Shown: piece after piece, positions 1 through 64,000 of the stretch | Position numbering within the stretch: the stretch's first letter is position 1 | How the letters are laid out: the number at the start of each line of letters is the position of its first letter | NCBI GenBank assembly: GCA_038727095.1 | Contig: JAVYWK010000008.1 | Span: forward strand, 1-64,000 | DNA: 64,000 nt | Reading direction: 5' to 3' | Origin: Thermofilaceae archaeon | GTDB taxonomy: Archaea > Thermoproteota > Thermoprotei > Thermofilales > Thermofilaceae | Notes under the pieces: model-generated | Databases searched by the model: none | Told to the model about the DNA's origin: nothing | The model's input: the letters and a program-made list of their open reading frames with translations, nothing else | Translations under genes and position numbers: made by a program

Positions 1-1662
1 TTCGACTTCGGCCAGAACATGGCTGGCTGGGCGAGAATCAGGGTGAGAGGGCCTAGAGGGGTGAGGGTCCAGCTGCGTTACGCGGAGCTCATCGACGAGA
101 GGGGAAACCTGGACACTAGGAACCTGAGGGGCGCTAAGGCTACGGACGTCTACGTGCTGAAGGGGGAGGGGGTTGAGGTCTACGAGCCCCGCTTCACCTA
201 CCACGGCTTCCGCTACGTCGAAGTGACGGGCTACCCCGGTGTCCCCTCGCTTGACGACGTAGAGGCGGTAGTGGTGCACAGCGACGTGGAGCCTGCGGGA
301 GGGCTGGCGACATCGTGCGAGCTCGTCAACGACATCCACAGGATCGTCCTGTGGTCGATCAAGTCCAACCTGATGGGGGTGCCAACCGACTGCCCCCAGC
401 GGGACGAGCGGATGGGCTGGGGTGGGGACGCGCAGCTGACGGCGGAGGCCGCGATGCTGAACTTCTGGATGCCCGGCTTCTACGAGAAGTGGCTGGAGGA
501 TTGGCTCGACGCCCAGCTGGAGGACGGCAGCTTGCCTGACGTCGTACCCCCGTACTGGAGGCTGTACCCCGCCGACCCCGCCTGGGGCGAGGCGTACGTG
601 GTCATCCCGTGGCTCCTCTACACTTTCTACGGCGACCGGCTCGTCCTAGAGCGTCACTACGAGGGGGTGAGGAAGTGGGTCGAGTTCCTCCTCGCGAAGG
701 CCGAGAACTACGTGCTGAGGTTCAGCAAGTACGGCGACTGGTGCCCGCCACGCCGAATTAAGGCTCTCGAGATACCGGGCGAGCTGGTCTCCTCCTGGGT
801 CCTATACAACGACTTGAGGCTCCTGAGCCAGTGGGCCGGCGAGCTGGGTAAGCAGGACGACGCGAGGAAGTACGCGGAGCTGGCCGATAGGGTGGCAGAG
901 GCGTTTAACCGAGAGTTCCTGCGGGAGAACCGCTACTACGTCTCGCCGGGCTGCCAGACCTGCAACGCGCTGCCGCTGGCCTCCGGCATCACCCCCGAAA
1001 ACCTGAGGGGAGCGATCTTCGAGGCGCTCGTGAGAGACGTGGAGGTGGAGAAGGATCGGCACCTGGACACAGGGATCGTGGGAACGAAGTACCTGCTACC
1101 CGTGCTCTCCGAGTACGGCCGGCCCGACCTCGCCTACGCCGTGGCCACGCAGACGAGCTACCCGAGCTGGGGCTACATGATCAGGGAAGGAGCTACCACG
1201 CTGTGGGAGCGCTGGGAGCTGCTGAAGGGCGGCGCGATGAACAGCCACAACCACCACATGTTCGGGACCGTCGACATCTACTTCTACAGGTACCTGGCCG
1301 GAGTCCGGCCGCTCGAGCCCGGCTTCCGCGAGTTCGCGGTAAAGCCGGACCCCGTCGGGCCGGAAAGGGTCTCGGCTTCGGTAAGGGCTTTAACTGGCTC
1401 GATCCAAATCGAATTGAGCCGAAGCCAGGGCGTCACCGTGCTGAAGGTGCACGTACCCGTGGGCTCCAGCGCGCTCATCTACGTCCCCACCCACGGCTTG
1501 AGTAAGCCAGTGGTCCTGGAGAGCGGGAGGGTCGTTTGGAGGAGCGGGGAACCTCTGGAGCTCACAGAGGGGGTTGAAAGGGCTTGGGCTGGGGGAGAGT
1601 ACGCGGTCTTCAAAGTCGGGTCGGGAACCTACGTTTTCGAGGCTCGGAGCACTGAACTATAA
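1..1662 (+). CDS. alpha-L-rhamnosidase (GH78), 5'-truncated by the window edge
   Basis: Frame is open from base 1 (FDFGQNMAGW). GH78 motifs PRFTYHGFRY, DCPQRDERMGWGGD, ATTLWERWE and SHNHHMFG. Confidence 0.9.
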   Translation, partial: FDFGQNMAGWARIRVRGPRGVRVQLRYAELIDERGNLDTRNLRGAKATDVYVLKGEGVEVYEPRFTYHGFRYVEVTGYPGVPSLDDVEAVVVHSDVEPAGGLATSCELVNDIHRIVLWSIKSNLMGVPTDCPQRDERMGWGGDAQLTAEAAMLNFWMPGFYEKWLEDWLDAQLEDGSLPDVVPPYWRLYPADPAWGEAYVVIPWLLYTFYGDRLVLERHYEGVRKWVEFLLAKAENYVLRFSKYGDWCPPRRIKALEIPGELVSSWVLYNDLRLLSQWAGELGKQDDARKYAELADRVAEAFNREFLRENRYYVSPGCQTCNALPLASGITPENLRGAIFEALVRDVEVEKDRHLDTGIVGTKYLLPVLSEYGRPDLAYAVATQTSYPSWGYMIREGATTLWERWELLKGGAMNSHNHHMFGTVDIYFYRYLAGVRPLEPGFREFAVKPDPVGPERVSASVRALTGSIQIELSRSQGVTVLKVHVPVGSSALIYVPTHGLSKPVVLESGRVVWRSGEPLELTEGVERAWAGGEYAVFKVGSGTYVFEARSTEL

Positions 1663-1704
1663 GCTTAATTTCTACTCCCCAACCGTACTTTCGGGGGATG
1701 AAGT

Positions 1705-2337
1705 TTGTACGCCAGCAGGGGAAAAGGTGACCGGAGCCGCTCCCGTGGACCCTCAGCCGCATCGTTCCTCGTTCTGGGACTCATTCTCGGGGTCATCATC
1801 GGCGCTGCCGGCGCCTTCATCGCCTTGCGGATGGTTGTCCCGTTCCTGGCGTCTGGGCAGGCCCAGTTCACCGTGGAGCTGCTCCCAAACAAGGCTTACT
1901 TCGAAAGGGTTTCCAAGCTGATCGGGAGGGCCGAGAAGAGCGTGTACGTCGTCATGTTCGTCATGAAGTACGACCCAAGGGAAAGCCCGGAGAGGGATCC
2001 GGCGAACGCGCTCATCGAGCTTCTGGTGGACGCGAGGAACAGGGGGTTGGACGTGCGCGTAGTGGTGGACGATACCACGAGGCAGAGCTACCCGGAAACA
2101 ATCGAGTACCTTAAGTCGAAAGGGGTTCCTGTGCGCCTCGACCCGAAGGCCGGCGTTACGACGCACGCCAAGATCGTGGTCGTGGACGGCAAGTGCTCGG
2201 TCATTGGGAGCCACAACTGGACAGAGTCCGCCCTTTCGAGCAACAACGAGTTCTCCGTCCTACTATGCTCGAAGGATTTTGCAGGGGAGGTTGAGGGCTA
2301 CTTCATGGAGCTCTGGGAGCAGGGCCGGCCAGCCTAA
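1705..2337 (+). CDS. membrane-anchored phospholipase D/Nuc-like protein with a single HKD motif
   Basis: N-terminal hydrophobic helix; HAKIVVVD...GSHNWT motif. Confidence 0.8.
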   Translation: MYASRGKGDRSRSRGPSAASFLVLGLILGVIIGAAGAFIALRMVVPFLASGQAQFTVELLPNKAYFERVSKLIGRAEKSVYVVMFVMKYDPRESPERDPANALIELLVDARNRGLDVRVVVDDTTRQSYPETIEYLKSKGVPVRLDPKAGVTTHAKIVVVDGKCSVIGSHNWTESALSSNNEFSVLLCSKDFAGEVEGYFMELWEQGRPA

Positions 2338-2507
2338 CTCTTAGTGGTGAACTCGTACCCGCAAGCGGGGCACTTGACGTACTCGCAGCTGAAGCTCGCC
2401 ATGTAGCATCCGCTGCAGGCGAAGGCTCGCGAGTACGATACGCTGAAGCGGTGGCCGCACTGTGGGCATCGCACAACGTCCCCGCGGCCCCTGATTCTCA
2501 AGGCCAC
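2334..2507 (-). CDS. small Cys-rich zinc-finger protein, 57 aa (not in ORF track)
   Basis: Hand translation GTG..TAG: MALRIRGRGDVVRCPQCGHRFSVSYSRAFACSGCYMASFSCEYVKCPACGYEFTTKS, with CPxCG, CxxC and CPxCG motifs. Confidence 0.75.
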   Translation of the reverse strand: MALRIRGRGDVVRCPQCGHRFSVSYSRAFACSGCYMASFSCEYVKCPACGYEFTTKS

Positions 2508-2544
2508 AGCGGCTCAGCCTTTCAGCCACGTAAAAACCTTGTGT

Positions 2545-3669
2545 TTATGCCTGCCGGATAACGGTCTCAGCCGGATGCTTTTCGATCGCTAGCTTTACAA
2601 GTTCATCCATCATTCTGTCCACGTCGCTGCGGGCGTAGCCAAGTACCCTCCGCTCCTCCACCACAATTCTACCACCGACCGCTACGAAGCTCGGCTCGGC
2701 CTCTCCCCTCATCACCCTCTCAAGGGGTTCGTCGAAGCCGACCCAATCCCCATCCCAGGGCACCCCGTAGACCTGGTAGCCCCCCCAAGTGGCCTTCGCG
2801 AGCAGGAGGCCCGCGTGCTCTTCCCCGTGGACCCTTACCGCCCCCCTGTAGGCCGAGAGGGCACTGCCGAGCAGGAGGGGCCAGTCGCTGCCCAGCGCGT
2901 CTACCTTGGTGGGGTCAACCAGGGTTCTCCCGTACAGCCTCAGGTTGGAGAGGGGGCAGTGCACCACCCTGATCCCGTACCTCTTGAAGTCGCCGTCGAC
3001 GATGCAGTGGACCGCGATTATGCCGCTGTCCTCCCCCTCCCTTAAGCCGAGGAGGGTGACAAGCTGGTGAAGCTCGTCCAAACCCTCGTTGAGGTGGAGT
3101 CCGAAGGGGAGGTTGAAGCTCCTCGCCGTGACGTAGGCCGCTCTTAGGGCTTTGGACGAGACACCTCCGATGGAGTGGACGAAGAGCCCCATCGGGACGC
3201 GGCTGTCGAGGTGGGAGAGCGATATCACCAGGTTCGCCGCGCTCCAGGTTGTTGGCCAACCCCTAATTACGTCGAGGATCGTGGGCATCACGACGACCCT
3301 CGGCTTGACCGGCATCCTCCTGTAGGCTAGGAGGTTCGCCTCGGCTCTACCCACCAGCGCCATCAGGGTCACGCCCTCGAGGAGGGCTCTAAGCATCGAA
3401 GCCTCGGCCAGCCTCGATGACAAGTCGATGTCGGCCCTCAGCGCGGCCTCGTCCACCCTTAGCCTGCGCTTACTCATCCACTCGTACGAGTTGCTCCACA
3501 ACCCCTCGCCGACGTCCACGACCTGAGGGTGAGCGTGAGCATCGGCGAAGCCCGGCGCGATTGCCGTCTCTACGTACAGCGAGCCCGCCCCTCCGAGCTT
3601 CAATCTCGCCCTCTCCCTCACGCCCTCGGGGGTTAGGAGAGTCCCCACTTCAACGTCCATCACAGCCAC
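2545..3669 (-). CDS. metal-dependent amidohydrolase (nucleoside/purine deaminase-like)
   Basis: PGFADAHAH (HxH), HLNEG, HC, HCPLSN and LGSD motifs; overlaps the guaB stop. Confidence 0.75.
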   Translation of the reverse strand: MAVMDVEVGTLLTPEGVRERARLKLGGAGSLYVETAIAPGFADAHAHPQVVDVGEGLWSNSYEWMSKRRLRVDEAALRADIDLSSRLAEASMLRALLEGVTLMALVGRAEANLLAYRRMPVKPRVVVMPTILDVIRGWPTTWSAANLVISLSHLDSRVPMGLFVHSIGGVSSKALRAAYVTARSFNLPFGLHLNEGLDELHQLVTLLGLREGEDSGIIAVHCIVDGDFKRYGIRVVHCPLSNLRLYGRTLVDPTKVDALGSDWPLLLGSALSAYRGAVRVHGEEHAGLLLAKATWGGYQVYGVPWDGDWVGFDEPLERVMRGEAEPSFVAVGGRIVVEERRVLGYARSDVDRMMDELVKLAIEKHPAETVIRQA

Positions 3670-4709
3670 CGAGTCACGATCATGCCCCTCGGCGAGCTCT
3701 CGTAGAGCCCAGCCTCGGTGATCCTGACGAACACAGCTTTCCTCCTCAGCTCGTCCAGGCTCTTAGCCCCGACGTAGCCCATCCCCTGTTTGAGCGCGTT
3801 CACTAGCACGTCCACCACCCGCTCCACCGGGCCCCTGTACTCGACGTAGCCCTCCACCCCCTCTGGGACGCGCTTGAAGGAGCCGTAGCGCGCCGAACCC
3901 GAGGCTAGGGCTCCCCTGCTCCCCATGCCCCTGTAGGGCTTGTACTTCTTCCCCTCTATCTCCACGACGTCGCCGGGCGCTTCATCCGTGCCCGCCAGCA
4001 GGTATCCCAGCATAACCGCGTCAGCCCCCGCAGCCAGCGCTTTGACCACGTGAGCGGGCTTCTCGATGCCACCATCTGCGACAACTCCCACCCCAGCCTC
4101 GCGGGCGACCTCAGCCACCCAGGAGATCGCAGTGAGCTGGGGTACTCCAACGCCGGCCACCTCCCTGGTTGTGCAGGCGTGGCCGCTGCCGATCCCCACG
4201 CGGAGGGCTTCCGCACCAGCGTCGATCAGAGCCCTAGCTGCTTCGCCCGTGACGATGTTCCCCGACATCACTTCCACACCGTAGTCCTTGTACCTGCGCG
4301 TCGCCTCGATGACGTTGCGGCTATGCCCGTGCGCCGAGTCCACCACGATCATGCTCACCCCCGCGTCAACGAGGGCCTTCACCCTCTCATCGTCGAAGGG
4401 GCCGACCGCAGCCGCTATTGGTAGTCCGCGCTCGCGGGCTTCTCGCACCACCGATACCGCAGCCGAGGTTTCCAAGTTCCTCGGGAGGACCCCCAACCCT
4501 CCGAGCTCCGCCAGCCTCAGTGCCATCTCCCTGCCAGTAACGGTGTCCATGGGAGAGCTGATGATCGGTATCCGGAGCCTCAGCCGCCTCGAGACTCTCG
4601 TGCTGACGTCGATCTCGTCGAGGTTCACGTCCGAGTACTGGGGGACGAGCAGCACATCGTCTAGGCTCAGAGCTAGGGGGGCGCGCTCGAGCTTCTCCTT
4701 CCAGGCCAT
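3660..4709 (-). CDS. guaB: IMP dehydrogenase without CBS domains
   Basis: DDVLLVP, SSPMDTVT, VDSAHGHS, catalytic-Cys loop GSGHACTTR, ADGG, YRGMGS, RY flap, VPEGVEG. Start placed at ATG 4709. Confidence 0.85.
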   Translation of the reverse strand: MAWKEKLERAPLALSLDDVLLVPQYSDVNLDEIDVSTRVSRRLRLRIPIISSPMDTVTGREMALRLAELGGLGVLPRNLETSAAVSVVREARERGLPIAAAVGPFDDERVKALVDAGVSMIVVDSAHGHSRNVIEATRRYKDYGVEVMSGNIVTGEAARALIDAGAEALRVGIGSGHACTTREVAGVGVPQLTAISWVAEVAREAGVGVVADGGIEKPAHVVKALAAGADAVMLGYLLAGTDEAPGDVVEIEGKKYKPYRGMGSRGALASGSARYGSFKRVPEGVEGYVEYRGPVERVVDVLVNALKQGMGYVGAKSLDELRRKAVFVRITEAGLYESSPRGMIVTRWL

Positions 4710-4785
4710 TGCCCCACACCCCTGGAACCCGGTTGTTAAGCCGGCTCTCAGTATTCTATAAATACCCATCCCTTTTCTATTTACT

Positions 4786-5748
4786 ATGGCTTCACGCGTT
4801 TACGTGAGGAGGGTCCAGCAGGTTGGGTACTCCACTCTGGCTGTCGCGCTCCCGAAAAAGTGGGCCGTGAGGGTGGGCTTAGGTAAGGGGTCTAAGGTAG
4901 CAATCGAGGAGCTCCCAGACGGTTCTCTCCTAGTTAAGCCGGGTGGGGTGGGCGGAAGTGCTGGAGGGAGCGTGGTGGCCGAGCTTAACCTGCCCGATGG
5001 GAGCGAGGCTGAGGTGGAGAGGGGGATCATCGCGCTGTACGAGGCCGGCTACGACGTCATGAGGGTGACTGCACCGAACTCGGCGCTGAGGGCCGTACAC
5101 AGGATCGTGAGGAGGCTGAGCGGCGTTGAGGTGATCTCCGAGAGCACGGGTTCCGTAACCCTCGGGGTGGTGCTCGATCACGCCAGCTTGAGCTTCGAGA
5201 GGATCCTTTCCAGGATGGCTGAGCTGGTGCAGCTCTCTCTAGACGATTTAGCCGCTTACTCGAAGAGTGGGGGTATAGAGCTGCTAGGAAGGGTTGTTGA
5301 GAGGGATGATGAGCTCGACAAGTTCTACTTCCTGCTAGTCCGCCAGTCCTCGATTTGCCTCCGCGAACCCCACTTAGCCCGGGAGCTGGGGCTTAGGGGG
5401 GCAGCTGACATACACCCCCTGCTGCACTACGGGAAGACGCTGGAGAGGATGGGCGACATCCTCACACAGCTGGCCATGTACTTGAGCGAGTACGGCGAGC
5501 GGTTGGATGCGAACCTGTTCCATGCTCTAAAAAGGGCTTTCCAGCTCGCAGTTGACGCTTTCAACACCGGCGATCTGCCGGCCGCGAGGGAGCTCACGCT
5601 GCTCTACGCGAACTTCTTCTCCAGCTACGAGCCGGCCCGCATCCTCGGAAGCGTGCCGCTAGCTCTCATCACGAACTTTCTCGCGCTCTGCCTCGACGCG
5701 CTCGACAGTAGAGTTGAGCTGGAGGCCGCGAGAAAATCTATAAGCTAG
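4786..5748 (+). CDS. AbrB-domain/PhoU-domain regulator (phosphate uptake regulator family)
   Basis: RRVQQVGYSTLAVALPKKW AbrB N-terminus; ERDDELDKFYFL and LERMGD PhoU motifs. Confidence 0.8.
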   Translation: MASRVYVRRVQQVGYSTLAVALPKKWAVRVGLGKGSKVAIEELPDGSLLVKPGGVGGSAGGSVVAELNLPDGSEAEVERGIIALYEAGYDVMRVTAPNSALRAVHRIVRRLSGVEVISESTGSVTLGVVLDHASLSFERILSRMAELVQLSLDDLAAYSKSGGIELLGRVVERDDELDKFYFLLVRQSSICLREPHLARELGLRGAADIHPLLHYGKTLERMGDILTQLAMYLSEYGERLDANLFHALKRAFQLAVDAFNTGDLPAARELTLLYANFFSSYEPARILGSVPLALITNFLALCLDALDSRVELEAARKSIS

Positions 5749-5764
5749 GTACGGGGAGAGACGC

Positions 5765-6457
5765 GTGTCCTGGAAGGACGTTGCTGCGAGGATGCTCGAA
5801 TCCTCCGGCGCGCGCGTAGAAGAGGATCAAAGGGGGCTTAGGGTCACTATCTCCGATGCGAGCCTTTTGGTCCTCCTGAGGAGGCTCCAAATGAGCTTGG
5901 ATAGGAAGATCGAGGTTATCGGCATCTTCGAAGTTGAGGCGGACTGCCGCCCGCTCGGAGACGCTCTCAGAAGGATGCTATCGTGGTCCTTTGAGGTGGA
6001 GCTTAAAGGGCTAGTGCGTAAATCGTTCGTGTGGAAGCCGTGGAGGGAGCTGAGGATGCTCGAACGCGTTGTAGGATCGCTCGACTACGACCCCTCTCTA
6101 GCATCCAACCTGAAGGGGCGCGCGAGCCTCATTGAATCCTTGCACGCAGCCTCCCCGAACCTTATCGAAGTGTTCCCGGAGCTTCTCCCCACCAGCTTCA
6201 TGGAAACATTCCTCGTTGCCTCGGGGGCTCCCATGTCTGCCTACATCGCCACGCTGATTAGAGAACATTTACGGGAGCCGGGTAGACTCGCCTGGTGCTA
6301 TAGAGCGCAGTTCCTCTACGGCTCGCCTAAGATGCCCCAGAAAATAGTGAAGAACTGCCAGCTGGCGGCTTTGTTTAAGCGGGTGCTGAGCGAGGCTACG
6401 ACGAAGCTGCTGCAATGTAGCGCCTCCTCTCCTGCGCGGGTAGGGAGCTCCACATGA
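5765..6457 (+). CDS. hypothetical protein
   Basis: 230-aa ORF 16 bp downstream of the PhoU-like gene on the same strand; no motif recognised. Confidence 0.6.
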   Translation: MSWKDVAARMLESSGARVEEDQRGLRVTISDASLLVLLRRLQMSLDRKIEVIGIFEVEADCRPLGDALRRMLSWSFEVELKGLVRKSFVWKPWRELRMLERVVGSLDYDPSLASNLKGRASLIESLHAASPNLIEVFPELLPTSFMETFLVASGAPMSAYIATLIREHLREPGRLAWCYRAQFLYGSPKMPQKIVKNCQLAALFKRVLSEATTKLLQCSASSPARVGSST

Positions 6458-9400
6458 GCATCTGCTTACGCAGATCGTCGATGAAGCGGTAGTTCCCATC
6501 GACCCAAGGCCTGTCGGGGCCGGACAGTCTCTTCAGGTGGACGAGGAACACGTGCCTGTTCGCACCCCTATCGTACAACGCCTCCACCGTCACGCTCTGC
6601 TGGACGCCCGCCTCAAGGGGCGCTAGAGCTACCACCATCGAGAGGCTTCTAGCCTGGTAGTCGGGCTTCGAAAGCTCCCTCACCACGTGGACACCCTCCT
6701 TCACCGCGCCCGCCCCGCTGTAGTACTCGTACAAGTAGGCGAGCACGCCGCGCGCTTCAGCTTCAGAGGGGACGCTCATGGGCAGCGGGATCTCCCACGC
6801 GTCACCTCTCGGCTTCGTCGGCGGCTTCCACTTCCTCTCCAGCGAAGGCGTGATGAGGCGGGCTGCCAGGTAGGATGGGTAGGCGACCGCGGCGAGAGCA
6901 GCCCCCATGATGGCAAGCGACCCAACTATGGTGAAAGCTGATGCAAAGTTGAAGATGTGCTGCGGTGGGAGAGCGCCGAGCCCCATCATGGCGGCCGTAG
7001 TGAGGTACCCCAGCAAGTAGCCGAGGACGATGCCGACAGTTACGTAGACCAAGACCTCTGCGACGAAGAAGACCGTGATGCCCACCGGCGATAATCCGAC
7101 GGCGCTCAAGACGTAGATCTCCCTGGTCCTCTCCTTGAGGTTGCCCAGCACCATGATGGCTACGTTGAGGGATCCGATGATCAACAGGGTCACGACCATC
7201 TCCCAGCCGCCGACGGCGATCGTGGTGAACGTTGAGGAGGTGTAGGGTTGACCGTTGTCGGCGAACCACAGCGTCGTGTCTAGACCGTAAGCTAGCTCGC
7301 GCACCGTGTTGAAGAGATCATCGAAGGAGGTCTTCTGCAAGGGCACAACGGCTATGCTGGCCACGTAGCCGTTCAGCTGAAGAGCCTTCCTGAAGGGCAC
7401 TATGATCACCCTTGAAACGCCGAGGTTGGGGGGAGACGCCCCCGCCTGCAGCGAGACGGCTATGTCCTTGGCGAGGGTTTGGAAGAACATCGGGTCGGCC
7501 GGCATAGAGTTGTAGCCATCCGCCTCCACGATCCTATCGAAAGCCTCGGGAGACTCAATGATCCCAGTGACGATGAACTCCTGCCCGAGAACGTAGATGC
7601 TTTCTCCCAGCGCCAAGCTGAGGTTCTGGGCGAGAGCCTTGGAGATAATGGCGTAGTTGCCGTCATCCGACAGTAGACCGGCGCCGCTGGTGAAGTTCGC
7701 GTAAAGCAGCCTGTACTCCGCGGCGGTTATTCCTACGATCGCGGCAATAGTGGCATTCACGCCCTTCTCGCTGACCACCCTAAAGGCTACTTGCGAAATG
7801 CCCCTATCGACTGGCGGGTACACCCAAGCCCTCGGTAGAACCGCGTAGCGAGAGCCTGCCATCACTGCTACCACGTTCACGACGTCTTTGTTCAGCGTGG
7901 CTGGCGGGACGCCGCGCCCGTTCTTCGCCAGGATTCCATCGATGGTCGCCTGGTAGCCGTGGCGGACGACGGGTAGCGTGACCCTCGTCGGCATCAGGGA
8001 GGTGAAGGATGTGAGGGCGATAGCCATCGCGATGATCGTGGCTAGCATCAGCGCGGTCCTCAAGGGCCTGCGCCTTATGTACTCGCTCCCCATCGAGAAA
8101 GCTGTGATCACCGTGTCCATCCTGCTGACTTCCGCCCTGTGAACGCCCAGCACCCTACGCTCTATAGCGCTACGGAGGGTCTCGCCCTCAGAGCCCAGCA
8201 TTACGAGCGTGATGAGCAGGATTATCGTGATCAGCGAACCTATGAGGCCCAGAGAGAGATTGCTGATTATCGCGAAGGATGGGTGTATCAGTGAGAAGAA
8301 CCAGATCAGCGCCGCCGCCACCGTAACCATCACAGCGATCCTGCGCACACCCTCGCTGTGGATGAAGACCTTCTCGATGAAGAAGGCAGCGAAGGCTGCC
8401 AGCGGGAACATGTAGAGCATTGAGCGGGCGGCGTCGTTTACCAGGGGCATCACATCGGTGATGTAGGCTTTATACGCGTAAGCTCTCGCCACGAGCGAGT
8501 AGGCGTACGCTTCACTGTACCTTCTGGCATTGAAGGCCCTCTCGGCTCTATCCAGGTACTCTCCTGCCTTGCTGAGCGCTTCGTCCGCGCTGGGGCTCCC
8601 CACGTGCCGCTCTAGGAATACCCTGTACCTGCCGTAGGAGACCAGGTAGAAGTCCTTTGCAGCCAAGTAAGCTGTGGCAGGGAGCCTTATGGTCTGTCCC
8701 GGCTTACCGGAGAAACCGTAACCTTCCGTGTTGTCCAGCGTGGAGTTTGTAAGGAGTATGATGGTATTTAGCGCGGCTCTTTCTCCCATTCCGTAGTAGC
8801 CGGCGATCACGAACCTGAGGTTCGGCTGAACCCAAACCAGGGCTACGTCCTCGAAGCCGTTGTAGTAGAAGCCGTAGCTGAGAGGTAGACTCTTGCTGAG
8901 CAGGTCGTACGGCTGCAGCACCGCGGGCGCCTGCCTCCACCAGTCGAAGTAGCTCGTCCTTGGGTCGGGCATGCTCGGCGTATTGAGAGTTGAGGGTATG
9001 TTGACGTCGAAGAGCTCGACACTCACGCACTCGGTTAGAACCACCGTCACGTTCGTGTACGGGTGGAGGACGTGGATTATGAGGGGGAAGTTCTGCATAC
9101 CGAACTGGCCGAGATCTGTGGCCATGATCACGTTCCCGGATTCGTCGAGCACCCACCCCCTGACGAACCACCTCGAGAAAGGTACAACGGTTCCACCGTA
9201 AGCCCCCCTACCCGCGTGTGGGATCCCGTACACCGTGAATCGGCCCTCGCTGTCCGCCCTGACGAAGATCTTATTGAGCTTGTACGTCGATGTTATGAGC
9301 TGCAGCTCCACAATCGCGCGGGGGACTGGGTCGTACCAGCCCTTTGTGAAGTTGTACGTGACGGCTCGCCCGTAGAAAACGGTGAAACCAGCGTAACCTC

Positions 9401-10880
9401 TCTCGGCCGACAGATCGTAGCGCGTCGGAACGAGATGGGTCCTGCTGACCTGCCATTCAGAGTTGAGGAGCCGCACGACGATGTAAGAGGCGATCTCGAG
9501 GTAGGGTCTCAGTCGAGTGAAGTCCGCGTACCTCGAATCGTCGATGGGTATCCCGAGGTAAAGCCTACCCGAGCGCCTACTAACTATCGAGAAGGCGGGA
9601 AGACCCGCGATGGATACGGCCTCCGAGTCCAGCATGTAGGGGAAAGGCTCGGTGCCCCAGAAGCCTTGGTAGTTGAAGAAGATGCTCACGAGGCCTGACG
9701 GGTCTTCAACGCCTAGGGTGCTTTTAACGTAAGCTGTCACTGCATCCTCCCGTAGGATGCTTTGGACAGCCGTCATAACCCACGATAACCTCCCCGGGAA
9801 GCCACCGCTGTGGATCGAGTTTCCACCGTAAGTCGTGTAGAAGCTCGCATGAAGCAGCTGCAGCCCGTCGGCGTCGCTGGCGAACTTGTCTAGGCCTACG
9901 AATCCCCAAACTGTAATCCTTCCATTGGTTACGTTCTCGCTGAACAGGAGGTCCTCCACAAAAGCTCTCGCTCCAGCTAGAGCCTGCCAGTGGCCTGAGA
10001 GGAAGGCTACCCAAACGGTGTAGCGGGGGCGGTTCTCCTTGAGGTACTTCGCCAGCTCGAGTAGAAGCGCGGGCGCGACTGCTTCAACCCTGCTAGCTGC
10101 TAACGCTGGCACGACGGACCACGAGTCGAAGTGGGCTGACAGGATGACGACGTCGTTGGGCAGGCTGCCCTCAATTACCGCAACATAGTTGACGGCTTCC
10201 ACCTCCCTCCACTCCACCCGTGAAACGACTCTAACCCTTCTAGCGCTCTTGAGAATCTCCCAGTCGTTTCTTCTAACGTACAAGCGTGGGAAGTTCAAGG
10301 GCGTGTCAAGGAACTTCTTCTCGCACTCGAAGTAGGTGGTGTCGTCGGGCTCGATGAACACCACGGCCTTGGCCCCCAGCTTCGCGGCGTTGAGCCAGTT
10401 ATCCTGCGAGTTGAAATCCATCACGACTATGCTCCCTTCGACATCCTTCCCATCGAAATCTGACAGATCGCCGCGACCTACGTAGATCAGAACTCCTTCG
10501 AAGCCGCCCGGTGAGGTTGAAGAGGGGTTCACCCCGTTAGGGTACAGCGAGTGAGCCTGGATCCGCGCGGTGAAGGGCTCGAGAACCTCTATGTACGCTT
10601 CAACCTCGATCGGCACCAACACCTTAAACGTGTGGTTGATGACTTTGAGCCCGAGCTCGCGGCTTAAGAAACCATATATGTAGTCCGCCGCCTTATAGTA
10701 GCCTGGGTATCCGGTCATCCTCGAGCCGAAACTGGAAAGCGTGACTGCGTGCTGCTCAACGCGCGTAAAATCGATAAGAAGCAAACGCTCTCGGGGCTGT
10801 GCCGGTGCCACTTCAACCAGCTGGCCAACAGCCAGAACTAGTAGAATCCAAGCTGCAACAGCCGCGGCTTTTCGCTCCAT
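6396..10880 (-). CDS. large membrane protein: signal peptide, PA/M28-peptidase-like domain and FtsX/MacB-type permease domain
   Basis: Signal peptide; SRMTGYPG; PA-like IYVGRG...VEGSIVVM; ILSAHFDS; two TM clusters; KERTREIYVLSAVG FtsX signature. Start placed at ATG 10880. Confidence 0.8.
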   Translation of the reverse strand: MERKAAAVAAWILLVLAVGQLVEVAPAQPRERLLLIDFTRVEQHAVTLSSFGSRMTGYPGYYKAADYIYGFLSRELGLKVINHTFKVLVPIEVEAYIEVLEPFTARIQAHSLYPNGVNPSSTSPGGFEGVLIYVGRGDLSDFDGKDVEGSIVVMDFNSQDNWLNAAKLGAKAVVFIEPDDTTYFECEKKFLDTPLNFPRLYVRRNDWEILKSARRVRVVSRVEWREVEAVNYVAVIEGSLPNDVVILSAHFDSWSVVPALAASRVEAVAPALLLELAKYLKENRPRYTVWVAFLSGHWQALAGARAFVEDLLFSENVTNGRITVWGFVGLDKFASDADGLQLLHASFYTTYGGNSIHSGGFPGRLSWVMTAVQSILREDAVTAYVKSTLGVEDPSGLVSIFFNYQGFWGTEPFPYMLDSEAVSIAGLPAFSIVSRRSGRLYLGIPIDDSRYADFTRLRPYLEIASYIVVRLLNSEWQVSRTHLVPTRYDLSAERGYAGFTVFYGRAVTYNFTKGWYDPVPRAIVELQLITSTYKLNKIFVRADSEGRFTVYGIPHAGRGAYGGTVVPFSRWFVRGWVLDESGNVIMATDLGQFGMQNFPLIIHVLHPYTNVTVVLTECVSVELFDVNIPSTLNTPSMPDPRTSYFDWWRQAPAVLQPYDLLSKSLPLSYGFYYNGFEDVALVWVQPNLRFVIAGYYGMGERAALNTIILLTNSTLDNTEGYGFSGKPGQTIRLPATAYLAAKDFYLVSYGRYRVFLERHVGSPSADEALSKAGEYLDRAERAFNARRYSEAYAYSLVARAYAYKAYITDVMPLVNDAARSMLYMFPLAAFAAFFIEKVFIHSEGVRRIAVMVTVAAALIWFFSLIHPSFAIISNLSLGLIGSLITIILLITLVMLGSEGETLRSAIERRVLGVHRAEVSRMDTVITAFSMGSEYIRRRPLRTALMLATIIAMAIALTSFTSLMPTRVTLPVVRHGYQATIDGILAKNGRGVPPATLNKDVVNVVAVMAGSRYAVLPRAWVYPPVDRGISQVAFRVVSEKGVNATIAAIVGITAAEYRLLYANFTSGAGLLSDDGNYAIISKALAQNLSLALGESIYVLGQEFIVTGIIESPEAFDRIVEADGYNSMPADPMFFQTLAKDIAVSLQAGASPPNLGVSRVIIVPFRKALQLNGYVASIAVVPLQKTSFDDLFNTVRELAYGLDTTLWFADNGQPYTSSTFTTIAVGGWEMVVTLLIIGSLNVAIMVLGNLKERTREIYVLSAVGLSPVGITVFFVAEVLVYVTVGIVLGYLLGYLTTAAMMGLGALPPQHIFNFASAFTIVGSLAIMGAALAAVAYPSYLAARLITPSLERKWKPPTKPRGDAWEIPLPMSVPSEAEARGVLAYLYEYYSGAGAVKEGVHVVRELSKPDYQARSLSMVVALAPLEAGVQQSVTVEALYDRGANRHVFLVHLKRLSGPDRPWVDGNYRFIDDLRKQMLMWSSLPAQERRRYIAAASS

Positions 10881-10956
10881 ACATGTCCCACCGCTCAATG
10901 TACTTAAAAAACTATTCAGGCTAAAACCTTAAATCCCATCACAGTGGGAGGCGCGC

Positions 10957-12888
10957 ATGAGAGGAGGTGCGGATGCAACTTCTAATGGAGAAGGTTTTAG
11001 CACGGGACTGACATGGAGGAGCCTCCTCGCGATGATTCTCGCGGGTCTAATCTTCTTGCCGGCGTCGACGTACCTTTGGCTCGCTGTAGGCGCCGGGGCT
11101 AGTGTAGCTGCTACCTACATCACCGTTATCCTGTTCAGCGCGTTAGCCAGGCTCTACGGCGCCAGCCTATCGAGGCAGGAGCTGTTCATCATCTACTCTG
11201 TAGTGGGCGGCATCGGAGGCGCAATGCCCCTATTCTACTGGCTAGTCTTTAGGAGCTACTTCGTCAACAACCCACTAAGCCTCGAGTTCAAGCTTAATGG
11301 GCTCCCAGTCCGAGACCTTGTCCCCTACTGGATGTCCCCGCCCGTTAACTCTCCAGCCCACGCGCTTAGAACGTTGTTCTACCCCGACTGGCTGCCGGCG
11401 ATAGCGGTGAGCATCACGTTCGCGGCGCTGGGCCTTCTAGCCGAAATATCGATAGGCATCCTGATTTCCTACCTCTACATCGAAGTGGAACCCCTACCCT
11501 TCCCCTTCGCGCAGATTGACGCGACCATGATCAACACGCTGTACGAGCGAGAGCACGAGCCGCTTCTCTACTTCTTCAGCGCTCTGATCGGCGGTGCCAT
11601 TTACGGTACGCTAGTGTACTTAGTCCCCCTAGTACTGGGGCCCGGTGCAGCGGTGATCCCATACCCCTGGATTGACCTGACACCCTATACCCAGTACTTC
11701 CTGCCAGGAGCGGCGATCGGTATCGCCACAGAGCCCACCGGCTTTCTGTACGGTATGATTCTCCCGCCCACGGTCACTTTCTCACTCATGCTCGGCTCGC
11801 TGGCGACGTGGGTCTTTGGGAACACGCTAACTTACACTATGTTTAGGGACTTCTCACCGGAGTGGGTAAGAGAGTATACACCGGGGATGAGCATCTTCCT
11901 CATCTACCAGAGGGCAACTCTACGGCTATGGCTGTCCACATTCATGGGGATCAGCTTCGGCCTCGCCCTCTTCATCATCGCTACCTCCTGGCGCAAAATC
12001 GCTGCCTCGTTTAGAGCGTTAACCCGCCTTGGGGGCACAAGGCGGGAGCTGGGGTACCCCTCCTCTACCTTCCTAGTCGCGCTTTTCTTCGCTTCCACCC
12101 TAGCTAGCGTGCTCCTCTACTACGCGTTGGTGCCAGGTGTACCCCTCTGGCTCCCCCCCTTCGTTTCGATCGGTTTGAGCTTCGTGATGGCGCTAGTAGG
12201 CGCGCGGGTTTACGGGGAGCTCGGCCTAACGTTCAGCTCCGATTTCGTCTACAACATGTGGAAAGCAGCCATCTACTTCAGCCCCTACCAGGGCTATGCG
12301 GGCTGGATTTACACGCCTGTAATCGCCGGCTTCTCTACGCCCTGGTATGCGAACGCGACGAAGGTGGCCTACCTCACCAGGACGAGACCGATCGACTACT
12401 ACAAGGCTGTTCTGGTAGCCTTCGTAATCACGACAACGCTGGGGCTCGTCTTCATGGACTTCTTCTGGAGGATGGCTCCGATCCCCTCCTTCGTATACCC
12501 TTACGTGATGGGCCTCTGGCCCTTCTACGCGATCAGCGACTGCCTTTTCGCCACTAGGCAGATCGTGATCAGAGCCGATCAGATACTCGGCGGAGCTGGG
12601 GTCGCCCTTGCAGCGGGCTTCGCAGGCTTCCTCCTCTCCAGAATTGGGGTGCCGATTAACCCGATTGCGCTAGTGGGAGGCACTTACGCGCTACCCCCCT
12701 ACACAATCATGGTTTTCATAACATCCATTCTAAGCAGGTACGTCGTTTCAAGAGCTATCGGTAGGGAGAAGTGGGAGCGGATACGATCAGTTGTGATAGC
12801 CGGCTTCCTAGCCGGCGTAGGAATAATCGTAGCAGTCGGAGTCGCAATCACCCTCCTCTCAAAAGCGGCTTGGATCTGGCCCTGGTAA
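10957..12888 (+). CDS. OPT (oligopeptide transporter)-like polytopic membrane protein
   Basis: GLTWRS N-terminus, LSRQE, EPLPFP motif, many hydrophobic helices, C-terminal AGFLAG. Confidence 0.75.
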   Translation: MRGGADATSNGEGFSTGLTWRSLLAMILAGLIFLPASTYLWLAVGAGASVAATYITVILFSALARLYGASLSRQELFIIYSVVGGIGGAMPLFYWLVFRSYFVNNPLSLEFKLNGLPVRDLVPYWMSPPVNSPAHALRTLFYPDWLPAIAVSITFAALGLLAEISIGILISYLYIEVEPLPFPFAQIDATMINTLYEREHEPLLYFFSALIGGAIYGTLVYLVPLVLGPGAAVIPYPWIDLTPYTQYFLPGAAIGIATEPTGFLYGMILPPTVTFSLMLGSLATWVFGNTLTYTMFRDFSPEWVREYTPGMSIFLIYQRATLRLWLSTFMGISFGLALFIIATSWRKIAASFRALTRLGGTRRELGYPSSTFLVALFFASTLASVLLYYALVPGVPLWLPPFVSIGLSFVMALVGARVYGELGLTFSSDFVYNMWKAAIYFSPYQGYAGWIYTPVIAGFSTPWYANATKVAYLTRTRPIDYYKAVLVAFVITTTLGLVFMDFFWRMAPIPSFVYPYVMGLWPFYAISDCLFATRQIVIRADQILGGAGVALAAGFAGFLLSRIGVPINPIALVGGTYALPPYTIMVFITSILSRYVVSRAIGREKWERIRSVVIAGFLAGVGIIVAVGVAITLLSKAAWIWPW

Positions 12889-12980
12889 AAGCATTCCGGT
12901 TTTCGGAAAATCCCTCACTCTTTAATTGCCTTAAAAAGGTTCGAGTAATGCTTAAATAGGATCTACTTACTACCCCCTCA

Positions 12981-15089
12981 ATGGCGACGGAAGTTAGGAA
13001 GGAGGTTGTAGAGTTTCTGCCGGGGATTACGGTTCGATCGTTGGCGCTCAGTATTCCGCTAGTGCTGTTGTACGCCTACTTGAGCGTCGTTGTCGGCTTG
13101 TACACGGATAAGAGCGGAACCTTCGGAACCTTCATCCTACCAATGATCTACCTCATCATCATCAACGAGTTTCTCGCAAGAGCCAACCCCAAATGGAGAC
13201 TCACACCACAAGAATGGGTCTTCACCTTCTCCCTCATCACCTTCATGGGAATGCACAGCTTCCTGACGATGCACGCGGCGGCGCACGTTAACCCGCCCCA
13301 GTACATTTGGACTTGTATTCCTTGGGGTGATTATCTGGCTTTTACGATTGATTCGTTGAGGGATTATTGGAGTCGTGCTGTTCCTGCTGTTTCGATTCCT
13401 CCTGAGCCTTTGCGGTTTGATGTGGCTCGGATGGTGGTGCAGGGTCGTAGTCCTGGTGAGGTGATCTCGTGGGGTGCTGTGTTGCAGCCTTTGTTTTACT
13501 GGGGTCTTGTCTACGTGTTCTACAGCTTGATTAGTGCTTGGGTTGCTTTCGTGTTTGGGAAGCCTTGGGCTGAAGAGGAGAGGTTGGTCTTCCCGCTAGC
13601 TGTCCCCAGCCTCTACCTGTTTAGGGAGGCTACTGAGGTTTCCACCGGCAACAAGTCGAGACTCTTCGACTTCACCCTACCACACACGAAGGTCTTCTGG
13701 GCAATGTTCGCAGTCGGAATCATCAGCGGAATCAACCCAATCCTCGCCGAACTCCTACCAGCCTTCCCAATCGCAGCCTGGTGGGGAGAAACCAACGTTT
13801 CGTTACCTTTCCTGGCAGCCCTCTGGCCTGGGGTCTACGCTGCTGCGATATTCTTCATCCCACAGATCGCCGTGGGTCTCGTCATGCCCAACGACGCGCT
13901 GATCACACTCGTCCTCTGCTGGATCATCTTCGGCCTACTCTACCAGGGTATCGGAGTCATGACCGGTGTCCTACCGTACAGGCCTGGGATGGAGTACGTC
14001 TGGCCGTGGGAGGACTACCCTGGTGTTTGGATGCCATTCCCCTACCGCTTTGTAGCTGCGAACGGTGTGGGCTTGTCCATAATAATCTGGATGCTGTACA
14101 GGTATAGGAGGAGGTTTGTTGAAGTGTTATCGACGTTGTGGAAGAGGGATGTTGTGGAGCAGGGTCTCTCGCTGAGGCTCGCCACAGTGCTGATGCTTAT
14201 CGGCTTCTTCGGCTGGTACGCGCTAATGGTAGCAGAGCAGGCAAGCCCAATCGTAGCACTACTCGTACCGATCTGGGCGCTCCTCTGGAACATCTGCTTC
14301 GCGAGAGTGTATGCAGAAGTCTTCTGGCACGTTGGTACTGGCTGGGGGCACACCTGGATCCCAACGTACGAGTTCGGCAGGTTGGTGCACGGTTGGCCGA
14401 GCTACACTGACGTAGGATGGGATAACCCGAACATGAACCCCGCCTGGTTCACCGTCGCTCGACACATAGCGAACCTGCACAACTGGAACATAAGCTTCAG
14501 CCCGCTCACCGCGGGTCACCAGGTTACACTCTACAAGTTGGCTCATGATTTGAGGATGAGGATGACTGATCTACTGGTTGCTATTGTGCTGGGCTCAGTA
14601 ATCTTCTCCTTCGTCGCCATGCCGCTCGCCGCCTACTTCATCCTGCATACGAAGGGAGGGCTCAACGCGACGAACGCTGCAGGAGCCAACTGGTGGCCTT
14701 GGATGGCTGCCGGCTGGTACCATAGGGGCTACTGGATGGGTACTGGCATGACCCCCGATGTTGTCGGCTGGCTGTTCTACGGCGTTGGCATCGCGCTCGG
14801 CATCATCCTCTACCTGCTGAAGACGTACGTTGCACTCTTCTGGTTCATCAACGTCCCAGCCCTCTACGTTGGCATGACCATTGTAACGTACATGTGGTTA
14901 ACCTCGCTGCTCGCTCTCATCATCAAGTTCGTCGCGATCAGAACTGTCGGAATCAAGAGGTACGAGGAGTACGCCATGCCCGCCTGCGCCGGGTGGATCC
15001 TCGGCTTCGGCGCCGCGTGGCTCCCCGCAGCGCTCGCAAACCTCTTCGCCGTCGTAATACCCAGAGTAGGAGCACTCTGGCTACCTTAA
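12981..15089 (+). CDS. OPT-related polytopic membrane protein (DUF6785-like)
   Basis: GITVRS, LTPQE, EERLVFPLA and C-terminal AGWILG echo the upstream gene; many TM helices. Confidence 0.7.
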   Translation: MATEVRKEVVEFLPGITVRSLALSIPLVLLYAYLSVVVGLYTDKSGTFGTFILPMIYLIIINEFLARANPKWRLTPQEWVFTFSLITFMGMHSFLTMHAAAHVNPPQYIWTCIPWGDYLAFTIDSLRDYWSRAVPAVSIPPEPLRFDVARMVVQGRSPGEVISWGAVLQPLFYWGLVYVFYSLISAWVAFVFGKPWAEEERLVFPLAVPSLYLFREATEVSTGNKSRLFDFTLPHTKVFWAMFAVGIISGINPILAELLPAFPIAAWWGETNVSLPFLAALWPGVYAAAIFFIPQIAVGLVMPNDALITLVLCWIIFGLLYQGIGVMTGVLPYRPGMEYVWPWEDYPGVWMPFPYRFVAANGVGLSIIIWMLYRYRRRFVEVLSTLWKRDVVEQGLSLRLATVLMLIGFFGWYALMVAEQASPIVALLVPIWALLWNICFARVYAEVFWHVGTGWGHTWIPTYEFGRLVHGWPSYTDVGWDNPNMNPAWFTVARHIANLHNWNISFSPLTAGHQVTLYKLAHDLRMRMTDLLVAIVLGSVIFSFVAMPLAAYFILHTKGGLNATNAAGANWWPWMAAGWYHRGYWMGTGMTPDVVGWLFYGVGIALGIILYLLKTYVALFWFINVPALYVGMTIVTYMWLTSLLALIIKFVAIRTVGIKRYEEYAMPACAGWILGFGAAWLPAALANLFAVVIPRVGALWLP

Positions 15090-15091
15090 AA

Positions 15092-15140
15092 GAGAATAAG
15101 AGTAAAATAGAAACTTTTTCTTTTTATTTTTCTGTTTTTC
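15092..15140 (+). terminator. oligo-T tract, probable archaeal terminator at a convergent gene junction
   Basis: ctttttctttttatttttctgttttttc directly after the stop at 15089. Confidence 0.45.
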
Positions 15141-15756
15141 TATCTATTAGCTCCTTTAGCGAGTATACTGTTTGAGCGTATAGCTTCATCTGTTTTAACC
15201 CTGCTAGTGGGGGTACGAGGCTTTCTTTCCTCAGCTCACCCAGCCTTCTAACCAGCTCCTCTTCCCCTACGCCGAGCATCCTGGCTGCTTCTGAGAGACT
15301 ACCGCTCTTGGCGATTGCTTCGAGAACTTGCATAGCTTCCTCCCTACCTAGAGCCTTCAAGCCTGCCAGCAGGTTCAGCACGGCATCCTCGACAGCCCCT
15401 TTAACAGTGTTGTAGAGCTCCTCTTGATCGACTACCAGCAAGTCGCTGAGCTCTAGGAGCTCAACCCCCAGTTTCGCGGCGAGCACCTCTGCCTCCTTGC
15501 TGAGGGCGCGCGCCACGAGTAAAGGCTTCGCGTTGAGTAGGACTGAGTTCGCGTAGAGGAGCTTCACGTCGGAGGGGCTGGCTTGACCCGCCTTCACTTC
15601 CACCGCGTACAGCTCACCATGGGGGCCTCTTGCCAGCAGATCAACTTCGCCGACCTCGAAGCCGTCTACCCTGATCCTAGCAGACTCCTCTATCACCTTG
15701 AGGCCCCTGCTCTCCAAGACCCTCTTCGCTATCTCAACGCTAGCCCTTCCCCTCAC
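15124..15756 (-). CDS. PD-(D/E)xK endonuclease-fold protein with C-terminal HTH
   Basis: GEVDLLA...AVEVKAG motif; C-terminal SLSEAARMLG helix-turn-helix. Confidence 0.75.
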   Translation of the reverse strand: MRGRASVEIAKRVLESRGLKVIEESARIRVDGFEVGEVDLLARGPHGELYAVEVKAGQASPSDVKLLYANSVLLNAKPLLVARALSKEAEVLAAKLGVELLELSDLLVVDQEELYNTVKGAVEDAVLNLLAGLKALGREEAMQVLEAIAKSGSLSEAARMLGVGEEELVRRLGELRKESLVPPLAGLKQMKLYAQTVYSLKELIDRKTEK

Positions 15757-15786
15757 GCACCCCCTGCACGCCAGCGCCTTTTATCG

Positions 15787-16818
15787 CTAGAGGCGCCAGT
15801 ACCTCCTCAGCAGAGCTTTGAGCTCTGTCATGTACTCCCTAGCCAAGCTTAGGATGGGCTCCGGAGAGCGCTTGAGGGGAGCATCGACGCTCATGCCCTC
15901 GAGGGCCCTGAGGAAGGCGGGAAGGCCGAACTCAAGACCCTCAGAGTACCCTCCCTCAAGGATAGCAGCAACCCCCTTCGCGCCGATCTCTCGGGCCACT
16001 TCGCCCAACCTTTGAAACGCGCGTTCGCCCGCTTTGAGGTGCGTCAAGCCGTCACCGTCGAAGGCGTCGAAGCCCGCCGAGAACACCAGGGTCTCCGGCT
16101 TGAACTCCCCGAGCAGGGGGATTACGATCTCCTCGATCGCTAGGGCGTAAACATCGTCGCTGCTCCCGGGGGGCAGTACCACGTTCACCTTCGTCCCCTC
16201 CCCTTCGCCCTCACCAACGTCCACGGGGAAGCCGGTCCCCGGGTACAGTGTCGTAGGGTCTTCGTGCAGGTCGATGTGGAGGACGCAGGGGTCGCTGTAG
16301 AAGATCTCCTGCGTCCCGTTCCCGTGGTGAGCGTCGAAGTCCACAACAGCCACTCTCCTCAGCCCAAGCTCGAGCAACCGCGCGACAGCGAGCGCCGCGT
16401 TGTTGAACACGCAGAAACCCTGTGTGGGGGCCCCCATAGCCCGCCCCCTCTTGCTGGCGTGGTGGCCGGGAGGCCTTACGAGAGCGAAAGCCCCTTCTCC
16501 TCGGGCTGCAAGCTCGGCAGCTTGAAGCGAGGCTCCCGCAGCTGCGAGCGCGGCCCTCATGGTTCCGGGCGAGAGGTACGTGTCCGAGTCTATGAGCGAG
16601 ACTCCGGATCCCACGTAGCGCGCTATCCTGGCCACGTAATCGGGCTCGTGAACCCGGTGCAGGTCCTCCACGCTTCCGCTGCGGGGTTCAACGAGCTCGA
16701 TGCTAATGCCGCTGCGCTCGACGGCCTCCAGCGCGAGCAGTAGGCGATCGGGCCTCTCCGGGTGCGGGAATGGAGGTTTATGCTCGAGGAACGCAACGCT
16801 GTACAACACGCTCAGCAT
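15787..16818 (-). CDS. histone deacetylase family (Zn-dependent deacylase)
   Basis: HPERPDR, RPPGHHA, GFCVFNN, DFDAHHGNGTQ, SAGFDA and LEGGY motifs. Confidence 0.92.
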   Translation of the reverse strand: MLSVLYSVAFLEHKPPFPHPERPDRLLLALEAVERSGISIELVEPRSGSVEDLHRVHEPDYVARIARYVGSGVSLIDSDTYLSPGTMRAALAAAGASLQAAELAARGEGAFALVRPPGHHASKRGRAMGAPTQGFCVFNNAALAVARLLELGLRRVAVVDFDAHHGNGTQEIFYSDPCVLHIDLHEDPTTLYPGTGFPVDVGEGEGEGTKVNVVLPPGSSDDVYALAIEEIVIPLLGEFKPETLVFSAGFDAFDGDGLTHLKAGERAFQRLGEVAREIGAKGVAAILEGGYSEGLEFGLPAFLRALEGMSVDAPLKRSPEPILSLAREYMTELKALLRRYWRL

Positions 16819-16870
16819 GGCACGTTGAGTCCCCCAATTAACTTAAATATCAAGCTTCTCGCGAAAGCCC

Positions 16871-17800
16871 GTGCGGCCCCTTACTGTTACTGTTGTACTG
16901 GCAGTGGTGGCAGTTGCCCTCGCGCTACCATACCAGCCTCTAGTCGTTGTCACCCTCTACCAGGGGGGTCTCGCCCGCATCGATTACTTCGTCCCAACGG
17001 GGGGCAACGTGAGCCTCGCCATACCGCTCATCAGCGACCCGGATGAGCAGCTGGGGGTTGTAGTCGTAGACGAGTGGGGGGAGGCTTTGGCGTACGGGGT
17101 GAACAGAACCCTCAACGCGCTCTTCGTAACCTGCTTGGACTGTGGGCTGGTTAAGGCTTCCTACTACACCCAGACGCTGACTTCGAAGCAGGGTGCTGTT
17201 TGGACCCTCAACTTGACCGCCCCTTACAGGGTGCGCGTTGTTTTACCCGAGAACGCGACGGTCGTTGGAATGAGCAGGCTTCCGGACACCGTCTACAGCT
17301 CCGCTGAGAGGCTGGTCCTTGAGTTTGGGGCCGGCCCTTTGACTCTGCAGTACATCATCCTTTACACTGCGCCACCCCAGCCCGCGGCTCAGCAGCCCGC
17401 CACCGCACCAACCACTGAGACTCAACCCCCCGAGGAGAAGACTGCTCCCCAACAACCCCCAGCGCAGGTTCAGCAGCCCCCCGCTGAGCCCTCTTGGTAT
17501 CAGCTGTTCAAACCCCCGTTTATCTACGCCCTAGCCGCAGCGGTGGCCCTCGTCGCCGCTGCAGTGGTCTTCGCTCTCAGAAGGAGGGGGGCAGCGATGG
17601 AGCTGGTCGAGCTGAGCGAGGAGGATACGGCGATCCTCAACGCGCTGCGCAACCTGGGTGGCGGCGCCTTCCAGAGCGAGCTGCAGAAGGTGCTAAGCAT
17701 GCCTTCCACCACCCTCTGGAGGAGGGTGAAGAGGCTGGAGCAGCTGGGCTACGTCAAGGTCGAGAAGAGGGCTGGGAGGAACTACATCAAGATCGCTTGA
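16871..17800 (+). CDS. membrane-anchored protein with extracellular domain, P/Q/T-rich linker, TM helix and C-terminal winged HTH
   Basis: Signal peptide; PPQPAAQQPATAPTT linker; TM helix followed by RRR; FQSELQK...TTLWRRVKRLEQLGYV wHTH. Confidence 0.8.
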   Translation: MRPLTVTVVLAVVAVALALPYQPLVVVTLYQGGLARIDYFVPTGGNVSLAIPLISDPDEQLGVVVVDEWGEALAYGVNRTLNALFVTCLDCGLVKASYYTQTLTSKQGAVWTLNLTAPYRVRVVLPENATVVGMSRLPDTVYSSAERLVLEFGAGPLTLQYIILYTAPPQPAAQQPATAPTTETQPPEEKTAPQQPPAQVQQPPAEPSWYQLFKPPFIYALAAAVALVAAAVVFALRRRGAAMELVELSEEDTAILNALRNLGGGAFQSELQKVLSMPSTTLWRRVKRLEQLGYVKVEKRAGRNYIKIA

Positions 17801-18893
17801 TGCTGGCCAGCTTCACCAGCCTGTTCTCGTCCACTTCCACGCCGAGCCCCGGGCCGGTTGGCAGGCTCCTCCTACCCCTCTCCACCGTTGAGCCTCCGCG
17901 CGCGCAATCGGAGGCGAGTAATAGATCCGAGTCCAAGTCGTAGTACACGATGTTCCGCGCGCTGGCGGAGAGGCACACCGCACCCGTGATGCCCAGCCTA
18001 CCCTCCCCCATGCAGCCTACCATGTTGGCGAGCCCCGCAGCCTCGCTGGCGTGGGCGACGCGTAGCGCTCCCAGCAGCCCCCCGCTCTTCATCACCTTGA
18101 TGTTCACTATGTCGGCCGCCTCATGCCTCGCGATCCTAAACACGTCGGAGGCCCTCTTCACGCTCTCATCGACAGCGATGGGGAGGGGGCTCTCCCTCCT
18201 CACCCTCGCTAGCCCGTGCAGGTCGTCCCACTTGACCGGCTGCTCCACGTACTCGACGTCGTAGCCCGCGATCCTGCTGATCACCCTAACCGCCTGCTCG
18301 ACCGTCCAACCCTGGTTCGCGTCCACCCTGATGCGAACCCCCTCGCCCACCGCGTCTCTAACGGCCCTGACGCGCTCCACATCCTTCTCCGGGTCGAGGC
18401 CGAGCTTCAGCTTCAGGATCCTGAAGCCGTCCTCGACGAACTTGACAGCCCTCTTTGCCTGCTCCTCCGGCTCCATTATTCCGATCGTGATGTCCGTCTC
18501 GACGCTGTCGCGGTAGGGGCCCCCCAGCAGCGCGACCACGCTGGTCCTCGCGCTCTTCGCCCAAGCGTCGAGAACCGCTTCTTCGATGGCCGCTGCCGCG
18601 CTCGGAGAGGGACAGGATGCGCAGAGCTCGTAAAGCCTCTCGGGGCTCGGGTCCCGCTCGGCGAGCAGCCCCTCAGCAAGCTGCTTAGCACCTGAGACGA
18701 CGAGCCCTCTGGTTTCGCCGAGCACAGTGTAGGAGGGGGATCCCTCACCCCAACCCGTTGTGCCGTCCTCCAGCCTCACCCTTACGATGACGTTCCACGA
18801 GGCGGACGAGCTGCCAGTTGCGATCGTGAACACCTCCCTGTAGGGGAGCTCGACGCAGTAGACCTCTACGCTCTCAACGCGTGCCCAGCTCAC
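17787..18893 (-). CDS. dipeptide epimerase (L-Ala-D/L-Glu epimerase family, enolase superfamily)
   Basis: GWGE, KLK, DANQGW, EQP, DES, KVMKSGG, GCMGE and DLD motifs. Confidence 0.88.
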   Translation of the reverse strand: MSWARVESVEVYCVELPYREVFTIATGSSSASWNVIVRVRLEDGTTGWGEGSPSYTVLGETRGLVVSGAKQLAEGLLAERDPSPERLYELCASCPSPSAAAAIEEAVLDAWAKSARTSVVALLGGPYRDSVETDITIGIMEPEEQAKRAVKFVEDGFRILKLKLGLDPEKDVERVRAVRDAVGEGVRIRVDANQGWTVEQAVRVISRIAGYDVEYVEQPVKWDDLHGLARVRRESPLPIAVDESVKRASDVFRIARHEAADIVNIKVMKSGGLLGALRVAHASEAAGLANMVGCMGEGRLGITGAVCLSASARNIVYYDLDSDLLLASDCARGGSTVERGRRSLPTGPGLGVEVDENRLVKLASIKRS

Positions 18894-18916
18894 GCAGACC
18901 CCAATCCCGCCCGGGC

Positions 18917-19138
18917 TTAACGCTTTCTCCGAATTGTTCTTGCCAGGTTAGCGGCCGCCAGCAGGGCTGCTGCCGCGTTGAGGAGGGTGAAGACGGGATC
19001 CCCGATCTGGATGGAGTGGAGCGTCAAGAGGAGGCTGCCGGCACCGTAAAGGAGCGAGAGCCTCGGCGGCGGCACATCCTTCAGGCTCACGGCCCATGCT
19101 GCCACGATCAGCAGCATCCCAGCTACGCCGGTAAGCAT
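18917..19138 (-). CDS. small 3-TM membrane protein (SemiSWEET/PQ-loop-like size and topology)
   Basis: 73 aa, three hydrophobic segments, GDPVFTLLN; lies 23 bp upstream of the epimerase. Confidence 0.65.
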   Translation of the reverse strand: MLTGVAGMLLIVAAWAVSLKDVPPPRLSLLYGAGSLLLTLHSIQIGDPVFTLLNAAAALLAAANLARTIRRKR

Positions 19139-19188
19139 ACCCGTCGCGGTTGGGCAAGGCCTTTAAGGCTCACGCGGCCAATCGGGTT

Positions 19189-21441
19189 GTGGAGGAGTAC
19201 GCGGGGGGCGACGAGTTCCTCGAGGAGCTTCGCAGGGATCGCAAGTTCGTCTACGTAGCGGTCGAGAGGCCCTCGCCGCCCGATCCGGGCCCCCCGGTTG
19301 AGCACGTCGTGAAGTCGGAGGAGCTGAGAGCAGCACTGAGGGGGAGGGGTATCGAGCGCCTCTACAGATTCCAGGCGGAGGCCGTCCGGCTGCTCGGCTC
19401 GGGGAGGAACGTTCTAATCGCGGCCGGCACGGGTACGGGGAAGACTGAGGCCTTCCTCATCCCCATACTGGAGCGGGTGCTCGAGGAGCCCTACAGGCCC
19501 GAAGTGAGAGCACTGCTCGTCTACCCGACGAAAGCGCTGGCTAGGGACCAGCTCTCCCGCGTGAACTCCCTCGTGTCGTCCGTCTTTGGCGTGCGCGCGC
19601 TGGTGTTCGACGGTGACACGAGCGAGAGGGAGAGGGAGGTGATATACCAGATGCCGCCCCAGATCCTTGTTACCAACCCGGACATGCTCCACTACGGGAT
19701 AATGCGCTCGCCTCGCTTCCGAGACCTGATCAGCACGGCTGAGTTCGTCGTGCTCGACGACGTCCACGCGTACAGCGGCGTGCTCGGAGCCCACGTCCAC
19801 TACGTCCTGCGCAGGCTGAGGAGGCTGCTGAGGAGCGAACCCGTGTTCGCTGGGACGAGCGCTACGATCGGCAACCCGGGGGAGTTCGCGAGCGCGCTCT
19901 TCGGCGTCGACGTTGAAGTGGTGGACGCCGGCTCGGGGAGGAGGGGGCTCATCTACCACGCGCTGGTCAAGCCGGTCGCCCGCTCCAGGCTCGCGGAGGT
20001 TGCAAGCCTCGTAGCAGCCTGCGTAAGGAGGGGTTTGAAGACGATCGCCTTCGCGGACAGCCACAGGGCGGTGGAGCTTATCAGGAGGGTCTGCGCAAGG
20101 CTCGGGGTTGAAGTGCTCGTGCACAGGGCCGGTCTACTGCCCGCGGAGCGGAGGAGAGTTGAGGAGGCGCTCCAGAGCGGGAGGGTCTTAGCGGTCGCCG
20201 CGACCCCAACGCTGGAGCTGGGGATCGACATCGGGGATCTCGACTGCGTCATCCTGGCCAACGTCCCCCCATCCTACGGCAAGTACGTTCAGAGGACGGG
20301 GAGGTGCGGGAGGAGGGGTGGGACCGCGTACGTCTTCACGGTCCTCGGCAACGACCCGATCAGCCAGTACTACGAGACTTCGCCTAGCGACTTCTTCGGC
20401 AAGGGTGTGGAGCCGCTCTTCGTTGAGCCGGGCAACGAGGAGGTGGCGAAGATGCACCTCCTCGCGGCGGCGTTCGACAAGCCGTTGAAGCAGAGCGAGT
20501 TGAGCCAGCATGAGGCGGCGCTCGCTGAAGCTCTTGCCGCGGAGGGGTTGCTTCGCTACGTGAAGAGCCGGGACTGGTACAGGCCGACGCAGGCGGCGGC
20601 AAAGTACCTGTCCTCCAGGCCCGGCTTGAGGGGCATGGGCGAGATCGTCCGGATCCACGATAGGGCGGGAAGGCTGCTGGGCTACAGGGAGATGCCGATG
20701 GCCCTCAAGGAGCTGTTCCCGGGGGCCATCTACCTGCACGGTGGCGGCACGTACGTTTCGCTGGAGCTTAAGGAGGGTAGAGCCGTGGTCGCCCGGCTCC
20801 CCGACGACTACCCCTTCCTGACGAGCTCCCTCTACTACTCGGAGCCGGTCACCTTTGAGCGGGAGGCGAGTAGGGAGGTTTGGGGCTTCAAAGTGGAGTA
20901 CGGGCGGCTGCGGGTCAGGGAGATCGTCTACGGCTACGTCGTGAAGGAGGCGGAGAGCGGCGCCACAGTGAGAGAGGCCTTACTCAGCGAGGAGTACAGC
21001 TACGAGTTCCCGACCAGGGGTATTCTGCTCCGCCTCCCGCCGAACCCCGAGTGGAGCCTGACGGGGAACGCGGAAGCCTTCCACGCGATCGAGCACGTAA
21101 CCATCTCAGCCGGGCAGACGGTTGTCGGAGCCTCGATGACGGACATGGGCGGCATCAGCTACCCGACCGGCCACATCTTCATCTATGACAGTTACCCGGG
21201 CGGCTCAGGCTGCAGCAAGCTGCTCTTCCACCGGCTTGAGGAAGCGCTGTCGAGGGCTCTCCGCATAATCTCCTCTTGCACTTGCGAGGATGGGTGCCCA
21301 AAGTGCATCTACTCGCCCTACTGCGGGAACAACAACAAGATCCTCTCCAGGAGGAAAGCCCTCCACCTCCTGACGCTCCTCGCCGGCGGCAAGGCGCCCG
21401 CTCCGCCGCCCCTAGAGGTTGCCGGCCAGCCGATCGCCTAG
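19189..21441 (+). CDS. SF2 helicase with C-terminal DUF1998/MZB zinc domain (Hrq1/MrfA/SftH family)
   Basis: GTGTGKT, YPTKALARDQ, TNPDMLH, DDVH, SAT, LELGIDIG, QRTGRCGR, HAIEH and CTCEDGCPKC. Start uncertain (19150 or 19189). Confidence 0.9.
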   Translation: MEEYAGGDEFLEELRRDRKFVYVAVERPSPPDPGPPVEHVVKSEELRAALRGRGIERLYRFQAEAVRLLGSGRNVLIAAGTGTGKTEAFLIPILERVLEEPYRPEVRALLVYPTKALARDQLSRVNSLVSSVFGVRALVFDGDTSEREREVIYQMPPQILVTNPDMLHYGIMRSPRFRDLISTAEFVVLDDVHAYSGVLGAHVHYVLRRLRRLLRSEPVFAGTSATIGNPGEFASALFGVDVEVVDAGSGRRGLIYHALVKPVARSRLAEVASLVAACVRRGLKTIAFADSHRAVELIRRVCARLGVEVLVHRAGLLPAERRRVEEALQSGRVLAVAATPTLELGIDIGDLDCVILANVPPSYGKYVQRTGRCGRRGGTAYVFTVLGNDPISQYYETSPSDFFGKGVEPLFVEPGNEEVAKMHLLAAAFDKPLKQSELSQHEAALAEALAAEGLLRYVKSRDWYRPTQAAAKYLSSRPGLRGMGEIVRIHDRAGRLLGYREMPMALKELFPGAIYLHGGGTYVSLELKEGRAVVARLPDDYPFLTSSLYYSEPVTFEREASREVWGFKVEYGRLRVREIVYGYVVKEAESGATVREALLSEEYSYEFPTRGILLRLPPNPEWSLTGNAEAFHAIEHVTISAGQTVVGASMTDMGGISYPTGHIFIYDSYPGGSGCSKLLFHRLEEALSRALRIISSCTCEDGCPKCIYSPYCGNNNKILSRRKALHLLTLLAGGKAPAPPPLEVAGQPIA

Positions 21442-22185
21442 CAGAGGCTCCAGAGCTTCAGGTCGCCTCGCCATTTTGTAATCCCTCACGATTCTGAGCA
21501 CCTCCTCCTTCGAAACCCCGAACACCTCTCTGACCCGCTCCGCGAAGGCTGTGTTCCGAAGCATCAGGCCCTGGATGACCTGCGTCACGTTGCTCCTCCC
21601 GCTAAGCAGGCTAGCGGTCTCGAAGTCGAATATGACCACTCCCAGCTCCGGGGTTACTAGCACGTGGTCGCCGAGCCTCGAGAGCTCCTGGTGGACGAGA
21701 CTGATCCTATCGAGGGCTAGAGCCTGCCTAATCAGCTCCCCCACCGCGGCCTTCAGCTCTCCCTCGCTCGCTTTCAAACCCCAATCCTCCAGCGGCACCC
21801 CCTCAACGTACTTCCACACCAGGAAGTTCCTCGAGGCCGCCAGCAGCCGCGGCCCCACCCCCACCTTGTTGGCCAAGCGCAGCTTCTCAGCCTCCCCCAG
21901 CAGAGAGGGCCTGTTCGCGTCGAGACGCCTCACCTTCACTGCCACGTCAACCCCCATCCGCCTCCCCTTAACCACTATGCCCACAGTCCCCTTTGCGACC
22001 ACTCTGAGACCCCAAAGCTCCACACGACCCTCAAAAGCCAGCTCGTCGACGCCGAGCAAGCTCAACTCCACCAGCCTCCTCACAGCGCCCTCCCTATCGA
22101 AGGCTGGGTACGTGAGAACAGACAACTGCCGATCGCTCAACCGCCACAGCCTGACTCCGCCCACCTTAACCGTTAATCCAGGCAA
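21412..22185 (-). CDS. atypical Ser/Thr kinase-like protein (archaeal RIO/Bud32-related)
   Basis: AKGTVGIV, VAVKVRR, GVGPRL, HQELS and FDFETA motifs. Start uncertain. Confidence 0.75.
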   Translation of the reverse strand: MPGLTVKVGGVRLWRLSDRQLSVLTYPAFDREGAVRRLVELSLLGVDELAFEGRVELWGLRVVAKGTVGIVVKGRRMGVDVAVKVRRLDANRPSLLGEAEKLRLANKVGVGPRLLAASRNFLVWKYVEGVPLEDWGLKASEGELKAAVGELIRQALALDRISLVHQELSRLGDHVLVTPELGVVIFDFETASLLSGRSNVTQVIQGLMLRNTAFAERVREVFGVSKEEVLRIVRDYKMARRPEALEPLLGDRLAGNL

Positions 22186-22318
22186 TCGTACAGCAATGTG
22201 CTTTGCGTCCGCCTGTGAAAAACGAAAACGCCCTCACGATCATGAAATGCGTTAACGCCAGACTCTTGGGCTGAATGCTGGCGTCGACGCTGCGTCAAGC
22301 GGTAGCCACACGCTTTTC

Positions 22319-23719
22319 TCAATCCGCTTCCAGCATCCATGGTTCCTTTCTGGTGAGCCACCCGTAGAGGTGGGCCCTGTAGCTATCAAGGGTGCTCGCT
22401 TTGACCACCTCCCCGCCTGTGAGGATCTGAAACCCGCTCTTCGCGCACTCCGTCAAGTGTTCACCGATGTTGTACGTGGAGAGCAGCTTGGTTAACGCTT
22501 CGCGTGCGTTCCGCACTTTCCTTGGCCTGATGACGACCCACCTATCACCTTCGATGTAGGGGCCGGCTACGCAGCGGCCAGCCGCGTACGCTGAAATGAA
22601 GCGCTCGTCGTGGTCGGAGTATACGGGTGGGCCCTCGTGCCTCTCGAGCGGAGGAAGCTCCAGCGTCTCCAGCTCGAAGAGGAGTACCACCTCCCCACCC
22701 TCGGCCCACGCCGAGGCTCCAATGACGGGGAAGCCGAAGCGTTCAAGCCCGCTCTGTAGAGCTCTCAAGGCCCTCTTCACCTGCCCCCAGAGGATATCCT
22801 CGGGTAACGTCGGAACCCTCAGCTTCACCGCAGCTACCGCCCTACCCTCGAGTAGAGCCTCGAGCTGCCTCGGCTCGGGCGTCACAGGGTAGAAGAAGTG
22901 GATTGAAGGTTTCCTGAGGAAGGCGCGGGCGGCAGCGATGAACCTGCTCAGGCTCTCCAGCGAGACGGGGCTGGCCACGTTCCTGCCCGGGTCGACGGGG
23001 TCGATGACGACCAAAGGGTCCTTGAACCGCTCGAGGATGCTCCGCTTATCAGGGTAGTGACCCTCGATATCGATGACCGTCCTGTACGGCTTCCACCGGG
23101 CAGCCGACCTTATGAAATCCGGGAAGGAGCCGTAATGGATCACGAGGAGCTCCAGAAGGTAGCCGGAGAAGCCCTCAACCTTCACTTCTGCGCCGTAGAC
23201 GCCGGTGCCCTTCGCAAAGCGCTTCAGGATCCTTACATCCTTCCTCAACTCCGGCTTCTCGTCGAGCCTCATCCTCACGTAGGAAGTGTGGAAGGGCGTC
23301 CTGTCGACTGGAGACCTTATCTGGAGGGGGCTTGGAACCCTGTAGGCGGGAACCACGTCGATGCTGCACGCGTCCAGCAGTAGGGTTAGGTAGGGGTGGG
23401 AGGCGAACCTCTCGACACATTTGGCTCCAACGAGCTGCGCCGCCATCCTGGCCGCAGCTAGGCCGCCCGCCCTGAGCTCCTCGAGGCTGACGCCCGTGTC
23501 AAAGAGGAGGAAGACGTCTACGTCAACGTCGCCCGACAGCCAGGTGTCTTTGGCGTACGAGCCTTCAACTTCGACCTCCGCCCTTAGGGCCAGCTCAGCT
23601 ACAGCTTTGCGGAGCCCTTCAACCACGTTTTCTACCACAGCGCCTACTCGCTCCCTCTCTTCCGGCGAGGGCGTGACCCTCCTCAGGACCTCGGCTAGCA
23701 CAGCCTCGAACTCGTTCAT
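22319..23719 (-). CDS. cca: CCA-adding enzyme (class I tRNA nucleotidyltransferase)
   Basis: GSYAKDTWLSGDVDVD, HPY, DRTPFHT, GFSGYLLELL and DPVDPGRNVA motifs. Confidence 0.95.
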   Translation of the reverse strand: MNEFEAVLAEVLRRVTPSPEERERVGAVVENVVEGLRKAVAELALRAEVEVEGSYAKDTWLSGDVDVDVFLLFDTGVSLEELRAGGLAAARMAAQLVGAKCVERFASHPYLTLLLDACSIDVVPAYRVPSPLQIRSPVDRTPFHTSYVRMRLDEKPELRKDVRILKRFAKGTGVYGAEVKVEGFSGYLLELLVIHYGSFPDFIRSAARWKPYRTVIDIEGHYPDKRSILERFKDPLVVIDPVDPGRNVASPVSLESLSRFIAAARAFLRKPSIHFFYPVTPEPRQLEALLEGRAVAAVKLRVPTLPEDILWGQVKRALRALQSGLERFGFPVIGASAWAEGGEVVLLFELETLELPPLERHEGPPVYSDHDERFISAYAAGRCVAGPYIEGDRWVVIRPRKVRNAREALTKLLSTYNIGEHLTECAKSGFQILTGGEVVKASTLDSYRAHLYGWLTRKEPWMLEAD

Positions 23720-24276
23720 CTCCTCGCCGCCCGCTCGTAGAGGGTCTGGTAGATCGGTCCTCGCGAGGTAAGAGTGCTCTTCTTCAGCCTGAACCTGTCC
23801 ACGAGCATGGAGCCGACCTCAACGTGAGAAGCCTCCTGCAGCATTCGGGGGAGGCCCCCAACACCCCCCTTCACTCGGGCTATCGTCAAGTGCGGTGTGA
23901 ACTCTTCCTCCGGCTTCGGCAGCTTGAGCTTGGAGAGAGCAGCGTTCACCTTGGCGCTGAGCTCTGACAGCTCCCTCGCGCCCTCCTGCACCCCCACCCA
24001 CACGACTCGCGGCCTCCTCGCGTCCGGGAAAGCGCCCAACCCGGCGAAGCGCGCCGTGAAGGGCTCGAAGCCCACCACCTCAAGCGCCGCTTTAATCCTC
24101 TCCACGGTTTCCAGGGGGACTTCGCCGATGAACCTGAGAGTCAAGTGCAAGTTCTCCAATTCCACCAGCTTGATGCTTGCGCCAGTGGCCTTCAGTTGCT
24201 CCTGCAGTTCTGCCACTCGGGCGACTATAAGCGGCTCCTCTACATCCACCGCTACGAAGCACCTGATTAGGCTCAC
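23716..24276 (-). CDS. thpR: RNA 2',3'-cyclic phosphodiesterase (2H family)
   Basis: Two HxT motifs (HLTLRFIG, PHLTIAR), RPRVVW and GPIY; adjacent to cca. Confidence 0.92.
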   Translation of the reverse strand: MSLIRCFVAVDVEEPLIVARVAELQEQLKATGASIKLVELENLHLTLRFIGEVPLETVERIKAALEVVGFEPFTARFAGLGAFPDARRPRVVWVGVQEGARELSELSAKVNAALSKLKLPKPEEEFTPHLTIARVKGGVGGLPRMLQEASHVEVGSMLVDRFRLKKSTLTSRGPIYQTLYERAARR

Positions 24277-24312
24277 ACGCTAGGCGCCTAGCCTCTCCTT
24301 ATAGTTTCATCG

Positions 24313-24711
24313 CTAGGCCGGAGGTATGTTGGAGTCGAGGAGCCACTTCGCCATTCGATCGCAGTTGAGGATCCTGGAGGGGTCGCCGCAGATGGTCAGC
24401 AGAGGGCAGTAGAAGCAGGGAATATCATCCAGTTCATCGGGGAGCTTGGGCATGAAGCGGAGCTTCCTGGTGGGTTTGAGGAGGTATACCCTCCTCCCCT
24501 TGTGAACCACGGTTTCGCGGGAGACCAGCCCCATCTTCTCGAGCCTCTTGATAATCCTGCTGCCCTTCCTGCTGTCGATGTTCAATAAGTGCCACACATC
24601 TCTCTGCAGAATCCCGGCTTCCCCGGCGGCTGAGACTAGCTCAAGCAGGCGCCTCTCGAGCTGCTCGCCACCACCTTCGCTGAGTCGGAGTTCCCTAGCT
24701 TCGTTACGCAT
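24313..24711 (-). CDS. transcription factor E beta subunit (RPC34/C39-like wHTH plus Fe-S domain)
   Basis: wHTH GILQRDVW...KRLEKMGLV; C-terminal PCFYCPLLTIC...NCDRMAKW; directly downstream of tfb. Confidence 0.8.
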   Translation of the reverse strand: MRNEARELRLSEGGGEQLERRLLELVSAAGEAGILQRDVWHLLNIDSRKGSRIIKRLEKMGLVSRETVVHKGRRVYLLKPTRKLRFMPKLPDELDDIPCFYCPLLTICGDPSRILNCDRMAKWLLDSNIPPA

Positions 24712-24773
24712 ATCTACACCTCACTCCCTTTTTCTGGGGAGGGGTGAGGTAAAAAGTTTCTCTTTATTGCTCG

Positions 24774-25640
24774 TTATACTTGGACGGTTATGTCGAGCCT
24801 CTTCATCAACTCCTTCGCACGCTTCCTCAGGGTGGTCTCGGTGATCCCAGCCGCCTCAGCTATCTCCTGCCTTCCTCGCTCCCTCTCCCCGTGGATGAGT
24901 GTGGCTATATAGAGGGCTGCCGCTGCTACGCTTCTCGGCGGTTTGCCGAGTATGATCTTGCCCTCCTCGGCTGCTTTGATAATCTCGGCTGCTGTGCGTT
25001 GAACCTTCGTGCTCACGCCGAGCTTTCCGGCTATCATCGGTACGTACTTAAGAGGGGTAGGTGGTTTCAGGATCACTCTTTTGCCTAAACACTCGAGCAG
25101 CGCTGTGTAGCAGCGGCGCACTCTCTGCATATCCGCAGCCGAAAGCTCCACCAGCTTGTGGGTGACGCTCGGTAGACCGAACTCCCTGCAGGCTAGGGCG
25201 AGGCACGCGACAGCCATAGCAGCGACGCTCCCGCCCTTGAGTAGCCCCTCCTTATGGGCTACGGTGAAGAGCCTTTGAGCCTCCTCCTTAACCTGCTGTG
25301 GCAGCTGAGCCGCCGCAGCTATCCGCGCGATCTCCCTTTTCCCCGCGCTTACGCTCCTCTCGTCGGCTGAGATAGAATCTTGGATGAGTGAAAGACGGGC
25401 GAACTCGTACCTTCTTTCCGCGCTGAGTGCTCCCGGCCGGCCGATCACGGTGGCCAGGCGCGAGGGCGCCTTCACAGGTTCGGCTCTCGCTCTCGCGACT
25501 AACTGCTCCCCGTCGTACGCCCTCCACTCCTGCCCCGTGTCGACAACCTCTTCGACGACAAAGCCGCAGTCGCTGCACTTAACCTCCCCATGGTCCTGGT
25601 CGAGGATCACCTTCTCCGAGCCGCAATTGGGGCACTTCAT
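24774..25640 (-). CDS. tfb: transcription initiation factor IIB (TFB2-type by gene context)
   Basis: Zn ribbon CPNCGS...CSDCG, DTGQEWR, two cyclin folds, AAAALYIA, QEIAEAAGITETTLRKR. Confidence 0.9.
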   Translation of the reverse strand: MKCPNCGSEKVILDQDHGEVKCSDCGFVVEEVVDTGQEWRAYDGEQLVARARAEPVKAPSRLATVIGRPGALSAERRYEFARLSLIQDSISADERSVSAGKREIARIAAAAQLPQQVKEEAQRLFTVAHKEGLLKGGSVAAMAVACLALACREFGLPSVTHKLVELSAADMQRVRRCYTALLECLGKRVILKPPTPLKYVPMIAGKLGVSTKVQRTAAEIIKAAEEGKIILGKPPRSVAAAALYIATLIHGERERGRQEIAEAAGITETTLRKRAKELMKRLDITVQV

Positions 25641-25897
25641 CGGCCCCCACCCCTCCTTTTCGATGCTTCAGTAGCGTATAGCAAGCGGTTGAGCAGGTAG
25701 CTGGGTTGCCGCAGCCTCGGAGATGTTACTTTCACGACGACGTAGGGAGAAGAAACGGGGCCGATGATGTCGTACACGAAACCGACCACGTTGGCTGAGG
25801 AGTCGTACACCTGCGCCCCCAGCTTTGGTAAGGCTTCCGCCTTTACGACAAGCTTACCATTGCGGGTAACTTTAACCACCTTACCGATCGCCAGCAT
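25637..25897 (-). CDS. gar1: H/ACA RNP component Gar1
   Basis: VGFVYDIIGPVSSPYVVVK signature. Start placed at ATG 25897; overlaps the tfb start. Confidence 0.88.
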   Translation of the reverse strand: MLAIGKVVKVTRNGKLVVKAEALPKLGAQVYDSSANVVGFVYDIIGPVSSPYVVVKVTSPRLRQPSYLLNRLLYATEASKRRGGGR

Positions 25898-26028
25898 AAC
25901 GCTGAATTGTGACTGCACCCATGCTCTTAAGTTGATAGTGCCTTGCTCCGTCACTTTCGAGCAGCCCTCGTAAGAATACGCCTAGCGGATAATCTTATAA
26001 CGCGATTGCGCCGGTAGGCTTGCATCCC

Positions 26029-27246
26029 ATGTCGGAAGTGGAAAGGCTGAGGCTGCAAGAGTTCCTGCGCGAGCTGAAGAAGAAGGAGGGTAGGGGGACG
26101 GAGCTGATCTCACTGTACGTTCCAGCGGGTAGGCCGATCAGCGAGGTAGCTGAGGTCCTAAGGAGCGAGTACTCAGCCGCGTCCAACATCAAGGATCGCA
26201 CAACGAGGCACCACGTCCTCGACGCTCTAACGGCCGTGATGCAGAGGCTGAAGCTCTTCAAAACGACGCCGCCCAACGGGCTCGTGATCTTCGCCGGGTA
26301 CGTCGCGGGCGACGTGCCAGGAAACGAGAAGCTGGAGGTTCACGTGATCGAGCCCCCCCAAAGGCTGAAGGTGTGGCTCTACCGGTGCGACTCGAGGTTC
26401 TACACGGAGATACTGGAGGACATGGTGGCGGTGAAGGGAGCCTACGGGTTGATAGCGGTGGACTCCGGCGAGGCCGCTTTCGGGGTATTGCGCGGCAAGA
26501 GCCTTGAAGTGGTGAAGGAGATCGAATCGGGTATCCCCAGGAAGCACAGGGCTGGTGGTCAGTCAGCCAGGAGGTTCGAGAGGATTATCGAGCAGCTTAC
26601 CCATGAGTTCTATAAGAGGGTGGGCGAGTACGCCAACAAGATTTTCCTCGAGATCCCCGATTTGAAGGGCATCATCGTGGGCGGCCCAGGGCCGGCGAAG
26701 GAGGACTTCCTGAAGGGCGACTACCTCCACTACCAGCTGAAGGAGAAGATCCTGGGGGTCTTCGACATCGGGTACAGCGGGGAAGCAGGCATCTACGAGC
26801 TGGTGAACAGGGCTGAGGAGCTGCTTAGGGACGTCCAGTACATTAGGGAAAGGGAGGCGGTGAACGAGCTGCTCTACAACGTCTCCCGAGACACGGGGAT
26901 GGCAGTCTACGGCGAGCAGGAGGTAAGAAGGGCTCTGGAGCAGAAAGCCGTAAAGACGCTCTTGCTCTCAGAAATTTTAAGAAAGGAAGTCGTTAGCTAC
27001 AGGTGCAGGGTTTGCAATTTCGAGGAACGCGTGACCGTGGACGCCTCGGCCAGCGTATCCTGCAGGAAGTGCGGCTCCCCGAACGTCGAGGAGCTGGAGA
27101 GGGTGTCTCTTATCGAGGACTTGGCGAAGCTCGCTGAGGAGGGAGGGGGCGAAGTCGTGCTCGTCTCAACGGAGACTGGAGAGGGGAAGGAGTTCGCGCG
27201 CATCTTCAGCGGGATCGCTGCGATACTCAGGTACAAGATCCAGTAG
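26029..27246 (+). CDS. prf1: peptide chain release factor aRF1
   Basis: GTELISLY, ASNIKD, YRCDSRF and GGQSARRFER motifs. Confidence 0.96.
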   Translation: MSEVERLRLQEFLRELKKKEGRGTELISLYVPAGRPISEVAEVLRSEYSAASNIKDRTTRHHVLDALTAVMQRLKLFKTTPPNGLVIFAGYVAGDVPGNEKLEVHVIEPPQRLKVWLYRCDSRFYTEILEDMVAVKGAYGLIAVDSGEAAFGVLRGKSLEVVKEIESGIPRKHRAGGQSARRFERIIEQLTHEFYKRVGEYANKIFLEIPDLKGIIVGGPGPAKEDFLKGDYLHYQLKEKILGVFDIGYSGEAGIYELVNRAEELLRDVQYIREREAVNELLYNVSRDTGMAVYGEQEVRRALEQKAVKTLLLSEILRKEVVSYRCRVCNFEERVTVDASASVSCRKCGSPNVEELERVSLIEDLAKLAEEGGGEVVLVSTETGEGKEFARIFSGIAAILRYKIQ

Positions 27247-27252
27247 CGCGAG

Positions 27253-27873
27253 ATGAGGAAGAGAGAGCTGGAGCTCCTCCTCTCCACAATTCCGCCGCAC
27301 CCAAGCCCGAAGCTGGAGCTGGAGCAGTACGCGACTCCAGTCCACTTGGCTTCACGGCTCCTCTGGGTGGCGGCATTCTCTTTCCACGATCTCCCCGCCC
27401 AAATCGTGACCGATCTTGGAGCCGGAACGGGTAGGCTCGGGATCGGGGCTGCGCTAATGGGCTCCGAATACGTGCTGCTTGTCGAATTGGACCGCGAGGC
27501 CTTGAAGGTGGCCATTGAGGCCGCCAGGCGGTTGGGCGTTGACGCGCGGGTGGACGCCGTTTGCGCCGACGTTAGGTTCCTGACCCTCTCCCGGAGAGCC
27601 CGCTGTGCGCTTCAGAACCCTCCGTTTGGCGTGCATGGGAGGGGGGCCGACGTCGCCTTTCTAGCGGCCGCGTTGAGGTTGGCCGAGAGGGTGTACAGCG
27701 TGCATAAGGCTGAGACCATCCACTACGTACTCGAGAAGTGCCGCGAGAAGGGGGCTGAAGCGACGCTGCTCTTTGAGGACGTAGTCAGGCTCCCCCCCAC
27801 GATGCCGCACCATCACAAGAGGGAGCACCGCGTGAGAGTGGTAGTCGTCAGAGCGGCACCTTTTTCTTCGTGA
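27253..27873 (+). CDS. METTL5-family SAM-dependent N6-adenine RNA methyltransferase
   Basis: LEQYATP, DLGAGTGRLG, NPPFG and YSVHK motifs. Confidence 0.88.
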   Translation: MRKRELELLLSTIPPHPSPKLELEQYATPVHLASRLLWVAAFSFHDLPAQIVTDLGAGTGRLGIGAALMGSEYVLLVELDREALKVAIEAARRLGVDARVDAVCADVRFLTLSRRARCALQNPPFGVHGRGADVAFLAAALRLAERVYSVHKAETIHYVLEKCREKGAEATLLFEDVVRLPPTMPHHHKREHRVRVVVVRAAPFSS

Positions 27874-27888
27874 CGCGTTGAGCGCCCT

Positions 27889-28446
27889 GTGGGTGAAGAG
27901 GGGTTCGCGGTTCCCGGCGATGAACTCGGGGTCATTGAGGAGTACATGCCGGCGCATAACGCTTACGAGTTCGACGGCGTGGTGAGGGCGAAGGCTGTTG
28001 GGCGCGCGAAGCTGGACGCAATCAAGCACGAGGCTCGCGTCGTTGAGGCTAAGCGCCCGCCTCTACCTAAGAGCGGTGATGTCATCCATGCGATCGTCGC
28101 GGTTGTCAGGGACGCTGTCGCTTACGCCGACATCTTCTACAACGAGACAGCGAAGGTGTTCTACCCCGTGCCCTTTAGGGGGGTCATTCACATATCGGAA
28201 GCGAGCAACGAGAGACTGAGGAGCTTACACGAGGTCTACGGCTACGGGGACGTCCTCCGGGCGCGCGTCCTATCCCGTAAACCACCCTACATGCTCTCAA
28301 CTAGGGGGCCTGAGTACGGCCTCCTCCTCACCCGTTGCCCAAAGTGCTTGACACCGCTGAAGAAGAAGGGGCTCTGGCTCTACTGCCCGACGTGCAGGAG
28401 AACGCACAAGAAGAGGAAGATTTCAAGGTACTACGCGTTGAGATGA
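27889..28446 (+). CDS. csl4: exosome complex component Csl4
   Basis: VPGDELGVIEEY, S1 domain, Zn ribbon CPKC...CPTC and RKIS. Confidence 0.9.
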   Translation: MGEEGFAVPGDELGVIEEYMPAHNAYEFDGVVRAKAVGRAKLDAIKHEARVVEAKRPPLPKSGDVIHAIVAVVRDAVAYADIFYNETAKVFYPVPFRGVIHISEASNERLRSLHEVYGYGDVLRARVLSRKPPYMLSTRGPEYGLLLTRCPKCLTPLKKKGLWLYCPTCRRTHKKRKISRYYALR

Positions 28447-29078
28447 GCGCGAGAAGGAAGAGAGTGATAACCCTCAAGTTCGCTTCGGCCAGCGAAGCGG
28501 CAGAGTTCCTCCAGTATGCACTTACGAGAGTCGAGAATTTAGCCGCTGAGCAATCAGGCCCTTCGCTCAAGCTCATCCTCCTAGCTCCGCCCGTGAAATC
28601 CGAGGAGGATTACCGGAAGCTTATAGCACTCCTGAAGGAGTGGAGGACGTCTAGGCAGGCTCCGAGGAAGGGCTTCTTCAGGCATAGCATCGGCCTCCTG
28701 CTAGCCTCCGCCAACCTTAAAGCGGGCATACCGTTAGCGGCACTTGCTGATACGCTGACCCTCATGGGGTACAAGGCGCGCGTGGATGGGGGGCACCTGG
28801 TCACGAACGCTCCCTTCAAGCGAGCCGTAGAGGTCGCAGAAACCTTTTCTGCGAAGTACTCTGAAGCCTTCGAAACCCCCGCCGCCCCTCTAGCGAGGAG
28901 ATTGGCGGCGGTGTTAGCTACGGCGCTCGACCTCACCGTGGAGGAAGCCTTCGAAGAGCTGCAGCGCTTAAACATCGTGAAGGTGGACGAGGAGAGCGGT
29001 AAGTACGTGCTGAGCGTCAACTACGAGGAGGCCTTGAAACGGCTCTCCAACCTGGATTCAGGCTGCCAGGCACGGTAG
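28443..29078 (+). CDS. conserved archaeal protein (DUF2067-like)
   Basis: ATG overlaps the csl4 stop; sits between csl4 and rpoL as in the crenarchaeal cluster. Confidence 0.65.
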   Translation: MSARRKRVITLKFASASEAAEFLQYALTRVENLAAEQSGPSLKLILLAPPVKSEEDYRKLIALLKEWRTSRQAPRKGFFRHSIGLLLASANLKAGIPLAALADTLTLMGYKARVDGGHLVTNAPFKRAVEVAETFSAKYSEAFETPAAPLARRLAAVLATALDLTVEEAFEELQRLNIVKVDEESGKYVLSVNYEEALKRLSNLDSGCQAR

Positions 29079-29110
29079 GTTTTTTACCTTCGAGTTGCCA
29101 GCGCGTAGCC

Positions 29111-29404
29111 GTGGGCGAGGAGCTCAAGATATCGATCCTACGCAACGAGCCTAACCGGTTGACACTCAAGGTGCGGGGGGAGGACCATACCCTCCTCAAC
29201 CTGCTCACGGAGGAGCTACAGAAGGATGGGAGCGTAGTGTTCGCCGCGTACCGTGAAGAACACCCGCTCACCCGCGAGTATACCTTGACGATCATCACTG
29301 ACGGGAGCAAGGCACCCTTCGACGCGCTCGCAGAGGCTGCAGCCAGGCTAAAAGAGCTCTTCGAGGAGCTTAGAGACCAGTGGCTCCGAGCGGTTGAGGG
29401 ATGA
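29111..29404 (+). CDS. rpoL: DNA-directed RNA polymerase subunit Rpo11 (L)
   Basis: GEDHTLLNLL and FAAYREEHPL motifs. Confidence 0.93.
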   Translation: MGEELKISILRNEPNRLTLKVRGEDHTLLNLLTEELQKDGSVVFAAYREEHPLTREYTLTIITDGSKAPFDALAEAAARLKELFEELRDQWLRAVEG

Positions 29405-29766
29405 AGGTTTCAGCGAGCCTGAAGGAGCTGGCCAAGCTGGGGGATGCCATCGTCAACTTCACGGTATCGGCAGCATTGACCCTCCGCGACGGGAGGCCGT
29501 GGGGCGTTAAGGTCCCTGACTCCGTGCTAAGAGCGGCTTCGAAGCGGGTGGGGATTCGCAGCCTCGGCGCGTTGAAGCCGGAAGACGTGCTCGAGGCTGT
29601 TATCGCTTACGCCTGGCTCAAGGGCTTCAGCGTCGAGGAAATGGTGAAGATTACATTAAGAGGGATGGAAAAGGGAGGGGTCGAGGAGGGGCTGGCGATC
29701 CTCACTCAGCACCTCTCACCCTACGTAAGGGAGCTTCTTGCGCTGAGAGGCGAGTCCCGCGTATGA
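29401..29766 (+). CDS. archaeal RNase III-like protein
   Basis: LAKLGDAIVNF and DVLEAVIAYAW motifs. Confidence 0.7.
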   Translation: MKVSASLKELAKLGDAIVNFTVSAALTLRDGRPWGVKVPDSVLRAASKRVGIRSLGALKPEDVLEAVIAYAWLKGFSVEEMVKITLRGMEKGGVEEGLAILTQHLSPYVRELLALRGESRV

Positions 29767-30230
29767 TTGCTCACGCAGTGCTCTGCTTCCTGCTGCGCGA
29801 CGGAAAGGTGCTTCTAATCAGGAAGAAGAAGGGTTTCGGAGCCGGCAAGCTAGTGGGGGTTGGTGGTCACATAGAGCCGGGCGAGACACCCGAGGAAGCA
29901 GCGGTACGGGAGGTTTACGAGGAGGTTAACGTTCGCGTAAGCTCGCTAGTTAAGGTGGGTGTGCTCACGTTCTACTCGGCATCCGACGAGCCTGACTGGA
30001 TCGTCCACGTCTACCTCTCTACAGACTTCGAGGGCGAGCCTAAGCCGAGCGAGGAAGCTGAACCGCACTGGTACGCGGTGGATCAGCTGCCCCTCGAGGA
30101 GATGTGGGAGGACGACAGCGTCTGGCTGCACCACGCTCTCTCAGGGGACTTCGTGGTCGGCCGCTTCTGGTTTGACGCCGAGTACAAGCGCATGCTGAAG
30201 TGGGAGCTGTCTCTGGACGCTAACGCCTGA
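29763..30230 (+). CDS. Nudix hydrolase, 8-oxo-dGTPase (MTH1-like)
   Basis: KKKGFGAG, Nudix box GGHIEPGETPEEAAVREVYEE, MWEDD. Confidence 0.88.
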   Translation: MIAHAVLCFLLRDGKVLLIRKKKGFGAGKLVGVGGHIEPGETPEEAAVREVYEEVNVRVSSLVKVGVLTFYSASDEPDWIVHVYLSTDFEGEPKPSEEAEPHWYAVDQLPLEEMWEDDSVWLHHALSGDFVVGRFWFDAEYKRMLKWELSLDANA

Positions 30231-30513
30231 TTCCCGCGTGCTTGAGGAGGTCGCTTATCGTTGCGAAGGTTTTGCTTGAACCGGCTTCATCCACCGCGAT
30301 TTCCTCGATAGAGAACGAGGAGAGGACATCGTGTGGCGGGCGTGAGCCGAAGGCCACCTGCCAGGGGACTCTTCTTCCCGCCGCATCAACCGCTTCAACG
30401 TACCTGCTGATCAAAACAGAGTACTTCAACCCCTTGAACTTGATCCTCACCCTCCTCGAACCGGAGCGAGCCCAATTAACGAGAGCCTCTAGCTCCCTCT
30501 GCGTGAGGGTCAT
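30220..30513 (-). CDS. hypothetical protein
   Basis: 97-aa ORF 21 bp downstream of rpoG on the same strand. Confidence 0.6.
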   Translation of the reverse strand: MTLTQRELEALVNWARSGSRRVRIKFKGLKYSVLISRYVEAVDAAGRRVPWQVAFGSRPPHDVLSSFSIEEIAVDEAGSSKTFATISDLLKHAGIRR

Positions 30514-30534
30514 CGACTCTTCCGCGGATCACGC

Positions 30535-30876
30535 TTATTTTACCTTTTCCAACCTCCTGAGCTTCAAGTAGACTTTCTCCAAGGGTTTCTGCTCCGGGCC
30601 CATCACTGTCAGGAGGAGCCCTCCGAAGGTATACGCGATCTTGCCCTCGCTAGCCTTCAGCGGCTTCCCGGACATCACGATGTCCCACTCATCCGTGCTC
30701 CCCAGCTCCTCTCCAAGCACTAGCTCCACTTCGTCCCCCGCAGCCGGGCGCCAACCAACCTCCTCGAGGATCTTGATGGGCACTTCCAGGGAGGCGGTGA
30801 GGCCCTCGCCCTCCATCACCAGCAGTGCGACATCCGCGTAATCATACTTCTCCACCTTAGCGACCTTGAGCTTCAC
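30535..30876 (-). CDS. rpoG: DNA-directed RNA polymerase subunit Rpo8 (G, Rpb8 homologue)
   Basis: OB-fold size; DIVMSG...YTFGGLL motif; divergent from the Lsm gene. Confidence 0.75.
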   Translation of the reverse strand: MKLKVAKVEKYDYADVALLVMEGEGLTASLEVPIKILEEVGWRPAAGDEVELVLGEELGSTDEWDIVMSGKPLKASEGKIAYTFGGLLLTVMGPEQKPLEKVYLKLRRLEKVK

Positions 30877-30966
30877 AGGTGGGGTTTGACCTCCAGTTTT
30901 TATAACTCATGCTGTTGCAAGCAAAGCTATTAAAAACGGTTTTGAGGGACGCTCGGTGACCGGAAC

Positions 30967-31410
30967 TTGGCTTACGTCGATACCGCGACGAGGAGGTTTA
31001 CCTCCGAGCTTAGCTCCCTGCTCGACAAGCACGTCGTAGTGCGAACCACCGATGGGCAGAGCTTTGAGGGCACCCTACTCGGCTATGAAACCTCTAGGTA
31101 CAACATCGTACTCAAGGATGCGAGAGCCCCAGGCGGCGAAACCTACCCGAGACTCATCATATACGGTCACGCGATCGCGGAGATTAGGCTAACCGAGCCC
31201 CCGCTCGACATGGAAGAGCTCGCCCGGCGCCTCGAGGAGATTTTCCCGAAGATGGTGAAGTACGTCCCTGAAGCACGGGTAATAAGCGTCATGGATAGGA
31301 TTCGAGTGACCGATAAGGGGGTTGAAGGCACAGGACCGCTAGCGGATAGAGTGAGGAGCATCTTCGAGAAGTTCGTTGAGGAGTGGCGCGCGAAGCATAA
31401 AGTGGTATGA
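30967..31410 (+). CDS. Sm-like protein with C-terminal extension (SmAP3)
   Basis: Sm1 FEGTLLGYE...NIVLKDA and Sm2 IIYGHAI; C-terminal GVEGTGPLADRV domain. Confidence 0.85.
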   Translation: MAYVDTATRRFTSELSSLLDKHVVVRTTDGQSFEGTLLGYETSRYNIVLKDARAPGGETYPRLIIYGHAIAEIRLTEPPLDMEELARRLEEIFPKMVKYVPEARVISVMDRIRVTDKGVEGTGPLADRVRSIFEKFVEEWRAKHKVV

Positions 31411-33014
31411 GCGACTGCTTTGAGATTGAAGAGGTCGACCTCCTAGGCCGTGTGGGACGGCTCAAGACGAAGCACGGAGTCGTTAGAACCCCAGCCCTAG
31501 CCCCGGTTATCGACCCTGCTAGAAACGTCGTCCCCCCTAGCGAAGTAGCCGGCCTGGGCTACCAGCTCCTCATAACCAACGCCTACCTGATCAAGAAGAG
31601 GTACGGAGATGTAGCGACCGAGATGGGGGTTCACAACCTCCTCGGCGTAAACGCGCCCGTAATGACGGACTCTGGCGCATACCAGCTGATGGAGTACGGG
31701 GAAGTAAGCGTCGAACCGCTCGAGATCGTCGAGTACCAAGTTAAGCTGGGCAGCGACATCGGCGTCATCCTCGACATTCCGACCAGGCACGGGCTGTCGC
31801 GCGAAGTTGTTGCCAGAGAGGTGGAGGAGACGTTGAGAAGGGCTCGAGAAGCGTTGAGCATCGAGCGGGGGTCCATGCTCATAGTGGGACCGGTTCAGGG
31901 GGGCTTGTACTTGCACATTGTCGCTAGGGCTGCGCGCGAGCTGGCTCAAATGGACTTCGACATTTACGCGGTGGGTGGGCCAGTGCAGCTGATGATCAAC
32001 TACGAGTACCGCGATCTGGTGCGGCTGGTGATGACGGCCAAGATGAACCTCCCCCCCGGCAAGCCCCTTCACCTCTTCGGTGCCGGCAACCCCCACATGC
32101 TGGCGCTCGCAGTTGCGATGGGTGTCGATACTTTCGACTCAGCCTCCTACGCTCTCTACGCTAGGGACGGCAGGTACATGACGCCCGAAGGGGTCTACAG
32201 GCTGGACGAGCTGAGCGAGCTACCCTGCGAGTGCCCCATCTGCTCTAAAGTAACCGCTGAAGAGCTCAAGGGTTTACCGGCACAGGATAGAGTCTACAAG
32301 CTGGCTGTCCACAACCTGTACGTCCTGCAGGGGGAGTTGAAGAGGGTCAGGAACGCGATAAGGGAGGGGAGGCTCTGGGAGCTGCTGGAGCTGAGGGCGA
32401 GGAGCCACCCCGCTCTCCTGAAAGCCTTACGGGAGTACGAGAGGTATGCGGCCTTTGTGGAGAAGTACCACTACACCACGAAGGCCCGCGTGAGCGGTCT
32501 CTTCTTCTACGATTTAACGAGCCGCGGTAGGCCCGAGGTCTTTAGGCACTTCGCGCGAATCAGGGAGCGCTACGAAGCCCCGGCTTCGAGCGTTCTCGTG
32601 CTAATCATGGAGACTGAAGCGAGACCGGCTGCGAGGTTTACGTGGGTTGGGGAGTTCGTTAAGAGGGTTACGAGCGACGAAGCGCTAAGAAGCAAGGTGT
32701 GCGTAGCGACGGTCACGAGCCCCTACGGGGTCGTCCCCATCGAGCTGGAGAGCGTCTATCCTCTCGCGCAGTACGAGACGGCAATCCCTCTTGATGACTA
32801 CGCGGTTGCAAACGAACTAGCCAGCGATACGACCTGGTTCGTCACTGGGGTTGGGGGCTACCGGGCCGTCGTTATCGCCTACGAGCGCGGCCTGGAAACT
32901 GCCGCTAGAATCGCTGAGAAGCTGCGTAAAAGAGGCGTGAGGGTGTACACGAGGCGTTACTCAAGCGTGGAAGACCTGGTCAACTTCGTGAAGCTGGCGC
33001 TTACGCTCATCTGA
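31407..33014 (+). CDS. tgtA: archaeosine tRNA-guanine(15) transglycosylase
   Basis: TNAY, TDSGAYQ, GPVQGG, HLFGAG, DTFDSASY, CECPIC...HNL motifs. Confidence 0.93.
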   Translation: MSDCFEIEEVDLLGRVGRLKTKHGVVRTPALAPVIDPARNVVPPSEVAGLGYQLLITNAYLIKKRYGDVATEMGVHNLLGVNAPVMTDSGAYQLMEYGEVSVEPLEIVEYQVKLGSDIGVILDIPTRHGLSREVVAREVEETLRRAREALSIERGSMLIVGPVQGGLYLHIVARAARELAQMDFDIYAVGGPVQLMINYEYRDLVRLVMTAKMNLPPGKPLHLFGAGNPHMLALAVAMGVDTFDSASYALYARDGRYMTPEGVYRLDELSELPCECPICSKVTAEELKGLPAQDRVYKLAVHNLYVLQGELKRVRNAIREGRLWELLELRARSHPALLKALREYERYAAFVEKYHYTTKARVSGLFFYDLTSRGRPEVFRHFARIRERYEAPASSVLVLIMETEARPAARFTWVGEFVKRVTSDEALRSKVCVATVTSPYGVVPIELESVYPLAQYETAIPLDDYAVANELASDTTWFVTGVGGYRAVVIAYERGLETAARIAEKLRKRGVRVYTRRYSSVEDLVNFVKLALTLI

Positions 33015-33063
33015 AACCGGCCGCGAGCGGTAGCTCGCGATCGGCGGCGGAAGGGTGGCCGCA

Positions 33064-33801
33064 TTAGACGTAGAACGTCGGCACGCTGGGAGTCCTGCTC
33101 TCCCGGCCCATCCTCTTGCGGAGCTCCTCAAACTCGCGCTCCAGCCGCGCCTTCTCTTCGGCCATTCTCATTAAATCGCTCACATCCACTTCTACTTGTA
33201 GCACGCGGGAGATGAACTCGACGGCCGCCTTGGCCGCCATCGGATCGATCGAGCTCGGATCGGCATAGGGCAGCACAGCCACTGCGGGGAAGTCATGGGC
33301 CTCGTAGTACGCCAGCATGGCTGCTAGGGGTCCTACGATCGACAGACCCTCCTCGAGCTGCTGCAGCCCTTTGACGAGGTTGTCATAGCGGGCTAGGAAG
33401 GTTCTGGTAGCAGCGTACCTCATCGTATTTCCGCCCTTCCTGTAGCTGGCGTCGAGCCCCCCTACCAGCAGTGCAACTTTAGCTCCGCCAGCCACGCTGG
33501 CCTCAGCGAGCTTGTAGGGGATGCGGATCAAGTCAGCTTGGGGGAGTGGGACGTTCGGCAGGAAGACGACCGCTAACCCCACATCGTACAGCTCGTAAGG
33601 TGTGATAAGGCCCTCGGGGCCGGCATTCACGACTTGAGGCATGTATGGCGAAACCACGTAACCGATCTTCCTCCCGCCGAGAGCCTTTACGAGGTGCCTA
33701 GCAGTCAAGTACCCGACTAAGCCGAAGCCGTGGTAGCCTGCCACGAAAACCTTGTTTGCGAAGGCGTCGCTCTCGACTCGGACCTCCACCCTAAGAGGCA
33801 C
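33064..33801 (-). CDS. PAC2-family proteasome assembly chaperone-like protein
   Basis: GYHGFGLVG, GGL, IVGPLA and DPMAA motifs. Confidence 0.85.
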   Translation of the reverse strand: MPLRVEVRVESDAFANKVFVAGYHGFGLVGYLTARHLVKALGGRKIGYVVSPYMPQVVNAGPEGLITPYELYDVGLAVVFLPNVPLPQADLIRIPYKLAEASVAGGAKVALLVGGLDASYRKGGNTMRYAATRTFLARYDNLVKGLQQLEEGLSIVGPLAAMLAYYEAHDFPAVAVLPYADPSSIDPMAAKAAVEFISRVLQVEVDVSDLMRMAEEKARLEREFEELRKRMGRESRTPSVPTFYV

Positions 33802-33846
33802 AGGTTCACCCGACCGTAAAGTTGCGCGCCGATCTTAAAAAGCCAC

Positions 33847-34230
33847 TCACTGAATCAGCACTGCGTTGACTACGCCGTCCTGCCCGGGCCTCGACGTTAC
33901 AACAGCCCTACCCAGCTCCGTCTCTACGATCGCGCCCCTCGTTATGACCCCCCTCCTGTCGTAGTCCTTGCTGCTTGGGTTGGAAACAACCCTTAGAATC
34001 CTCACCCTCCTGCTCTGCCCCGTCTTCGGGTCAACAACGTTGGCATGCTCGGCGAACTTGAGCTTGATCTTTAGGTTTCCGCCTCGCGTCCTAACATGGA
34101 TCCTGCGCTCCGTGCCGGGCAGCGTCTCGATCGGAGGCCTCCCCATCCAGTACCTCCTCTTCACTTTCACGTGCCTACCCTTTAGCCCGCCCGTGATCTT
34201 CCTCAGATCGTTGCCCTGGTAAATGCCCAT
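33847..34230 (-). CDS. rps8e: 30S ribosomal protein S8e
   Basis: RKITGG, RTRGGN and TSRPGQDGVVNAVL motifs. Confidence 0.97.
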   Translation of the reverse strand: MGIYQGNDLRKITGGLKGRHVKVKRRYWMGRPPIETLPGTERRIHVRTRGGNLKIKLKFAEHANVVDPKTGQSRRVRILRVVSNPSSKDYDRRGVITRGAIVETELGRAVVTSRPGQDGVVNAVLIQ

Positions 34231-34282
34231 ACGCTCGCCTCTCTAACGCCCACTTTAAAAACCTTGGTACCTTAATTACAGC

Positions 34283-34597
34283 GTGGAGGAGGGTAGGAGG
34301 CCGGTCGTGCTCTGGCCCGTCTACTTCGATGCTACAAAGAGCAGGTCCGCCCGACGCCGCGTCCCCGCGAGCCTGGCTGTGAAAGGCGTGACGCCGGAGG
34401 ACTTGCTTAAAGCGGCGCAGGCAGCAGGCTACAGGGCGGAGCTGGACGCCAGCGCTAAGCACCCTGCTACGTGGTTCGAAAGTAGCGGCCGAGTTTTAGT
34501 GTACACCGATGAGCGCAAGAGCCTCGTCATAAGGAAGGTGGCAGAGCAGCTCAAGAAGCTGAAATCTGAGAGGCCCGAAGCCCCACGTAAGCGCTAA
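34283..34597 (+). CDS. srp19: signal recognition particle protein Srp19
   Basis: LWPVYFD...SRSARRRVP, KHP and GRVLV motifs. Confidence 0.9.
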   Translation: MEEGRRPVVLWPVYFDATKSRSARRRVPASLAVKGVTPEDLLKAAQAAGYRAELDASAKHPATWFESSGRVLVYTDERKSLVIRKVAEQLKKLKSERPEAPRKR

Positions 34598-36480
34598 ACC
34601 CCCTTTAACGCCTTCTCCAACTCCTCGCTAACGAGCTTGTTGATCAGAGCTCCATCAACTCTCCCTCGGAGCTTACGCATGACCGCGCCCATTACTTGAC
34701 CGAAGGCGGCGCTGCCTCTCTCCCTAACTAGGCTCTCCATCTCCTTGATAATCCCCCGGATAACCTCCCTCGCCTCCTCCACCGGGAGGGGGGTTAGCCC
34801 GAGGATCCTTACAGCCTCTTCGGCTGTGAGGGAGGGGTTCTCGGAGAGCTGCTTGAGAACCGCCGGTATCGCCTCCTTCACAAGCCCTCCTTTCACCACC
34901 AGCCTGAAGACGTCCACCAGGTGCTCGTCGCCGAGGTTCTGGACGGGGACTCCGTCCCTCCGCAGCTCGACGAGAGTCCCCTCCAGCGTGGAGGCGACGA
35001 GGGTCGGCAGTGCTCCAACCTCCGCTACGATGCGCTCGAAGAGGTCGAGCCTGTAGGATCGTAAGAGCTTCCTGGCCAGGTCGTGGCTCAGCCCGTACAC
35101 CTTGACGAAACGTTCGAACTTCGCTTCGGGCGGTTCGGGAAGCTTCAGCTTGAGCTCCTCCAGCAGCTGCGTGGGGATGGGGACCGGCCGAATGTCGGTC
35201 TCCGGGTACATCCTCGCCCTACCCGGCATCGGCCTCATGAACCTCGTTGTGCCGTCCGGGTTCGCGGCTCGCGTCTCCGGCGGCACCCCCTCCAGAGCTT
35301 CCCTCGCCCTCTCTAGCACGGCCTCGATAGCCCTTTCCGCCTTCCGCGCCTCCTCGAACACGAGGACGAAGGCGTCTCCCTCGCCGCAGCTGAGCGCCTT
35401 GCGCACCCCCAGAACCTCATCGGCGCTAATCCCGTACCCGGGCAGCTCATCGCTGTGGAAGAGCCCGCCCACCTCAGCCCAGTAGCGCGCCCTATCGGCC
35501 ATCTCCGTGCCCAGCCGCCGCCCGGGTTGGAGCTCCCGGGCGAGTAGGCCTGCGAAGCCGGGCAGCTTTACTGCTAGAGCTACTCCTCCGCTCGCCAGCG
35601 CCTTTCTAGCTACGCGGGAGCTCGTGTCTCTGAACAGTTCGGTGACATCCACTGCCCTCTGGTTGAGGGCCTCCGCCGACACGCCGCGCCTCCTCAGCTC
35701 CTCTCTAATCTCGAGGAGAGCCTTCTGCCTCTTCACCTCAAGCTCAACGACCCTGGGGATCAACTCGAGCTCCTGAACCCCCTTCACTTCGACCCTCGCA
35801 CCCCCCTCCACCGAGATGTTCAAGTCCTGCCTAATCGTCCCCAACCCCCTCTTCACCCGTCCCGTCATGCGGAGCAGCTGGCCGATCCTCATCGCTGCTA
35901 AGCCCGCCTCCTCGGGGCTCGTTAGAGCGGGGGCCGTCGCGATCTCCACCAGCGGGATCCCGAGTCGATCCAGCCGGTACACGACCTCGCTCCCAGACTC
36001 CCCCATCTTCCTCGCCGCATCCTCCTCCAGGCAGACGGTGGCAATGGGGACCCTCTTCCCCTCCACGTCCACCCAGCCGTCCATGCCGATGAGAGCCGTC
36101 CGCTGGAAGCCTGTGGTGTTCGACCCGTCGATGACGATCTTCCGCATCACGTGGACCTCGTCGACAACCTTGCAGTTGAAGGTGAGGCAGATGAGCAGCA
36201 CAGCCTCCAGCGCCTCGCGGTTGAGGGGGTGCGGCGGCTCCTCGTCCATCTCTACCAGGCAGGTGTTATCGAGGAACGACTCGTAGGCGAAGATCCTCCC
36301 CTTCGAGTACTCGAAGACCGCCGCGGGGTCCAGCTCCCCCAGCTCGCTCCTCGCGAGCCTCAACCATCTCCTGTACGTGAAATCGGGATCGTCCCTCCTC
36401 AGCTCGGTCGGGCAGCTGCAGAACAGCTTCCCCCTCGTGTCGAGCATCTGGTGGATTTCGAGACCCACTCGGCAGCTCAC
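34594..36480 (-). CDS. gatE: Glu-tRNA(Gln) amidotransferase subunit E
   Basis: GLEIHQ, KLFC, DGSNTTGFQRT, DRLGIPLVEI, GTIRQD, RMYPETD. Start placed at GTG 36480, overlapping the gatD stop. Confidence 0.95.
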   Translation of the reverse strand: MSCRVGLEIHQMLDTRGKLFCSCPTELRRDDPDFTYRRWLRLARSELGELDPAAVFEYSKGRIFAYESFLDNTCLVEMDEEPPHPLNREALEAVLLICLTFNCKVVDEVHVMRKIVIDGSNTTGFQRTALIGMDGWVDVEGKRVPIATVCLEEDAARKMGESGSEVVYRLDRLGIPLVEIATAPALTSPEEAGLAAMRIGQLLRMTGRVKRGLGTIRQDLNISVEGGARVEVKGVQELELIPRVVELEVKRQKALLEIREELRRRGVSAEALNQRAVDVTELFRDTSSRVARKALASGGVALAVKLPGFAGLLARELQPGRRLGTEMADRARYWAEVGGLFHSDELPGYGISADEVLGVRKALSCGEGDAFVLVFEEARKAERAIEAVLERAREALEGVPPETRAANPDGTTRFMRPMPGRARMYPETDIRPVPIPTQLLEELKLKLPEPPEAKFERFVKVYGLSHDLARKLLRSYRLDLFERIVAEVGALPTLVASTLEGTLVELRRDGVPVQNLGDEHLVDVFRLVVKGGLVKEAIPAVLKQLSENPSLTAEEAVRILGLTPLPVEEAREVIRGIIKEMESLVRERGSAAFGQVMGAVMRKLRGRVDGALINKLVSEELEKALKGV

Positions 36481-37850
36481 TGACCTCCACCCCCCACGTA
36501 CCTCTCGAAGTAGTTGAGCGGCGGGTAGTACCACTCCTCGCTCCTCTCGCCCATCTCGTAAGCTACATTCGTCAGGAACAGTGATGCGGCCTCCCTCGCA
36601 TCGTTGGTGCGCGCGAGCACCCACGAGAGCTTCACGAACGCTGTCTCTGGTAGCATGTCCTCAGCGGGCAGCGCGCCGGCCTTAAGCAGCTCCACCCCCC
36701 TCCTGTACACGTTCATGTTCACCCTACCCCACAGGCACTGCGACGCTACAACTACGACCACCCCCTCCTCCACAGCCCTCCTGACAGAGGGGAGCAAACG
36801 CTCGGAGACGTGGCCGAGACCAGTGCCCTCGATCACGACCCCCCTGTACCCCTTGTCCACGAGGAAGTCGAGGAGCTCCCCGCTCATCCCCGGGTAGAAC
36901 TTGACGAGAGCCACTTTTTCCTCGAAGCCGTTCTCCAGGAGTACACCCTCCCTCGAGCGCGGGAGGAACCTCCTGGCGAAGACCTTCAGCTCCCGTGAAG
37001 GTAGCTCCACTTTCGCGAGCGGTACCGCGTTCACGCTCCTAAAGGCATCCCTCCGGCTCGTGTGCATCTTCCTGACTCGCACACCCCGGTGCACGTAGAA
37101 AGCCGTGTCATCCAAGCCGGCGTGCATCACAACCACGGACTCGGCGAAGGGCGCCTTCACTGCAGTAATGGCAGCCGCCAGCACGTTCGTGGCCGAGTCG
37201 CTCGAAGGCCTGTCCGAGGACCTCTGCGCCCCCACCAGCACCACGGGCCCCGGCAGCCTGCGCAGCGCGAAGGCCAGCGCCGCGCCGGTGTAGCCCATCG
37301 TGTCGGTCCCGTGCGCGACGATGATTCCGGCCGGCTCCTCCCTCTCGAAGACCTGCGCCACGCGCTCGGCGATCATCGACCAGTGCCTCGGCGTTAGATC
37401 CTCGCTGAACACGCTGAACAGCGTCTCAGCCGACACCAGCGCCACGCTCTCTAGCTCGGGAACCATCGAGTAGATCTCCTCCGCCGTGAAGTACGGGTAA
37501 ACGGCTCCTGAGACGTAATCGATGCGCGACGCAATCGTGCCACCCGTACCGATGAAGTGGACCCTCGGCAAACCCGGCTTCAAGCTGGGAGGCGGTGGTA
37601 AAGCGCCCCTCGAAGGTTCCGCTCTACCGACCCTTCTGATCGATTTGACCCTTCTTGCGTCAACCCCCACGTTGTAACCGTTGGGCAGCTTCAGAACCAG
37701 GATGTCGGGGTCTCCGTACTGGGGCCTCGGCAGAACGATGCCGCGGACAACTACACCATCATCCCGCTCCAGCTCAACCTCGTCAAAGAGAGAGGCGCCA
37801 GCAGAGTCTAGCAGCTTTACAGCTTGATCCCCGTAGCCCTCCAGGCTCAT
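36477..37850 (-). CDS. gatD: Glu-tRNA(Gln) amidotransferase subunit D
   Basis: GYNVG, TGGTIASR, HGTDT, GAQRSSDRPSSD and KMHTSRRDAF motifs. Confidence 0.96.
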   Translation of the reverse strand: MSLEGYGDQAVKLLDSAGASLFDEVELERDDGVVVRGIVLPRPQYGDPDILVLKLPNGYNVGVDARRVKSIRRVGRAEPSRGALPPPPSLKPGLPRVHFIGTGGTIASRIDYVSGAVYPYFTAEEIYSMVPELESVALVSAETLFSVFSEDLTPRHWSMIAERVAQVFEREEPAGIIVAHGTDTMGYTGAALAFALRRLPGPVVLVGAQRSSDRPSSDSATNVLAAAITAVKAPFAESVVVMHAGLDDTAFYVHRGVRVRKMHTSRRDAFRSVNAVPLAKVELPSRELKVFARRFLPRSREGVLLENGFEEKVALVKFYPGMSGELLDFLVDKGYRGVVIEGTGLGHVSERLLPSVRRAVEEGVVVVVASQCLWGRVNMNVYRRGVELLKAGALPAEDMLPETAFVKLSWVLARTNDAREAASLFLTNVAYEMGERSEEWYYPPLNYFERYVGGGGQ

Positions 37851-37856
37851 CGCCCA

Positions 37857-38012
37857 CTACATGGCGGCGGTCTGCTGCGCGTAAACGAGGCGCCTCAAGT
37901 AGTTCCTCCTGTTCCTCCTCCTGGGCACCAGGTTCTTCTTCGGCTTTGGCGGAATCTTCGGAGTCGCGTTACGAACCTTACCCGCCTTCGTAAGCGAACC
38001 GTGACTCGGCAT
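37857..38012 (-). CDS. rps30e: 30S ribosomal protein S30e, 51 aa (not in ORF track)
   Basis: Hand translation: [51 protein letters not shown]. Confidence 0.95.
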
Positions 38013-38091
38013 ACAGTTCCCACCCTCAACGAATCGCTATAAGCCTTTCGCCCCTAGTAAACCAAATAAACCCTAACATGTCGAGCAGCCA

Positions 38092-38168
38092 GGGCCGGTA
38101 GCTCAGCACGGTAGAGCGACGGGCTCTTAACCCGTAGGCCCCGGGTTCGAATCCCGGCCGGCCCGCCA
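38092..38168 (+). tRNA. tRNA-Lys(CTT), intronless, CCA encoded
   Basis: Acceptor GGGCCGG/CCGGCCC, D arm GCTC/GAGC, anticodon arm ACGGG-CT-CTT-AA-CCCGT, T arm CCGGG-TTCGAAT-CCCGG, 3' GCCA. Confidence 0.97.
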
Positions 38169-38269
38169 CGAACACAGGCGATTTTAACAACATATGGTTA
38201 ACACAAATTAAAGGTAGGTTGATTGAGAAGAGTACATTATTTATTGAGGTAAAGGGGACCACAATTGCT

Positions 38270-39319
38270 ATGCCATCAGCAGCTCTCAAACGCTTTCTGA
38301 GCGGTCTTATAAGAGGTGAACTTACAACATTCGATTTAACGCTCGCGTTGATCAGGCGTACTTGGATTGAGCTTCAGTCGCGTTACAACTTCTACGTTGG
38401 AAAGTTCAGGTTCATCGATCGATTGAAGGGGTACCATTTAACAGTTATTGTGATATCGGGTAAGTACCCGAGCATCTGGAATGCAACGCTTGAGAGGCTT
38501 TACGCCTACTCCGGGAAAGCTGACGTCATTATCGTGAACCCGGACGGCCTTCACGGCAGAACCCTGGAGAAGCTCTGCGAAGCGTATAATTTCAGTTACT
38601 TCGAGGGGTCCACGAAGAATTTTGAGGCTGCTCAAAATTACGTTTGCACATTCATTATAGATTCCCCACTCGTACTAAAAATGGATGATGACGTCTTTTT
38701 AACCGAGAAAACCATCCCTTCTCTGCTTAGCGCGTACATACGGTTGAAATCGGTAGGACATGACATCGGCTTCTTAGCCCCGATCCTCAACGTGAACAAT
38801 GTTACATACTTCCACTTTCTGAAAACGTTAAATCTTGATGATGAATACGCTCAACGTTTTGAAAAGCCCATTTTTACTCGGCATTGGACGAGGCAGAGGA
38901 TCTGGTGGGATCCCGCTGCAGCACAGTGGGTCTGGGAGCGATCCTTACCACTAAACACCGTTGCCGACGTTATTGAAGAGCGAAACAGAGGCAAACACGA
39001 TCTAATCCCCGTGCGATTCTCGATCAGTTGCATTCTTTTCGAGAGGAGGATCATCGCATCTAGTAGGGGGCTATTAGCGTATAATCGGGCTACGGGAAGA
39101 TACGAGGGGCGTGGGGATTCCATCGGAAGGATAGCATCGCCTATGATCCCCACCGGGGACGAGGCTTTCATGAATTACTACACCAACGATAGGATGTGCG
39201 GTCGTTTCATTGCTCTCGACTCTTTTGCGGGTCACCTTTGCTACGGGCCTCAAGCGACCACCATGCTAAGGTGGTTTGAAAACAATAAAGCACGGCTCCT
39301 AGAGGACGTGAGGCGGTGA
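38270..39319 (+). CDS. putative GT-A fold glycosyltransferase
   Basis: LKMDDDVF DxD motif, GFLAP and GDE; AT-richer than flanking core genes. Confidence 0.65.
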   Translation: MPSAALKRFLSGLIRGELTTFDLTLALIRRTWIELQSRYNFYVGKFRFIDRLKGYHLTVIVISGKYPSIWNATLERLYAYSGKADVIIVNPDGLHGRTLEKLCEAYNFSYFEGSTKNFEAAQNYVCTFIIDSPLVLKMDDDVFLTEKTIPSLLSAYIRLKSVGHDIGFLAPILNVNNVTYFHFLKTLNLDDEYAQRFEKPIFTRHWTRQRIWWDPAAAQWVWERSLPLNTVADVIEERNRGKHDLIPVRFSISCILFERRIIASSRGLLAYNRATGRYEGRGDSIGRIASPMIPTGDEAFMNYYTNDRMCGRFIALDSFAGHLCYGPQATTMLRWFENNKARLLEDVRR

Positions 39320-39322
39320 AAT

Positions 39323-40621
39323 GTGAGTAAAATTGCTGTGCTGGGTGGCGGCTGGGCCGGGATCACCCTGGCTCTTGAGCTGAAGCGTGCCCACCCTTTG
39401 GCGGACGTAATCGTACTAGAGCGAGAGCGGGAGCCGGGTGGGTTGCTGAGAAGCGTGACGCTCGAAGGGCACGTGGTGGACGCGGGTGGAAGCCACGTGA
39501 TCTTCTCCCGAAACGAGGAGGTGCTTAAGCGGATGCTGGAGCTTCTCTCCAGCAACTATACTCCACACTCCAGGAAATCGTTCGTGCGAATGGGGCATCA
39601 TTTCATCCCGTACCCCATTGAAAATGGGCTGTACGTTCTACCGCCCGAAGAGAGAGCTGAAGCGCTCGTATCCTTCCTCGAAGCCCTCCTCTCGCTCGAG
39701 GAAGGATGGAGGCCGGGGAACCTGAGGGAATGGATACGCGGCTTCTTCGGGAGATGGATCGCGGAGAGGTACCTGGAGCCCTACAACAGGAAGGTCTGGA
39801 AGAGGCCTCTCGAGGTCATCGACATCGACTGGGTTTACACGCCCGGCCGGCTCCCGATACCGGATTGGCGGGATGTTGTTCGCGCTGCGAGCGGCGTCCC
39901 CACGATCGGCTACAGGGAGCAGGCCATCTTCTACTACCCGCTGAAAGGGGGGATAGAGGCTCTCTTCGAAGCTGCTTACCGGAGAGCGCTGGAGCTGGGC
40001 GTAAAGGTTGCCACCGGAACCCCCGTCAGGAGCCTGAGGAAGGAGGGTGACGGTTTCGTGGTGAACGAGAGGTTCAGGGTCGAAAAGGTGTACAGCACAA
40101 TACCTCTCCGAGAGCTGGTGAGGGCAGCCGAAGCCCCGGAGAGCATCATCAAGGCCGCGGAGGATCTCGACTACAACCGAGTGCTAGTCGTGGGCGTGGC
40201 TTTGAAAGGTCTAGCGCCTAACCAGCACTGGGTCTACGTGCCAGACGAGGACGTGCTGTTCCACAGGTACGCGTGGATCAGCAACTACAGCCCCTACAAT
40301 GCGCCCCAAGGGGAGTCTACGCTTATCGCTGAAGTTACGCTACCTCCTCATGCCAGTACGAAAGGCGACATCGTAGAACGAGTTATCGAGCAGCTGGCCG
40401 ACCTTGGGATAATTGATGAACCCCAGATTCTACGGGTTGACGCGTGGCTGCACGAGTACGGCTACCCTGTTCATACGCTCTCCCGCCAGAAAGCGTTACG
40501 AGAGATTCGAGAATGGCTTAATAACGCGGAGATAGAGTCCGTAGGGAGGTGGGGGAGCTGGGAGTACTGGAACATGGACAGGGTTTACGCAGAGGTACTG
40601 AAACTGGTGCAAGGATCCTGA
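39323..40621 (+). CDS. FAD-dependent oxidoreductase, UDP-galactopyranose mutase-like
   Basis: VLGGGWAG, GGLLRS, GGSHVIF, PYNRKVW, FYYP..GG, YPV and GRWGSWEYWNMD; flanked by glycosyltransferases. Confidence 0.75.
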   Translation: MSKIAVLGGGWAGITLALELKRAHPLADVIVLEREREPGGLLRSVTLEGHVVDAGGSHVIFSRNEEVLKRMLELLSSNYTPHSRKSFVRMGHHFIPYPIENGLYVLPPEERAEALVSFLEALLSLEEGWRPGNLREWIRGFFGRWIAERYLEPYNRKVWKRPLEVIDIDWVYTPGRLPIPDWRDVVRAASGVPTIGYREQAIFYYPLKGGIEALFEAAYRRALELGVKVATGTPVRSLRKEGDGFVVNERFRVEKVYSTIPLRELVRAAEAPESIIKAAEDLDYNRVLVVGVALKGLAPNQHWVYVPDEDVLFHRYAWISNYSPYNAPQGESTLIAEVTLPPHASTKGDIVERVIEQLADLGIIDEPQILRVDAWLHEYGYPVHTLSRQKALREIREWLNNAEIESVGRWGSWEYWNMDRVYAEVLKLVQGS

Positions 40622-41337
40622 CCTTGTTCCTGACGAGAGACACGAGCACCTTCGTGCGGGAGAACTACGAGCGGGTTCGGAAGCAGGTCGGAGTAGTGCA
40701 GGATGTCTACGTGGTGTCAGCATCCCCCGTCCCCGTGGAGAACAACATCGTCGTCCCCGTCCCGCAGAGTTTTCCGCTACCCGTTAGAGTCGGCGTGTCG
40801 ATCAATAAGGCTTTGGAAAGAGTTGGCACGCAAGGGTATACGCATATCTTCAAGGTGGATAGCGATGCGAAATTGCCTCTAGACTATCTCGTCAACCTGC
40901 TCTCCAAGTGTAAACCAGTTGCAGGAAGAGGCGTAGCACTACTTATTTCAATCAAATTCTTCCACGAGTTCCTGAAAGGCAAGTATCCTGTCAATTACTG
41001 TGATGATGGTTACATCGCAGCAGTCAGCATAGCGCACGGATGGTGGCCCCCCGAGTACGATGGCGGATCATTTCCGCTCTTTCCAGTAATCCACCAGCGC
41101 CAAAGGGAGTATGCGTACGGTTGCGAGTACTATAAATGGGGCCTTCCTTTACCTCTTTTCATCTTTATGACTCCAGTTCTTCTCGTAACAAAGCAGCGGG
41201 ATTTGAGAAGCGTAGTGTACAATCTAGCTGGCTATCTCTCAGCCCTATTGAGGAGAGAAAAACGATATCCCTGGTGGAGGAGCTACTCATACCACCGAAC
41301 AAAGCATATCGTATCGTCTATTGTTCAAATTCTTTAA
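40549..41337 (+). CDS. putative glycosyltransferase-like protein
   Basis: KVDSD DxD motif, DDG, C-terminal hydrophobic segment. Start uncertain; TTG 40624 is an alternative. Confidence 0.6.
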   Translation: MGELGVLEHGQGLRRGTETGARILTLFLTRDTSTFVRENYERVRKQVGVVQDVYVVSASPVPVENNIVVPVPQSFPLPVRVGVSINKALERVGTQGYTHIFKVDSDAKLPLDYLVNLLSKCKPVAGRGVALLISIKFFHEFLKGKYPVNYCDDGYIAAVSIAHGWWPPEYDGGSFPLFPVIHQRQREYAYGCEYYKWGLPLPLFIFMTPVLLVTKQRDLRSVVYNLAGYLSALLRREKRYPWWRSYSYHRTKHIVSSIVQIL

Positions 41338-41364
41338 AAAAGCTTAAAAATAAAAAATAAAAAG
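41336..41364 (-). terminator. A-tract on + strand (oligo-T on -), probable terminator for the GT2 gene
   Basis: aaaaaagcttaaaaataaaaaataaaaa between convergent genes. Confidence 0.4.
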
Positions 41365-41422
41365 GATATTCAGTTGCACTACCCGGAAGGAGGAATCACA
41401 GGTGTACCTTTTCAGCTTAAAG

Positions 41423-42232
41423 CTATTTATCTTTGCGCACTTTATGGGGACTAGAAGCATGGATACTTAGGTAGGCTTCCCTAAGCTTTCTCTTTGGGGT
41501 GGATAAGGCTGCGTAAAGGTAGCCGACCGCGACTAATGGTCTTAAACGTAAAGTAGAGTGTGCTAGCGTTCTTAAGAGGCTTTTCCCCATGATGTACCTG
41601 CCGATACCGGTGTTAAACTGAGTTCGGAGGGCTTTATCCAAAGTCACATCGCGTATGTGGTAGGCTTTCACCTCCTCAACTATTTTCAGCTTATAGCCTA
41701 GTTTCAGCGCCATATCCTGTACGTACGTATCGGGTGCTGGGACGTCGGCGTACCCCCCTATTTCCTCCAAAACTTTTGATCTTATTAGAAGGGCACAGCC
41801 GCGGGGCCTCCTATCAGGCGAGAGCTTATAGGAGCGCTCCCAGAACCTAAGCAGCTTAGATAAGAGCGTTGCACCGGCCGTCTCTACAGCTCCACCCACG
41901 CACGCAATGCTGGGGTCTCGCTCGGCCTCAAAAACCAATACTTCGAAGTAACGAGGTTCCAGCTCTACATCGGCGTCGACTATTGCGAAGTAAGGTGTAT
42001 CCACAAACCTTCTTGCCAATTCCAGGTTCTCAGCATAGGAAAATAACCACTTCTTCTCGCGCTTCTCAATGATCTCAACTGGGAAACCTTCGGCGATCTC
42101 CCTCGTCCTGTCTGTACACCGATCGAGGATAACTACAATCTTGAGCGGCTTCAATGTCTGACCTAGTACGGACCTTAAAGCACGCCCGATGTACTTCTCC
42201 TCATTGTGGGCCGCCATCACAACCGTGTACAT
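41423..42232 (-). CDS. glycosyltransferase family 2
   Basis: AAHNEEKYI, LDRCTDRT, IVDAD and IGGY motifs. Confidence 0.9.
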   Translation of the reverse strand: MYTVVMAAHNEEKYIGRALRSVLGQTLKPLKIVVILDRCTDRTREIAEGFPVEIIEKREKKWLFSYAENLELARRFVDTPYFAIVDADVELEPRYFEVLVFEAERDPSIACVGGAVETAGATLLSKLLRFWERSYKLSPDRRPRGCALLIRSKVLEEIGGYADVPAPDTYVQDMALKLGYKLKIVEEVKAYHIRDVTLDKALRTQFNTGIGRYIMGKSLLRTLAHSTLRLRPLVAVGYLYAALSTPKRKLREAYLSIHASSPHKVRKDK

Positions 42233-42317
42233 TGTCTTCCCCGAATTAGCACCGGTTACCTATCCATATATCTATTTAGGGCTTTGAGAAGAATACATGA
42301 TTAGCCCAAGCGCTAAA

Positions 42318-42357
42318 TATATAATTTAAATATTATATAAAATGAAAAGTTTATATA
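42318..42357 (+). promoter_or_regulatory. inverted repeat (candidate operator) plus BRE/TATA for the ArsR operon
   Basis: TATATAAT-N6-ATTATATA at 42318-42339, then GAAAAG-TTTATATA at 42344-42357, about 27 bp before ATG 42385. Confidence 0.55.
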
Positions 42358-42384
42358 TTAGCCTGATGCCAGGTTATCGATGGG

Positions 42385-42696
42385 ATGTGCAATGGAGGGG
42401 AGAAGGAGCTAGAGCAGCTAGTAAAAACACTGCGCGTAATGGCAAACCCAATAAGGCTGCGCATGCTAGCCTTGATCGCTGCGCGGCCGAGGCACGCGTA
42501 CGAGCTTTCGAAGCTGCTGGGGCTCTCGTACCCGCTGGTGCACATGCACCTTCGAGCATTGGAGAAAGCGGGGTTCGTGGAAGGAGCGTACGTGGAGGAA
42601 GCCAGGGTGAAGCGAGTCTACCGGTTGAAGGACTTTCGGCTGGTGCTAGATGGGGAAACCCTCAGGAAGCTGGGTGAGAAGCTTGAGGATGGGTAG
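42385..42696 (+). CDS. ArsR-family winged-HTH transcriptional regulator
   Basis: MANPIRLRML, YELSKLLGLSYPLVHMHLRALEKAGFV and KRVYRL motifs. Confidence 0.88.
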   Translation: MCNGGEKELEQLVKTLRVMANPIRLRMLALIAARPRHAYELSKLLGLSYPLVHMHLRALEKAGFVEGAYVEEARVKRVYRLKDFRLVLDGETLRKLGEKLEDG

Positions 42697-43069
42697 CGTT
42701 GTGGCCTCCGTGGTCACGCTGGTGGCGGTTGTCGCTGCCGCTCTAATGGTCGTCTACGTGCCGATCCGGCTCTTTGAGCTATCCGGAACAGGTGGGCTAA
42801 ACGTTATTGCGGCCGGCGTCTTCAGCGCCATAAGCATGATCGCGGGGGCAGTAGTGGCTTTCTTCGCGGTGGTTATTGGCGTTCCACTTTTGACAGGTGT
42901 TACCCGTAGCCCTGAAGAGAAAGCCGAGCTCTCCCTAAAGCGGAAGGAGCTTGAGGAGAAGCTGACAATGTACAGAGCCAGGCAGAGGGCTATGCTCGAG
43001 GAGCTTGACGAGATTAAGAGGGTGCTTGAGGAGATCCGCGACATACTCAAGGAGGGTGTTGAGGGGTGA
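42689..43069 (+). CDS. 2-TM membrane protein with C-terminal coiled coil
   Basis: Two hydrophobic helices followed by heptad-rich ELDEIKRVLEEIRDILK; ATG overlaps the ArsR gene end. Confidence 0.75.
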   Translation: MGSVVASVVTLVAVVAAALMVVYVPIRLFELSGTGGLNVIAAGVFSAISMIAGAVVAFFAVVIGVPLLTGVTRSPEEKAELSLKRKELEEKLTMYRARQRAMLEELDEIKRVLEEIRDILKEGVEG

Positions 43070-43200
43070 GCGGCGAGCTCAGGTTCGTGGAGCTTTCAGA
43101 CGAAGAGGTTGATCAACTGATCCTGCAGAGGCTGCGAGAGATCAAGGAGCTGCTCAAGGAATTGAGGGACGTGCTGAAGAAGGCGAGCGAGTATGGCTGA
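43066..43200 (+). CDS. 44-aa coiled-coil protein (not in ORF track)
   Basis: GTGA overlap with the upstream stop; MSGELRFVELSDEEVDQLILQRLREIKELLKELRDVLKKASEYG; overlaps the next ATG. Confidence 0.7.
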   Translation: MSGELRFVELSDEEVDQLILQRLREIKELLKELRDVLKKASEYG

Positions 43201-43867
43201 GCTCTTCGACCTGTACGAGAGAGCACTGAGGACTAGCAAGGTTAGAGGTGGATCAGTGAGGATCAGCGGTGCTGGCCGAGTCAGCGGCGGTACCTACGAG
43301 AGCGTGACCATCAGCGGCTCTGCGACCGTTGATGGAGATGTCGAAGCTGAAACCGTTAGGGTTGCCGGCTCAACCTCTTTCCGCGGCAGCGTAAGGGCAG
43401 GCGAGATCTCTATTTCCGGCTCCGCGAAGGTGGAAGGAAGCGTGAAAGGGGAGCTTCTAAAAGCGAGTGGCTCACTGTCCGTAAAGGATGTCATCGAGTG
43501 CGAGGAAGCTTGGGCTGCGGGATCGCTGAGGGCACGATCCTTAAAGGGCAAGATCGTTCGGCTAGCGGGGGCTTTTAAAATCGAGGATGAGTTAGACGCT
43601 CAGCTCGTGGAGCTCAAGCTGTCAAACGACTCAAGCTGCCGCGCCCTCAGAGGGGAGGAGGTGAGCATCGAGCGCTCTGGGGGCACTTTCCGGATGTTCC
43701 TCAGGTTCACCCGCAGGCATCCCACCTTGAAGGTGGAGCTCCTCGAGTCGAAACTAGTTAGAGCCAGGGACGTTGTGATCGAGGGACGAATCAAGGCGGA
43801 TAGAGTTGAACTATACGGTGAAGCTGCAGTAGTGGGAGTCGTCGAAGGAGAAGTCGTTAAGCTCTAG
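43193..43867 (+). CDS. bactofilin-like (polymer-forming cytoskeletal, YhbE/YhbF-like) beta-helix protein
   Basis: Repeated V.ISGS..V.G.V.A units; C-terminal GRIKADRVEL...VVGVVEG. Confidence 0.75.
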   Translation: MAELFDLYERALRTSKVRGGSVRISGAGRVSGGTYESVTISGSATVDGDVEAETVRVAGSTSFRGSVRAGEISISGSAKVEGSVKGELLKASGSLSVKDVIECEEAWAAGSLRARSLKGKIVRLAGAFKIEDELDAQLVELKLSNDSSCRALRGEEVSIERSGGTFRMFLRFTRRHPTLKVELLESKLVRARDVVIEGRIKADRVELYGEAAVVGVVEGEVVKL

Positions 43868-43908
43868 CGAGGGAGAACCAATTTTAACCATTTTCCCCTT
43901 TCTCCGGC

Positions 43909-44178
43909 ATGCGTACATACGTGTTCAGAATCGTAGTCCCCCGACGCGACTGGGGGCGGGTTGAATGGCTCACCGAATTTTTGAAAAAGGAGAATGTCGA
44001 GCTGCTATACACTCGGGTTGATCAACTGTTCAGCGAGAGGGCCGATCTGGATTCGATAGAAGTAGCCTTCCTGCTGCGGGGCGATACAAGAGCTAGGAGG
44101 GAGCTGGAGAGGAGGCTTGCTGAGAGCCTTAGGGGGAGCATAGGCTTCTTCGTATCGTACGTGAAGCTGGAGGATTAG
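43909..44178 (+). CDS. hypothetical protein (possible ACT/ferredoxin-like fold)
   Basis: 89 aa with alternating strand/helix pattern; TTTTAA box upstream. Confidence 0.55.
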   Translation: MRTYVFRIVVPRRDWGRVEWLTEFLKKENVELLYTRVDQLFSERADLDSIEVAFLLRGDTRARRELERRLAESLRGSIGFFVSYVKLED

Positions 44179-44447
44179 CCGAGGAGCTTGAGGAGGAGCT
44201 CTTTAGCATCCTCAAGGGTGCCGGAGTCCCTCAGCCTTATCAGGAGCCGGTCTGGCGCAACGTAGGTCAGCGAGTGGCCGCCGTAATCGAACTTCACGAG
44301 GGCTTCACCCAGCTTCAGGCTAACCTTGGCCTTCGACGAGATCCTCCTCAAGATCTCCTCCTGCGCCCCCTCCCTGATGAAAGCGACGAATGTGGCTGCA
44401 GTCTGGCACACGACTTCGATCCTGGAGAACAGATCCTCGAGCTCCAT
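44175..44447 (-). CDS. hypothetical protein
   Basis: ORF from ATG 44447, convergent with the previous gene (4-bp overlap). Confidence 0.55.
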   Translation of the reverse strand: MELEDLFSRIEVVCQTAATFVAFIREGAQEEILRRISSKAKVSLKLGEALVKFDYGGHSLTYVAPDRLLIRLRDSGTLEDAKELLLKLLG

Positions 44448-44519
44448 CGCGGCTAAAACCCTCAAAGCTTATTTTAGATTTTCTCGTACCGATAGAGATA
44501 AGAACGACACGCCGGGCTC

Positions 44520-44882
44520 GTGGGTGTGGCGAGTAGACAGGTGTTAATCTCAACTACACCGTCCATCCCCGGCTTCAGAATCGTCAAAGTTCTCGGTGTC
44601 GTGACGGGTATGAGTATACGGACCCGCGGGGCTCTGGGCCGCTTCGCAGCCTCGATTGAGGCTCTCGTCGGCGGCCGGGCGGAATCCTACATCTCAGAGC
44701 TGAAAAAGACTCGTGATGAAGCGGTACAGGATCTCGTGAACGAAGCTTGGAAGCTGGGTGCGAACGCAGTCGTAGGTGTGGACTTTGAAACCTCCGAAAT
44801 CCTCGAAGGCTTCATAATCGTAACAGCAACAGGGACGGCTGTTCTAGTCGAGCCCGAGCAGCAGGGGCCGCAAGGGAAATAA
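44520..44882 (+). CDS. YbjQ/UPF0145 family protein
   Basis: STTPSIPG, LGVVTG, LGANAVVGV and ATGTAV motifs. Confidence 0.9.
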   Translation: MGVASRQVLISTTPSIPGFRIVKVLGVVTGMSIRTRGALGRFAASIEALVGGRAESYISELKKTRDEAVQDLVNEAWKLGANAVVGVDFETSEILEGFIIVTATGTAVLVEPEQQGPQGK

Positions 44883-44902
44883 GAGAGGAGTCACAGCGTT
44901 AG

Positions 44903-44960
44903 AGCAGTGATGAAGGGTACCAAATCGGATCAGTGAAGATTCAGAAAAAATCTGATCCTC
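44903..44960 (+). ncRNA. box C/D methylation guide sRNA
   Basis: C box GTGATGA 44907-44913, 12-nt guide, D' CGGA 44926-44929, C' GTGAAGA 44933-44939, 12-nt guide, D CTGA 44952-44955; intergenic. Confidence 0.8.
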
Positions 44961-44961
44961 G

Positions 44962-46839
44962 CTACTGTACTTTTCCGGGGGCGTGGGCTAGCCTAACCCA
45001 CACTTGCATAGGCCCGGGCTCGCGGTTAGCCCAAGCGTAGTACGGTACCGCTGTGAACTCCACCTCCCTAGCCCGCTCTTCCACCTCGCCGAGGCGCGCG
45101 TAGAGCCTCTTCTCCCAGCCGCCGGCGTCTAGGGCTAGCGCCCTACCCCTAACCACTGCCACGCCTCCAAGAAGGTCTGGGCGCCACTCCACTTTCATCT
45201 CGCCCGGTACCAGGGCTAGGTTCCAGACATCGTGGCTGTTGTCGGCCTGCTCCAAGCAGTAGACGAGGGGGCCGTACTTTACGGCGCACCTGCACGTGTT
45301 GTAGGTGACCCATGGGTGGCTTACGAGGAGGTACGGACCCATCTCGAATCTAAGCGCAACCCTATCGCCCTCCCTCCACCTCCTCTTCACCTCAAGGAAG
45401 GTGCCCGGCCGCACTGGCTCCAATCTCTCCCCGTTCACCTCGACTTTAGCTACACGAGTCCAGCCCGGGATTCTCACGAAGAGGGAGAACTCGTCGATGC
45501 CCCGCGGCTTCACCTCAATATCGACCTGCCCATCCCACGGGTAGTTGGTGCGCTCGATCAGTTCCACAGATCCTCCGTCAAGCTCGATCGTGGCTCTGCT
45601 GGCTGCGTAAAGCACCGTGTAGATGCCCATCCGCGTCTTCGCGTAGAGCATCCCCGGGACGTAGGCGATCAGCCTGGCGATGTTCGGCGGGCAGCAGGCG
45701 CACTCGAACCACCTCTGCCTCCGGTGCCTCCCCCTATCCGCGAGCGGGTTAACGTAGAAGTACAGGTCCCCACTGAGCGAGATGCCGGCGAGCGCACCGT
45801 TGTAGAGGGCCAGCTCCATTACGTCTGCGAACCGAGCTTCGCCCGTCGCTAGCAGCATCCTCCAGTTCCACATCACGTTGGCAACGGCGGCGCACGTCTC
45901 CGCGTAGGCCCTCTCGTTGGGGAGCTCGTAGGCTTCGCCTATCGCCTCACCCTCGTACCTCGACCCCACGCCGCCGGTCACGTACATCTTCCTCGTGACG
46001 AGGTCCTCCCAGAGGAGCTCCAGCGCTCTGAGCAGGTCAACATCGCCGTTCTCCATGTAGACGTCAGTAGCGCCGCAGCAGAGGTACAGCGCTCGCACAG
46101 CGTGCCCTGTGATCTCGGTCATCTGCTTGAACGGCACGTGATCCAGGTGGTAGGGGCTCCCCCCGATCAGCCCCCTCCCCCTCCTCTCGATGAGGAGCTG
46201 GGCCAGCTCGAGGTACCTGCGCTCCCCCACTTCCCTGTAGAGCTCGACGAGCGCCATCTCGACCTCCGGGTGCCCGTCGACAGCCTCCCGTTTGCCGGGG
46301 CCGAAGACCTCGTAAATGTGGTCGGCGGACCTGACGGCAGCGTCGAGAAGGTCCTCTTCACCCGTGGTTCTGCTCCTCGCGACCGCCGCTTGGAAAAGGT
46401 GGCCGGCGCAGTACATCTCGTGCAAGTCGCGCAGGTTCGTCCACCTCTCCCCCTTCCTCTCAAAGGTGAAGAAGGTGTTCAGGTAGCCGTCCTCATCCTG
46501 CGCCGCGATTATCTCGGCTACAGCGCGATCCACCAACCCCTTCAACCGGGCGTCATGCTCGTAAGCTAGGGCCCACTGAGCCGCTTCCACCCACTTGTAG
46601 ACGTCCGAGTCGTTGAAGACGAGCCCCCTGAAAGGCTCTTTGATCTTACCGGCTGCGCGCCTGAAGTTATCGATGCGCCCCGTTTCCTCCAGCAGCTCGT
46701 ACTGCGACGGCAGCGTCGCATCGATCAGCTTTCTGAGGCGTGGAGCCCAGAAGCCGTCCATCAGCCTGACGCGCCCAAGCGGGACTGGTTCCAACTTGGC
46801 GTACGGGCTCTTCGAGGTGTCAATTACGAGTTGCTGCAC
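44962..46839 (-). CDS. beta-L-arabinofuranosidase family (GH127)
   Basis: FNDSDVYKW, HEMYCAGH, GHAVRALY, YAETCAA and CACCPPN. Start placed at GTG 46839. Confidence 0.9.
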   Translation of the reverse strand: MQQLVIDTSKSPYAKLEPVPLGRVRLMDGFWAPRLRKLIDATLPSQYELLEETGRIDNFRRAAGKIKEPFRGLVFNDSDVYKWVEAAQWALAYEHDARLKGLVDRAVAEIIAAQDEDGYLNTFFTFERKGERWTNLRDLHEMYCAGHLFQAAVARSRTTGEEDLLDAAVRSADHIYEVFGPGKREAVDGHPEVEMALVELYREVGERRYLELAQLLIERRGRGLIGGSPYHLDHVPFKQMTEITGHAVRALYLCCGATDVYMENGDVDLLRALELLWEDLVTRKMYVTGGVGSRYEGEAIGEAYELPNERAYAETCAAVANVMWNWRMLLATGEARFADVMELALYNGALAGISLSGDLYFYVNPLADRGRHRRQRWFECACCPPNIARLIAYVPGMLYAKTRMGIYTVLYAASRATIELDGGSVELIERTNYPWDGQVDIEVKPRGIDEFSLFVRIPGWTRVAKVEVNGERLEPVRPGTFLEVKRRWREGDRVALRFEMGPYLLVSHPWVTYNTCRCAVKYGPLVYCLEQADNSHDVWNLALVPGEMKVEWRPDLLGGVAVVRGRALALDAGGWEKRLYARLGEVEERAREVEFTAVPYYAWANREPGPMQVWVRLAHAPGKVQ

Positions 46840-46930
46840 GCAGCTTCGATGATTGCCCGCTGAAATCTTTTTCCTAATCTTTTTAACTATAGAGCGTAAG
46901 GCTAAAAAGTGTAGTGAGAGGCACGGACTT

Positions 46931-47689
46931 GTGAGCGAGCTGGAGGGGGGAGAGAAGCTATTGGAGGAGGCCAGGAGCGCCATAAGACAGTTCGGCGACT
47001 TGCAGTACGAGCTGAGGGATTACGAGAAGCGGAGGAGCGAGGTGCTCCGCATGTACTCGACGGGGCAGGTTTCCAGGGAGGTTTTCGAGAACCTCATGGG
47101 CGAGCTCAAGCAGAAGATGCTCCCCCTCGTGAAGAGGTACTTCGAGCTGAAGTGGAGGCTGAGGGAGCTCGAATCGCAGCTACGGCTTGTGGTGACCAGG
47201 CTCAGCGTCGAAGCTAGGGCTTCGGAGAGTTCCCCGTACAGAGCCAGTTTCGAGAGGGATCAGCGCTTGAGAGCTACGCTCTCCAGGGTGGGTAGCACGT
47301 TGGAGGACGTCCAGCAGACCCTGAAGAACGTTGATGCTGAAAGAGAGTTGAGGATGCTGGATGTCCTTCTCGATGTCCTCCCGAGGGAGGAGGTTGAAGC
47401 GTGGAGGCAGGTGATCGGTGAAGTGCTGGAGGGATGGTCTCGCACGCGATTCTCCTACGCCAGCAGAGTTGAGGAGCTGGAGAGGAAGTTGGAGTCACTC
47501 AAGGATGCTTTAAGGGAGCTCGAGATAAGATTCGCCGTGGGGGAGTACGAGAGGGGGGAGTACGAGCTGAGGCGCTCAGCGGCCGAGAGGGAAGCGGGTG
47601 AGGTGCAGGCTCAACTTGAGGAGCTTCAGGAGAGATTGGAGGACCTCGACCTTATCGCAGCTAGGTGCAGGGAGTTTCTGGCTAGGTGA
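46931..47689 (+). CDS. all-helical coiled-coil protein with two SHOCT-like motifs (CdvA-like coiled coil)
   Basis: E/R/L-rich heptads; YSTGQVSREVFE and RFAVGEYERGEYE. Start placed at GTG 46931. Confidence 0.75.
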   Translation: MSELEGGEKLLEEARSAIRQFGDLQYELRDYEKRRSEVLRMYSTGQVSREVFENLMGELKQKMLPLVKRYFELKWRLRELESQLRLVVTRLSVEARASESSPYRASFERDQRLRATLSRVGSTLEDVQQTLKNVDAERELRMLDVLLDVLPREEVEAWRQVIGEVLEGWSRTRFSYASRVEELERKLESLKDALRELEIRFAVGEYERGEYELRRSAAEREAGEVQAQLEELQERLEDLDLIAARCREFLAR

Positions 47690-50367
47690 GGCTGATGGTT
47701 GCCCAGAGAAGGTTCATACTCACCGTGCTCCCGCTGCTCCTCGCTGTCGCGCTGGCTGGAGCAAGGGGTCAGGGGGTCAGAGAGGTGAGGGTGTTCAACC
47801 CGCTCCCCTACCCCCGCAGCGAGATCATAAGGTTGAACCTCAATTTCCTGGAAGGTGAAGCTTACAATGGGACGCTCAGCATCCGGGATTCCTCGGGCAA
47901 CCCAATCCCCCTCCAGCTGGTTAACTGCACCTTCTACCCTTCCGGGCACTACAAGAGCTGCTCCCTCCTATTTCGGGCTGATCTACCACCCTTGAACGTA
48001 ACTCGGTACTTCATTACGTACTACTCGGCCCCGCCCGGGTACAACGTTAGCGTCCATGGGGGGTTGAGCGTCCGTTCCGCTAACCTGACCCTCGTTGCTT
48101 TCAATGCTACGGGCTCCTACGCCATCAATGTGACTAAAGCCATTATGGTCAGAGGGCCCGGTTACACAGTCATATTCAGCAACTCGTCTCTCGTTAACTT
48201 CCTCTTCGATGACGTGGGCGGCAACCTCGTCTTTGTCGACTGGCCGCTGGCGGGTTTCGTGGTTATGAGGAACCTAACGATCGCGGCTAGCGGCTACGAT
48301 TTGAAGGAGTGCCAGGTTAAGCTGCTACTCAACGGGACGCTCGAGGCGAAGGTCGAGCAGGTTTGCCGCCATGGTGGGTTCGAGCTCAGTCAGGTGTTTA
48401 CGTTCAGCGGTTTATCGGCCTTCGTACGCGTCGACGCGCGGCTAAAGGGGGTGGAGGAAGGGCTCCTCTTCTTCCCCTTCCTGAGGCTCGCCGCCTCTGA
48501 TTTTCGCGAGGCAATAATCAACGCGACCAGCGTTAGTGTAAGCCGAGAGCGGAGCTACGTTCCTGCCCCCCGCTGGCTGGCGCTGAGGGGTGGAAGAGGG
48601 TGGTTAGTTGTAGCTGTTAACTACACAAGTGTTGACCCGAGGTCCGTGCTGGAGGCGCAGAGGCTCACTCTCTTCAGGAGGTACGTTAACGAGACGCACC
48701 CGCTGCAGAAGGCGCTTTACGAGCGTTTACTGAAGATCCACGGAAACCTCACGAGAGTTCTAACAGCTGGTCAGCTTGCAGAAGCGGGAAGGCTAAACCT
48801 CACGCAAACATTGAGAGAAGCTGACTACCTCGCGGCTTTCAGTTCTGAGAGGGACCTCCTCCTTAAGAACCTGACAGACTTACTCGAGGCGACTGAGAGA
48901 GTGGCTAGCAGGCTCCTATTCATGCCTCAAGAGGGGGCTCTCAACATAGCGTACCAGGTAGGGAGGAGGGAAGCTAGCATCAATGCAACAATCGTTCTGG
49001 CGGTAGTCACAGAAAGCCCCCGCGATCTCGTTAGGTTCTCCCTCTTGAGCGCGGTCGCTACACCGGCCGTACTCTACGCCCCTATTGAGGCCCGACTCGA
49101 CGCGCCAACCACCGTCTACGTTGACGATTACCTCCCAGTTAGCGCCGTCGTAAGATCAGCGGAGGGCCTGCGCAACGTCAGCGTCAGGCTAGTGCTCCCG
49201 GAGCATGCATTCGCGGTTGTAGAGGGCAGGAAAAGCGTTAACTTCACGCTCCTGCAGGGCACGCAGAGGGTTGATTGGACTCTGAGAGCGATGTACGAAG
49301 GCAGCTGGCCCATTCTCCTCAACGTGTCAAGCCCGTGGGGTAGCCTCATCCTTGAGAGAACCATCAACGTTTCGCTACTGCCCATCGTACCACGCGTCAT
49401 CATCCCCAGAGCATTCAACGCGACGATCATTTGCATCGATGCGCAGGGTAGACCCCTCTCGGGTTACCTGGTTAACCTCTACGAGAACGCTACTCGCGTG
49501 TTGGTACGCTGGGGGTTCACGAACGAGAGCGGCCTGCTGCGCTTCACAAACGTCACCGCCGGCGTGTACCGCATTGAGGTCACAGATGGTTTCCACAGCA
49601 CATGGAGCACCGTCTACATCTACTCTGACAGAAACTTCACCGTGAGCGTAGGCTTGTCCAACTTGAGGGTCAGGGTCGAGCTGGCCGAGGGGCGTCCTCT
49701 ACCCCAAGCGGCTGTCTACGTTCGAGATGAGGAGGGCAGCCTCGTCTGCGCGGGCTTCACAGATGCTAACGGCACGGTGCTGTGCACCGGTCTTCCTCGC
49801 GGCAACTATACGGTATCCCTGCGGTGGCAAGGGGCGCTCGCCGGCTCCACACGCGTTTCCCTAACTAACGATACCCAGGTTGTGCTAAGGGGGCTCGTGA
49901 GGCTTGTGACAGTCTACGTCTCGCTAGGCGGAAGCCCAGCGGCTGGCGCCGTCGTAGCCGCGTTCTCGCCTGGAGGGACCCTAATTGCTACTACATACAC
50001 AGATGAAAGAGGGATAGCCCAGTTGTACCTGCTCCCCGGCCCCTACCGGTTCACCGCTACAAAGGGCCAGTACAGTTCAAGCGTAACTGCCGACGTCAGG
50101 GTCGGCGGGTACGTAGAGCTAAACCTGACGCTTTCACCAAGCCTCTGGCTGCTAATCGCAGTAACCGCCGCGTTGTGGTCGGTCACAGCTTACGTATGGC
50201 ACCGGAGGACAAGTTACGTGTACAGGGAGAGGGAGCGGTACAAGCGCCTCCTTCAGCGGCTCGAGGAGCTTTACGGTAGAGGGGAGGTTGAGGAGAGGTT
50301 CTACGTGAAGCTTAAACAGGAGTACGAGACGAAACTAAACGAGCTGAGCCGAGGTGAGTGGGAGTGA
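47686..50367 (+). CDS. membrane-anchored surface glycoprotein with carboxypeptidase-regulatory-like repeats and SHOCT-like tail
   Basis: Signal peptide; about 30 N-x-S/T sequons by hand count; three G.P..GA.V...TD..G...G.Y repeats; TM helix; LYGRGEVEERFY. Confidence 0.8.
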   Translation: MRLMVAQRRFILTVLPLLLAVALAGARGQGVREVRVFNPLPYPRSEIIRLNLNFLEGEAYNGTLSIRDSSGNPIPLQLVNCTFYPSGHYKSCSLLFRADLPPLNVTRYFITYYSAPPGYNVSVHGGLSVRSANLTLVAFNATGSYAINVTKAIMVRGPGYTVIFSNSSLVNFLFDDVGGNLVFVDWPLAGFVVMRNLTIAASGYDLKECQVKLLLNGTLEAKVEQVCRHGGFELSQVFTFSGLSAFVRVDARLKGVEEGLLFFPFLRLAASDFREAIINATSVSVSRERSYVPAPRWLALRGGRGWLVVAVNYTSVDPRSVLEAQRLTLFRRYVNETHPLQKALYERLLKIHGNLTRVLTAGQLAEAGRLNLTQTLREADYLAAFSSERDLLLKNLTDLLEATERVASRLLFMPQEGALNIAYQVGRREASINATIVLAVVTESPRDLVRFSLLSAVATPAVLYAPIEARLDAPTTVYVDDYLPVSAVVRSAEGLRNVSVRLVLPEHAFAVVEGRKSVNFTLLQGTQRVDWTLRAMYEGSWPILLNVSSPWGSLILERTINVSLLPIVPRVIIPRAFNATIICIDAQGRPLSGYLVNLYENATRVLVRWGFTNESGLLRFTNVTAGVYRIEVTDGFHSTWSTVYIYSDRNFTVSVGLSNLRVRVELAEGRPLPQAAVYVRDEEGSLVCAGFTDANGTVLCTGLPRGNYTVSLRWQGALAGSTRVSLTNDTQVVLRGLVRLVTVYVSLGGSPAAGAVVAAFSPGGTLIATTYTDERGIAQLYLLPGPYRFTATKGQYSSSVTADVRVGGYVELNLTLSPSLWLLIAVTAALWSVTAYVWHRRTSYVYRERERYKRLLQRLEELYGRGEVEERFYVKLKQEYETKLNELSRGEWE

Positions 50368-53300
50368 GGCGGGCAACAAGCTACGCGGTATTCGCCCTCC
50401 TATCGCTACTTGCATCGGTAGGCATAGCGGTCGCTACACCCGAAAGCCAGCTCATAGTCATAGTTCGCGAGTACCCCAGCGGGAGGCCTCTGGGGGGCGT
50501 ATCCCTCAACGTTACGCTGTGGATTGGGGGGAGGACTCTGACATTTAACGCGCTGACAAACCCCGTCGGGATGTGGAACATACAGCTAGACCTGAAGCCG
50601 CAGGAGGCCTACCTGGTTAGGCTCTCAGTAGCACCCGCGAACTTCACAGGCTTCTCCTCCCCGCAACCCGCCCTACCCGTGCGCGTGGCTGATACGATGA
50701 TCGACGAAATAGACTACAGAGCAGCCTTCATACCCTCTGCCAACGTAACAGAGCTCTCAGAGCTCAGGATCCCCCTCCAGGTTACCCAGAGCGGCAATGT
50801 TAGCCTAGTGAGGTGCGCAATCTGGATCGCTCCAGCGAGATTCGTTAACGTCAGCGTTCTAGACCCGGTAACCCGAAGGCCGACGAGAGTAACCGTGAAG
50901 CCGGGAGCCCCTCTCGTTGCGAGAGGCTACCTTCAGCCGTACCTCCTCCCGATAGGCTACCCTGTGCTGGTTAGGGCTGACACCCCCCTGACGGAGGCTC
51001 GGCAGCTGAGGTTCTGGGTGACCAATGAGACTCGCCTCGTGCCATGGTCGTACTACGCTGCTGATGCATTCCTGAAAGGGCAGCTGGCCTCCATTGACGA
51101 TACGCTAAGGCAGTTAGAGGCGATCGGCTATCCGACTGAAGAGTTTAGGAGGGGGGCGAGCCTGTTAAGGGCTGTTGCATGGCAGGCTTTGATCTACTTT
51201 GAGCGGGGCAATTACACGACGGCTATCGGAGCTCTCCTGGGGCTCGTCAACGGAGTTAACTCGCTGCGCAGTAGAGTGGACAACCTTTTCAGCTACTCAC
51301 AGTTAGCCGCTGTTGGGGTTATCCTGCTCACCCTAGCATTCACCCACGTCTTGTCAGCAATGCTCTTTGAGAGGCGAAGGCATCTCTTCGTGACTCGGTT
51401 AGCCTTGTTGGTGGCGCTCATCCTGTTCGCGCTGTACACGTCGCCGACGATGAGGGTCGCCGCAGCCGGACTCCTCGGGACACTGGGGGTACCCATGGCG
51501 GCGCTGGATTACCCCACGCTGGTTGCCGGAACCCTTCTCCTAAGCTTCCTAGCTTACAGCCTGCTCGTGCTCTTCTCAGCCGTTTCCGGTCCCGTGAGGG
51601 GCTTCTGGCTGCAGATAGCGCTCAGGTACATGAAGTCCAAGCGCCTAAGAACTGTGCTGGTTCTCACGGCCATGACCTTAGTCGTATCCTCGGTGCTCGC
51701 GGTCTCCGGCGTCACTATAGGTTCCGCAGTGATGGTGAAGAGCGGCCGGGGCTCTGGCTTCTACGGCCTCGACGTAGAGGTTGATACGATTCGCCGACCC
51801 ACGGGCATGAACTTGTCGGAAGTTGAATGGCTCAGAGCGCTGGTTAACGCCACTGCAGTAGGCCGCATGGCCACCCCGCCTCCAAACTACCTGGGCGTGC
51901 TTGTGATGACTCGCGCCTCCGAAGCAATGATCTTAACCCAGATGGCCGCCATCGATATCACCTTCGCAGCACGATACTTCAACCTGACAGCCGCTCTCTA
52001 CGACGGGAGGCTTCCTCGAGATGGCGCGGCCGAGATCCTCCTGCCGAAGGGCTTCTCAACTTCACTAAGCATAGGCGACAGCGTGTGGCTTTTCTTCGCC
52101 CAGCCGAGCGCACAGGGCCCACCCTCGCCGGCGGGCCCCGTATGGGACACGCCCGTACGAGTGGTGGGCTTCTTCGATCCGCTCGTCCTCAACGGGACGT
52201 TGGACCCGGAGCTGAGGCCGCTCTTCGGTGATCTTGCGCGAGTAAACTTCCTCGTAATAGCACCCTTCGATCCTCTAGCGCGCAGGTTAGCCCTCTCGCG
52301 AGTCTGGCTGCTTACAGCAAATGCCACGCCCGCTGGAGATGCGGCTCAACTTGTATTCACTGCGCTCCCCGTTACAGTGCACGTGCTCGAGGGCGACCGC
52401 GTCACCACCTACGAGAGGACGCTCCAGCTGTCGTTCAGGGGGCAAGAGTCGTTAGTGCTCCTAGTCATAGCAGCCTTGATGAACGCTATGGTGATGCTCG
52501 GCCACGTAGAGGACAGGAGGAGGGACGTTTACACAATGGCAACGCTGGGCGCCGACCCTAAGAACCTATTCAACGCGATGATCGTCGAGGCTTCAATCAT
52601 AGGTATCGTGGCCTCCTACCTCGGTTGGCTCCTTGCCCCTGTGATAAACCTGGTGCCCTCATCCTTCACCTTCCTCTTCGGCGGGGCGCCGATCGCGATC
52701 TCGCCGCCGCCGGTTGAAAGCCTGTTCTACGCGGCGGGGCTTGGGCTAGCCACGTCCGTGCTCTCGGCTTACGTGCCGTCGAGGAGGGCGAGCGGCCTCT
52801 CCAGGATGGGTAGGGAGGAGAGGAAGGTGATCTCGCCCAGCGAGCTCAAGCTGGTGGGTGGAATGGCGATATACGAGCTGCCGGTTAGGGTCTCGGTCTT
52901 CGAGAGCGAGGCGCTGTACAGGTACTTGAAGGAGATCCTTCCGAAGAAGGACATCCTGGGGGAGGAGGTTTACCTGGATGGAACCTTCGCGATCTCCTTC
53001 GCCATCCTACCGCCGCACATGAGGGGTACTCTCGTCACTTGCAGGCTCCGAACGGTTAAGCGCGGCGACAGCCTGATCCTGCAGCTCGAGGTCCCGGAGG
53101 AGTACAGGAGCTACATCTACCTGAGCGACGTGATCTACGCGCTCGAGACGAAGCTGCTCGACTACTCCAAGTGGAGGGACACGCAGTTCAGGTACCAGAT
53201 TCTGAGGTACGCGCCGCGACGCGAAGTACTGACGCTGGACGCCCTCCTCGAGCGGAGCTCGAACGTCATGGCTAGAGCCAGGGAGCTGGAGCTGAAGTTG

Positions 53301-53627
53301 AGGAGGCTCGACGAGATGAAGGCCACGATATCCACGAGCTTGTACACCGAGTACGAGAGGAAGTACAGGAGGGAGCTCAACATACTCATCCGGGAGCTCC
53401 TCACGCTCTCGCTAAGGCTCGAGCCATTCGTGAGCCAGCTGCGCGATGAGATGCGCAAGCTCGAGTCCGAAAGGGAGAAGCACAGGGTCGCATACGAGCT
53501 GGGCGAGCTAAGCGAGGCGGAGTACAAGGCCGCTGTTGAACCGATAGAGAAGCAGCTCGACGAGTACGCGAGCAGGCTCAAGATGATAGAGGAGGTAAAC
53601 TCCTTCCTGGCGTCGAGGCGCAGGTAG
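50358..53627 (+). CDS. FtsX/MacB-type permease-domain protein with large extracellular domains and C-terminal coiled coil
   Basis: Signal peptide; KRLRTVLVL; GRLP..AAEILLP; EDRRRDVYTMATLGA...EASIIG; YELGELSEAEY tail. Confidence 0.8.
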   Translation: MGVRRATSYAVFALLSLLASVGIAVATPESQLIVIVREYPSGRPLGGVSLNVTLWIGGRTLTFNALTNPVGMWNIQLDLKPQEAYLVRLSVAPANFTGFSSPQPALPVRVADTMIDEIDYRAAFIPSANVTELSELRIPLQVTQSGNVSLVRCAIWIAPARFVNVSVLDPVTRRPTRVTVKPGAPLVARGYLQPYLLPIGYPVLVRADTPLTEARQLRFWVTNETRLVPWSYYAADAFLKGQLASIDDTLRQLEAIGYPTEEFRRGASLLRAVAWQALIYFERGNYTTAIGALLGLVNGVNSLRSRVDNLFSYSQLAAVGVILLTLAFTHVLSAMLFERRRHLFVTRLALLVALILFALYTSPTMRVAAAGLLGTLGVPMAALDYPTLVAGTLLLSFLAYSLLVLFSAVSGPVRGFWLQIALRYMKSKRLRTVLVLTAMTLVVSSVLAVSGVTIGSAVMVKSGRGSGFYGLDVEVDTIRRPTGMNLSEVEWLRALVNATAVGRMATPPPNYLGVLVMTRASEAMILTQMAAIDITFAARYFNLTAALYDGRLPRDGAAEILLPKGFSTSLSIGDSVWLFFAQPSAQGPPSPAGPVWDTPVRVVGFFDPLVLNGTLDPELRPLFGDLARVNFLVIAPFDPLARRLALSRVWLLTANATPAGDAAQLVFTALPVTVHVLEGDRVTTYERTLQLSFRGQESLVLLVIAALMNAMVMLGHVEDRRRDVYTMATLGADPKNLFNAMIVEASIIGIVASYLGWLLAPVINLVPSSFTFLFGGAPIAISPPPVESLFYAAGLGLATSVLSAYVPSRRASGLSRMGREERKVISPSELKLVGGMAIYELPVRVSVFESEALYRYLKEILPKKDILGEEVYLDGTFAISFAILPPHMRGTLVTCRLRTVKRGDSLILQLEVPEEYRSYIYLSDVIYALETKLLDYSKWRDTQFRYQILRYAPRREVLTLDALLERSSNVMARARELELKLRRLDEMKATISTSLYTEYERKYRRELNILIRELLTLSLRLEPFVSQLRDEMRKLESEREKHRVAYELGELSEAEYKAAVEPIEKQLDEYASRLKMIEEVNSFLASRRR

Positions 53628-53639
53628 CCTCAAACCCTT

Positions 53640-54779
53640 TTAATTCCTCTTTTTCCAACCCTCCACGATCTTGGAGAAAAGATCGAACACCCAGCTCGTG
53701 TCGTTCGGCCCCGGCGAAGCCTCAGGGTGGAACTGGACGCAGAGAACCCCCCTCTCTTCGTCTATGACCCCCTCGATGGTTTCATCATCGGCGTTGATGA
53801 ACCAGGGCTCGAGACCGGTCTCCGCCAGCGATTTCCTCTCCACGGCGTAACCGTGGTTCTGAGAGGTCATGTAGCACCTTCCCGTCCGAAGATCAACTGC
53901 TGGCTTGTTGGCTCCGCGATGCCCGTAGCGCAGCTTGAAGATTCGCGCCCCGCGAGCCAGCGAAATCACCTGGTGGCCGAGGCAGATCCCCAGCATGGGG
54001 TAGCCGTACTCGATCAGCGCTTTCGCGCACTCGATGGCTTCCCCGTAGAGCGAGGGGTTCCCGGGGCCGTTGCTGAAGACTACGCCCACCGGGTTCAGAT
54101 CCAGCACGCGCTCCGCTCTGGTCCCGTAGGGCAGCAGCGCAACATCGTAACCTCTCGTGAGGAGCGCTCTCACGATGCTCGCCTTGACGCCACAGTCGTA
54201 GAGCGCAACCACCCCACGCCCCCTCCCCGATTCAAGCTTCACGGGTTCCCTGACGGAAACCCTCTCGGCCAGCTTCAGCGAGCCGTAGTCCGTCCCTCTG
54301 GCGAGCTTCAGGAGTTCCTCAACGCTGGGCTCCCCCTCCTCGTAGACTGCGAGTGCGCCCATCATCACGCCCCTCTCCCTGATCCTCTGCGTGATGCGCC
54401 TCGTGTCCACACCCCAGATTCCGGGAATACCCTCGTCCCTCAACCACTCGTGGATCGACCTCCTCGAGGCCCAGTGGCTCGGCTCTAAGCAGGCCTCGTG
54501 CACGACCACCCCTTCTACCTTGATGCCCCTCGATTCGAAGTGCAGCGGGAGCCCGTACCTGTCGGTCAGCTCGTACGGCGGTACACCGTAGTTGCCGATC
54601 AAGGGGTAGGTAAAGACGAGGATCTGCCCAAGGTAGGAGGGGTCGGTCAGCGCCTCCGTGTAGCCGACCATGCCCGTCGTGAAGACCACCTCACCCACAG
54701 CCATGCCGGGTGCGCCAAAGCCGCGCCCCCTCACCACCGTCCCGTCCTCGAGGACGAGGATCGCCCTCACACCCACCAC
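53640..54779 (-). CDS. carA: carbamoyl-phosphate synthase small subunit
   Basis: LTDPSY, YPLIGNYG, SNGPGNP, GICLGHQ, SQNHGY and QFHPEASPGP motifs. Confidence 0.96.
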   Translation of the reverse strand: MVGVRAILVLEDGTVVRGRGFGAPGMAVGEVVFTTGMVGYTEALTDPSYLGQILVFTYPLIGNYGVPPYELTDRYGLPLHFESRGIKVEGVVVHEACLEPSHWASRRSIHEWLRDEGIPGIWGVDTRRITQRIRERGVMMGALAVYEEGEPSVEELLKLARGTDYGSLKLAERVSVREPVKLESGRGRGVVALYDCGVKASIVRALLTRGYDVALLPYGTRAERVLDLNPVGVVFSNGPGNPSLYGEAIECAKALIEYGYPMLGICLGHQVISLARGARIFKLRYGHRGANKPAVDLRTGRCYMTSQNHGYAVERKSLAETGLEPWFINADDETIEGVIDEERGVLCVQFHPEASPGPNDTSWVFDLFSKIVEGWKKRN

Positions 54780-57700
54780 CTACAGCGGCTCGACGCTCAA
54801 CGGACCCCCGCTCGTGTAGTACTCGATGGCCTCGAGCAGATGAACAGCCAGTCTGCGGTTAAGCACGAGCGGTACCATGTAGTCGGCTGCAGCCCTCCTG
54901 ACAGAGTAGTCCTTACCATCGCCGCCGCAAACGATGACAGCCTTTATCACCCCCCTCCTTACTAGCTCATTGACCCTTCCGTCCAGCGCAGCGGGCTCCA
55001 CTACCAGCGGCTTAAACCCCAGCCTTTCCAGCCTCTCCGCGAGGTCGACTCCATCCCCCACGATTAGGACTGTTGAGCCAGGCTCGGGGAGGGTGTTGGG
55101 CTGCGCAGCCAGCCAGGACTTCAGCAGCGCCTCCTGCAAGCTCGAGCCCACGGCTGCCACCTCCCCCGTTGACCGCATCTCAACGTCGAGCACTGGGTAA
55201 CCGCCCCTCAGCCTCGACCAGGAGAACTGCGGCGTCTTCACCCCCCAGCGGAACGCGGGGGGCTCGTACACCTCACCAGGGATATCGAGCACCCTCCCCA
55301 GGACCACGTCCGCGACGTAATCCATCAGGTTGACACCTTTCACCTTCGAGACGAAGGGCATCGTCCGCGAGGCCCGCAGGTTGCACTCGATCACGTAGAC
55401 GTCGCTGCCCTTAACGACGAACTGTATGTTGACCGGCCCTCGAGCTTTGAGGGCCCTGCAGATCTCGAGAGTGTACCTCCTCACCCTATCGAGGACGTCC
55501 TGGCTCAGCGAGAATGGCGGAATGACGAGGGTTGCATCACCCGAGTGTACGCCCGCCTCCTCGATGTGCTCGATCACTGCGCCGATCAAGACGCGCTTGC
55601 CGTCGGAGACGCAATCCACCTCAACCTCCCTCGCCCCCTCGATGAACTTGCTGACGACGAACTTGCCCACCCCACCCCTCCTCGCGACGTCGTTCAGGTA
55701 GCTCAAGAGCTCCCCCTCGCTCCGCACAACCCGCATGGCCGTGCCTGAGAGGACGAAGGAGGGCCTCACGATGACCGGGTAGCCGACTCGCCTGCAGAAG
55801 GAGATGACCTCTTCGGGGCTCCTCAGCTCAGCCCAAGGCGGCTGAGAGATGCCCAGCTCATCCAGCAGCCTGCTGAATTTCTGCCTGTCCTCCGCCCTCT
55901 CAACCGCCTCACCGCTGGGACCGAGAATTCTAACGCCGCACACCTCGAGGAGGGGAGCGAGGTTGTTGGCGATCTGCCCGCCCACGCACGCGATAACTCC
56001 CATCGGGTCCTCATACTCGTAGATGTCGAGCACCCTCTCGAGCGTGAGCTCCTCGAAGTAGAGCCTGTCCGGCACGTCCCAGTCCGTCGAGACAGTCTCG
56101 GGGTTGTAGTTCACGACGATGGTCTCCACGCCCCTCTTCTGAAGGGCCCAAACGAGCTGCACGACGCTCCAGTCGAACTCGACCGATACGCCGATGCGGA
56201 AGACCCCCGCGCCGATTACGACGACCGCTCTGCGGCCTGCGGGCTCCACGTCGTGCGCATCGCCACCGTACGTCACGTACAGGTACTTCGTCCTGGCCGG
56301 CCACTCGGCCGCGAGCGTATCGATCTGCTTCACAGCCGGTAGAATGCCGTGCCTCTTTCTGAACGCACGCACCCCCCTCTCATCAACCCCAAGACACGCG
56401 GCGATCTGAGCGTCTGAGAAGCCGAGCCTCTTCGCCTCCCTGATCAGCTCCACCGCCCTCTCGGTGTCGCTGAGGCCTCCGAGCCTGCACAGCTCTTTCT
56501 CCAGGTCGACGATCCTCTTCATCTTGTATATGTACCACGGATCGATACCGGTCAAGCGGGAAATCTCCTCCACCTGTAGACCAGCCTTGAGGGCTTCAGC
56601 GATGAGGAAGACCCTGTAGGGTTTCTGCTCAGCCAGCTCCCTCCTCAACTCCTCAGCGGGCCTCGGCTCCCGATCCCACGGGTTCGCGACGAGACCCCTC
56701 GCGCCGATGTCGAGCATCCTTAGAGCCTTCTGGAGGGCCTCCTCGAAGCACCTGCCGATCGCCATGACCTCACCGATGCTCCGCATCTCGGTCCCGATGC
56801 CCGGCTTCACCCCCGGGAACTTCTCGAAATCCCAGCGAGGCACCTTAACAACGACGTAGTCGAGCGCCGGCTCGAAGTGCGCCGTCGTTACCCCGGTCAC
56901 GCTGTTCATCAACTCGGGGAGCCTGTAGCCGAGAGCGAGCTTAGCAGCTATGTACGCCAGCGGGTACCCTGTGGCCTTACTAGCTAACGCGCTGCTCCTC
57001 GACATCCTCGGGTTGGTCTCGATAACGTAGAACTCCTCCGACCTGGGATCGAGCGCGAACTGGACGTTGCACTCCCCAACCACGCCGATCGCCCTGGCGA
57101 CCGCCAGTGAAGCATCCCTCAGCGCCTGGTACTCGCGGTTCGTTAGCGTCTGGGAAGGCGCGACAACGATCGAGTCGCCCGTGTGAACGCCCATCGGGTC
57201 GACGTTCTCGAGGCACGCCACAGCGACCGCGTTGTCGGCGGAGTCCCTCACCACCTCAAACTCGACCTCCTTCCACTTGTCCAGGTACTTCTCCACGAGC
57301 ACCTGCTTAACAGGCGACTGGGCGAAGGCCTTCGCGATCCCCTCGCTCAGCTGCTCCTTGCTCCAAGCCACGAAGGAGCCCGCCCCTCCGAGGTTGAACG
57401 CGACTCGAACCATCACCGGGTAGCCGACCTCTTCAGCCGCCTCGATAGCCTCGCTCGGCGAGTAAGCGGCCCTCGCGGGTGGGACGGGTATCCCATGCTC
57501 CACCATCGTCTTCCTGAAGAGGTTCCGATCCGAAGCCCTCACTATGCTTTCCACGGGTGTGCCCAGATCCTTCACGCCGTACCTGTCCAGAACCCCCCTC
57601 CTCGCCAGCTCAACCCCGCAGTTCAGCGCTGCTTGGCCGCCGAAACCGAGCAGTATGCCATCTGGCCTCTCCCTCTCGATCACCCTCTCGACGAAATCCG

Positions 57701-57902
57701 GCTGAACGGGCAGCAGGTAGACCTTGTCGGCCAACTCCTTCGACGTCTGTATCGTCGCAACGTTCGGGTTGACGACAACAACTTCGATCCCCTCCTCCTT
57801 CAAAGCCTTGATCGCTTGGGACCCGCTGTAGTCGAACTCCGCAGCCTCAGCGATCTTTATGGCCCCTGATCCCAGCAGCAGAACCTTCCTGACGCCGCCC
57901 AT
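54780..57902 (-). CDS. carB: carbamoyl-phosphate synthase large subunit
   Basis: LGSGAIKIAEAAEFDYSG, GVHTGDS, NPRMSRSSALASKATGYP, IDTLAAEWP and NLRASRT. Start placed at ATG 57902. Confidence 0.96.
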   Translation of the reverse strand: MGGVRKVLLLGSGAIKIAEAAEFDYSGSQAIKALKEEGIEVVVVNPNVATIQTSKELADKVYLLPVQPDFVERVIERERPDGILLGFGGQAALNCGVELARRGVLDRYGVKDLGTPVESIVRASDRNLFRKTMVEHGIPVPPARAAYSPSEAIEAAEEVGYPVMVRVAFNLGGAGSFVAWSKEQLSEGIAKAFAQSPVKQVLVEKYLDKWKEVEFEVVRDSADNAVAVACLENVDPMGVHTGDSIVVAPSQTLTNREYQALRDASLAVARAIGVVGECNVQFALDPRSEEFYVIETNPRMSRSSALASKATGYPLAYIAAKLALGYRLPELMNSVTGVTTAHFEPALDYVVVKVPRWDFEKFPGVKPGIGTEMRSIGEVMAIGRCFEEALQKALRMLDIGARGLVANPWDREPRPAEELRRELAEQKPYRVFLIAEALKAGLQVEEISRLTGIDPWYIYKMKRIVDLEKELCRLGGLSDTERAVELIREAKRLGFSDAQIAACLGVDERGVRAFRKRHGILPAVKQIDTLAAEWPARTKYLYVTYGGDAHDVEPAGRRAVVVIGAGVFRIGVSVEFDWSVVQLVWALQKRGVETIVVNYNPETVSTDWDVPDRLYFEELTLERVLDIYEYEDPMGVIACVGGQIANNLAPLLEVCGVRILGPSGEAVERAEDRQKFSRLLDELGISQPPWAELRSPEEVISFCRRVGYPVIVRPSFVLSGTAMRVVRSEGELLSYLNDVARRGGVGKFVVSKFIEGAREVEVDCVSDGKRVLIGAVIEHIEEAGVHSGDATLVIPPFSLSQDVLDRVRRYTLEICRALKARGPVNIQFVVKGSDVYVIECNLRASRTMPFVSKVKGVNLMDYVADVVLGRVLDIPGEVYEPPAFRWGVKTPQFSWSRLRGGYPVLDVEMRSTGEVAAVGSSLQEALLKSWLAAQPNTLPEPGSTVLIVGDGVDLAERLERLGFKPLVVEPAALDGRVNELVRRGVIKAVIVCGGDGKDYSVRRAAADYMVPLVLNRRLAVHLLEAIEYYTSGGPLSVEPL

Positions 57903-58039
57903 AGAAGAGCGGGAAGCAGCTGTGCGGTGTAAACCCGCGCTCGAGAGAGCGCTTTCCCTTAGGGCTCGAGGCAAGACCCTGACCCGGGCTGGCTCTGACA
58001 GCCTAGAAAAAGCTTTTGGTTATTTTAAGCGTGGAAAGC

Positions 58040-58864
58040 TCAGATTATGAAGCGCTCGAGGAACTTTCGCGCCAGGATCAAGCCCTCCTCGTAGCCGAAG
58101 TAGGGGTCCTCGTGCTCGATGCTGATCGCGTAGTCGTACTTGTGCTTCTTCAGGACGGAGAAGAAACCCGTCCAGTCGAGCTGGCCGAAGCCGGGGAGAC
58201 GGTGGGGGCACCACCCCCCTACAGTGACTCCGAGCTCTTTCACGCGCTCCCAGAGAACCATAGCGTCCTTCGCGTGCACGTGGAAGATCCTGCCGCCGAA
58301 CTCGTCTGCCGCCCTCACGGGGTCGATGAGCTGGCAGATCAAGTGGCTGGGGTCGAACTCGAGGCCCAGATTCGGCGATCCCAGCTCCTCGAAGACGGCT
58401 CGCCAGATGTCGGGCCGGTACATGATGTTGGCGGGGCAGTTCTCGATCGCCACTTTGACCCCACAGTCCTCAGCCTTCCTCAAGATCGGGGGCCAGGCCT
58501 TCTTGATCTCCTCTATGTTTCTATCCACGTCGCCCGGGTGCTTGCCCAGCCAGCCCGTAACCACGGATTTCTCCAGCTTGTAGCTCGCCTCGATGAGCTT
58601 CAGGAAGTGCTCGGAGTGAAGCTTCCGCGTCGAGGGGTCCGGGTCGATCGGGTTCCCGTAGAAGCCCAGCGCGCTGATCACAACTCCCGTCTCAGCCTCG
58701 AGCTCCCTGATCGCTCGGGGGTTCCTGATCACCTCATCGACGTCCAAGAACTTGGAGCCGGGCGGCGCGGCCACGCTGATCGAGTGAAAGCCGTGCTTCT
58801 TCGCCCACTCCAAGGTTTTCTTCAAGTCGCCCAACTGCCCACCTGTGAAGAAGCCCAGCAGCAT
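58040..58864 (-). CDS. sugar phosphate isomerase/epimerase (xylose-isomerase-like TIM barrel)
   Basis: AIENCP, FDPSHL, HVHAKD, RLPGFG and SIEHED motifs. Confidence 0.88.
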   Translation of the reverse strand: MLLGFFTGGQLGDLKKTLEWAKKHGFHSISVAAPPGSKFLDVDEVIRNPRAIRELEAETGVVISALGFYGNPIDPDPSTRKLHSEHFLKLIEASYKLEKSVVTGWLGKHPGDVDRNIEEIKKAWPPILRKAEDCGVKVAIENCPANIMYRPDIWRAVFEELGSPNLGLEFDPSHLICQLIDPVRAADEFGGRIFHVHAKDAMVLWERVKELGVTVGGWCPHRLPGFGQLDWTGFFSVLKKHKYDYAISIEHEDPYFGYEEGLILARKFLERFII

Positions 58865-58949
58865 GTCCCTCCGCTCTGTGCGGGGGGTTAACGGTAAAAA
58901 TGGTTTGTGGAGACCATAAATCTTCTAAGCCTTCAGGGGAAGGGTTTGC

Positions 58950-59399
58950 GTGGCTAAAGTCGTTGTTGGTTCGGATGACGTGTACCCCCTGGCTAGGTTC
59001 GTAGTGGAGCTTTTGAAAGCACGCGGCTTCGAAGTGGTGACGGTTGGCGCGCTAAGGGAGGGGAAGCTCGTCCCGTGGCCCGACGTTGGTTTCGAAGTGG
59101 GGGAGGCGGTGGCGAGGGGCGAGGCGGCTTTCGGCGTTGTCGTATGCTACACCGGCACGGGGGTTTCGATTGCTGCTAACAAGGTGAAAGGCGTTAGAGC
59201 GGCCCTCTGCTTCGACGCTCAGACTGCGAGGGGCGCGAGGCTGTGGAACGACGCCAACGTCCTAGCGCTGAGCGCCCGTTTAACAAGTGAGGAGGTTGCA
59301 AAAGAAATCTTGGAGGCGTGGTTGTCGGTGGAGAAGCCCGACCCCAGCGAGATCGAAAACATCAGGAGGCTGAGGGAGTACGACGAAAAGCGAGGCTAG
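58950..59399 (+). CDS. rpiB: RpiB/LacAB family sugar-phosphate isomerase
   Basis: GSDD, CYTGTGVSIAANKVKGVRAAL and WNDANVL motifs. Confidence 0.88.
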   Translation: MAKVVVGSDDVYPLARFVVELLKARGFEVVTVGALREGKLVPWPDVGFEVGEAVARGEAAFGVVVCYTGTGVSIAANKVKGVRAALCFDAQTARGARLWNDANVLALSARLTSEEVAKEILEAWLSVEKPDPSEIENIRRLREYDEKRG

Positions 59400-60721
59400 C
59401 CCCTCTCCAACGTCAGCAGCTGCACGGAGTAGGGCTCGATAGTGCAGATAGCTCCTCTGCACTCCTGATCCTCCAAATCCCTGCGCGCGTCAATAGCTTG
59501 AACCCTCGCGACCCTGTACCCCTCCGCCGCGACTTCGTACCTGACCTGGGCTGGGCCGTAGTTCACCACCAACAGGCGCAGCGACCCGTCCCGCTTTAAG
59601 CCCACCATCGCGTACAGCAGCCCCCTCTCAACAGTCACAGCAACCCTGACGCTGTCCTCCACGAGCTCCCTGTAGGCCAGCCAGACGTAGTAGGGCTTGC
59701 CTAGCCCCCCATCACTGTAGAAGAGCCCGCCCCACATCCAAGCGTCGCCGCGGTAGAGTGTGACGATGTCCACGGGCGCGTCCTCCATGAGGATAAGAGC
59801 TGCGGCCTGGAACGCTGCCGCTTGAGAGCTCCTGAAAATCTCCCAAGGCTCGCCCTCCTGATGAGCGAAGTTCCACTCGGTCAGGACGCTCGGGAGCGCG
59901 CCGTAGCCGTGCCTCTCCATCGCGCGTCGCACCGCTCTGGCCCTCTCCACGACCTCGGCTGGGTTCCTCGTGTAGATGTGCCACGAGACGAAGTCGATGG
60001 GGACACCCCTTGTGGAGGTGTAGGCGAGAAACCTGTCTACGAAGCCAACGTTCCAGGCTATACCCGGCCCGCCTACGACCACGTCCGGGTTCGCCTCCTT
60101 GATCGCCCTGGCGACCTTCTCGTAGAGCTCGAAGAACTCGGCTTCCGAAAGGTTCCAGAACCAATCTATGTCCGGCTCGTTCCATACTTCGAACCAGATG
60201 TTTTTGTAGTTGTAGCCATTGGCCCACCCCTCAGTGTAGTGAAGCACGATGTGTTTAGCGACCTCCGCGAGCTTATCAACGCTCAAGTGAGGTTTATTCT
60301 TTGGCGGATCGTTCCAATCATAGCCGATCCTGAGGATGAGGACGTCGGCCAGCTTGAGGGCCGCTTCCACGTGCCGGTCGAGGGCGGTGAAGTTGTAGCT
60401 ACTGGGGTCTCTGGGGTCCGCATCAGGGTTTGGGAAGATCGTGTCGAGCTCGTCGACCACCCAAAGGTCGTGAAACCTGATGACCTTCACGCCCAGCTTA
60501 GCGTAGTGGAAGCTCAAGTCGAGATTCAAAGCCCGATCCCAGCCCCGGGGGCTCCAAGGGCCGCAGTTAACCCCCCTCAGATCCTTGAACCGCCCCAGCA
60601 TCTGGCCCGGTTGCACTACCACTCTCTCGTTCGGCCTCTCGGAAAGCAGCTTGAAAGCACCAATAAGAGCAGCGACCCCGATCGCTACTCCGACCACCAC
60701 CCACCTGGGGGGTCTGGCCAT
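59396..60721 (-). CDS. membrane-anchored GH39-like glycoside hydrolase
   Basis: N-terminal TM helix; IRFHD, EVWNEPD (acid/base), DFVSWHIY and LTEWN (nucleophile). Start placed at ATG 60721. Confidence 0.82.
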   Translation of the reverse strand: MARPPRWVVVGVAIGVAALIGAFKLLSERPNERVVVQPGQMLGRFKDLRGVNCGPWSPRGWDRALNLDLSFHYAKLGVKVIRFHDLWVVDELDTIFPNPDADPRDPSSYNFTALDRHVEAALKLADVLILRIGYDWNDPPKNKPHLSVDKLAEVAKHIVLHYTEGWANGYNYKNIWFEVWNEPDIDWFWNLSEAEFFELYEKVARAIKEANPDVVVGGPGIAWNVGFVDRFLAYTSTRGVPIDFVSWHIYTRNPAEVVERARAVRRAMERHGYGALPSVLTEWNFAHQEGEPWEIFRSSQAAAFQAAALILMEDAPVDIVTLYRGDAWMWGGLFYSDGGLGKPYYVWLAYRELVEDSVRVAVTVERGLLYAMVGLKRDGSLRLLVVNYGPAQVRYEVAAEGYRVARVQAIDARRDLEDQECRGAICTIEPYSVQLLTLERG

Positions 60722-60762
60722 CGAATCCGGATGTAGCAAGCGATAAAAAGCAATGCGGTACG

Positions 60763-61554
60763 ATGCCTGCCATGCGAATCGTAGTGACGAACGACGACGG
60801 TTTGAGGAGCCCAGGGCTCCGGCTGCTGTACGAGGCCGTGAGAGAGCTGGGGGAGGCGATCATCGTAGCCCCCTTGGAGCAGGCCTCAGCGCGGGGTGGG
60901 ATGCTGACGCTCGACGAGCCGATCCGCGTTTACGAGGTGGACCTCGGTTACGCGAAGGCCTTCGGTATCACGGGATCGCCGAGGGACGTTTTACACGTGG
61001 CTCGAGAGGTGCTCGGGGGTGCCGACCTCCTCGTCTCGGGGGTTAACGTGGGTGAGAACACGAGCGTTCAGAACGTGCTCGTTTCGGGCACGGTGGGAGC
61101 CGCGTTCGAAGCCGCTCTCTTCGGTATCGCCGGCATCGCGTACTCTGCAGACGTTGATAAGCTTGAGGCCTTCCTCGACGCTCGTTACGCGGAGTTCGTA
61201 AAGACTGTCTGCGGCAAGATTGCGAGGTACGTTGTCGAGAGGGGGATGCCGAAGGGGGTGGACGTGCTCAACGTTAACTTGCCGCGAAGGCCCTCGGGGA
61301 TCGTCAAGGTGGCCCCTCCTGCTAGGCTGCGGTGGATCGAGAGACTTGACAAGCGCCTTGACCCGCGCGGCAAGCCCTACTACTGGCTGTACGGGGAGGC
61401 TGCGCAGCCGGAGCCGGGGACGGACTCCTACGTTGTGTTCGTTGAGGGCGGTATTTCCATCACACCTCTGGCCTTGAGCCTCCGCGGTGTTGATTCGTCG
61501 CTTCTCGACGAGCTGATCCAAGCTTTGCGAGTCGCGATAGAAAAAGGCCTATAA
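60763..61554 (+). CDS. surE: 5'/3'-nucleotidase SurE
   Basis: TNDDG, SGVNVGEN, SGTVGAA, LNVNLP, DPRGKPYYW and ISITPL motifs. Confidence 0.93.
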   Translation: MPAMRIVVTNDDGLRSPGLRLLYEAVRELGEAIIVAPLEQASARGGMLTLDEPIRVYEVDLGYAKAFGITGSPRDVLHVAREVLGGADLLVSGVNVGENTSVQNVLVSGTVGAAFEAALFGIAGIAYSADVDKLEAFLDARYAEFVKTVCGKIARYVVERGMPKGVDVLNVNLPRRPSGIVKVAPPARLRWIERLDKRLDPRGKPYYWLYGEAAQPEPGTDSYVVFVEGGISITPLALSLRGVDSSLLDELIQALRVAIEKGL

Positions 61555-61557
61555 CCC

Positions 61558-62442
61558 ATGCATTGCGATGCGCGCGTGGCTAACGGCGGCAAGCCCACCG
61601 CGGATCGAGTCCTCATAGCTTCAGTGGTGGGCAACGCCCTCGTGTGCTCCGTCAAGATCGCTGGCGGCTTGTTGTCCGGCAGCACCGCTTTGCTTGCTGA
61701 CGGCAGCGACTCGATTCTAAACGTCGTGAGCGGCGCTTTAGCCTACAAATATAGGAGGGAGGCGGAGAAGCCCCCGGACTTCGAGCACCCCTATGGTCAT
61801 TCGCTCTTGGAGGTTTACGGGTCGCTGCTGATAGTAGTCGTGATGGTCGCAACGTTCTCGTTTGTCGGCTTCATGGCACTTGACAGGATGATGCACGGTG
61901 AACTGGGGCGCGTGGACCCCGTCGGTGTGCTTTTCGCCGCTGCATCGCTCGTGCTCAACTTCACCGTCTCCACGCTGCTGAGGATATACGGGCGTGGGAG
62001 CGTTGTAGCTAGGGCTGAGTCGCGCCACGTGAGCTTCGACGTGTTCGAGGGCCTCCTGACCCTTACTGGGGTTGCGTTGGGCGCGTACGTTTCCGCCCTG
62101 TTCGACGTTGCGGCGACCTTCGCTCTACTGGCATTGGTGGCCTTCATGGTCTTCCTCACACTGCAGGAGCTGAAGGGCTTCATAACAGCTGAAAGCCCTC
62201 CGGCAAACCTTGTAAGTGAGATTGAGCGCGCGCTGGCCAGCGTGGAGGGGGTGAGGGGGGTGCATCGGCTGCGCGTGAGGCAGGCCGCGGACGCCATCTT
62301 CGCCGACGTTCACTTGGAGGTGAAACGTGGGATCACTGTTGAGGAGGCGCACCGGATAAGCGATGAGGCTGAGCGGAGGGTGAAGGAGAAGCTGGGGAAC
62401 GTCGATATCGTAGTCCACATCGAGCCGGAGGGGGAGGGTTAA
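61558..62442 (+). CDS. cation diffusion facilitator family transporter
   Basis: ALLADGSD, KPPDFEHPYGH, HVSFD and C-terminal EAH...VHIEP. Confidence 0.9.
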   Translation: MHCDARVANGGKPTADRVLIASVVGNALVCSVKIAGGLLSGSTALLADGSDSILNVVSGALAYKYRREAEKPPDFEHPYGHSLLEVYGSLLIVVVMVATFSFVGFMALDRMMHGELGRVDPVGVLFAAASLVLNFTVSTLLRIYGRGSVVARAESRHVSFDVFEGLLTLTGVALGAYVSALFDVAATFALLALVAFMVFLTLQELKGFITAESPPANLVSEIERALASVEGVRGVHRLRVRQAADAIFADVHLEVKRGITVEEAHRISDEAERRVKEKLGNVDIVVHIEPEGEG

Positions 62443-62480
62443 CGCGCGCGACGAAAAGTATAAGTTCAGCTTCTCAACGC

Positions 62481-62777
62481 GTGCACGTGGCTTCGCCGAG
62501 CATCCCGGACGACGTGAGGCAGTTCATCGAGCTGGCTCGTAAGCGCGGATACAACGTCAGCAAGGTCGCCATCGCGAAGGTCCCCTTCGAGCGGTACTAC
62601 TACTTTGAGAATGGCGAGTACGTCGGCGAGATCGGGGAGGAGGTTGCCCTCGAGTCCAACATCGTCATGGCTCACGACGACATCTGCATCCTCTTCTACA
62701 ACGATGAACCCGTGCTCGTGATGACGCGGGGAGGGAGGGGGAATCGGGAGAGCATAGGGGTGGCGAAACCGCAATAA
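62481..62777 (+). CDS. hypothetical protein
   Basis: 98-aa ORF with typical codon usage after an AAAAGTATAA promoter-like motif. Confidence 0.6.
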   Translation: MHVASPSIPDDVRQFIELARKRGYNVSKVAIAKVPFERYYYFENGEYVGEIGEEVALESNIVMAHDDICILFYNDEPVLVMTRGGRGNRESIGVAKPQ

Positions 62778-62799
62778 GAGGGGCGGGAGTGGTTGCGGA

Positions 62800-64000
62800 G
62801 TGCCCGACAGACTGATCGCTGTACTCGACGTCGGGAAGACGAATAAGAAGTTCACCGTTTACACAGAGCAGCTTCAACCTCTCTTCTCCACTTCCACGCG
62901 GATCGGGGAAATAAGCGTGGAGGGCATCCTCTGCGACGACGCTGAGGCAATCGTCAGGTGGGCTCGAGCGGCTCTCGCCGAGTGGGCGGGGAGGGTGTCC
63001 GCCATCGCTGTCACGACGCACGGGGCTACGCTGGCCCTCCTCGACGAGCGGGGAGAACTGGCGATGCCTGTCGTGTCCTACAACCATGAAGTGGGAGAGG
63101 AGGTCAAGTCGGAGTTCTACGCCCACTTCGGCAGCCCCGAGGAGCTCTACGCCCGAACTGGGACACCCCCGCTCGGCCAACTCCTGAACGCGGGCGTCCA
63201 GCTCTTCTGGATTTCAACGAGATTCCCCGACAGGTACCGCAGAGCTAGAAGGCTGCTCTTCCTGCCCCAGTACATCGTTCACGCCCTCTCCAATCTCGAA
63301 GCTGCCGAGCTCACATCGATCGGGTGCCACACGTACCTTTGGGACCTAGTGGACAGCAGGTGGAGCAGCGTAGCCGAAGGCTTGAACGCCCACAGCCTCT
63401 CACCGGGGATCAGGAGCGTGTGGGAGCCCCTTGGCCGGCTGAGGGGAGCAGTGGTGACTCCAGGCATCCATGACTCGAACGCCGCGCTTCTGCCGTACCT
63501 GGCTGTCGAACGGGAGGAGTTCGTGCTCGCCTCCACCGGCACGTGGTGCGTCCTGATGTACCCCGGCGCGCCCTTTGCCCCCGAGCCTGTCGACATGAGC
63601 CGGGATATCCTCTACTACGTTGACGCCTACGGGAGGCCGGTCAAGGCGGCCCGCTTCAAGATCGGGTTTGAGTTCGACTACTACGTTGAAGACATCAGGC
63701 GGCGCTTCGGAGTCGAGCCCCTCAAGATCGCGCTAGATGAGAGCCTGGCGGTGGAGGTTCTGAAGGAGGCGCGCGCGTTTTACGTTCCCACCCTGACCCC
63801 GGGTACAGGCCAGTTCCCGCGATCCAAGGGGCGCCTCGTCGGCGACCCGGGTGACGCTGTGCGGGCGTACTACTACCTCAACCTCTCCATCGCGGTTCAG
63901 ACTTGGTACGCGCTTAACCTGCTGACGGGCGGCAAGGGTGTTAGGGTCTACGTGCAGGGGGGTTTCGCGCGGAACGATGTCTACCTTTCCTACCTGTCAA
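62800..64000 (+). CDS. FGGY-family carbohydrate kinase (rhamnulokinase/RhaK-like), 3'-truncated (not in ORF track)
   Basis: Hand translation from GTG 62800: MPDRLIAVLDVGKTNKK...TTHGA...LFLPQY...TSIGCHTYLW...GIHDSNA...STGTW; no stop seen before the window end. Confidence 0.85.
   Translation, partial: MPDRLIAVLDVGKTNKKFTVYTEQLQPLFSTSTRIGEISVEGILCDDAEAIVRWARAALAEWAGRVSAIAVTTHGATLALLDERGELAMPVVSYNHEVGEEVKSEFYAHFGSPEELYARTGTPPLGQLLNAGVQLFWISTRFPDRYRRARRLLFLPQYIVHALSNLEAAELTSIGCHTYLWDLVDSRWSSVAEGLNAHSLSPGIRSVWEPLGRLRGAVVTPGIHDSNAALLPYLAVEREEFVLASTGTWCVLMYPGAPFAPEPVDMSRDILYYVDAYGRPVKAARFKIGFEFDYYVEDIRRRFGVEPLKIALDESLAVEVLKEARAFYVPTLTPGTGQFPRSKGRLVGDPGDAVRAYYYLNLSIAVQTWYALNLLTGGKGVRVYVQGGFARNDVYLSYLS

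Follow-up and report, generated by a model that had tools for sequence, protein, structure and literature searches.

A three-gene locus in a hot-spring Thermofilaceae archaeon, in which one very long gene (BIG) lies divergent from two tandem genes (A and B), is a conserved unit. BIG is a MacB/FtsX-type (type VII ABC) permease, and A and B are OPT-fold permeases, distantly related to each other, with B linked to OPT only through A. The genome has six such paralogous cassettes, each of which would belong to a membrane machine of five components, in which two OPT-fold permeases, coupled to a type VII ABC motor, would take up oligomers; the chance that this reading is right, including a direction and a substrate that we infer, is judged to be about even. 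As the original prediction had supposed, no characterised system of this architecture is described in the literature searched, and no description of the BIG, A and B system itself was found there.

The locus and the large permease

The window is the whole stretch of DNA analysed, 64,000 nucleotides long. The following features, all but the last of which lie within it, are referred to below.

6396..10898, minus strand: BIG, a 1500-aa ORF with a TTG start; one of six paralogues in the genome
6399..6848, minus strand: conserved cytoplasmic C-terminal alpha+beta domain of BIG (residues 1351-1500)
6849..8123, minus strand: MacB/FtsX-type permease module (residues 926-1350), comprising TM1, the periplasmic core domain and TM2-4
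8124..8423, minus strand: three extra TM helices and a cytoplasmic linker ahead of the FtsX module (residues 826-925), from the model
8424..9458, minus strand: middle extracellular region (residues 481-825), without a family match
9459..10796, minus strand: extracellular PA/M28-like head (residues ~35-480), from Pfam, the 2ek8 alignment and the paralogue and 65-member alignments
10800..10880, minus strand: N-terminal hydrophobic segment (residues 7-33), read from the translation
10881..10956, no strand: divergent spacer of 76 bp with two A+T-rich TATA-like boxes, read by eye
10957..12888, plus strand: A, polytopic, 643 aa long and divergent within the OPT/Yellow-Stripe transporter superfamily
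12981..15089, plus strand: B, a 702-aa polytopic protein of the DUF6785 family, a remote homologue of A
Contig C2 of the same genome, 90283-91689: small FtsX and ABC ATPase, encoded once, apart from the cassettes

The three predicted genes proved real when their ORFs and translations were checked. BIG likely starts at the ATG at 10880 (ORF residue 7), giving a protein of 1494 aa, and its ESM Atlas record begins at this same residue. The 76-bp divergent spacer of the original prediction stands if this ATG is the start; counted from the TTG, the spacer shrinks to 58 bp. It holds two putative TATA-like boxes (10902-10913 and 10927-10937), picked out by eye, each at a distance of some 25 bp from one or the other start codon, and B has its own putative TATA-like box at 12950-12960. 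Contigs from one RNA library cover parts of BIG, A and B. The summed RNA contig depth of B is far above that of the flanking genes, a measure that cannot rank genes.

The predicted build of BIG, with a hydrophobic N-terminus (a signal peptide in the original prediction), a PA/M28-like head, a long extracellular region and an FtsX/MacB permease, was borne out by Pfam, the structural model and the translation. Residues 7-33 read as either a signal peptide or a membrane anchor. The FtsX family (PF02687) matches residues 1235-1347 at 40.5 bits against a cut-off of 25.5, which all six BIG paralogues of the genome pass, and MacB_PCD (PF12704) falls just below its cut-off (26.8 bits against 27). A Foldseek search with the BIG model (pLDDT 90.7) returned 45 matches at E<=1e-3, and those listed are all type VII permeases or their periplasmic domains, with MacB, LolCDE, HrtBA, YbbAP, YtrEF and BceAB as the top matches of the permease part. 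In the model, a periplasmic core domain of the Porter/Sabre type sits between TM1 and TM2; it aligns with the MacB periplasmic region 3ftj (VIA; Z 13.9, rmsd 3.3, 179 aligned) and with YknZ 5f9q (Z 12.8, rmsd 2.6, 161 aligned). BIG thus shares with the type VII family (MacB, LolCDE, FtsEX, HrtBA, YtrEF, YbbAP and BceAB) the four-helix FtsX module and the core between TM1 and TM2, but adds some 800 extracellular residues, three helices (2-27, 32-52 and 62-98 of model m8252a9b128b1) and the cytoplasmic tail domain.

These parts are unequally conserved. The middle extracellular region is the most divergent, with a mean identity of 25% among the six paralogues. The C-terminal domain is the best conserved: its median identity to 64 archaeal members is 41.5%, and bacterial members, too, retain the last helix. 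No usable ESM Atlas match was found for this domain; its likeness to KA1, Aha1 and helix-grip folds reaches a Z of only 8-9.4, a level that is middling and common, and no function was drawn from it. NCBIfam yielded no informative family for any of the three proteins.

Two OPT-fold partners and their linkage to BIG

Characterised OPT/YSL proteins are importers, and known OPT proteins work alone, are proton-coupled and are not known to be tied to an ABC motor. The original prediction placed both polytopic proteins in this superfamily, a placement upheld for A by its Pfam relatives and its fold and for B by profile alignment to A. A itself has no Pfam match at E<=0.1. Among A-family members, 35 of 76 match Pfam OPT (PF03169) at E<=0.01, and the cut-off of 25.8 bits is passed by family members and by one A paralogue of the genome, L015:8355-10292, at 45.6 bits. 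Judged by its model (pLDDT 93), A carries the OPT/YSL fold: the only Foldseek matches at E<=1e-3 are the barley transporter YS1 (HvYS1) entries 7wst and 7wsr (E 2.4e-12 and 2.1e-11; TM 0.61-0.69), and the next match drops to E 5e-03 and TM 0.10. Barley YS1 imports and is described as a homodimer joined via scaffold domains (PMC9691689). By analogy, a heterodimer of A and B is conceivable.

Unlike HvYS1, B is filed under DUF6785/DUF6784. Its score for DUF6785 (PF20581) is 65.3 bits, where the cut-off is 25; DUF6784 (PF20580) was not reported for B and is matched by B paralogues on contigs C10 (32.8 bits) and C18 (53.4 bits). Plain BLASTP between A and B is not significant (best E 0.10), whereas hhalign aligns them over 580 columns (probability 99.9, E 4e-35), so their kinship is visible only at the profile level. 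The four shared motifs that had been predicted are present (GLTWRS/GITVRS, LSRQE/LTPQE, EPLPFP/ERLVFP and AGFLAG/AGWILG for A/B), and the profile-profile alignment matches them to one another. They fall on near-invariant columns in A (G17, T19, E75, L180, F182, P183, G616 and G620) and in B (T17, E78, E200, L202, F204, P205, G671 and G675).

Co-occurrence of BIG, A and B proved far beyond chance in both archaea and bacteria, in line with the original prediction. Within the genome, A adjoins all six BIG paralogues and B adjoins five. A further 60 BIG loci, spread over 21 other archaeal genomes, all have A within 2.5 kb, and 51 have B within the retrieved flank of 7.5 kb; the order and orientation of A and BIG vary. 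A search for longer forms of A, itself a weak search, found no fused A-BIG protein. No further conserved partner emerged near the 66 archaeal cassettes, with no other family present at more than eight. The commonest neighbours are URO-D-like proteins (8 loci), pyridine-nucleotide oxidoreductases (6) and GFO/IDH/MocA proteins (6). Sugar-catabolic genes occur near several cassettes, with each sugar-related family at no more than 6 of the 66 loci in raw counts.

Probable motor genes, in cis in bacteria and in trans in archaea

In Desulfobacterota-type bacteria, the gene set forms one co-directional operon in the order small FtsX, ABC ATPase, BIG, B, A. The set is found in 17 of 301 bacterial genomes, of which 16 have a single match, and the five-gene operon is complete at 10 of the 17 loci. 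The ATPase gene adjoins BIG at 14 of the 15 bacterial loci with BIG, and the fifteenth ends at a contig boundary. As in LolC/LolE, the bacterial operon thus encodes two different FtsX proteins; compared with other type VII systems, the second FtsX here almost lacks an outer loop, and two OPT-fold proteins are constant partners.

The archaeal modules differ in where the motor is encoded. Around the six modules of the genome, out to ~10 kb, there is no ABC ATPase gene, and none of the 60 other archaeal BIG loci surveyed contains a MacB-type ATPase. The probable dedicated ATPase, sought after the original prediction, was found on contig C2: it is an orthologue 66% identical to that of the bacterial operon, follows a minimal small FtsX of 211 aa with almost no outer loop (38% identical to its bacterial counterpart), and has MJ0796 as its nearest match (E 8e-75), followed by MacB, YtrE and LolD. 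The small FtsX gene is directly followed by this ATPase gene in 19 of 20 other archaeal genomes, and the twentieth case is a contig end. Among 61 related genomes, with each protein called at E<1e-50, 26 have BIG and the small FtsX, 5 BIG only, 1 the small FtsX only and 29 neither. The five genomes with BIG and without a small-FtsX orthologue are 69-99% complete, and in three of them there is an ATPase, 69-72% identical, which could be the second paralogue; the genome under study itself holds two ATPases that are 74% identical to each other.

From these gene arrangements, BIG most likely pairs with the small FtsX and the MJ0796/LolD-type ATPase and, because this pair is encoded once on another contig, it is probably common to all six cassettes. 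The genome has one motor gene pair and six or more permease genes, a ratio that sets it apart from the type VII systems described above. The original prediction had missed the minimal FtsX and the MJ0796-like ATPase as further components, as well as the sixfold paralogy and the conserved cytoplasmic tail of BIG. Complex prediction lends the pairing weak support, with a score of 0.42 for BIG residues 919-1500 and the small FtsX against 0.00 for the best control. At least 85% of contacts are common to the runs, with a partner pLDDT of 68 or more. Of 157 solved complexes, 116 reached the pairing mark, as did 2 of 215 mismatched pairs; only 18 of the 157 complexes, but both of the mismatches that passed, did so with a score of 0.60 or below. 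Since LolC/LolE-like heterodimers have been solved, the pass may only mirror that likeness.

Proposed uptake and its alternatives

In the uptake reading, the BIG head would bind an extracellular oligomer, either a peptide or a glyco-conjugate. ATP-driven mechanotransmission via the FtsX pair would move the head together with the periplasmic core domain, and the ligand would be released to A and B through putative contacts of these proteins with BIG and carried inward across the membrane. The paralogous cassettes would serve different substrates. Head identity among the paralogues is 33.5%, compared with 25-36% elsewhere in BIG; the head is therefore no more divergent than the remainder, which gives no special support to specificity borne by the head. 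As a functional analogy only, binding-protein-dependent ABC importers likewise have a binding module outside the cell, an ATPase and numerous paralogous cassettes per genome; BIG differs from them in having the type VII rather than the type I/II fold, and the presumed translocation path is the OPT-fold pair rather than an ABC permease. Counted in favour of the inward direction are the importers of the OPT/YSL family, the 3-12 BIG matches per genome in these small archaeal heterotrophs and the sugar-catabolic neighbours. Counted against it are the outward action of type VII systems, the single copy in most bacterial carriers and the GT28-like neighbours of the bacterial operon.

An outward-acting envelope role is the main rival. 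The same five components would then work outward, with A and B flipping or releasing a glycolipid, a lipid-linked glycan or another amphipathic product, and the MacB-type pair extracting this product and passing it to the head or cell surface, in the manner of LolCDE or YbbAP-TesA. To our knowledge, the characterised type VII ABC systems (MacB, LolCDE, FtsEX, HrtBA, BceAB and YbbAP) all act outward or within the envelope, and none imports. YbbAP, for instance, is presented as a lipid extractor (PMC12646458). The bacterial neighbourhoods also fit export or an envelope role: a GT28-like glycosyltransferase lies near the operon at 6 of 17 bacterial loci and, at the three of these mapped gene by gene (L003, L107 and L114), directly upstream of it and next to the small FtsX gene. 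This gene also has a polysaccharide deacetylase beside it at L107 and a PMT-type transferase at L108. However, the characterised OPT-fold proteins import, barley YS1 among them (PMC9691689), a copy number of 3-12 per small archaeal genome would be unusual for a housekeeping envelope function, and no recurring glycosyltransferase family is found near the 66 archaeal loci. Outward action is judged to be a genuine possibility that is probably wrong.

The nature of the head bears on a further alternative. It resembles the PA-domain M28 aminopeptidases in possessing a PA insert and an M28 core, which align to 2ek8 over residues 132-316 (E 1.8e-05). Peptidase_M28 matches BIG at 34.9 bits against a cut-off of 21.3, over profile positions 1-78 of 193 only, and PA scores 19.8 bits, below its cut-off of 23.9. 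One BIG paralogue matches M28 positions 1-183, and one has a weak Nicastrin match (E 0.00094). In contrast to the aminopeptidases, the head is fused to a permease and its metal site is remodelled: the HFDS motif is kept, but a conserved His-Trp takes the place of the Glu-Glu pair, and Glu that of the last His. Five of the six paralogues in the genome have His-Trp at the pair, and one has His-Tyr. Column counts from 65 archaeal BIG-family members aligned with hmmalign revealed no glutamate at either catalytic position in any member (0/65). The last His is Glu (Glu426) in 60 of 65; Asp258 is invariant (65/65), and the other site residues are retained to varying degrees (acid at 272, 62/65; His303, 51/65; Trp304, 45/65; the first His, His256, 42/65). 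As both glutamates are absent throughout, trimming of the ligand by the normal M28 mechanism is unlikely. The loss of catalytic residues parallels nicastrin and the transferrin receptor, M28-like pseudo-peptidases that act as binding modules.

The suggestion in the original prediction that the machine trims its ligand is thereby weakened, the more so as the bacterial members have lost further metal ligands. Alternatively, the head might be an active, non-canonical metallohydrolase that is switched by the ABC motor and cuts extracellular polymers, the products of which A and B would import. In archaeal members its remodelled site shows conservation and not decay, and control of hydrolases by FtsEX-type systems is established; FtsEX switches PcsB, EnvC or RipC in this way. 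The missing glutamates, the truncated M28 match of BIG and the 14 aligned bacterial members, which lack the first His and in most cases an Asp337 equivalent, nevertheless make this improbable.

It is highly improbable that the module, like BceAB or MacB, acts as a sensor of toxic peptides or other membrane-active compounds or renders them harmless, with the OPT-like proteins removing them. The permease part of BIG does match BceAB and MacB in structure, among others, and many paralogues could match many toxins, but no two-component system or immunity gene recurs at the 66 archaeal loci, and BceAB-type permeases have ten helices, unlike BIG. Just as implausible is that BIG and the OPT-like proteins are mere neighbours working independently: B has stand-alone paralogues (C31, plus fragments on C40 and C5) and at two bacterial loci, L116 and L119, B alone or together with A occurs with no BIG in the vicinity, but A lies beside BIG at every archaeal locus (6/6 and 60/60) despite the varying order and orientation, and bacteria keep the same set in one operon.

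Returning to uptake by the coupled machine, a more specific claim is advanced only tentatively: that the system represents a new hybrid class of transporter, in which a MacB-type motor is physically coupled to an OPT-fold heterodimer and a shared motor serves interchangeable receptor-permease cassettes. If so, it would be the first case of an importer that uses the type VII architecture and a main nutrient-uptake route of uncultured Thermoproteota and several bacterial phyla. Type VII ABC systems are known solely as outward or envelope machines, and OPT proteins solely as secondary importers that work alone. Their joining in one conserved gene set, in archaea as well as bacteria, points to a way of coupling them that is absent from the literature searched. 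That bacteria have the motor genes in cis, and archaea a single pair per genome in trans, provides a concrete list of subunits and explains the FtsX permeases that annotators have considered 'orphan'. The six paralogous cassettes occupy ~49 kb, or 2.6%, of the 1.86-Mb genome. Given this share, the system probably has a central part in the feeding or the surface building of these uncultured heterotrophs from hot springs.

A conserved gene trio

Three open reading frames take up positions 6396-15089 of the window:

6396-10898, minus strand: BIG, a giant FtsX protein with a PA/M28-like head, 1500 aa from a TTG start
10957-12888, plus strand: A, an OPT-like protein, 643 aa
12981-15089, plus strand: B, a DUF6785 protein, 702 aa

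The 76-bp divergent intergenic region of the original prediction is obtained when BIG is read from the ATG at 10880 (1494 aa). By eye, A+T-rich TATA-like boxes lie ~25 bp before all three start codons, as might be expected if the divergent transcripts were leaderless and B had a promoter of its own. Of the runs listed for the stretch, those of DNA carry hot-spring metagenome labels and the single RNA run a sediment metagenome label. In one metatranscriptome library, contigs 90-99% alike cover parts of BIG, A and B; strand, ends and level are not readable from contigs. Summed RNA contig depth at 13114-14849, over B, is far above that of the genes on either side, and two DNA runs are flat there; contig depth cannot rank genes, so strong transcription of B is no more than hinted at.

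The genome (1.86 Mb, 52 contigs, 92% complete; the window belongs to its contig C8) contains six BIG paralogues, identified from our own ORF calls with phmmer (E 1e-238 to 7e-111). An A gene adjoins BIG in all six cassettes and a B gene in five, with none at contig C16; gene order and orientation vary, and together the cassettes occupy ~49 kb. Of 61 related genomes, 35 contain BIG at E≤1e-10, with a maximum of 12 matches in one genome; the complete genomes of two genera that look cultured yielded none. In search-rank order, 60 loci with full-length BIG were then taken from 21 other genomes; matches starting less than ~1.5 kb into a contig were left out, as was a lower-ranked match (G009:C1:398241), the 60 being already complete. 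A lay within 2.5 kb of BIG in 60/60 loci and B inside the 7.5-kb flank in 51/60; the genes do co-occur elsewhere, and in a bacterial operon too. No MacB-type ATPase or small FtsX was present in the flanks of any of the 60 loci, which gave two weak generic ABC matches. When all neighbours were clustered, no further partner family was found near archaeal BIG in more than 8 of 66 loci. The families that recur at these 66 loci are mixed, several being sugar-related (GFO/IDH/MocA, xylose-isomerase-like, GH130, GHL6 and fucose-isomerase-like).

Within the genome, fucose-isomerase-like genes are found, in a raw count, no more than a few kb from three BIG or B loci (C10 18059-19462, C42 11290-12687 and C31 14785-16356). 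Further sugar genes are close by, namely a PfkB kinase gene on C10 and, in the window, genes for a rhamnosidase (19-1662) and for an MR_MLE dehydratase-like protein (17787-18893). The cassette is flanked by genes for a PhoU+AbrB/MazE-type regulator (4786-5748, plus strand), a UPF0102/HTH protein (15124-15756, minus strand) and a histone-deacetylase-like protein (15787-16818, minus strand). As 4-5 other genomes also have members of these three families next to their BIG cassettes, the genomic position of the cassette may be conserved. At 38000-44000, G+C is 0.51-0.54 compared with ~0.60 across the remaining window, a drop that may mark foreign or mobile DNA.

Families and folds of BIG, A and B

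A itself has no Pfam match. An exhaustive search with A returned relatives in 491 clusters at E≤1e-3, and a family alignment of 76 sequences was assembled from A, five paralogues of the same genome and 70 of 150 listed relatives (about every second rank). Pfam OPT was matched by 35 of the 76 at E≤0.01 (best 1.3e-17), and one A paralogue of the genome scores 45.6 bits for OPT against a cut-off of 25.8. For the AlphaFold model of A (pLDDT 93, pTM 0.92), Foldseek found only two PDB matches at E≤1e-3, both to barley Yellow Stripe 1 (E 2.4e-12 and 2.1e-11, TM 0.61-0.69); the next match had a TM of 0.10. HvYS1 is described as a homodimer joined via scaffold domains, and an elevator-like model is proposed there (PMC9691689).

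B belongs to DUF6785 (65.3 bits). BLASTP detected no significant similarity between A and B; their family profiles align over 580 columns (probability 99.9, E 4e-35). The four motifs attributed to both proteins are present, co-aligned in the profile comparison and located in the columns that are best conserved in each family. Taken with the OPT evidence for A, this alignment places DUF6785/DUF6784, at the level of profiles, as a distant branch of the OPT superfamily, so that the OPT-like nature foreseen for both proteins is upheld, for A by family and model and for B by profile. Close B paralogues (E 1.9e-273 and 1.9e-158) also occur away from any BIG, at C31 12117-14348, C40 30-983 and C5 81927-83339, two of them cut by contig ends.

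In Pfam, BIG scores 40.5 bits for FtsX (cut-off 25.5) and 26.8 for MacB_PCD (cut-off 27). Residues 820-1500, modelled from a 56-sequence alignment (pLDDT 90.7), gave 45 Foldseek matches at E≤1e-3; among the matches listed are MacB, LolC/E, HrtB, YbbP, YtrF and BceB or periplasmic domains thereof, and the periplasmic core resembles the MacB periplasmic region 3ftj (Z 13.9, rmsd 3.3). As predicted, BIG is, judging by its model, an FtsX/MacB-type (type VII ABC) permease with extra parts. Unlike MacB and LolC/E, it adds three modelled helices N-terminal to the FtsX module and a cytoplasmic alpha+beta domain of ~140 residues C-terminal to it. This tail is the best conserved part of BIG, with a median identity of 41.5% among 64 archaeal members versus 25-36% elsewhere, and its last helix is retained even in bacterial members. 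Its fold matches KA1, Aha1 and helix-grip proteins at Z 8-9.4, a common range from which no function is read.

In the head, Peptidase_M28 scores 34.9 bits over profile positions 1-78 of 193 only, and PA 19.8 bits (cut-off 23.9). M28 enzymes use a Glu-Glu pair as catalytic base and zinc ligand. In an alignment with the PA/M28 aminopeptidase 2ek8, BIG carries His-Trp at this position, as do five of the six own paralogues, the sixth having His-Tyr. Across 65 archaeal members, Glu occupies neither position in any, while 51 carry the His and 45 the Trp; 60 have Glu in place of the last His ligand, and 42 keep the first His. In 14 aligned bacterial members, the first His is absent as well. These alignments indicate a metal site that is remodelled yet conserved in archaea. 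The PA/M28-like domain was correctly recognised, but the missing Glu-Glu pair argues against a normal peptidase, and binding is the most likely role of the head.

Motor genes in bacteria and archaea

In a Desulfobacteraceae MAG, a protein homologous to BIG (24% identity over residues 113-1494) is encoded in the gene order small FtsX, ABC ATPase, BIG, DUF6785/6784. Among 301 sampled genomes of that phylum, 17 encode DUF6785, and 17 loci from 16 of them were surveyed. Ten loci have the full series small FtsX, ATPase, BIG, B, A; B is followed by A in 13, and two loci have B, or B and A, but no BIG. Where BIG is present (15 loci), the ATPase gene adjoins it in 14 and the small FtsX gene adjoins the ATPase gene in 13, all misses falling at contig ends.

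In the archaeal genome, the gene that best matches the bacterial ATPase lies on contig C2 (E 5e-103, 66% identity over 220 residues). Directly ahead of it is the gene for a 211-aa FtsX that has hardly any outer loop and is 38% identical to the bacterial small FtsX. The dedicated ATPase sought by neighbourhood survey is thus probably this protein, encoded in cis in bacteria and, as an orthologue, in trans here. Its closest match is MJ0796 (E 8e-75), followed by MacB, YtrE and LolD. Of 20 other archaeal genomes, 19 have the two motor genes side by side, and the twentieth is cut at a contig end. With small-FtsX orthologues taken above a natural score gap (5e-59 to 6e-17) and BIG at E<1e-50, the 61 relatives comprise 26 genomes with both, five with BIG only (69-99% complete), one with small FtsX only (on a 3.4-kb contig scoring identically to a contig of another MAG) and 29 with neither, a pattern rather than a statistic because the relatives are not independent by kinship.

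A pairing of the small FtsX with BIG residues 919-1500 received weak support from co-folding (score 0.42, best control 0.00; runs agreeing in at least 85% of contacts, partner pLDDT at least 68). The mark used is reached by 116/157 solved complexes and 2/215 mismatched pairs; scores at or below 0.60 account for only 18 of the 157 and for both passing mismatches. As similar heterodimers have already been solved, the pass may be due to likeness alone.

The genome has 13 FtsX matches, yet only two FtsX-ATPase gene pairs. A stand-alone MacB-type ATPase (C11 8829-9563, locus L083), 74% identical to the C2 enzyme and encoded beside an ABCE1-like gene, may serve the other orphan FtsX proteins. One large orphan of 1089 aa lies in the window (50358-53627, plus strand; PF02687 match at 52449-52799), with no ABC ATPase gene within ~10 kb on contig C8. 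Another locus (L019, C12 8523-13901) encodes a 1792-aa protein in which glycoside hydrolase family 2 domains are fused to an FtsX permease; its two flanking proteins are large and either unannotated or CarboxypepD_reg, and no neighbour is OPT-like. From this fusion, FtsX in this genome seems to be a base for several outer enzyme-like heads.

Mechanism and novelty

Folds and linkage together define a subunit list of ATPase, minimal FtsX, BIG, A and B. For the mechanism, we give about even credence to an importer in which BIG and the small FtsX would make up a LolC/LolE-like pair seated on an ATPase dimer. Movement driven by ATP would be transmitted to the periplasmic core and large head; the head would bind an external oligomer and pass it to the OPT-fold pair A/B, which would carry it into the cell. 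In this archaeon, one motor pair would be common to six cassettes of differing specificity.

The main alternative is that the identical machine acts outward on a glycolipid or similar product. In its favour, all characterised type VII ABC systems are, to our knowledge, outward-acting, and GT28-like, deacetylase and PMT-type genes stand beside the bacterial operons (GT28 in 6/17 loci); we regard this direction as rather unlikely. It is improbable that the head, PA/M28-like and lacking the Glu-Glu pair, is a regulated non-canonical hydrolase. A resistance role for the module, or BIG and the OPT-like proteins as mere neighbours, we find hardly credible.

Outside subscription journals, literature searches found nothing on DUF6785, DUF6784, PF20581 or PF20580, and nothing relevant by title and abstract on FtsX with OPT, M28 and archaea; items listed for the combination of type VII ABC, FtsX and oligopeptide transporter concerned FtsEX, MacB, LolCDE, YbbAP or unrelated topics. 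In the literature searched, no characterised system of this architecture is described, in agreement with the original prediction. The BIG-A-B feature is real and strongly conserved, its components come from known families, and the combination is new. It is conceivable, if on balance doubtful, that the machine represents a new class of ATP-coupled OPT-fold importer.
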